Assembly (NCBI GenBank): GCA_027320085.1
Contig: DAHVLZ010000023.1
Location: 1 to 32,688, forward strand
DNA: 32,688 nucleotides
Reading direction: 5' to 3'
Source: Pseudomonadota bacterium
GTDB lineage: Bacteria > Pseudomonadota > Gammaproteobacteria > JAKAQQ01
Part shown: positions 1 to 32,688 of the stretch, piece by piece
Numbering within the stretch: the first letter of the stretch is position 1
Layout of the letters: the number at the start of each line of letters is the position of its first letter
Position numbers and translations under genes: made by a program
The notes under the pieces: model-generated
Database searches by the model: none
The model's input: only the letters and a program-made list of their open reading frames with translations
Told to the model about the DNA's origin: nothing

Positions 1-48
1 GCGGTGGACGGTCGTGCCTTGAACGCGATCAACCGCAAGACCGGCTGA
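1..48 (+). CDS. possible 3' end of a gene entering from the left edge (AVDGRALNAINRKTG*)
   Basis: Frame 1 is open from base 1 to TGA at 46-48 with GC-rich third positions and converges on the permease stop at 139; too short to identify. Confidence 0.3.
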   Translation, partial: AVDGRALNAINRKTG

Positions 49-138
49 AGAGATCCGGAACCCCCCATCCCTCCCGCGCGGTCCGGGCGCGGGCCTCTTT
101 GCGTGTTTGCCCCAGGGATCGCGCTTGGTCGCTTGCGC

Positions 139-2580
139 TCACGATCGCAGGATTTGCAGAAGGGAGGCCCGTCGCAGCCGCAACGCCGGAATCGCGCAGG
201 CCGAAAGGACGGCCAATCCGACCGCGAGAGTCGGGAGGACGTAACCCGCAGGCTGGGAGGTCTTGAGGCCGTAGACACGCGCTGTGAGGAGTTGGAGTGC
301 CCACCAGGCGGTGGCGATGCCCAAGGCGGAAGCGGCTGCCCAGAGCCAGATCCCGAGGCGAAGGACCCTCAAGGTGATGTTATCGGGGGTGGCGCCTAGC
401 GCTTCGCGGAGGGCCAGCTCCCGTTCCTTGAGGCCCACGAGATAGGCAATCACGCCAAAAGTGCCGATGGTTGCCAGGGTGAGGGCCAGAAGGCCGAAGG
501 CGCCAATCAGGGTGGCCAGGGCTGATGTGCCCTCGAGGGAGTGGTGGATCAGGCTACGGTAGGTCGAGAAACGGGCGAGCACCAGGTTGGGGAGTTCATG
601 GTGAAACGCCGTTTCGAGTTCCCGATGGAGGAGAGAGGGAGGAGGGTTGGAGTGGAGGAGCACATCCAGGGGATCCGTGCCAACGGGAAACACCCCTTTT
701 TCGTCGGGGAAAAAAACAGTTCCGCCCTGAGTCCGATAAGCCCGGACGAAGCGGTCGTGGATGCTTCCCACGACACCCACGATACGCAAACCGGTGTTCA
801 GCCCGGAGATGATTTTTCCGAGAACATGGGTGGTGCCAAAAAGTCCCTTGGCGAAACGCCGATCCACCACGACCACCGGCGCATTTTCCATGATATCGGG
901 TTCGCCAATCAGGCGTCCGGAAAGGAGATGAACCCCCAGGAGCCGGAGCGTCCCGGGACCGACGACGACATTGGACGCGAAAACCTTGCGTACCGCTGAG
1001 CGGAAATCAGTGCCACGCACGAAAACCGATACATTGTCTCCCAGAAAGGGCAAACTGCCCGCGATCCCGTACCCTGGATGGTCGGGAAGACGTTTCAGCA
1101 CCCCGGCCAGTTCGCTCTCGACCACCTGGAAATGGCTCCAGTGCGTGTGGTCCGAATGGGACAGGAGGATCTGGGCCACCACAAGGTGATGGGTTTTGAA
1201 GCCGGGGTTTTTGTCGAGCATGCCTGTGAGTGTTCTCCCCACCAGAAAAGTCGTGATGAGGAGCAAGACGGCAAGCCCGATCTGGACGATGCTCAAGCCC
1301 ACCCGGAGTCGGTCGATGCCCACCGATTCCAGAACCCGGCTGCCGCCGGCCCATAGAGAACGGAGGTTTTTCCGGAGGAAGAGAAGCCGGGGCAATCCGA
1401 GAATCAAAAAAGAGGTCAGGAACGCGAGGAGCCAGAGAACCCACCAGCTCCAGGCGGGTGATCCAGCCTTGAAGGCCGTGTGGCCGGAGCCAATGCCGAA
1501 TGAGACGAATGCCTGCTCACCCAGATGCGCGAGCGGCCAGGCGATGAGGGTGGACAGGCTGGCCAGAAGCACGGCCTCCCCGAGAAGGGTCGGGAACGCA
1601 TCACGGAACCGTGCGCCCAAGGCACTCCGGAGAGCCTGCTCGTGAAAATGGCCGAGTTGGCGGACGAGCGCCAGGTTGGTCAGGCTGGAGAAGGCAAGCA
1701 AAAGAAGCAGACCCGCTCCAAGCTGGATGATGAGCAGCCGCTTGCCGGTCGATCCGACGAGCCAACGCCGGAGTGTGGAAAAACCGGCATACGCGTGGGC
1801 ATGCTGGACGAATGCTTGTAGAGCGGGGGGAGCCTTCTGCACGAGACGCCGAAAACCGGAGTTGAGTGCATCGTGGAGGACACCCGGTGTGACCCCGGGC
1901 GCTAGGCGTGCGATCATCATGGAATCCACGTCACTGAAAGGGTTCTTCTGGTTTTCATTCCGGAGGAGGGTGGAAATCCAGAGCTGGGTCCGCCTTGTGG
2001 GGAAGGAGAAGGTCTGGGGCATGACGCCCACGATCACGAAGGACTGGTCGTGGATGATCAGGGTCTTCCCCAGTACATCCGGGTTCCCTCGAAAAGCGTT
2101 TTGCCAGAGGGTCTTGCTCAAGACCGCTTCGCGGGGACCGTCCGCCTTACCGGATGCCAGAGCCGGCCAGCGACCGATGAGGGGAGGAATCCCGAGTGTC
2201 GGGAAGAGGGAAGCCGTCACGTAGCCAGCGGGGAAAAGACGCGGAGGACTGCCCGGACGAAGACGGACCCGTGCGGTCCTGCCGCTCCGGATCAAGCCAG
2301 AGGCCGAGAAGACCTTGAGCTGGCTCAGTTCGTGATAGGCACGCGAAGAAATGGCTCGCATGTGGAATGCCCGGGCACTGGTAAAGATGTCGACCAGCCT
2401 CGGGCTTGCGGGATAGGGCAGTGGGCGGAGGAGATAGGCGTCGAGCACCGAGAAAACCGCCATGTTGGCGGCGAGACCGAGGGCCAGGGTGGCCACGAAG
2501 GCGATCAGGAAACGCCGTTCCCGGGCGAGGCGCCGAGTGGCTTGCAGGGATTGTGCAACGGCATCGGCGAAGGGAGTCAT
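139..2580 (-). CDS. ABC transporter permease, duplicated MacB_PCD/FtsX (ADOP-like), paralog 3
   Basis: N-terminal 'TLALGLAANMAVFSVLDAYLLRPLPYP', 'IVGVMP', two FtsX-type motifs 'EQALRSALGA' and 'RELALREALGA'. Start trimmed from 2874 to ATG 2580 because the upstream 98 codons overlap the previous permease and lack family features. Confidence 0.9.
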   Translation of the reverse strand: MTPFADAVAQSLQATRRLARERRFLIAFVATLALGLAANMAVFSVLDAYLLRPLPYPASPRLVDIFTSARAFHMRAISSRAYHELSQLKVFSASGLIRSGRTARVRLRPGSPPRLFPAGYVTASLFPTLGIPPLIGRWPALASGKADGPREAVLSKTLWQNAFRGNPDVLGKTLIIHDQSFVIVGVMPQTFSFPTRRTQLWISTLLRNENQKNPFSDVDSMMIARLAPGVTPGVLHDALNSGFRRLVQKAPPALQAFVQHAHAYAGFSTLRRWLVGSTGKRLLIIQLGAGLLLLLAFSSLTNLALVRQLGHFHEQALRSALGARFRDAFPTLLGEAVLLASLSTLIAWPLAHLGEQAFVSFGIGSGHTAFKAGSPAWSWWVLWLLAFLTSFLILGLPRLLFLRKNLRSLWAGGSRVLESVGIDRLRVGLSIVQIGLAVLLLITTFLVGRTLTGMLDKNPGFKTHHLVVAQILLSHSDHTHWSHFQVVESELAGVLKRLPDHPGYGIAGSLPFLGDNVSVFVRGTDFRSAVRKVFASNVVVGPGTLRLLGVHLLSGRLIGEPDIMENAPVVVVDRRFAKGLFGTTHVLGKIISGLNTGLRIVGVVGSIHDRFVRAYRTQGGTVFFPDEKGVFPVGTDPLDVLLHSNPPPSLLHRELETAFHHELPNLVLARFSTYRSLIHHSLEGTSALATLIGAFGLLALTLATIGTFGVIAYLVGLKERELALREALGATPDNITLRVLRLGIWLWAAASALGIATAWWALQLLTARVYGLKTSQPAGYVLPTLAVGLAVLSACAIPALRLRRASLLQILRS

Positions 2581-2647
2581 GGGATCGGTCACCGGATCAG
2601 GAGAAGTCCAGGTTGGGAGAAGTGGGTTGAGGCATGCTTTCCAAGCG

Positions 2648-5116
2648 TTACTCCGCATGGAGAAGGAGGCTCGGCTCCACCCGGCCGACCCGGCGGGTCG
2701 GTACCCAGGTGGCCAAGAGCAGGACCAGGGCGAAAACCACGAGCAGGATCGCCATGCTGGCGCCGTCATCCGGCGCGACCCCGTAGAGGAGAGCGGAGAA
2801 GAGATGGCCCACGAGGAGCATGCCAACCAATCCGGGCACCAGGCCCATGAGGAAGAGCCGGATGGATTCTCCAAGCACGAGACGGATCAAGGCGGGACGG
2901 TCCGCACCGAGTGCGGCCCGGATGCCGAACTCGCGGAGCCTCCGGCTCACCAGGTAGCTTTGAACCCCGTAGAGACCGACCGCTGTCAATAGAAGTGATC
3001 CGAAGGCGAACAGGCTCACAAGTCCGAGGAGGGTTTGCCGGGTCCGGAGCCGGCGGTCGAGGCGGCTTTTGAGGGTGCGAAAATGGTAGAAGGGTAGGCT
3101 GGGGAGGATCCGGTGAAGGGTTTGGCCGAGATCCCGCCTCACGGTGGCGGGTGGGAGAGAAGACCGGATCGCGAAGACCCAGCGGGAAAATTGGTACCAG
3201 CCGGAATGGCCGGCGAGCCGAAAAGCTTGCGGGGCATCGAGGTAGACGTTTCCGGTTTCCGGTTGCCGGCCCAGATGCTTGTTGCGGACGGTGGGGACCA
3301 GGCCCACGACCCGGAAACGCAGGGCGGGGTTGTGATTGTTCGGGGTGTTCAGCGTGAAGATCCGTCCGATCGGATCCCGGGCCCCGTAGAGTTGGCGAGC
3401 GGCGAGCCGGTCGATCACGGCCACCCCCGATTTCGAATCGGTGTCCAGGGGACTGAAGAGACGTCCCCGGAGTGGATCCAGCCCCAGGATTTTGAGGAAA
3501 CGGGTGTCGGTCACCCGGATGTAGGCTCCGAGCATCGGGTCATGCGAGTTCCAGGGTTCCGGGAAGAGGGCGTTGACATCGGATCCGCCCAGTCCGAAAG
3601 GCAGTCCGCTCGAGACCCCGGCATCCGCGACTCCCGGGATCTCCTGGACGGCTCTCCTCAGGCGCTCGAGGGTGATCCAGGGATTGGACGGAGTCGAACC
3701 CTTCGCGGCGAGATCAATGTCGAAGGCCATGATGTGCTGGATCCTGAATCCCGGCTTGACGGAGGCCAGGTTGAAGAGGGTGTGGGCCAGAAGCAGGGAT
3801 ACCCCGGCCAGGGTGGTGGCGAGTGCGATCTGGACCGCGACCAGGCCCCGGCGGGCCCGTGCCGCACCCGGGGATCCCCCGCTCCGGGATCCGGCGTCAC
3901 GGAGGCTGAGGCCGGGATCTCTCCTGATTGCGAGAGCCAGGGGTACCAAGGTCATCACCAGGATCGAGCCACAGCAGACGGCCAGGAGCAGGATGAACAA
4001 AACCGGGGCACCCCGGTTGAGGCTCGTCACTTGGGGGAGCACCCGGAGCGACTGGATCCAGCCGAGGAGCCCCTGGGCCAGAAGCCAGCCGGTCAGGGTG
4101 GCCAAGAGGGAGATGGCGGCAGCCTCGAGCGCGTGACGGAGCAGGAAATCCCGGGGGCCAGCCCCGAGGACACTGCGCAGCAGAAGCTCTCCGCGCTGGG
4201 TGATCCCCCGGGCGATGAAGAGATTTCCGAGATTGAACCAGACGAGCAGGAGGAGCAGGAGGGAGGAGATCTCGACGAGTGTGAGCATGACCTCCAGATG
4301 GCCGGTGCGGGAGGCGCGCCAGCCTTCCGCCCGGGCCGAGAAATGACGGAAAAACTGCCGGGCCGGGGGCGGAAAGCGGTGGATGAGACCGGTGGTGAGC
4401 GTACGGATTTCGGTGTCGAGCGTGTCCAGGGATTGGTCCGGGGCCAGCCGCCCGATCATGTGACCCCGGAATGCCGTCAACTGGAAATAATGGTAGTTGT
4501 AGGCAATGAGGGGATAGGGTTTCCAGAAATCGACCCCGCGGACCGGAAACCGGAAACCCCGCGGCATGATCCCGATCACCGTGTAGACGTTCTGGTTGAG
4601 TTCGAGGCTTTGTCCGATCACGTCCGGCCGACCCCCGAAATCATCCCGCCAGAAGCGGTTGCCCAGAACGACGACTTTGGGCTCGCCGCTCTCATCGGCC
4701 CGGTCCCCGAAAACCCGTCCGAGGAGCGGTTTCACCCCGAGTGTCGGAAACAGGGATCCTGTGGTTTCGACTCCGGTGACCCGGATCGCCCGTCCCCCGA
4801 GATCGAGGTTGTAGCCCTTCCGGAGGTAGAAGGCGGATGTGGCCAGGGCCGGTGCCCCGCGCCGGAAGCGGCGGTAGGCCACCTGCGACATGGGATGGGA
4901 CAATCCGGTGTTGCCGGGCATCGTGAGCGAGAGGTTGACCAGCCGGCTGCCCTGGAGGTAAGGAAGGGGTTCTAGGAAGCTGGCATAAAAGATCCACGAG
5001 GCAGCCAGGATCACGCCCATGCCGAGGGCGAGTGTCAGGGTCGCGGTCAGGGTGAAGGGCCACTCCCGGACGAGGCGGGTCAGGGTCTCTCGGCTTTCGT
5101 GGGCGACAGGCTTCAT
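2648..5116 (-). CDS. ABC transporter permease, duplicated MacB_PCD/FtsX (ADOP-like), paralog 2
   Basis: 'TLALGMG...LEPLPY', 'LGVKPLLGRVF', 'VIGIMPRGFRFP', 'GELLLRSVLGA', 'GLYGVQSYLVSRRLREFGIRAALGA'; 822 aa. Confidence 0.92.
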   Translation of the reverse strand: MKPVAHESRETLTRLVREWPFTLTATLTLALGMGVILAASWIFYASFLEPLPYLQGSRLVNLSLTMPGNTGLSHPMSQVAYRRFRRGAPALATSAFYLRKGYNLDLGGRAIRVTGVETTGSLFPTLGVKPLLGRVFGDRADESGEPKVVVLGNRFWRDDFGGRPDVIGQSLELNQNVYTVIGIMPRGFRFPVRGVDFWKPYPLIAYNYHYFQLTAFRGHMIGRLAPDQSLDTLDTEIRTLTTGLIHRFPPPARQFFRHFSARAEGWRASRTGHLEVMLTLVEISSLLLLLLVWFNLGNLFIARGITQRGELLLRSVLGAGPRDFLLRHALEAAAISLLATLTGWLLAQGLLGWIQSLRVLPQVTSLNRGAPVLFILLLAVCCGSILVMTLVPLALAIRRDPGLSLRDAGSRSGGSPGAARARRGLVAVQIALATTLAGVSLLLAHTLFNLASVKPGFRIQHIMAFDIDLAAKGSTPSNPWITLERLRRAVQEIPGVADAGVSSGLPFGLGGSDVNALFPEPWNSHDPMLGAYIRVTDTRFLKILGLDPLRGRLFSPLDTDSKSGVAVIDRLAARQLYGARDPIGRIFTLNTPNNHNPALRFRVVGLVPTVRNKHLGRQPETGNVYLDAPQAFRLAGHSGWYQFSRWVFAIRSSLPPATVRRDLGQTLHRILPSLPFYHFRTLKSRLDRRLRTRQTLLGLVSLFAFGSLLLTAVGLYGVQSYLVSRRLREFGIRAALGADRPALIRLVLGESIRLFLMGLVPGLVGMLLVGHLFSALLYGVAPDDGASMAILLVVFALVLLLATWVPTRRVGRVEPSLLLHAE

Positions 5117-5146
5117 GACAGGACCCTCATGCCAGGGGAGCGGATT

Positions 5147-7600
5147 TCAAGCTGTCCCGGGACGGAGTTCACCCACGAGCCCGGCCCGGAAGCTGTGCCG
5201 GACCGGGATCCAGGAGGCCGCGAGGGTTGTCGAGAGGATGATGAGTATGCCGACCAGGTCGGCCGGGCCGTTGACCTCTCCCACCGCGTAGAGAGCCCCT
5301 GCCAGGAGATGGGCCAGGAGAAGGGACAGGGTGAGACCGATTGCGAGACCCGCGCCCAGCATCCAGGCCGCCTCGCTCATGACCAGGCGGCTGATCGAGG
5401 CGGGAGTGGCGCCCAGGGCCGAACGGATCGCGTACTCCTGGCGGCGATTGAGGCTGTTCTGGGCCGTGAGTGCGTAGATACCGAAGACCGTGAGGAAGAG
5501 TGCCACGAGCCCGAAGGCTCCGGTGATCTCGGCCAGACTCTCGAAAAGCCGGTCGGAAGCGTGAACCATGGCGGTGAGGGAGACGAGATGGCTGATCGCG
5601 GTACCGGGGATCGCTCGTTCGAGTGCGCCTCGGATCCGTTGTTCGAGCTCTGGTGTCACCGCGCGGACATGCAGGATCACATTGCTCGCGTTGCTGGAGT
5701 AGTTTTTCGTCCCCAGGGGGAAATAGATGGTGCCGGCGATGTGCTTCTCCGGCATGGCCTGCCAGGCCACGGAAGAGACCACTCCCACGATCGGGACCGG
5801 GTGTTTCTGACCGATGGTCCGTCCCACGACCCGGGTGTGGTGGAAAAAGCGCCGGGCGAGCTTGGCGCTCAGGATGAAAGCCGGGGCCCCCTGCCGTTCT
5901 TCCGCGATCGAGAAACTCCGGCCGGCCAGAAGCGGGATGCCGAGCGTCTGGAAATACTTCCCTGAGACCGGAACCCAGTGCACATAGAGGGATTCGTGGG
6001 GGGCGCTGGGTGTCCGGATCACGCTGTGTGAGCTCATCAGGACGTTGAAGGGAACCATCATGCCGATGGCAGCCGACCGGACGCCGGGCACGGTCTCAAG
6101 TGCCGTGGCGGCCTCCTTCCAGAAGCGGACGAGACTGAGCTTCTGGGGCCAGATGACCAGGGCTTCCAGCCGGTTTCCCGGGTGGAAGTGGAGGGGGCGA
6201 CTGAGAATCCCCAAAAGGCTTTGGGTGAGGAGCAGGCCGATCATGAGAAGAAAGGTCGCCATGACGATCTGGAGGCTCCCGAATCCCCGCCGCAGCAGGC
6301 GGGCGCCACCGGCGGTTCCATGTGCCCCCGCCTCGTGGATGAGCGGAGCGAGGAGCGATTCGCGCCCGGCATAGACCAGGGCCGCCATGAAAATGCCGCT
6401 CACGAGGAGGAGGGTCCCTGCGGCCGTGGCGAGTGCCGCGCTTCCTCCGAACCGGATCTCAAAGGGGAGGTGGACGACGACCGGACCGGTCAGGGCCGAG
6501 CGGATAAGTCCCTGGAACAGGTCGGTGAGCAGGACTCCGGTGATCATCGCGCCCATGGCAACCAGGAACAGGGTGAGAAGGTATTCTCCGAGCAGCAGAC
6601 GGAAGAGGTCTGGCGTCGATGCGCCCAGTGCGCGGCGGATCGCGAGATCGGTGGCGCGGTGGCGAGCCCGGACCAGTTCCAGGTTGACCGAGTTTGCGGT
6701 TGCGATCACGATCAGGACGAGCGCGATGAGCGCCAGGATCAGGAGGAACTCCGGGTGTCCGCCCAGATAGAGCCTGACCAGGTGGCGATGCAGGCCGATC
6801 GCGTCGATCGTGAATCCATCCCCGATTGCGTGTTGACGGGCTTGGGGCGACATGTGGGCAAGCAGGCGGTTGCGATAGGCGGTGAGCGTCGCATCCAGTT
6901 GGGTGAGCGTCTCGTCTTTGACGAGACGGACAATCATCGTGTGATTGATGTTCTGGTCGTGTAGCTGGGTGGGAGTCAGTTTCCGCGAGAGCCAGAAGTC
7001 CGCCCCGGTATAGAGCGTGTAGAAGGTCTTGGGCATGACGCCCACGATCCGATACCGGGTGCCGGTAAACCTGAAGGTCTGGCCGAGCACGTGGGGTGAG
7101 CCGCCGAACGCGCTTTTCCAGAATCCATAGCCGAGCACGGCCTCGTTGGGTCCACCGGGCCGGCCGGAGGCGGGGGAGAGCCAGTGCCCGAGCTTCGGAG
7201 GCACGCTGAGTGCCCGGAAGAGGGAGGGGGTCATGAGTCCGCCGTAGACCATATGCTTGATGCCGCGGACTGTCGCGAGTCCGCCCGTGATGTCGATCAA
7301 TCCCGCTGCACGAATGTCCGGGTTGCCCGCCACGATTTCATGGTAGGCCTGATAAGACACATCGTTGCCCAAAAGCCCGGTCTTGAGCAGGCGTTCACGG
7401 ATCATGACGAGCCCTTGGGGATGCGGGTAGGGCAGGGGACGCCAGAGGAAGCCGTCCAGCACGGTGAATGCCGCGCCGGCCGATCCCAGGGCGAGTGCCA
7501 GCATCAGGATGGTCGCTGGTGAAAGACGGTGGAAAAAGCCGCCCAGCCGATGGGCGGAGGGGCGGGGCGGGGCGTTCGGCGTGAGGGTGGTTTTTTGCAT
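5147..7600 (-). CDS. ABC transporter permease, duplicated MacB_PCD/FtsX (ADOP-like), paralog 1
   Basis: 'LALALGSAGAAFTVLDGFLWRPLPYP', 'IVGVMP', 'DLAIRRALGA', 'RRQEYAIRSALGA'. Start set at ATG 7600, which follows a GAGGAG RBS just after the ATPase stop. Confidence 0.9.
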   Translation of the reverse strand: MQKTTLTPNAPPRPSAHRLGGFFHRLSPATILMLALALGSAGAAFTVLDGFLWRPLPYPHPQGLVMIRERLLKTGLLGNDVSYQAYHEIVAGNPDIRAAGLIDITGGLATVRGIKHMVYGGLMTPSLFRALSVPPKLGHWLSPASGRPGGPNEAVLGYGFWKSAFGGSPHVLGQTFRFTGTRYRIVGVMPKTFYTLYTGADFWLSRKLTPTQLHDQNINHTMIVRLVKDETLTQLDATLTAYRNRLLAHMSPQARQHAIGDGFTIDAIGLHRHLVRLYLGGHPEFLLILALIALVLIVIATANSVNLELVRARHRATDLAIRRALGASTPDLFRLLLGEYLLTLFLVAMGAMITGVLLTDLFQGLIRSALTGPVVVHLPFEIRFGGSAALATAAGTLLLVSGIFMAALVYAGRESLLAPLIHEAGAHGTAGGARLLRRGFGSLQIVMATFLLMIGLLLTQSLLGILSRPLHFHPGNRLEALVIWPQKLSLVRFWKEAATALETVPGVRSAAIGMMVPFNVLMSSHSVIRTPSAPHESLYVHWVPVSGKYFQTLGIPLLAGRSFSIAEERQGAPAFILSAKLARRFFHHTRVVGRTIGQKHPVPIVGVVSSVAWQAMPEKHIAGTIYFPLGTKNYSSNASNVILHVRAVTPELEQRIRGALERAIPGTAISHLVSLTAMVHASDRLFESLAEITGAFGLVALFLTVFGIYALTAQNSLNRRQEYAIRSALGATPASISRLVMSEAAWMLGAGLAIGLTLSLLLAHLLAGALYAVGEVNGPADLVGILIILSTTLAASWIPVRHSFRAGLVGELRPGTA

Positions 7601-7622
7601 CAGGCGCTCCTCGAGGAAGGGG

Positions 7623-8357
7623 TTAGCGCGTGGTGGCGAGTCCGCCTTCAAAGGCTGCTTCATCCGCGTCGGCGTCATCGACGATCTGTCCATCGATCAG
7701 GCGGATCAGGCGGCGGGCGAAACGGGCATAGTGCGGATCGTGGGTCACCATGAAAATGGTGGCCCCCCGTTCGTGTAGCGCGGCCAGAAGTTCCATGACC
7801 GCCTCTCCGCTCTTGGAGTCGAGATTACCCGTCGGTTCGTCGGCGAGAAGGATCGAGGGTTCACCGACGAGTGCCCGGGCAATGGCCACCCGTTGCTGCT
7901 GACCGCCCGAGAGCTGACCGGGGTAATGGCGGAGCCGGTGACTCATGCCCATCTCGTCGAGGACTGCCCGGACCCGCTCCCGCCGGGTGCCCCGCGGGAT
8001 ACTGCCCCGGTAGATCAGGGGTAGCTCGACGTTTTCCTCGACCGTGAGATCGCCGATCAGGTTGAAGGCCTGGAAGACAAAGCCGATGTGGCGGTTCCGC
8101 ATCCGGGCCCGTTCGCTGGCGTTCAGGGTCCCGACGGGGGTTCCCGAGATCCGGTATTCGCCTCCGCTCGGGGTTTCGAGAAGTCCCAGGATCGAGAGCA
8201 GTGTGGTTTTGCCGCATCCCGAGGGTCCCATGGCGGCAATGTACTCGCCGGACTGGATGCTGAGCTCGATGCCCGTGAGTGCATGGGTCTCGACCTCCTC
8301 CGTCCGGTAGACTTTGGTGAGGCCACGGACGTCGATGACGGGAGTGGTTTCGTTCAT
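7623..8357 (-). CDS. ABC transporter ATP-binding protein (MacB/LolD-type NBD)
   Basis: Walker [10 protein letters not shown]-loop GFVFQAFNL, signature [15 protein letters not shown], Walker [13 protein letters not shown]-loop VTHD; ATGA overlap with the TolC stop. Confidence 0.96.
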
Positions 8358-9883
8358 GACTGATCTCCTGGGGAGTGGAACCTGGGCTGGGTGAAGGGAT
8401 GCAGGGGGGTGAGGAGCGCTTTGCTCTCGGGCAGCCGGTCGAAGAGACGGCTCAACCGGCGTAGGGCCTTGGGAGTGAGGAGTCCTGCTGCGGCCTCCAG
8501 GCTGAGCGCATCATCAATCAGCCGGGCACGAACGGCGGGAAGGTTCGTTTCCGCGCTGAGCAGGGAGAGGCGGGCGTTCACGAGATCGAACTCCGAGCGC
8601 AATCCCGCCTGGACACCAGCCTCGGTGGCCACGACCGCGCGCCGGGCAGCCCGGGCGCTTTCCTCGTAGGCCCGCACGCGCGCCAGATCCGCGTGGAATG
8701 CGCTCAGGGCGTCCACGATCGTGGTCTCGGTCTTGAGGAATGCCCGCACGGCCTGGGCACCCGCCAGACGGGCCTCATCATGGGCCCGATCGATACGGGC
8801 CTGGGTTCCTCCGCCCGCGTAGAAATTCCAGTGCAGGTTGAGCAGGAGGAAATTCTGCTGCGCCGTGTTGGCGGCCGGCGAGGGGAAATCCACCTGGCCC
8901 GGTACGGCATAGCCATAGGTGCCGCCGGTCAGTTGTCGGGTGTGACTCAGTTCCAGCCGGAGGGTGGGGAGATATCCGCCCCGTGCGGCGGATACCGAAG
9001 CACGCGCGGAGCGGGCCTTGAGGCGGGCGGCAAGCACCGTGGGGTTCGCCTCCCGGGCTTCGCGGATCCATGCACGGGTGCTGCGGGGAGGAAGCGGGAT
9101 CGCGGGTAGTCTCCCGGTTCTGGACGGGATCTCCGGGGGAAATGACGGACCGGTGAGTTCCGCGAGCGCCGCATCGGCCTTGCGAAGTTCGTGACGGGCC
9201 GTGATCACCCGGGCTTCGGCACTCGCTTTGGCGGATCGGGCCTCTTCGTAACCGATGATCCCACGGAGTCCCGACTGGTGCCGGTCCCGGGCCTGGCGGG
9301 CCTCGAGTGCGAAGGCGGCCTCGGTCGCCCGGGTTGCCGCGAGCTGTGCCTGGGCGACGCCCACGGCCAGATAGCGGCTGACCAGCGTCTGCATGAGCTT
9401 CATGCGTGTTGCGTCATAGGTCGCGGCGGCAGCCGCCACCCGGGCATTGGCCGCGGCGAGTTTCTGGATGGCTTCCCAGTTGAAGATCGGTTGACTGAGC
9501 GTGACCGTCCAGTAGCTCTGGCTGATGTTTTCCGATTGTTCGACGGTCAGGAGATTGTTGCCGTAGAACTGGGGTCCCGCACTCTGGCCGTTCGTATAGG
9601 CCTGGTTCGCATCCAGGCTGAGCCGGGGCAGGAGCCCCGCGAGTGCGGAGGGATGCCGGGTCCGGGTGGCCGCGAGGCGTGAGCGGGCTTCTCTGAACTG
9701 GGGGTTGTAGATCCGGGCGATCTGCCAGGCGGCCCACAAGGAGCCCGGAGGAGTTTGCAGCTTCTCGGTTTGGGCGTGGGCCCCGGGGTTCAGGGCGAGG
9801 GCCAGGAAAAGTGCGGCGCCGAAGGTTGGGGCGGGAGTCCGGCGCCTTTGGGAATGATGGGAGGAGAGACGGGGCTGCTGCAT
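8354..9883 (-). CDS. TolC-family outer membrane efflux channel
   Basis: Signal peptide ending AHA; two OEP repeats ('ALAGLLPRLSL...LSQPIFNW' and 'ARGGYLPTLRL...LHWNFYAGG'); 'GLRSEFDLVNAR'. Confidence 0.9.
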   Translation of the reverse strand: MQQPRLSSHHSQRRRTPAPTFGAALFLALALNPGAHAQTEKLQTPPGSLWAAWQIARIYNPQFREARSRLAATRTRHPSALAGLLPRLSLDANQAYTNGQSAGPQFYGNNLLTVEQSENISQSYWTVTLSQPIFNWEAIQKLAAANARVAAAAATYDATRMKLMQTLVSRYLAVGVAQAQLAATRATEAAFALEARQARDRHQSGLRGIIGYEEARSAKASAEARVITARHELRKADAALAELTGPSFPPEIPSRTGRLPAIPLPPRSTRAWIREAREANPTVLAARLKARSARASVSAARGGYLPTLRLELSHTRQLTGGTYGYAVPGQVDFPSPAANTAQQNFLLLNLHWNFYAGGGTQARIDRAHDEARLAGAQAVRAFLKTETTIVDALSAFHADLARVRAYEESARAARRAVVATEAGVQAGLRSEFDLVNARLSLLSAETNLPAVRARLIDDALSLEAAAGLLTPKALRRLSRLFDRLPESKALLTPLHPFTQPRFHSPGDQS

Positions 9884-9886
9884 GGA

Positions 9887-11158
9887 TCAGCCATGGATGC
9901 GGATGTGGCGTGCACCCGCGAAACCTGAGGTGTCCGAGACAATGACCCGTTCGCCGGGTGCCAGTCCTTTCAGGATCTGGATCGCATTGCTGGAGGCGCG
10001 TCCGAACCGGACCATGACCGGGATGGCTTCGCGGCCATTGTGTCTCAGCCGGTAGAGCACCATCGTTTTATGGCCGGCGCTGTAGGCCGGCCGCTCGACA
10101 TAGACCGCATCGCTGAGGGTCGTGATCGTGATGATGCCGTTGATGGCGAGGTTCGGACGGGCATCTGCCGGAAGGGGGGGCTTGGGTTCGGCGTCAACCG
10201 TGACGGTTCCACCCTGAACGGAAGGTGAAACGCGGGTCACGACCGCAAGGAGATGCCGTTCCGATCCCGTATCCAGCGCGAGATTGACGCTCTGGCCGAG
10301 GGCCACTTCCGCGGCCTCGCTGGCCGGAACCTCGAGCCGGGCCTTGAGCGCGTGCATGCCGGCGATCTTGGCAATGCCACTGCCGAGAATCACGCGCTGG
10401 CCTTCCTGGACCGCGACACTCTGGACGACTCCGGCCAGTCCGGCCCGGACCTTGAGCGAGGCGAGTTCGTGCTCCTCGCTCCGCCAGGCCGCTTCCAGTG
10501 AATCGATCCGGGCCTTTTGGGCATGGATCTGGGCAGCCTCATTTTTCCGGAAATCGGCAATGCGCTTTTGGGTGAGTTCGACCTCTCGAGCGAGCGAGGC
10601 CGCTGTGAGACGGCTCCTCGTGTACTGGAGGGAACCCACCACCTGTTCGGCCAGGAGTCCCTTTTCCGCCCGGGCCTTGAGCCGGGCCGCTTGCGCTTCG
10701 GATTTGACTTGGGACAAGGTCTCTTCGAGGTTGAGCAGGTGATCGTCCAGGCCCGCCTCTTGGGAGACCAGGGAAGCCTGGGCATTGGCCAGCCGCGCCC
10801 GGGCCTCGATCACCTGGTCGCCGAGATCGGGGTTGGAAAGGACGGCCAGGATGCTTCCGGTTGTGACCCGGTCACCCGGTTCGACCCGGATCTCCTGGAT
10901 CGTGCCGGGTGCCCCCGCGGTCACGACACGGATCTTCCGGGGAACGAGAGTGCCCGGTGCACTGACGGTGACGGAAAAGCGGCCTTTATGGACGGTTGCA
11001 ATCCAGAGGTTGGCTTTCGAGACGCTGGGGCCGGCCGGAGCGAGTCTCAGGACGAAGATCGCACCCAGAAGCAGCACGAGAGCTACGGCCCCCGCCAACC
11101 CCCAGCGCTTGAGTTTCCGCCGCCGTCGTTCGGCCGGGGAGATCGCGATATCGATCAC
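9887..11158 (-). CDS. efflux periplasmic adaptor (MFP, MacA/HlyD-like)
   Basis: Basic N-terminus plus one TM helix, lipoyl half-motifs 'GTIQEIRVEPGDRV' and 'VRAGLAGVV...EGQRV', coiled-coil hairpin, C-terminal 'GLAPGERVIVSD'; GTG start with GGAGG RBS. Confidence 0.9.
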   Translation of the reverse strand: MIDIAISPAERRRRKLKRWGLAGAVALVLLLGAIFVLRLAPAGPSVSKANLWIATVHKGRFSVTVSAPGTLVPRKIRVVTAGAPGTIQEIRVEPGDRVTTGSILAVLSNPDLGDQVIEARARLANAQASLVSQEAGLDDHLLNLEETLSQVKSEAQAARLKARAEKGLLAEQVVGSLQYTRSRLTAASLAREVELTQKRIADFRKNEAAQIHAQKARIDSLEAAWRSEEHELASLKVRAGLAGVVQSVAVQEGQRVILGSGIAKIAGMHALKARLEVPASEAAEVALGQSVNLALDTGSERHLLAVVTRVSPSVQGGTVTVDAEPKPPLPADARPNLAINGIITITTLSDAVYVERPAYSAGHKTMVLYRLRHNGREAIPVMVRFGRASSNAIQILKGLAPGERVIVSDTSGFAGARHIRIHG

Positions 11159-11200
11159 GAAAGGATTCCTCCGGGTTCACCTGATGTCCACCCGTTATCC

Positions 11201-11217
11201 AGCAGGTCTTGTGCCAG
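11201..11217 (-). promoter_or_regulatory. sigma54 (-24/-12) promoter of the export operon
   Basis: Minus strand CTGGCACAAGACCTGCT has GG-N10-GC spacing, lies about 43 bp upstream of the adaptor start and is next to a sigma54 activator gene. Confidence 0.8.
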
Positions 11218-11228
11218 AGGGCCAGTTT

Positions 11229-11257
11229 ATAAAAAATCATTTTTAATCATATTGTTA
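11229..11257. promoter_or_regulatory. putative IHF binding site
   Basis: AATCAT-ATTG-TTA (11245-11257) is one mismatch from WATCARNNNNTTR, has an upstream A-tract and sits in an AT-rich patch between promoter and enhancers. Confidence 0.55.
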
Positions 11258-11290
11258 TATTCATACCGAGGGGATTTGGAAAAAAAGCCT

Positions 11291-11337
11291 ATCCCATCTA
11301 TGGGACGAATCTGGTAGGCTCGTCCCAATGATGGGAT
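11291..11337. promoter_or_regulatory. two palindromic enhancer (UAS) sites TCCCA-N4-TGGGA
   Basis: TCCCA-TCTA-TGGGA at 11292-11305 and TCCCA-ATGA-TGGGA at 11323-11336, offset by 31 bp (about 3 helical turns). Confidence 0.7.
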
Positions 11338-11347
11338 CTAAACTCTG

Positions 11348-12729
11348 ATGAACGGAACCGAACGGGAGCCCGGCCCGCGCCCGGTGCCCACGATCCTGGT
11401 TTCCGACGATCAGGCGGACGTCCGGGAATCTCTCAAACTGCTGCTCGAGGCGGAAGGCTACCGGGTGCAGGCTGCGGCCAACCCGGATGAGGCCCTGGAT
11501 CGTGTCCGCTCGAGCCTTCCCGATGCCGTGATCCTGGACCTCAACTACCGAACGGATACCACCTCGGGCGAGGAAGGTCTCGAACTTTTGGGCCAGCTCC
11601 ATGCCCTGGATCCCGCTTGTCCGATCATCGTGCTGACGGGCTGGGGGACGGCCTCCCTCGCGATCGAGGCCATGCGCCGGGGCGCACAGGATTTTCTCGA
11701 AAAGCCCTGGGACAATACGCGTGTCGTCTCGGTGATCCGGAATCAGCTGACACTCGCGCGGACCCGTCGGGATAACCGGCGTCTGGCTGCTGCAACGCGC
11801 GTGCTGACCGAAACCCCCCCGCCGCTGATCGGCCGTTCCGGGGTCATGCAGCGGGTTCTCGAAGAGGCGGGACGGGTTGCAGCCTCGAATGCCGCGATCC
11901 TGATCACGGGGGAAAGCGGAACCGGAAAGGGGCTCTTGGCGCGCTGGATCCACGAGCGCTCGCCTCGCGCCGATCGGCCCTTTGTCCGGGTCAATCTGGG
12001 CGGACTCGTCGACAGCCTGATCGAAAGCGAGCTCTACGGGCACGTCCGAGGCGCTTTCACGGATGCCCGTAGTGAACGGCTGGGGCGCTTCGAACTGGCC
12101 AACCAGGGCACGCTTTTTCTCGACGAAATCGCAAATCTGTCTCCCGTCTCGCAGGCGTCTCTCCTGCACGCACTCGAGGAAGGCCGGATCGAACGCGTGG
12201 GAAGTTCCACACCCATCCGGGTCGACGTCCGGATTCTCGCGGCGACCAATGTGGATATCCGGAGGGCTGTGGCACAAGGACAGTTTCGCGGAGATCTGCT
12301 CTACCGGCTCAATACGATTGAAGTCACCCTTCCCCCCCTCCGTGAACGGGGCGAGGACATTGAGCTCCTCGCATCGCATTTCTTCGCCGAAGCGGTCCGG
12401 CAGCATGGCAAGTCGCTCCGGGGCATAAGTCCCCGGGCGCTCGCGACGCTTGCCGGATACGACTGGCCGGGCAACGTCCGTGAACTCGGCCATGTCCTCG
12501 AACGGGCCGTCCTCCTGGCTGCCGGCGAATGGATCGAGCCGGCCGACCTTCGCCTCGTGCCGGCGGCCGGGCACGAGATCCCCTCCCTGGAAAACATGAC
12601 CCTGGAGCAGGCGGAGCGCTATCTGGTTTCGCAGGCTCTGGAGCGGAGTCGGGGGGATGCCGAAGCGGCAGCCCGCCAGCTGGGTGTGAGCCGGAGTGCC
12701 CTCTATCGCCGACTTGCGAAGTACCGGCA

Positions 12730-12733
<4 letters not shown>
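11348..12733 (+). CDS. sigma54-dependent response regulator (REC-AAA+-Fis HTH, NtrC family)
   Basis: REC 'ILVSDD...VILDLNY...FLEKPW'; Walker A GESGTGK; 'ESELYGHVRGAFTDA'; Walker B TLFLDEI; WPGNVREL; HTH 'AARQLGVSRSALYRRL'. Confidence 0.96.
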
Positions 12734-14812
<2,079 letters not shown>

Positions 14813-14927
14813 GCGGGATTCGCCAATTTCCCCCTTGTGCTGCGAAGGGTTTAGGAATCCGGTCAAGCCGGACCGGGTCGGTGCCGGCAAACGGATCCTT
14901 ACATCTCCCCACTGACAGGAGGGAAAC

Positions 14928-15377
14928 ATGGCCAAAACGCCATTCATCGGGCAACTGGCGCAGGTTTGCGGGGTCCGGGTCACCACCATCCGTTTTTACG
15001 AACGCCGGGGGCTTTTGCCCAAGCCTCCGCGGGGAGCATCGGGGTATCGTCTGTACGGGGAGGCGGATCTCCGGCGTCTCCGGTTCATCCAGGAAGCCAA
15101 AACTCTGGGATTTTCACTGGGCGAGATTGCCGAGCTCTTGGCATTGCGTGCGGCTTCCGATACGAGCTGTTCCCGCGTCCGGGATCGGGCGATCGGGAAG
15201 ATCGGCGAGGTTGAAAAAAAGATCCGGCAGCTCCAGCATTTCCGAGCAGCGCTTCGACACCTGGTTGCCCAGTGCGAGAGGGGAGGGACCAACGGAGATT
15301 GTCCGATCCTTGAGGCCATGGAGCATGCCGCGGTCACACCTCGCTCCAAAGCGGCCAAGTGCGCCCCCTCCCACTGA
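14928..15377 (+). CDS. merR: MerR-family heavy-metal-responsive regulator, Hg(II)-type cysteine triad
   Basis: HTH 'IGQLAQVCGVRVTTIRFYERRGLL', 'GYRLY', 'LGFSLGEI'. Cys81/Cys116/Cys125 have the same spacing as MerR C82/C117/C126. AGGAGG RBS; divergent from the merA remnant. Metal specificity is inferred. Confidence 0.88.
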   Translation: MAKTPFIGQLAQVCGVRVTTIRFYERRGLLPKPPRGASGYRLYGEADLRRLRFIQEAKTLGFSLGEIAELLALRAASDTSCSRVRDRAIGKIGEVEKKIRQLQHFRAALRHLVAQCERGGTNGDCPILEAMEHAAVTPRSKAAKCAPSH

Positions 15378-15440
15378 CCGTCTGCTTCTCGGATAGGGAT
15401 GCGATCTGCGGGAGGCGCCGACCCGGAGAGGAGGCAGCAC

Positions 15441-15472
15441 TTGACCCGGTACCATGGTGAAAGGTTTAGAGT
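15441..15472 (+). promoter_or_regulatory. MerR-type promoter/operator 2 (towards methyltransferase operon)
   Basis: TTGACC-20 bp-TAGAGT with dyad ACCCGGTACC-AT-GGTGAAAGGT; it shares the half-site ACCCGGTWCC with promoter 1. Confidence 0.8.
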
Positions 15473-15535
15473 GGGTTCGAAAGTGGCCTGTTCTTGGAGA
15501 ACGCGCATGAGCCCTCAAGGGACGAGATCATCGAG

Positions 15536-16198
15536 ATGAGCCCGGAAAACGGGACCGGTCGCAGGAATCACTGGGAAGACGTGTACCGGAAGAAGCCGGA
15601 GAAGTCCCGGAGCTGGTTCCAGGCCTGTCCCGAGGTTTCACTTGATTTACTGGAAAATCAGCAGATTGGGAAAAACGAGGCCGTGATCGATATCGGCGGG
15701 GGTGACTCGCGACTGGTGGACCATCTTCTGGAGAGGGGGTACACCAACGTCTCGGTCCTCGACATTGCGGAAAGTGCCCTTGAGGCGGCAGGGGCGCGTT
15801 TGGGCCCCCGCCTCTCGGATCAGGTGCGGTGGATCGTGGCGGACGTGACCGAGTGGAGACCGGAGGGCCGCTACCGGGTATGGCATGATCGGGCCGTTTT
15901 CCATTTTTTGACTGATCCGGCTGACCAGACGATCTATCTCCGCAAGCTGGAGGAGGCCCTCGTCCCCAAGGCCATCGTCCTCATCGCGACCTTTAGCCTG
16001 GAAGGTCCCGAGCGTTGTAGCGGTCTTCAGGTGCAACGCTACTCACCGGAATCATTGGCTCGCCGGATGGGTCCCCGGTTCCGGATCCGGGATTTCCGCA
16101 AGGAGGATCACCAGACCCCTTCTGGTGTCCTCCAGCATTTCCAGTATTCGCTTTTTGAGTATGACCCGGGTTCCCCTTCCACTGGAGATCAAACATGA
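15536..16198 (+). CDS. class I SAM-dependent methyltransferase (TPMT/TehB-like fold)
   Basis: 'HWEDVY', motif I 'VIDIGGGDS', motif II 'VLDIA', 'VADV', 'WHDRAVFHFL', 'GPERCSGL'. Start at ATG 15536 preferred; TTG 15494 is possible. Confidence 0.88.
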   Translation: MSPENGTGRRNHWEDVYRKKPEKSRSWFQACPEVSLDLLENQQIGKNEAVIDIGGGDSRLVDHLLERGYTNVSVLDIAESALEAAGARLGPRLSDQVRWIVADVTEWRPEGRYRVWHDRAVFHFLTDPADQTIYLRKLEEALVPKAIVLIATFSLEGPERCSGLQVQRYSPESLARRMGPRFRIRDFRKEDHQTPSGVLQHFQYSLFEYDPGSPSTGDQT

Positions 16199-16734
16199 TG
16201 CCTGCGCGCCATTTGTGGTTTCGAGTTCTATTGGCAGGAGTGCTCCTGTCCCCGATTGATCCCTTCGCTTTTGCCCACGGCCACCCCCAGGCGGGAACGC
16301 GCGTGCCGGATGCGGTATTCTTGACCGGAGGACGGCGGGTCTCCCTGGCTGCCTATCATGGCAAGAAAGTGATGCTCTGGCTGTTTTCGACCTGGTGCCC
16401 GAGTTGCCGGGCCGGACTTGAAACGCTCCCTCGAGACCAAAAACGCTTTCTCGCCGGGCATCTCCACCTGATCATCCTTGAAAACTACAAAAATGGGGGC
16501 TACCCGGGTCCCTCACTGAAAAAGATGAGGGATCGGTACGCGAAAGGAATCCGGGGGGTCTCAAACTGGACCTTCGGCCATGCCACTCGGGGTCTGGCCG
16601 CGCTCTACAATCCCCAGTCCTACCCGGATATTTTCTACCTGATCCGCCGGGATGGAATCATCCAGACCGTGGAGAGTGCTCCGACGGCACATCTCGCCAC
16701 TGTCCTGCATTTTGCCAAGGGCAGGAGTCCATGA
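16195..16734 (+). CDS. exported thioredoxin-fold (TlpA/redoxin-like) protein with WCPSC
   Basis: Signal-like N-terminus ending AFA, 'VSLAAYHGKKVMLWLFSTWCPSC', cis-Pro-like 'YPDIFYLIRRDGII'; GGAG RBS and ATGA overlaps at both ends. Confidence 0.8.
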   Translation: MMPARHLWFRVLLAGVLLSPIDPFAFAHGHPQAGTRVPDAVFLTGGRRVSLAAYHGKKVMLWLFSTWCPSCRAGLETLPRDQKRFLAGHLHLIILENYKNGGYPGPSLKKMRDRYAKGIRGVSNWTFGHATRGLAALYNPQSYPDIFYLIRRDGIIQTVESAPTAHLATVLHFAKGRSP

Positions 16735-17279
16735 GAAACCCGGTGAGAAACCTGCTCCCGGCACTCCGCGAGGTTTTTTTCAATCGGGCGGCATGGGTGA
16801 CCGCAGGTGTGAGTTTCGTGTTTTTTCTCTCGGTCTACCTCCTCACCCTGCCTGCGACCTTCACCGGCGGGATGATCGGATTCCGGGCGCTCGGGTTCCT
16901 GACTCCGGCACTCATCGGCTGGTCGCTTTTTCTGGCTTTCCTCTTGGGTCTCCTGGTTCCCATGACCGTCTATCTCTTGAGGCGTGGATACAGGGCCCGT
17001 GGCGCGACCGGAACGGCGGCCGGTGGAATCGTCATCAGCCTGCTTGCTCCCTTGCTCTGCTGCTCCCCGATTCTCCCGATCACCGTCAGTTTCCTGACGG
17101 GATGGATTCCGCTTCTGGCCGGAGGCGCCGGTGGATTCGTGCAGGGCTTTCTTGCGACTCATGAGAGTCTCATTTTTTCGATCACGGCCCTGATCCTTCT
17201 GGGCGCCATCTTGTGGGATGCCCGTGAAATCACCCGGGGTGTCTGCTGTGCGGTCCCGGCCGGATCGGGGGGGGGTTGA
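16731..17279 (+). CDS. 4-TM membrane protein with two CC pairs (C-terminal half MerF/MerT-like)
   Basis: Four hydrophobic segments; 'APLLCCSPILP' in TM3 and 'RGVCCAVP' after TM4; GGAG RBS and ATGA overlap. Confidence 0.75.
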   Translation: MRNPVRNLLPALREVFFNRAAWVTAGVSFVFFLSVYLLTLPATFTGGMIGFRALGFLTPALIGWSLFLAFLLGLLVPMTVYLLRRGYRARGATGTAAGGIVISLLAPLLCCSPILPITVSFLTGWIPLLAGGAGGFVQGFLATHESLIFSITALILLGAILWDAREITRGVCCAVPAGSGGG

Positions 17280-17336
17280 TCACCCGGTTCGGCTTTGGGC
17301 CCGATTTTTCATGCTTTGTTTGAGGAGGTGCTTGTT

Positions 17337-17705
17337 ATGAATAGATTGCTTCTTCCTTCTGCACGCGCTGCAACAGCCCGCCTTTTCGCGGTTCTGTTTC
17401 TGGCTGGGGCGTTGATTGTGCCCTCTGTGGCAGGGGCCCAGGTCCCGGGTGGTCTTCCAAAGGCCACCGTTCGCGCACACCGAAAAATGAAGATGCCGGC
17501 AGACATGATGCAGATGATGAAAAACGTGACATGGGTCAAAAGTGTGCAGGAAGCGCTTAATGACCACGGCGCGCATTTGCGGGTTGATGGCCTGTGTGGA
17601 ATGCGGACGGTGAAAGCAATTCGTCGCTTCCAGAAGAGCCACGGTCTCAAGGTCACCGGCATGCCCGATCCCGCCACCCTGAAGGCGCTGGGGTTGGGCC
17701 ACTGA
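17337..17705 (+). CDS. secreted peptidoglycan-binding domain protein with Met-rich linker
   Basis: GAGGAGG RBS before ATG 17337; signal peptide ending AGA; PG_binding_1-like 'VKSVQEALN..G...VDGLCG.RT..AIRRFQKSHGL.VTG..D..T..AL'; linker HRKMKMPADMMQMMK. Confidence 0.82.
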   Translation: MNRLLLPSARAATARLFAVLFLAGALIVPSVAGAQVPGGLPKATVRAHRKMKMPADMMQMMKNVTWVKSVQEALNDHGAHLRVDGLCGMRTVKAIRRFQKSHGLKVTGMPDPATLKALGLGH

Positions 17706-17713
17706 GAAGATGA

Positions 17714-17746
17714 GCCGGGGGCCGCGTTCAGTACCCGGTCCCCGGC
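17714..17746 (+). terminator. GC-rich hairpin closing the operon (no U-tract)
   Basis: GCCGGGGGCCG / CGGTCCCCGGC forms an 11-bp stem (one G-U) with an 11-nt loop, 8 nt after the stop. Confidence 0.35.
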
Positions 17747-17895
17747 CTGAGGGACGAGAAGGGTTTCCGGAAAACGGGATGCGCGACGGTGGATTCCCAT
17801 CGCCGTTTACAATGTGTGACGACCTTCAACGATGCACAGCATCTCGAGATGTGTCGCTTGTGGCCTCGCCTTCATTCAAATTCCCCGAGCCTGGT

Positions 17896-18324
17896 TCAGA
17901 TGCCGAGGATGGGAAGATCACGCAGCGCTGAAAAGTCACGGTCATGAGTGACCAGCGCATCCGCGCCGATAGCCAGCGCGCTGGCGGCCAGGACTGCATC
18001 CGCCAGTTTCATTTTCGACGTGGCGCGGAGCCTGGCGGCGCTCTCGGCAAGGTCGGCATCGAGGTCTACGACGAACCAGGTTCGAAGTGTGCTTCGATAG
18101 CGCTCCGTTAGCTCCTCGTTCCGGGCGCATAAGGGTCCGGCGAGCACCTCCGCGATCGTCATGGTCGTGACTGCAAAGCGCGCAAGGCCCTTGTCGTGAG
18201 CTGCAAACACCGGTTTGAAAGCGGGGGCGAGTTCCGGATGGTCCTCGAGGACGTAGATGATCGGCGCCGAGTCGATCAGCAGGAGCGGGTTCTCCGGCAG
18301 TCCCTCCAGGCTCACCTGTTCCAT
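17896..18324 (-). CDS. PIN-domain (VapC-like) toxin
   Basis: Acidic PIN residues in 'LLIDSAPII', 'TIAEVL', 'LADAVLAASA', 'LVTHDRDF'; 13-bp overlap with the antitoxin. Confidence 0.9.
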   Translation of the reverse strand: MEQVSLEGLPENPLLLIDSAPIIYVLEDHPELAPAFKPVFAAHDKGLARFAVTTMTIAEVLAGPLCARNEELTERYRSTLRTWFVVDLDADLAESAARLRATSKMKLADAVLAASALAIGADALVTHDRDFSALRDLPILGI

Positions 18325-18566
18325 TCGTTTCTCAGGCGACGCAGGGTTGTCCGGCTGTCACGGCCATAGAGCCCATGTCCGCTGCCGGCCAGGGGCAGCA
18401 GCGAGCGCTGTGCACTCGCCTCGGTCTGTGCTGAGATCGGCGCAAGTATGGCGATCGGCCGGCCGTGCCGGGTGATGATCGTTTGCCGACCGTGCTGCGC
18501 AGCGGTGAGCAGATCGGGTAGTTGACTGCGCGCTTCCTCGGCGCCTTTCCGTATCGGTTTCGTCAT
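18312..18566 (-). CDS. Phd/YefM-family antitoxin
   Basis: 'EEARSQLPDLLTAAQHGRQTIITRHGRPIAIL'; GGAG RBS; directly upstream of the PIN gene. Confidence 0.9.
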   Translation of the reverse strand: MTKPIRKGAEEARSQLPDLLTAAQHGRQTIITRHGRPIAILAPISAQTEASAQRSLLPLAGSGHGLYGRDSRTTLRRLRNEWNR

Positions 18567-18587
18567 AGTGATCTCCAGAACCCATAA

Positions 18588-18616
18588 AGCGTACAGACTG
18601 TACGGTTCTGTGTCAA
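18588..18616 (-). promoter_or_regulatory. sigma70 promoter with overlapping palindromic operator for the TA operon
   Basis: TTGACA-17 bp-TACGCT; perfect palindrome CGTACAG-A-CTGTACG at 18590-18604 overlaps the -10. Confidence 0.72.
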
Positions 18617-19232
18617 ATGGGAACGGTCAGCGAAGGCCGCCGACTTTTGCTGTCGGCATCCTTGGGGGGTCGGAGGGAGCTTCAGGTCGCGAAGGCTCAA
18701 TGATCCAAGCGTTCACGAGATCGTGCCACGCTCGACTGAGCGCCCTCTGCAACCCTTGTCCTTCCCGCTTCACCGTCGCGAGCAGCAAGGCAATGTCAGG
18801 CTCAGCGAGTGTGGCTGCAGTTGTTGCGTCGACGGCGATGTGGCCTACTACCTGACCCGAGCCTTGACTGTGGAACATGTAGAGCACTGGCACCGGACCA
18901 TTGACGTGGCGGCGTTCATGCACAGCGCAGCGCGCCCGATACCAGCCGCTGTCAATCCAAGACGCATCTCCGCCGCATATCGCGTCATCGTCAGGGTGGC
19001 AAGTTGTCGGGGTTAAGGCTCACCTTCCGTCGGCATGGTTTTTCCCGTCCTGGTTCAATCGTAGGCTCGTCTTTCTCACCTGTATAATGGCCGCGGGGCT
19101 CGGGCACGAGCATGCGCGGTCACGGTGCGTGCTTGTGCAGGCGGGGTCCTTGTGGAAAAAGGCCAAGGAGTCATTGCTCCCGGCCTTGCATGAGGCATGA
19201 TCAGGAAAGAGTTGGACTCGAGGAGAGTTTCA

Positions 19233-21677
19233 ATGAGTACGGAATCAAAGATCCAGGACAACTGGCGTCTCCGGTTCATCGATGAAACCGACGATGCACT
19301 TTTGTTGACCGATGGAGACATCGTTTTGGATTGCAATCAGCGGGCTGTCGCGCTTTTCCGGTGCGGGGAAAGCAACCCGCTGGTTGGATTGTCATTGTTG
19401 GATCTGACGCCAGACCACCACTCCATACTGGTGGCCTGCGATGAGGATACCGGGGGTGCGGTTACGGGAACCCATACGGATGGCTTGGTGCGTCGGGATG
19501 GGGAGCACTTCACGGCCCTTGTGTCGGTGAGTGTTCTGGTGGATCCGAGTTCACGTGCATTTGTCATCAGCCTGCGTGATATCACCAGCCGGCTCGTAGT
19601 TCAGCAACAGGACGGACGACTGGAGCAGGCTTATCTGATGACGCTGTTCGAGCGATCACCCGAAGCCATTGCGATTGTGGACCCGAGGGGCACCGTACTC
19701 CGGGTCAACCACTTTTTTTGCCGCGTGTTTGGATACCCGACGGAGGAGGCGATCGGCCAGGATATCGACCAGCTGATTGTGCCGGAATCAAGGCGTGACG
19801 AAGGCCGGGATCTGACCCGGACCGGCTTGTCGGGCATGGAGGTTGAATACCAGACCTGGCGGAGACGGAAGAGTGGTGAACTCTTCCCGGTTTCCGTTCT
19901 CGCGACCCCGATTCTCCATAATGGCAGTCTGGTTGCCTTGTATGTGATTTACCGGGATATCAGCCGCCTGCGAGAGGCCGAGCAGCGGTTGAAGCAGACC
20001 CAGCGTGAGCTCGATGCGGTGATCAGCCAGGCTCCGATCACGATTTTCCTGCTTGATTCGGAGATGCGCTTTACCATGGGCTTGGGCCAGGCCATGGAAC
20101 GTGTAGGATGGAAGGAGTCCGATCTCCTGGGCAAGTCCGCCTATGAATTTTTTTCCGAGATGCCGGATGTGCTGTCCGCAATCCGTCTCTCCTTGTCCGG
20201 GCAAACCCCGCGGGTGGTGTCCGAGTTCCGTGGGACGAGTCTGGAACTGCAGTTCACCCTGATCCAGGATGCGGACAGTGGAGCCCAAAGCATCATGGGC
20301 GTCATGCGCGATGTGACTGATTCAGTTCTTGCGCAGAAGCAGTTGGAGTTCATGGCGCACCATGACATTCTCACCGGGCTGCCGAACCGGAAGATGTTTC
20401 AGGAACAGGTTCGCGATGCCATCCGGCGGGCCAAACGGCACAAGAGCGGTTTTGCCGTACTATTTCTGGACCTTGACCGGTTCAAGGCCATCAACGATAC
20501 GCTTGGCCATCAGACCGGTGACCAGGTTATCCAGCATGCGGCCGTGCAGTGTGCCTCGATTTTGCGGGAAGTCGACATGGTTGCCCGGTTGGGGGGTGAT
20601 GAATTTGCCATTCTCCTCGAGGAGGTTGACACGAATGAGCCTGTCGAGACGGCCATACGGCGGCTCCAATCGGCCATTGCTGCCCCTTATTTCGATGATG
20701 ATCGGGATCTGACTGTCGGGTGCAGTATCGGCATCAGCCTGTATCCACGTGATGGTCTCGATGAGGATAGCCTGATCAAGCATGCCGATACCGCAATGTA
20801 CAAGGCCAAGAACTTGGGCCGCGGACAATACATGTTCTACGCTCCGGATCTCCCGGACAGTCCGTCCGGAGAGTATGCAAAGACCACGTTGTTGCGACGT
20901 GCCTTGGAGCAAGGACGCTTTGTCCTGCATTACCAGCCCATTGTCCGGACTTTGGATCAGACCGTCACCGGGGTGGAGGCGCTGATCCGGCTTCGCCAAT
21001 CCGACGGACATCTCATGCCTCCTCTGGAATTTATCGCCTTGGCGGAAGAAACAGGCCTGATCATCCCCATCGGCTGCTGGGTTTTGGAGGAGGCCTGCCG
21101 TCAGCAAAGGGCCTGGTTGGAGAAAAATGCGTGGCAGCTCCGCATGGCGATCAACCTCTCTGCGCGACAGTTTCGGGATCCAAAGTTTCTCACCACGATT
21201 GGGGATATGCTGGAGAAGATGAATGTCCCCCCGGAACTCTTCATGGTGGAAATAACGGAAAGTATGATGTTTCCAGATCCACGCACGGCACTCGCGATTT
21301 TGGGCGAGTTGCGGGCCATGCGTGTTGCGGTGTCGATTGACGATTTCGGTACTGGATTCTCGTCCCTGAGCTACCTCAAGGATTTTTCAGTCGACTTCAT
21401 CAAAACCGATCGTTCCTTTATTGCCGGGACACCGAATGACAAGAAGTCCTGCGGAATCACCCGAACGATTCTGAGCTTGTCACGCAATCTGGGCATGGGC
21501 ATGATCGCTGAGGGTGTGGAAACTGCCGGACAATACCATTTTCTTCAAACCATCGGCTGCGATGAGATGCAGGGCTTTTTCTTTGGTCGTCCGGTTGAAG
21601 CCGAGACGCTGAGTGTGCGTTTTGAGCAATCTCCGATCAAGAACCATCAGCCGATTCTGCAGGTGCCTGAAAACTGA
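19233..21677 (+). CDS. cytoplasmic PAS-PAS-PAS-GGDEF-EAL diguanylate cyclase/phosphodiesterase
   Basis: PAS/PAC repeats; 'HDILTGLPNR', 'DLDRFKAINDTLGH', RxxD (REVD) then 'ARLGGDEF'; 'VEALIR', 'IDDFGTGFSSL', 'AEGVET', 'QG'. Start at ATG 19233 after GAGGAG; 19197 is possible. Confidence 0.95.
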   Translation: MSTESKIQDNWRLRFIDETDDALLLTDGDIVLDCNQRAVALFRCGESNPLVGLSLLDLTPDHHSILVACDEDTGGAVTGTHTDGLVRRDGEHFTALVSVSVLVDPSSRAFVISLRDITSRLVVQQQDGRLEQAYLMTLFERSPEAIAIVDPRGTVLRVNHFFCRVFGYPTEEAIGQDIDQLIVPESRRDEGRDLTRTGLSGMEVEYQTWRRRKSGELFPVSVLATPILHNGSLVALYVIYRDISRLREAEQRLKQTQRELDAVISQAPITIFLLDSEMRFTMGLGQAMERVGWKESDLLGKSAYEFFSEMPDVLSAIRLSLSGQTPRVVSEFRGTSLELQFTLIQDADSGAQSIMGVMRDVTDSVLAQKQLEFMAHHDILTGLPNRKMFQEQVRDAIRRAKRHKSGFAVLFLDLDRFKAINDTLGHQTGDQVIQHAAVQCASILREVDMVARLGGDEFAILLEEVDTNEPVETAIRRLQSAIAAPYFDDDRDLTVGCSIGISLYPRDGLDEDSLIKHADTAMYKAKNLGRGQYMFYAPDLPDSPSGEYAKTTLLRRALEQGRFVLHYQPIVRTLDQTVTGVEALIRLRQSDGHLMPPLEFIALAEETGLIIPIGCWVLEEACRQQRAWLEKNAWQLRMAINLSARQFRDPKFLTTIGDMLEKMNVPPELFMVEITESMMFPDPRTALAILGELRAMRVAVSIDDFGTGFSSLSYLKDFSVDFIKTDRSFIAGTPNDKKSCGITRTILSLSRNLGMGMIAEGVETAGQYHFLQTIGCDEMQGFFFGRPVEAETLSVRFEQSPIKNHQPILQVPEN

Positions 21678-21925
21678 GCGTCCGGATTCGGTACGGCGGA
21701 GTCGCGATTGAATCCCTGTGCAACCCTCCCCTTGGGCATACGCCATTTGCTTTACCCAACTGGGCACCCTTGCCGAGATAATATGGGGGAAGACCGGGGT
21801 TTGCGGGCGGTGTGCGAGGCCGCCTCTCACCCGGCCGTTCTCCCGAGTCCTGGTCGGGAGTGTACTTCGGGCGTTTTGTTGGCAAACAGGAGTGTCCTGA
21901 GATCCAGTGAGCCCGGGTGTGGGGG

Positions 21926-22483
21926 CTAGGGTTGTGAAACCACCTCCACGGAACCTGAAGTGTTCCGGGAGGTTTTCATGCGGATCCCTTCCAGCTCCAG
22001 AAGAGTTCGTTTAAGCGTCAATCCTCCGCCAAAGCCTACGAGGTCTCCATGGGCACCGATCACGCGATGGCAGGGGATGATGATGGGGATCGGATTGTTG
22101 CCGTTGGCGGCTCCGACTGCCCGCATGGCCCGGGGTCGCCTGATGGCCCGTGCCACATCGCGATAGGAGCGGGTTTCACCGTACGGGATTTTTTCGAGTG
22201 CGGACCAGACGGCCATCTGGAATGGAGTGCCGGTGAGCGTGAGGGGAAGGGCGAACCGACGGCGCTGACGGGCGAAATATTCGGTCAACTGGCGGATGAC
22301 CTCGGAAAAGCCGGACCGATCGCGGATCCATCCCGATGCGGGTTCACGTGCCTGCCCGTCCACTGGAAAACCAAGACCCCAGAGTGACTGGTCGGTTCCA
22401 TAAAGTAGGAGAAGTCCCAGGGGGCTGGCCCAATGGCGGTAGTGGAGGGGTGGATCCTGGACTTTGGGGGTGGCCACGGTCAT
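21926..22483 (-). CDS. ogt: methylated-DNA--protein-cysteine S-methyltransferase
   Basis: 'GTPFQMAVW..L..IPYGETRSY', 'RAVGAANG.NP', active site PCHRV. Confidence 0.93.
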   Translation of the reverse strand: MTVATPKVQDPPLHYRHWASPLGLLLLYGTDQSLWGLGFPVDGQAREPASGWIRDRSGFSEVIRQLTEYFARQRRRFALPLTLTGTPFQMAVWSALEKIPYGETRSYRDVARAIRRPRAMRAVGAANGNNPIPIIIPCHRVIGAHGDLVGFGGGLTLKRTLLELEGIRMKTSRNTSGSVEVVSQP

Positions 22484-22617
22484 GGTTGATCTCCGGTGTG
22501 GTCGCCTGGTGAACGACCTCGGACGCTTTTCAGTCTACCCCGGGATCTGCTTCCGGGCACGCCGTTTCCGGACATCAGTTTTCGGCAATTGCGACGGCGG
22601 AAAGACCGGGTGCCCGA

Positions 22618-23451
22618 TCAGGATCCCTCCGGTCGACGTTCGGGACATGGAATTTCGAGCAGGTGGCTTTCTCCATCGAGGCGCATGGCGCGGAGCGTTC
22701 CGCCCCAGAGGCAGCCCCCATCCAGGGGGTAGACATGGGGGGTGCGGGTATCTCCCAGGGTCGACCAGTGTCCGAAGACGATATGGAGATCCTGGTTGCG
22801 CCGATTCGGGATCTCGAACCACGGATAGAGGCCCTCCGGCTGGGTACCCGGCGGGCCCTTGTGCCGCAAGTCCAGTTTTCCGGTGGAGGTCACATAGCGC
22901 ATGCGGGTCAGGGCGTTCACCGTGAAACGGTTTGCCTGGGCGGTCGGCAGTCCCTCCTGCCAGACATCCGGTTCGTTTCCGAAAAGGGTGGGGAGAGACT
23001 CTTTCCAGAAAGGAGCCTCAAGCAATGCTTCGACACTCCGGGCCCTTGCCATTGACTGTTCGAGATCCCAAAACGGTGGCAGCCCGGCGTGAACCAGGGT
23101 GAAGCCGAGGGCCGGGTCGTGGTGGAGGAGGGGACGATGACGCAACCAGTCCAAAAGCTCGTCGCGGTCCGGGGCCTCGAGGATCGGCCGGAGGGAGGGA
23201 TCCACGGTGGGTGGAGAGTCCGGATTGGCTGCCACCCGCAGCAGATAGAGATCGTGGTTACCGAGAACGACAATGGCTCGCGGACCCAGTCGGTAGACGA
23301 AGCGCAGCACCTCGAGGGAGTCGGGTCCCCGGTTGACGAGATCACCACAAAACCAGAGGCGATCTCCTTCCGGGTCAAATCCAATGCGATCCAGCAGGCG
23401 CATGAGCATGCTGTGCAGGCCTTGCAGATCACCAATCGCGAAAGTTCTCAT
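22618..23451 (-). CDS. apaH: symmetrical bis(5'-nucleosyl)-tetraphosphatase
   Basis: 'IGDLQG', 'GDLVNRGPDSL', 'LGNHD', 'VHAG', 'NALTRMRY', 'FGHWS', 'LDGGCLWGG'. Confidence 0.95.
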   Translation of the reverse strand: MRTFAIGDLQGLHSMLMRLLDRIGFDPEGDRLWFCGDLVNRGPDSLEVLRFVYRLGPRAIVVLGNHDLYLLRVAANPDSPPTVDPSLRPILEAPDRDELLDWLRHRPLLHHDPALGFTLVHAGLPPFWDLEQSMARARSVEALLEAPFWKESLPTLFGNEPDVWQEGLPTAQANRFTVNALTRMRYVTSTGKLDLRHKGPPGTQPEGLYPWFEIPNRRNQDLHIVFGHWSTLGDTRTPHVYPLDGGCLWGGTLRAMRLDGESHLLEIPCPERRPEGS

Positions 23452-23685
23452 CGACTGCAGGCGTCCGGACCGATGGACACGCAGGCGCCGTGGTTCGTAT
23501 GGCGGTGTTGGGCAGGTGACACCCAGGCACTCAGGATCGGAACAGGGCTCGGCATGACCTATTTTAGCCTGTGGGCCCGGTGAGTCGGGTCCGTATCCTG
23601 TCCTTCGTTTGTGCTAGGATGGGCCGCACCTATGGATCTACTGGCCTCAATGCTGAATCCTGAGGCCTGAAATCGGAGCTCGTCC

Positions 23686-24120
23686 ATGGCCGAATGGTAT
23701 GTTCCCCTGAGCCTGGCCTTCGTCCTTTTCATCTTCGAGATCCCCACCCGCACGTTTTACCTGGCGGCCCTCGGGCTGTCCCTGCTCCTCGTGAGCCTGA
23801 TCGACCTGCTCGCCGCCCCGAGCGGACTCGGGGCCATCGGATGGTTTGCCCTTTTTGCCGTGCTCCTCCTGCCGGCGGCCGAGTATGTCCGGCGGGCGCT
23901 GCGCAACCGGGCCTCCACAGATGCCACGAACATTGACAGCGGACAGCGTGTGGTTGTGGTCCAGGTATCCCCGAATACACTGGAGGTCCGCTACCGGGAC
24001 ACCCTCTGGCAGGCCGAGTTGACCGAGCCGGTCTCCGTTGAGCCCGGCCGTGAACTCCAGATCGTTTCCCGGGTCGGCAACCGCCTGCGGGTCGCCCCCT
24101 TTTCTCCCACACTCCACTGA
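23686..24120 (+). CDS. NfeD-family (YbbJ-like) membrane protein
   Basis: Hydrophobic N-terminus 'LFIFEIPTRTFYL', C-terminal OB-fold-like 'VRYRDTLWQA...IVSRVGNRLRV'; precedes an SPFH gene; GGAG RBS. Confidence 0.85.
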   Translation: MAEWYVPLSLAFVLFIFEIPTRTFYLAALGLSLLLVSLIDLLAAPSGLGAIGWFALFAVLLLPAAEYVRRALRNRASTDATNIDSGQRVVVVQVSPNTLEVRYRDTLWQAELTEPVSVEPGRELQIVSRVGNRLRVAPFSPTLH

Positions 24121-24129
24121 GGATCCGCC

Positions 24130-25092
24130 ATGTCGATTGTCGTTATCGTCATCATTGTCCTGGCCATTGTGGTGGTGACCAGCGGGGTCCGGGTGGTCCC
24201 GCAGCAGCATGCCTGGGTCGTCGAGCGCATCGGCCGCTATCTCCGCACCCTGGAGCCCGGACTCAACGTCATTGTCCCTTTCCTGGACCAGGCCCGGTAC
24301 CGTTTCGACCTTCGGGAAACCCCGATGGAAGTGCCGGCCCAGGTCTGTATCACCAAGGACAATACACAGGTTTCCGTGGATGGAATCATGTATATCCAGG
24401 TCACGGATGCGAAGCTCGCAGCCTACGGCTCGTCCAATCCCATCATGGCTGTCGTCCAGTTGGCGCAGACCAGCATGCGTGCCGAAATCGGCAAGCTTCA
24501 TTTGGACGAGTGCCTGAGTTCCCGTCAGCAACTCAATGCGGCGGTGGTTTCCGTCCTGGATGAGGCGGGTGCGACGTGGGGGATCAAGGTTCTGCGTTAC
24601 GAGATCAAGGACATCACCCCGCCCAACGAGATCCTGAGGGCGATGGAGCTCCAGATCACGGCCGATCGTGAGCGGCGTGCGGTGGTGGCCCGTTCGGAAG
24701 GCGAGCGTCAACAGCAGATCAACGTTTCCGAAGGACAGAGACAGCAGGCCATCAACGTGGCCGAGGGGCAAAGACAGTCGGACATCCTACGGGCCGAAGG
24801 TCAGGCGCAGGCCATCCAACTCGTGGCCGAGGCCACGGCCCGAGCTATTGCCACGATCGGCCAGGCGACCGTCCAGCCGGGTGGGATTGAGGCCATGCAA
24901 CTGCAGGTGGCCCGTGATTTCATCACCCAATGGGGCAATCTGGCCAAGCAGTCAACCACGGTTCTCATTCCCGCGGAAATGGGGAATATCGGCTCCTTCA
25001 TTGCGACTGCGCTGGAGATCATCCGGTCCCGTGAGCCGGCCGGGAGTGGGCCGGCCGCGTCGTTACCGCCCAAAAATCCGTCTGCTCGCTGA
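24130..25092 (+). CDS. qmcA: SPFH/band 7 (QmcA/paraslipin) protein
   Basis: One TM, 'VVPQQHAWVVERIGRY..LEPGL', 'ITKDN..VSVDG', 'WGIKVLRYEIKDI.PP', repeated EG.RQ coiled coil. Confidence 0.9.
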   Translation: MSIVVIVIIVLAIVVVTSGVRVVPQQHAWVVERIGRYLRTLEPGLNVIVPFLDQARYRFDLRETPMEVPAQVCITKDNTQVSVDGIMYIQVTDAKLAAYGSSNPIMAVVQLAQTSMRAEIGKLHLDECLSSRQQLNAAVVSVLDEAGATWGIKVLRYEIKDITPPNEILRAMELQITADRERRAVVARSEGERQQQINVSEGQRQQAINVAEGQRQSDILRAEGQAQAIQLVAEATARAIATIGQATVQPGGIEAMQLQVARDFITQWGNLAKQSTTVLIPAEMGNIGSFIATALEIIRSREPAGSGPAASLPPKNPSAR

Positions 25093-25858
25093 GGGCCCGA
25101 GTGAGCCGGGCATAGGCTTCCGGCGCAAGGGTTTCCGGGCGGGCCGAGGGATCGATGCGCGTGGCCTCCCAGAGGCTTGAGGGAATGGTTCCGCCCAAGG
25201 CGTTGCGGATCATCTTGCGGCGTCGGTGAAAGGCCCGGGAGACGAGTTCGAAGTACTGTTGTGTGTTGAGCCCGGGGAAAGGGGTCTGAGCACGGGGTTC
25301 AAGCTTCAGTACGACGGATTCAACCTGGGGGGGCGGCGAGAAAGCTCCCCGTCCCACCGGGAACAGGCGTTTGGCCGTGAAGTGATAGTCCGTGAAAATC
25401 GCCAAGCGGCCGTAGGCGGATTCGCCTGGCCGGGCCATCATCCGTTCTCCCACCTCTCGTTGCACCATGAGGTGGAGATCACGGATACGGTCTTTGGCCT
25501 CGGCCAGCCGTCCGATGAGTGGGGTCGCGATGTTGTAGGGTAGATTACCGACGACCCGGAAGGGGGAACGATCGGGCCAGGAGCCGAAGTCAAGCTTCAA
25601 GGCGTCTCCCTCATGGAGGGTCAGGCACGATCCATGGCGAAGCCGCAGTTCGGAAGCAAGATCCCGGTCGATCTCGACCGCCCAGAGGTGCCCTGCAAGC
25701 GCGAGGAGTCCGTCGGTCAGGGCCCCATGTCCAGGACCGATTTCCACGATCACTTCCTCCGGGCGGGGGGCCACGGCCTCGATGATGCGCGATCGGGTCT
25801 TCGGATCATGCAGAAAATGCTGTCCGAAGCGCTTCCGAGGCCTAGTGTATGGGGGCAT
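25019..25858 (-). CDS. rsmA: 16S rRNA m6,2A dimethyltransferase
   Basis: 'RKRFGQHFL', 'EIGPGHG', 'VEIDRDL', 'GNLPYNI', 'YGRL', 'F.PPPQVES', 'RRKMIRN'; start trimmed to ATG 25858. Confidence 0.95.
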   Translation of the reverse strand: MPPYTRPRKRFGQHFLHDPKTRSRIIEAVAPRPEEVIVEIGPGHGALTDGLLALAGHLWAVEIDRDLASELRLRHGSCLTLHEGDALKLDFGSWPDRSPFRVVGNLPYNIATPLIGRLAEAKDRIRDLHLMVQREVGERMMARPGESAYGRLAIFTDYHFTAKRLFPVGRGAFSPPPQVESVVLKLEPRAQTPFPGLNTQQYFELVSRAFHRRRKMIRNALGGTIPSSLWEATRIDPSARPETLAPEAYARLTRALSEQTDFWAVTTRPAHSRPAHGTG

Positions 25859-26822
25859 GGCGGATCGCGTGATCCAGTGCGCACCGGAGTGAGTGGACTT
25901 GTGCCTTTCCGCTGCCAGCCAGCGCCAGGGCGGTTCCATGATCGACCGAAGTACGGAGGAAGGGCAGGCCCAGAGTGACATTCACGGCGGTATCGAAGAA
26001 AGCATACTTGATGACGGGAAGCGTCTGGTCGTGGTAGAGCGAAATCCAGGCATCCTGAGTGCCGGCCGTGTGGGGGGCGAGAGCCGTATCCGCCGGCCAG
26101 GGCCCACTGATCTTAAGACCACGGAGACGGTGAGCCTCAAGGACCGGCCGGATGACCCGTTCTTCCTCGTCTCCGAAAAGACCCTCTTCACCGGCATGCG
26201 GGTTGAGACCGAGGACACCGATCTGGGGATCCGGGATCCCGTACTGCTCGCGCAGGGCCCGGTAGACGGTCATCAGAGTGGAATCGAGGCGTTCGGTATC
26301 CACGAGGCGAGGAACGTCCCTCAGGGGCACGTGGGTCGTGACGAGCGCGACCCGGAGGCTCGGGGTCACGAACATCATGACCGGCTTTGGACTTCCGGTT
26401 TTCCGTCCGAGATATTCGGTATGCCCCTCGAAAGGGAGTCCGGCATTTTTGAGGTGGGCCTTGTGGACCGGTCCGGTGACGAGGGCTCGAAACTCGCCTG
26501 ACAGGCAGCCGGCGATTCCCCGATCGATGGTCTCGAGGACATAGGAGGCATTGGCGGGTTCGAGATGACCGATCCGGACGGGCGCGGCTAGGGGAAGATC
26601 CAGCAGAGAGAGCCCGTCCACACGGACTGAGCCGGGGACATAGGCAGGGACATCAAAGGTGTGGCCGAGCAGGTGAGCCCGTTCTTCGAGGAGTTTGCGG
26701 TTCCCGATGAGCACCACAGGGGTTCCCTCCAAAGATACCGCGTCCATCTGAACTGCCAGATCCGGACCAATCCCCGCGGGTTCTCCGGTCGTGAGCGCAA
26801 TGGGGGATCTTAGTGGGCCCAC
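25842..26822 (-). CDS. pdxA: 4-hydroxythreonine-4-phosphate dehydrogenase
   Basis: 'GEPAGIGPD', 'GHTEYL', 'TTHVPL', 'GLNPHAGE', 'YHDQ', 'RTSVDHGTA'. Confidence 0.96.
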   Translation of the reverse strand: MGPLRSPIALTTGEPAGIGPDLAVQMDAVSLEGTPVVLIGNRKLLEERAHLLGHTFDVPAYVPGSVRVDGLSLLDLPLAAPVRIGHLEPANASYVLETIDRGIAGCLSGEFRALVTGPVHKAHLKNAGLPFEGHTEYLGRKTGSPKPVMMFVTPSLRVALVTTHVPLRDVPRLVDTERLDSTLMTVYRALREQYGIPDPQIGVLGLNPHAGEEGLFGDEEERVIRPVLEAHRLRGLKISGPWPADTALAPHTAGTQDAWISLYHDQTLPVIKYAFFDTAVNVTLGLPFLRTSVDHGTALALAGSGKAQVHSLRCALDHAIRHAPIH

Positions 26823-28216
26823 GGGACGAGATAGTGGACGAACGCCTCGGCGATCAGGTTATGCAGGAAATGGGCGGCCTCATGACGGAGCCGGCGTTCG
26901 AAGAGAATGGCATAGGCCCGCTGGCTCAGGATCCGTCGGGTGACATTGTGCCGGCGGATCCCCAGCACCTGCGCAATGACCCAACCGTTGTCAGTGAGGA
27001 ACGGTTGACTGATCTGCCGGACTTTGAGATGGGACAGAATCCGGGGATACGGGGCGGGCAGTGATTGGGGGAGTACCCACCCGAGCAGCCCGCCCGTGAG
27101 CTGCACCGTGGGGTCATCCGAGTTGGCTTTGGCCATGGTGTCCCAGTGGGCACCGTGCATCAGGTGCAGACGGATCTGGAGCAGACGCTGGCGAACCGCG
27201 GCGGCGGTCAGTGCTGGTGTGGGACGGATGACAATCTGGCGGACGTGATACTCCCGAGCGAAGATCGGGTGCGTTTCGGTGACCTTCCGGCCGAGCAGCT
27301 TCAGGATGACAAATCCCCGGCGGGTTTCGATGGGTGCCGTGATTTCACCTTGGGGCAGGTGCTTTAAGGCCGCACGCCAGGAGGCCGGCAGGACCGCCGC
27401 CGCTTTCCAGCCCATTTCCCCTCCCTTGAGGGCGTTGCGTCCAGCCGAGTCCGCCACCGCGATGTTCGAGAAGGAGTGGCCCAGTTTGAGCTCGGTGACC
27501 AGGGCTTCGGCCTGGTTTTTGGCGGCTTGGACCGTGAGCGGATTGCGTGCGGTCGGAATGTTGATCCGGATATCCTTGAGATGGTAGCTCACCTGGCTAC
27601 CCGAGGGATGGTTTCGGATCCAGGCCTCGACCTCGCCTTTGGTGACGTTGACGTTGGGGACCACGGCCGTCGAAATCATGCGGTGGATGATGAGCTCATT
27701 CCGGATGAAATTCCGGAAGGCCATGTAGTTGATGTGTTCTTTGAGCAGTTTTTCCGGAAACTGGTCAAAGGGAACCTTGTCCCGCTCGGCAATCTCGGCG
27801 AGCACTCCACTCACGTGCTGGTCGGAGACCGTGATCCCATGCAGGTGGGCCGCTTCGAGTTCGATCTTCTGCTGGACCATGCGGGCCAGAACCTGTCGAC
27901 GGAAGATCTTGTGTGGCGGGACCGCAAAGTGGCGAGCCATGAGCTCGTGGCCGAGTAGATTCATCTCACGATTGAGACTGCTCTGGAGAATGGGCGAGCC
28001 GTTCACCACGGCGATGACCCGGTCCAGAAGAACTCCCTTGAGAGGGGGTGGGGTCGGACGGGATCGGGGCGACGGGCGGGGTGCCGGATGGAGTCGGATT
28101 GGAGGAGGGGGGATGGCCGGGGGGGTCGAGGCGCATCCGCCAAGGAGTGTGGCGAGCCCCACGGCTGCGGGAATCACGATTTTCTGCCAGGACGGGGTTT
28201 TTTCAGTCGGTTTCAT
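26810..28216 (-). CDS. surA: SurA chaperone (apparent lipoprotein variant)
   Basis: 'LDRVIAVVN...ILQS' SurA N-domain and two parvulin-like domains ('ALKGGEMGW', 'GGLLGWV'); canonical position between lptD and pdxA. Confidence 0.9.
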   Translation of the reverse strand: MKPTEKTPSWQKIVIPAAVGLATLLGGCASTPPAIPPPPIRLHPAPRPSPRSRPTPPPLKGVLLDRVIAVVNGSPILQSSLNREMNLLGHELMARHFAVPPHKIFRRQVLARMVQQKIELEAAHLHGITVSDQHVSGVLAEIAERDKVPFDQFPEKLLKEHINYMAFRNFIRNELIIHRMISTAVVPNVNVTKGEVEAWIRNHPSGSQVSYHLKDIRINIPTARNPLTVQAAKNQAEALVTELKLGHSFSNIAVADSAGRNALKGGEMGWKAAAVLPASWRAALKHLPQGEITAPIETRRGFVILKLLGRKVTETHPIFAREYHVRQIVIRPTPALTAAAVRQRLLQIRLHLMHGAHWDTMAKANSDDPTVQLTGGLLGWVLPQSLPAPYPRILSHLKVRQISQPFLTDNGWVIAQVLGIRRHNVTRRILSQRAYAILFERRLRHEAAHFLHNLIAEAFVHYLVPWAH

Positions 28217-30450
28217 TGCTCACCATAGCCCAGGATGTCGTTTTCGAGGAAGGTGTCGAGCGGCCGGCCCAGGCTGCCCAACCCCTTGAACGACAGTTGG
28301 AAGTAAATACCCGAATTGGGTTGTCCCACACTGCCGATTGTGGTTCCCGGCGTCACAAAACGCCGGGCGATCAGCCGGAAGATCCAGCAACAGGTATCGT
28401 ACTGGATTCCGGCGAAGGTTTCGAGTGTGGCGTGGTCCAGCGCCGAGTAGTCCCAGCTGCCGACCACGCTCAGTTGGCGGGTAATGGGCCAAACCATCGA
28501 GATTTCCGTCTGGTTCAGGAAATTCCGGTCATAGCGGTAACCGAGGTCGACGACCTGTCCCCCCGAGGCCCGGTACTCGAGTTCGACGGTGGCCTGGTTC
28601 CACTGCTTGAGATAGGGGTCCCACTCGAGGCCGGCTTCACTAAACCAGTGATGATCAAAAGTGATGGACCCTGCGCCCACATAATTGGACCGGGCCTGGG
28701 TGATCGGAGACTGGCCGGGCAGGGTCACCTGCTCATTTGCGAAATAGAAGATCTCGCCTAGGGTGAAGGACGCGAGCTGGGTGCCGGTTTGACTGTTCAG
28801 GATATCCGAGGTGACCGCGGCCGTGAGCTGATTGGCATCTCCCAGCCGGTCGATGCCGAGATACCGGTTCGTTGCAAAAAGTTCCTCGGTGCTGAAGGGT
28901 GGCAGGGTCGTGTCAAAAACCGGGAAATCACTCTGGTTCCGGTAGGGGATATAGAGGTAAAAGAGTTCCGGCTCAATAATCTGGAGCAGTCTCCCACCTG
29001 CCCATGTCCGCGAGAAATGCAGCCGGCCGCGCAGGCTGGCGATGGGCGCAAAGCGGTTGAGGCTCGTGGAACCGCCGGTTACGACGGGTGCGCTCAAAAG
29101 GTAATGGGTTTCACTGAGACCGATGCGTGGGGTCAGAGATGCCGTGGAATTGCCCAGGGTATAGCTCAGGCGCGGTTCAAGGTCGAGCCGGTCCCCGGTC
29201 AGTTCGGTGGTGCTGGTGCTCATGTAGCGGACGAACTGGGCGCGCCAGTGGAAGTCCAGGCGGGTCTGGTCAGCGAGCCAGCGTCCATCGAACAGCAGGT
29301 CCGGCAGGCTGGCATAGGGGCGGTCGGCTTCCGGGATGGTGGGATCGACCGTCTGGATGTCCTGAACGAGGCTTTCGATGTGCCAGTTCGGCTCAGCGTA
29401 GGTCAAGGCGAGGGTCCGGTATTCGTAGGGTTGTGCGGCTTCGACCAGGCTGGTCCCGAAATCCTGGAAGTAGCTTGGATCACTCACGTAGTTGATGTTG
29501 GTGGACAGGTTCCAGTGGGAATTGAACTGGGTCGTGTCGAGGTAGCTGAACTGGGCGCGACGGCTGTTCGTGACCCGGTCGTGAGGCAGATAATGGCCCA
29601 CGACCTCGCCGTGGCTCGTCGCCGTCAGGTAGCGGAAGTCGAGGCCGGTCATGAGGCCACGGTGGCTCAAAAACCTCGGGGTCAGGGTGAGGTCCATATT
29701 GGGGGCAATATTCCAGTAGTAGGGGACTGAGAGATCGAGTCCGTTCAGGCTGTTGTCGCCGATCGTGGGAGCCAGCAGGCCGGATTTCCGCTGGCTGGTC
29801 AGGGGAAAACTGAGATAGGGGGTCCAGAAGATCGGAATCCCGTAAAAGTTGAGCCAGACATCGTGGGCGACCCCGACGTCTTCGGGGGGATACAGCGTGG
29901 CCGATCCGGCATGCAGTGCCCACTCGGCCTGACCGATCGGGCAGGTGGTGTAACGGACACTCTGCAGACGGGCTTTCCGGTTCCCGTCAACGACGATCCG
30001 GCTCGCCGATCCATGTCCGTGACGTTCGGGGATTTCGTAGCGCGTGTCATAGAAAAGACCCTGTTCGGTCGTGAAATTATAGGTTCCATGGCTGCCCAGG
30101 AGGTCGAAGCCGGGTTCCGCGAACCGCAGGTTGCCACTGCCGGAGACGATGTTCTGGGCCCGGTCGTAGCGGGCCTCGTCGACCCAGAGACGCCTTTCCC
30201 CCTGGGTCAGGGTCACATTGCCGAAGAGGTGGGAAACACCCTTCCGGACCAGCTGGGCCCGCTGGGAATGTGCGATGACCACTCCGTGAACCGGATGACG
30301 GGGGAGGGCGGCGGATGGCAGCGGAGGGCAGTTGCGGAAGAGGTAGAGCGGGCGGGCCAGCCCTGGTCCCGCGAGACCCGCCAGGAAGAGAATGGCCCAG
30401 AACCGTCGGGTTGGAATTCTCACGGGGGCCGCAAGGCCGGTCCGCGGCAT
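28213..30450 (-). CDS. lptD: LPS assembly protein LptD
   Basis: Conserved cysteines 'NCPP', 'YTTCP', 'DTCCW'; 'RKSGLLAP', 'PYYWNIAPN.D.T', 'NRY.G.DR..DANQ', C-terminal 'FKGLG'. Confidence 0.96.
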   Translation of the reverse strand: MPRTGLAAPVRIPTRRFWAILFLAGLAGPGLARPLYLFRNCPPLPSAALPRHPVHGVVIAHSQRAQLVRKGVSHLFGNVTLTQGERRLWVDEARYDRAQNIVSGSGNLRFAEPGFDLLGSHGTYNFTTEQGLFYDTRYEIPERHGHGSASRIVVDGNRKARLQSVRYTTCPIGQAEWALHAGSATLYPPEDVGVAHDVWLNFYGIPIFWTPYLSFPLTSQRKSGLLAPTIGDNSLNGLDLSVPYYWNIAPNMDLTLTPRFLSHRGLMTGLDFRYLTATSHGEVVGHYLPHDRVTNSRRAQFSYLDTTQFNSHWNLSTNINYVSDPSYFQDFGTSLVEAAQPYEYRTLALTYAEPNWHIESLVQDIQTVDPTIPEADRPYASLPDLLFDGRWLADQTRLDFHWRAQFVRYMSTSTTELTGDRLDLEPRLSYTLGNSTASLTPRIGLSETHYLLSAPVVTGGSTSLNRFAPIASLRGRLHFSRTWAGGRLLQIIEPELFYLYIPYRNQSDFPVFDTTLPPFSTEELFATNRYLGIDRLGDANQLTAAVTSDILNSQTGTQLASFTLGEIFYFANEQVTLPGQSPITQARSNYVGAGSITFDHHWFSEAGLEWDPYLKQWNQATVELEYRASGGQVVDLGYRYDRNFLNQTEISMVWPITRQLSVVGSWDYSALDHATLETFAGIQYDTCCWIFRLIARRFVTPGTTIGSVGQPNSGIYFQLSFKGLGSLGRPLDTFLENDILGYGEQ

Positions 30451-30517
30451 GGTTCGCAGGCCGGCGGAGCTGCTGTTTCCGCTATCATGGGCAGCCGCCG
30501 GCAGATGAGGAGCACGG

Positions 30518-31504
30518 TTGAATCGTCAGGACAGAATGAGACAATGGATCACCGATGCCATCGGGGCTTTTGCGGAACTCCGGCCCGCATCCCAGGATGC
30601 TTCGTTTCGCCGCTATTTCCGCATTATATATCCGGATCGAAGTCTGATCGTCATGGACGCCCCGCCGGATCGGGAGCCGCTCGGGCCCTGGCTTGAGGTG
30701 CGCGAACTCCTCGAGGCGGCTGATATCCACGTTCCCGCCCTGATCGAGATGACGCGAGAAGAAGGCTTTGTCGTGATGGAAGACCTGGGTTCGGTCACTT
30801 ACGAAATTGCCCGTCAGCAAGGTGTTGCCCCCGGGCGGCTGTTTGCTGAGGCGTGGTCAACCTTGGTGCGTCTCGCCGCTGTGCGTCCGCCCAGCGTCTG
30901 GCCGCACTATGACGCACAACGCCTCGAACAGGAAATGGACCTGTTCTGGACCTGGCTGGTCGGGCGTCACCTGGATCTTGATGCACCGAGCCTGCGTGGT
31001 CGCTTTGCCGGCATCCACCGGGTCTTGATTGATCGCGCGTTGGGACAGGGACAAGTCTGGGTCCACCGGGACTACCACTCGCGAAACCTGCTCTTTTTGC
31101 CCGAACGCTCCCCAGGCGTGATTGATTTCCAGGACGCTCTGGTCGGGCCCGCGAGTTACGACGCGGTTTCGCTCCTGCGGGACTGTTACATTGAATGGCC
31201 CGATTCCGCGGTCCTCGACTGGTTGAGGGACTACCATGGCCAAGCCCGTTCTGCCGGCCTGCCGCTTCCTGGCTGGCCCGACTGGCGGGTCGATTTCGAC
31301 TGGATGGGAATCCAGCGCCACCTCAAGGCCGCAGGGATCTTTGCCCGTCTGTGGCATCGCGATGGAAAGCCGGGCTATCTCGCGGATATCCCCCGGACCC
31401 TGGCTTATGTGGTCCGGGTTTGCTCCTCTTATTCTTTGTTGGCCCCCTTCGGGGTCTGGATCGAGGGCGAAATCTTGCCTGCGCTGCCCCCCCCAAAACC
31501 ATGA
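30518..31504 (+). CDS. amgK: N-acetylmuramate/N-acetylglucosamine kinase
   Basis: 'DASFRRYFR', 'MDAPP', 'HRDYHSRNL', 'IDFQDA', 'QRHLKAAGIFARL..RDGK..Y'; divergent from lptD and coupled to murU; TTG start after GAGGAG. Confidence 0.9.
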   Translation: MNRQDRMRQWITDAIGAFAELRPASQDASFRRYFRIIYPDRSLIVMDAPPDREPLGPWLEVRELLEAADIHVPALIEMTREEGFVVMEDLGSVTYEIARQQGVAPGRLFAEAWSTLVRLAAVRPPSVWPHYDAQRLEQEMDLFWTWLVGRHLDLDAPSLRGRFAGIHRVLIDRALGQGQVWVHRDYHSRNLLFLPERSPGVIDFQDALVGPASYDAVSLLRDCYIEWPDSAVLDWLRDYHGQARSAGLPLPGWPDWRVDFDWMGIQRHLKAAGIFARLWHRDGKPGYLADIPRTLAYVVRVCSSYSLLAPFGVWIEGEILPALPPPKP

Positions 31505-32208
31505 AGGCTCTCCTGCTCGCGGCTGGCCGCGGGATGCGTTTGCGTCCCTGGACTGACCGGATTCCCAAACCGCTCCTCAAGGTCGGCGGGCAGCCTCTGA
31601 TTGTGCATCAAATCCGGGCTCTTGCTGCAGCCGGTTTCCGGGACCTGGTCGTCAATCTGTCGTACCGGGGGGATCAGATCCGGTCGGCCCTCGGGAATGG
31701 AGAAGACTGGGGAGTTCAGATCCACTATTCAGAGGAAGGTCCCGAACCCCTTGGAACTGCTGGAGGAATCCGGCGGGCATTGCCGTGGCTTGGTTCCACT
31801 TCCTTCCTGGTGGTCAATGCCGATCTCATGACCGATTTTCCCTATGCGACGCTTCTCGACCTCGAGCCGGATGAAAAAGCGCGTATCGTCCTGGTCCCGA
31901 ATCCCCGACACCATCCAGAGGGTGACTTCACCCTGACCCAGGGACGTGTCGGTATTGGGAATGGGCCCCGCCTGACCTTCGCCGGAATCGGCTGCTACCG
32001 GGCTGTGCTCTTTGAATCCATGGAAGCGGACCGATCCCTTCCGCTGGGTCCCGGGTTGCGGCAGTGGGCTCTGCAAGGCGCACTGGGCGGGCGATTCTAT
32101 GACGGCCTCTGGTGGGATATGGGCACTCCCGGTGCCTGGAGGGATGCCGGATTTCCACTGAGTGGCGCTCCCCGGGACGAACCGTCGGATCGTTCAGATT
32201 CCGAGTAA
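31501..32208 (+). CDS. murU: N-acetylmuramate alpha-1-phosphate uridylyltransferase
   Basis: 'MKALLLAAGRGMRLRP.TD.IPKPLL', 'LGTAGGI..AL', 'VPNP.HHP.GDF', 'W.DMGTP'; ATG 31501 overlaps the amgK stop (ATGA). Confidence 0.9.
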   Translation: MKALLLAAGRGMRLRPWTDRIPKPLLKVGGQPLIVHQIRALAAAGFRDLVVNLSYRGDQIRSALGNGEDWGVQIHYSEEGPEPLGTAGGIRRALPWLGSTSFLVVNADLMTDFPYATLLDLEPDEKARIVLVPNPRHHPEGDFTLTQGRVGIGNGPRLTFAGIGCYRAVLFESMEADRSLPLGPGLRQWALQGALGGRFYDGLWWDMGTPGAWRDAGFPLSGAPRDEPSDRSDSE

Positions 32209-32465
32209 GACAAATTCTCGATCAGTCAGGTTCAGCATGCCCATGCAGTGAGCCGCGGCTTTTGGACATGACCGGAGCGCCTGGGGTCATTGAGCATGGC
32301 TAGTGTAGTATCCCCGAAATAACTTTACAGATCACGTCATTTACCCTTCGGGAGGGTTGATCCGGGTTTGAGCTGCTCCATTTTAGCCCGAAGTTGCCAC
32401 CTGTTCCAAAGAGATTTCCCATGTCATTCGGGTCTTTTCTGGGGGATCAGGCGGTAACAATCTGA

Positions 32466-32502
32466 TTCCGCAATGTTCCGCGCCCACCCGCACGTTTCCG
32501 CA
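32466..32502. repeat. four phased direct repeats of (TT)CCGC(A) at exact 10-bp period
   Basis: CCGC starts at 32468, 32478, 32488 and 32498 (TTCCGCAATG TTCCGCGCCC ACCCGCACGT TTCCGCA). Confidence 0.6.
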
Positions 32503-32688
32503 ACTGCGTTACAGACGCGGTTTGAAACCAGTGGCGACTACACCGAAAACCCGCAGGAACCCTCACCAGCCCGCACGGCCTGATGTCAGGCCATTGATTT
32601 TCAACAAAACGCCCGATCGGTCCGCGCTTGCGGACTGCGGACTTTCGTTGCGCTGGAAATTTGCATCGCCCGGGCCATCCCGAGTGCC

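Follow-up and report, generated by a model that had tools for sequence, protein, structure and literature searches.

The window, by which we mean the whole 32,688-nt stretch of DNA analysed here, holds a merR gene with the remains of merA on one side and four genes in the opposite orientation on the other. The question that this locus raises is which of these genes belong together and which metal they would handle. The initial annotation read the four genes as a candidate undescribed soft-metal system that repeats the capture, import and modification layout of mer operons with different parts and that stayed intact while merA decayed. We compared the locus with its counterparts in other species, and the parts of that reading fared differently.

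Organization of the locus and its promoters

The features of the region, in window coordinates, are the following.

14059-14766, minus strand: merA remnant (NCBIfam PRK13748, 251.4 bits, profile positions 372-533 of 560)
14781-14812, minus strand: MerR-type promoter of merA (-35 TTGACT at 14812-14807, 20-nt spacer, -10 TATTCT at 14786-14781)
14928-15377, plus strand: merR, MerR-family metal sensor (Pfam MerR_1, 71.6 bits, with MerR-DNA-bind and MerR)
15441-15472, plus strand: MerR-type promoter of the four-gene operon (-35 TTGACC at 15441-15446, 20-nt spacer, -10 TAGAGT at 15467-15472)
15536-16198, plus strand: class I SAM-dependent methyltransferase, 220 aa (Pfam Methyltransf_25, 34.6 bits, cut-off 27; also Methyltransf_12 and Methyltransf_23)
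16195-16734, plus strand: Trx, exported protein of 179 aa with a thioredoxin fold, a signal peptide and TWCPSC (Pfam Redoxin, 28.6 bits, cut-off 26.6)
16731-17279, plus strand: Mem, membrane protein of 182 aa with four transmembrane helices, PLLCCSP in helix 3, QGFLATHE in an outer loop and a C-terminal CC (VCCAV)
17283-17301, plus strand: weak terminator-like hairpin between Mem and the next gene (consensus scan)
17337-17705, plus strand: exported Met-rich PG_binding_1 protein, 122 aa (Pfam PF01471, 55.9 bits, cut-off 23)

The 20-nt-spacer promoter that had been described downstream of merR is indeed present and starts 63 nt past the merR stop. The four intact genes on one strand are likewise there, the first three joined by ATGA overlaps at 16195-16198 (methyltransferase/Trx) and 16731-16734 (Trx/Mem), and the cysteine and methionine motifs attributed to their products are real: ERCSG in the methyltransferase, WCPSC in Trx, LLCCSP and VCCAV in Mem, and MKMPADMMQMM in the peptidoglycan-binding protein. 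The ATG start of the methyltransferase is backed by its relatives, and a TTG at 15494 is also open. A gap of 57 nt separates the peptidoglycan-binding gene from Mem, and the hairpin within it is only a hint, because the region holds 8 such sites and 4.2 are expected. Omega values of 0.11-0.30 indicate purifying selection on all five genes.

Both promoters have a 20-nt spacer, over-long as in mer promoters, where a spacer of 19-20 nt carries the operator, and both share the operator-like core CTTGAC..TACC..GG....GGTTTA, while a scan of positions 14000-18600 for standard sigma-70 promoters with 16-18-nt spacers returned 0 sites. The element in front of the operon can be aligned in 7 of 7 loci with the same gene order and the DNA flanking it cannot, so it is more than a chance resemblance. 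The merA promoter is kept in full in the window and in loci L001, L011, L007 and L008; the stretches compared from L004 and L006 end inside it. The product of merR has Cys81, Cys116 and Cys125, with what we take to be the spacing of the Hg-sensing Tn501 MerR and not that of CueR. Its top NCBIfam model is TIGR02051 (MerR), at 129.5 bits below the cut-off of 150.85, and the ZntR and CueR models score close behind. As far as can be read from the DNA, these results support an operon under MerR-type control.

Loss of merA

The reported decay of merA was confirmed, and the gene is truly broken. According to blastn comparisons with L001 and L011, where merA is intact as it is in 33 other loci, a single internal deletion of 1,066 bp, with its junction between 14691 and 14692, removed most of the coding sequence. 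An additional frame change near 14228-14236 touches the C-terminal end, and a search of the organism's own genome recovers profile positions 277-465 of 465 in two frames, as pieces at 14236-14697 and 14133-14228. The functional MerA of a mer operon is absent from the window, no second MerA above the cut-off was found in this genome, which is 96% complete, and the organism has lost mercury reduction.

The deletion is recent and still polymorphic in the source community, with an undeleted allele present in one sequencing run of the same study. The argument that the operon stayed intact while merA decayed therefore carries no weight: the loss is one polymorphic event, the pair of genes described below normally accompanies an intact merA in relatives, and the intactness of the operon here is no evidence that it works without MerA.

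A conserved gene pair in mer operons

Neighbourhoods were counted in other species, at 56 loci. At 51 of these Mem immediately follows Trx; of the five exceptions, contig ends truncate two, and a third has only a partial match to Mem, next to the gene of a transposase. At 28 of the 51, a 4-nt overlap joins the stop of Trx to a possible start of Mem. A merA reading frame with the C-terminal CC signature stands beside the pair in 35 of the 56 loci, typically with the three genes on one strand in the order merA-Trx-Mem or Trx-Mem-(x)-merA, and MerR-family genes are present in 36. The co-occurrence that the initial annotation expected of all four proteins thus holds for Trx and Mem, fails for the methyltransferase (2/56) and is found for the peptidoglycan-binding gene in 9/56 loci.

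No MerT, MerC, MerF or separate HMA (MerP-like) gene was detected in 25 of the 35 merA-bearing loci, and the pair is the only candidate uptake function detected there; among these loci are operons that cultured acidophiles carry on transposons and plasmids, as well as a haloarchaeal plasmid. The other 10 additionally hold MerC, MerF-like or MerT genes, and weak MerT-like tblastn matches occur in three more loci (L028, L033 and L037). We considered whether the pair strictly replaces MerT and rejected this idea because, of the 5 tested genomes that carry merA-Trx-Mem, 4 have MerT-family genes at other sites. In the genome of the window neither MerT nor MerC was found, and none of the genes of the window gave a Pfam match to the merT, merP, merC or merF families.

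Cultured organisms provide clear examples. On plasmids of Acidiphilium multivorum and Acidithiobacillus ferrooxidans the same two genes directly follow merA and are 98% identical to the Acidocella copy L023; on the Acidiphilium plasmid, genes for a Tn3 transposase and an HTH regulator come first, then merA, then two genes labelled "redoxin family protein" and "hypothetical protein", and no mer transporter is annotated. These last two labels are the only ones that RefSeq gives to the Acidiphilium and Acidithiobacillus copies, and neither conveys a mer name or function. A Halobacterium plasmid carries merB, merA, ArsR, a Trx-family domain fused to DUF3105, and Mem. We found no name for the pair in Pfam, NCBIfam, RefSeq annotation or the main text of openly accessible literature, in agreement with the earlier remark that the gene set is not a recognised system. 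Trx and Mem are a conserved, unnamed pair in mer operons of many acid-loving microbes.

The initial annotation left the metal unspecified. MerA is specific for Hg(II), and its gene at 35 of the 56 loci points to this ion. By analogy with MerP and MerT, we lean towards reading this region as a variant mer locus whose core, Trx-Mem, would be an undescribed Hg(II) capture and uptake module.

The methyltransferase and the peptidoglycan-binding protein

Only Trx and Mem travel together, and the four genes do not form one conserved system. The methyltransferase accompanies the pair in two loci, both of which keep an intact merA, and is missing from the four closest loci that share the promoter (L004, L006, L007 and L008). 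Its family has at least 7,838 proteins, with homologues in 31 of 300 other genomes of the phylum; at 29 homologue loci elsewhere no MerR, MerA or Mem lies within 1.5 kb (0/29), and the neighbours are heterogeneous. The counts of 2/56 and 0/29 leave no evidence for the enzyme role that it had been assigned. Among the NCBIfam equivalogs none attained its cut-off, the matches listed include no model for arsenite or tellurite methyltransferases, and a PDB sequence search gave only weak matches (best 5ufm, E 3.9e-7) that are uninformative on the substrate. The gene is a lineage-specific insertion, a local passenger outside the conserved mechanism.

A reading in which all four genes are one capture, import and modification system without MerA, the methyltransferase modifying the imported metal or metalloid, draws on the position of this gene, which is first behind the MerR-type promoter and overlaps Trx by ATGA, on its retention under purifying selection in the three closest genomes (omega 0.25-0.30) and on an invariant cysteine. 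This residue, Cys161, is however conserved in 120 of 120 homologues and is a trait of the family, not a mer adaptation. With the sparse linkage just described, the intact merA of both methyltransferase-bearing relatives and the recent, polymorphic nature of the merA loss here, we regard this reading as very improbable. Equally hard to credit is its extended form, a MerR-switched unit of the clade that would act independently of MerA, with capture at the peptidoglycan by the Met-rich protein, import by Trx-Mem and methylation of a metal, a metalloid or a thiol ligand as a second, non-reductive means of detoxification.

The peptidoglycan-binding gene is a third member of the unit at the level of the clade. 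It occurs in nine of the 56 loci, and in all nine a Met-rich stretch of the MxxMM type directly precedes the domain. Periplasmic proteins that bind Cu(I) or Ag(I) typically carry such motifs, which could speak for a broader system for Cu(I), Ag(I), Au or Cd, composed of Trx-Mem and the Met-rich protein, of which Hg would be only one inducer. At 21 of the 56 loci no merA was found in the fetched DNA, and some of these adjoin Cu-type P-type ATPases, cupredoxins, CopD or CopZ-like genes, so the range of metals may exceed Hg. Neighbours in keeping with such a range are HMA P-type ATPases (L003, L005, L023 and L051), cupredoxins (L017 and L039), CopD (L044), a multicopper oxidase (L037) and a CopZ-like zinc-ribbon protein (L016), and the near-equal ZntR, CueR and MerR scores of the regulator fit as well. 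Nevertheless, the dominant neighbour is the Hg(II)-specific merA, merB accompanies the pair on the haloarchaeal plasmid, and the cysteine spacing of the regulator is the one that we associate with Hg sensing and not with CueR. We consider the broader system quite improbable.

Properties of Trx and Mem

Trx has profile matches in the PDB to TlpA, ResA, Etrx and DsbE, and its AF2 model (pLDDT 89.6) is matched by Foldseek to ResA/DsbE with E 3e-9 (probability 1.0 for ResA). The model match, the CxxC and the thioredoxin fold place it in the TlpA/ResA-type class, whose members are normally thiol reductases and not metal carriers. TWCxSC is invariant across the family alignment. The residue before strand 145-150, presumably at the thioredoxin cis-proline position in the model, is occupied by Val or Ile in roughly one row out of three. 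An HMA domain with GMTCxxC, as in MerP, was not matched by Pfam in any of the four operon proteins.

Mem belongs to no Pfam or NCBIfam family. Its alignment invariants are PLLCC[ST]P and the last Cys of the C-terminal pair, and in Trx and Mem alike what the family keeps invariant are cysteines and their flanking prolines. In the AF2 model (pLDDT 77.4) helix 3 is broken at the CCSP motif; the model has no PDB fold match at E 0.001 or better (best 0.9). Arginines number four at the N-terminus, four in loop 2 and two at the C-terminus, against one and zero in the outer loops, a distribution that would place the C-terminal CC in the cytoplasm. Mem therefore presents a CC followed by Pro in a transmembrane helix together with a second Cys pair that is cytoplasmic according to the charges, although in the wider family the C-terminal CC is kept in only 23 of 124 full-length representatives. 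A predicted complex of Mem with mature Trx scored 0.13, against a mark of 0.32, which speaks neither in favour of their binding nor against it.

No homology of Mem to MerT, MerC or MerF was detected by Pfam at E up to 10 in the 22 members scanned, and hhalign probabilities are 3.5% against MerF-like proteins, 8.9% against MerC and 0.5% against MerT. The parallel is therefore one of analogy, and the label "MerF-like" given to Mem earlier is not to be taken as homology. In the ESM Atlas the nearest named cluster to Mem is HMA (score 0.75), the clusters being otherwise unnamed. The idea of an HMA fusion was rejected: in a Pfam scan, the 18 longer representatives of the Mem family lack any mer-related domain and gave one sub-threshold match, to an unrelated family.

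The class of Trx raises the alternative of envelope thiol repair, in which Trx would be a TlpA/ResA-type reductase and Mem an electron conduit in the CcdA/DsbD role, keeping periplasmic cysteines reduced or stripped of Hg with no transport of metal. Reductases of this type are normally paired with a membrane protein bearing Cys in its helices, which agrees with the profile and fold matches of Trx and with the occurrence of the pair away from merA, copper contexts included. The cysteines of Mem, on the other hand, are vicinal, as is typical of the Hg(II) ligands of Mer proteins, whereas CcdA and DsbD have two separated ones, and no DsbD or CcdA match was found for Mem in Pfam at E up to 10. The Val or Ile at the presumed cis-proline position would be unusual for an active oxidoreductase, and general repair would have no need of the tight linkage to merA. 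We judge thiol repair rather unlikely and retain Hg(II) capture and uptake as the preferred reading.

Proposed mechanism and significance

The proposal, as an analogy with known mer systems, is that one MerR-type regulator sits between two long-spacer promoters and would switch merA in one direction and the methyltransferase, Trx, Mem and perhaps the peptidoglycan-binding protein in the other. In the periplasm, exported Trx would bind Hg(II) through its CxxC, a task that MerP performs with an unrelated fold, and hand it to the vicinal CC in helix 3 of Mem, from which it would pass to the cytoplasmic C-terminal CC and on to MerA, at its N-terminal domain or its C-terminal CC pair, to be reduced to Hg(0). 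The Met-rich protein may be an envelope-anchored binder of soft metals added in the clade of the window, and the methyltransferase is a recruit from its widespread family. The capture and import parts of the layout first suggested for the operon find backing in the CxxC of Trx, the CC pairs of Mem and the linkage to merA, and the modification step does not. With merA deleted and no other copy in this genome, the module would either be of no use under mercury stress or do harm.

We know of few Hg(II) uptake proteins, namely MerT/MerP, MerC, MerF, MerE and MerH, and it is by these names that surveys of mercury cycling score genomes. Passages of one such survey (PMC8261052) and of a geothermal-spring preprint give only these names and no pair like Trx-Mem. 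If the pair transports Hg(II), it represents a new transporter family with a thioredoxin-fold metal receptor, explains how MerA is supplied in the "transporter-less" mer operons of acid-mine organisms and offers a marker for their annotation.

Comparison with known systems

MerT, MerC and MerF have a CC pair in a membrane helix and a cytoplasmic Cys pair, and MerP has a CxxC. The closest layout is that of MerP-MerT of the Tn21/Tn501 type, likewise an exported CxxC protein and a small inner-membrane protein with a helix CC and a further Cys pair in the cytoplasm, both from an operon that MerR controls and that includes merA. In an hhalign comparison with a MerT of L046, GG....L....CC..P of Mem helix 3 falls on the first MerT helix, without significance. 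The differences are that MerP has the HMA fold and Trx the thioredoxin fold, that Mem is a four-helix protein without detectable homology to MerT, and that MerP-MerT lie upstream of merA whereas Trx-Mem are usually downstream.

MerF and MerC resemble Mem as small membrane proteins with CC..P in a helix. MerF shares the C-terminal CC, according to an alignment of the MerF-like genes at these loci, and a GFL..E-like stretch is common to MerC and Mem. Both transporters may share an operon with others, which also holds for the pair at 10 of the 35 merA-bearing loci. The profile similarity is not significant, and Mem, at twice the length of MerF, carries additional invariant motifs in its outer loops (LPATFTGG and QGFLATHE) and has an obligatory partner in Trx.

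Trx is of the same structural class as TlpA, ResA, CcmG and Etrx, is like them exported or membrane-anchored, and likewise has beside its gene one for a Cys-bearing membrane protein. Compared with them, Trx forms a distinct subfamily, with the invariant TWCxSC, an NGGY.G loop and the loss of the presumed cis-proline in about a third of its members; its partner is unlike CcdA or DsbD, and its genomic context is merA instead of cytochrome or Msr genes.

Organization of the locus

Re-reading of the sequence bore out the layout described in the initial annotation for a MerR-controlled operon, namely the promoter, four same-strand genes, their overlaps and their motifs. The features of this region are as follows.

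14059-14766, minus strand: merA remnant, upstream of merR and the operon
14812-14781, minus strand: second promoter, just before the merA start (TTGACT, 20-nt spacer, TATTCT)
14928-15377, plus strand: merR, 63 nt upstream of the operon -35
15441-15446 (-35, TTGACC) and 15467-15472 (-10, TAGAGT), plus strand: operon promoter, 20-nt spacer
15536-16198, plus strand: class I SAM methyltransferase, first operon gene
16195-16734, plus strand: exported thioredoxin-like protein with WCPSC (Trx)
16731-17279, plus strand: membrane protein with LLCCSP and a C-terminal VCC (Mem)
17337-17705, plus strand: Met-rich PG_binding_1 protein (PG protein), fourth gene, after a 57-nt gap
17896-18324, minus strand: PIN-domain toxin, directly downstream of the operon
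18312-18566, minus strand: Phd/YefM antitoxin, next to the PIN toxin

The methyltransferase starts with ATG, as in its relatives, and an alternative open TTG lies at 15494. ATGA overlaps join the methyltransferase to Trx and Trx to Mem, while the gap between Mem and the PG gene contains a weak terminator-like hairpin. Every domain call is backed by Pfam and NCBIfam; Mem has none in either. The rest of the window is ordinary chromosome (lptD, surA, pdxA, ksgA, MacB-type efflux, a sigma-54 two-component pair and a GGDEF/EAL protein). The efflux genes and the sigma-54 pair occupy 139-11158 (minus strand) and 11348-14079 (plus strand); the efflux set has three large permease genes of the MacB/FtsX type in a row, a single ABC ATPase, an outer-membrane factor and an HlyD-type adaptor, and it is adjoined by the response regulator and the histidine kinase, whose 3' end abuts the merA remnant. 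A PIN gene is also found beside the Trx-Mem pair in one other locus (L043) and beside one methyltransferase homologue (L084).

Conservation of the Trx-Mem pair

The Mem family is small: 169 representatives score E <= 0.001 among 1.84 billion proteins, and there are 41 clusters at the 90% identity level, none of them named. When 185,579 species were scanned with one genome each, 56 Mem loci turned up, cited here by L numbers. A tblastn search with proteins of the window placed Trx immediately upstream of Mem in 51 of them, and 28 of these 51 show a 4-nt overlap between the Trx stop and a possible start of Mem. Of the five exceptions, two (L029 and L054) lie at contig ends, L042 matches Mem only in part and adjoins a transposase gene, and Trx is genuinely missing from L035 and L055. 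By comparison, the methyltransferase is present in only 2/56 loci (L001 and L011) and the PG protein in 9/56 (L001, L004-L007, L009-L012), all within the nearest clade of the window. These neighborhoods argue for a conserved unit of two genes, Trx and Mem, rather than for the single four-gene system proposed initially.

The Met-rich stretch directly before the PG domain is kept in all nine PG homologues, of which the copy in L005 looks degenerate. A conserved Cys in the DG.CG motif of the domain is present in 9 of 10 sequences (the window and 8/9 homologues), L005 being the exception. The presence of this Met-rich protein, together with copper-gene neighbors at some loci, would favor a wider soft-metal system, which we nevertheless judge quite improbable.

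Synonymous distances across 14928-17705 are mosaic relative to L001 and L011: the window merR is much closer to L011 (dS 0.30) than to L001 (dS 0.73), and the reverse is true of Mem and the PG gene (dS 0.45 to L001, 1.30 to L011), which suggests recombination within the locus among related strains.

The methyltransferase

The methyltransferase belongs to a huge family (at least 7,838 proteins at E <= 0.001 among 8,000 scored candidates) with the invariant motifs HW..VY, WHDRAVFHFL and GPERCSG. The Cys of GPERCSG is found in 120/120 homologues; thus the RCSG motif, although present as first described, is a family trait and not a mer adaptation. Of 300 other genomes sampled from the phylum, 31 have homologues. 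At the 29 loci examined, none has MerR, MerA or Mem within 1.5 kb and one has a weak Trx match within that distance; the neighbors are heterogeneous (GST, D-Ala-D-Ala ligase, TauE, EAL, transaldolase, one P-type ATPase and one ArsR). The gene is absent from the four nearest loci with the same promoter, is under purifying selection (omega 0.25-0.30), and represents a recent insertion between the promoter and Trx. The capture-import-methylate model is a weak candidate.

Mercury-operon context

Matches to the window merA remnant comprise 39 ORFs in 38 loci. The C-terminal CC signature of MerA ends the ORF in 35 loci, and the N-terminal GMTCxxC domain is present in 20 of these 35 MerA ORFs; the four ORFs that lack the signature (L025, the second ORF of L026, L054 and L055) encode flavoprotein reductases of other kinds. 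Of the 56 loci, 36 have MerR-family genes. Three gene orders were observed repeatedly: merA divergent from merR-(methyltransferase)-Trx-Mem-(PG), as in the window; merR divergent from merA-Trx-Mem, the arrangement of Acidocella, Acidiphilium, Methylacidimicrobium and numerous MAGs; and (ArsR)-Trx-Mem-(small gene)-merA. The small gene of the third order (L032:6485-7060, L043:6525-7106, L053:1258-1833 and L050:851-1378) encodes a conserved protein of roughly 190 aa that belongs to no Pfam family and is 42-49% identical among the four copies; the copy of L032, the only one whose sequence was inspected, terminates with a CC pair. This protein is a possible additional component of mercury handling. 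Genes for YnfA/UPF0060 small membrane proteins also lie near the pair (L038:4311-4670, L042:5833-6198 and L049:1463-1966).

Known Hg transporters were sought by Pfam on 266 flanking ORFs and by tblastn with the resulting matches. They lie beside the pair in 10 of the 35 merA loci, as MerC (L020, L026, L035, L041), MerF-like (L010, L034, L036, L038, L052) or MerT (L046), a count that leaves out weak MerT-like matches in L028, L033 and L037. The same searches revealed no separate HMA (MerP-like) gene adjoining the pair.

A plasmid of Acidiphilium multivorum carries, in order, a Tn3 transposase, an HTH regulator, merA, a "redoxin family protein" and a "hypothetical protein", the last two being the RefSeq names for the pair, which is the only candidate transport function of this mobile mer operon. 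On a Halobacterium zhouii plasmid (L093), merB and merA adjoin ArsR, followed by a Trx-DUF3105 fusion and then Mem; the middle part of the fusion is plainly of the Trx family (TWCPSC, NAGY.GPS, RPDIFWLI). The pairing and its mercury context are thus found in both prokaryotic domains. The fusion gene (L093:3662-4987), in which DUF3105 forms the C-terminal domain and a Cys/His-rich stretch the N-terminal part, links DUF3105 to mercury loci.

Full-text searches of the openly accessible literature found no description of the pair, which appears to be undescribed. We class the locus as a mer operon with a putative alternative module for uptake that has no name.

Promoters and regulator

The operon promoter element aligns in 7/7 loci of the window's gene order (the window, L001, L004, L006, L007, L008 and L011), and its flanks are unalignable in the same seven. 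The merA promoter is kept in full in the window, L001, L011, L007 and L008; the stretches compared for L004 and L006 ended inside the element. Both promoters share the core CTTGAC..TACC..GG....GGTTTA, so that merA and the four-gene operon are plausibly under one regulator. No ordinary promoters with 16-18-nt spacers were found by a scan of 14000-18600. The cysteines of the merR product (Cys81, Cys116 and Cys125) have what we take to be the spacing of the Hg-binding cysteines in Tn501 MerR. Its best NCBIfam model is MerR, at 129.5 bits, below the 150.85-bit cut-off, with ZntR and CueR close behind; Hg specificity is therefore likely.

Features of the two proteins

The Trx model is a confident thioredoxin fold (pLDDT 89.6), with ResA, DsbE and TlpA as the nearest structures. 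Its invariants across 33 sequences are T-W-C-x-S-C, the Tyr and Gly of the NGGY.G loop, and one Asp, Pro and Phe. In about one third of the aligned sequences, Val or Ile stands just before strand 145-150, at what would, by the secondary structure of the model alone, be the thioredoxin cis-proline position. Thiol repair, with Trx as the reductase and Mem as the electron conduit, is in our estimation unlikely.

Mem is modeled as four long helices (pLDDT 77.4), the third broken exactly at CCSP. Across 22 sequences it keeps, without exception, residues of the LPATFTGG type in the first outer loop, Q-G-F...H-E in the second, PLLCC.P in helix 3, and the final Cys of the C-terminal pair. Arginines are concentrated at the N-terminus (4), loop 2 (4) and the C-terminus (2), compared to 1 and 0 in the other loops, a distribution that would leave the two termini, and with them the C-terminal CC, on the cytoplasmic side. 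Among 124 full-length representatives of the wider family, CC[STAG]P is kept in 94 and the C-terminal CC in only 23, so the second pair is a mark of the mer-linked subfamily.

Mem has no Pfam family even at E 10, and its model matches no PDB fold. Homology to the MerF-like, MerC and MerT proteins of the same loci was undetected by hhalign (probabilities of 3.5%, 8.9% and 0.5%, respectively), and the original description of Mem as MerF-like cannot be maintained in the sense of homology. The insignificant alignments place the CC..P of Mem on that of MerT and its GFL..E on a stretch of MerC.

The merA deletion

Compared to L001 and L011 by blastn, the window merA lacks exactly 1,066 bp at the junction 14691|14692. 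What is left is the promoter, the start, about 25 codons and the 3' third of the gene, the final 32 profile positions of which are in a different frame. The genome that carries the window (2.14 Mb, 47 contigs, 96% complete) contains a single Mem, no other MerA over the cut-off, no MerT and no MerC. In one study, four DNA runs, of which three are a possible source, yielded contigs that bridge the junction, and contigs of run X3 that fit from 14692 onward run on for 26 letters that agree fully with the undeleted merA of L011. Therefore, deleted and intact alleles coexist in the community, and the deletion is a population polymorphism, probably recent. Moreover, omega values of the five genes do not rise above those between L001 and L011 when the window is one of the pair compared. 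It follows that an intact operon beside a dead merA, previously offered as evidence, says nothing on a MerA-independent function.

A proposed mercury relay

The observations behind our reading are gene linkage, cysteine conservation, the Trx fold and the promoter type; every transfer step is inferred. The exported dithiol of Trx would be the first station for Hg(II), the vicinal dithiol of Mem inside the membrane the second, and its cytoplasmic vicinal dithiol the third, with MerA as the end station through its own N-terminal GMTCxxC domain and C-terminal CC. If this relay model is right, the window strain should be mercury-hypersensitive. We read the pair as an Hg(II) capture-and-uptake relay because, with unrelated folds, its parts follow the logic of MerP and MerT.
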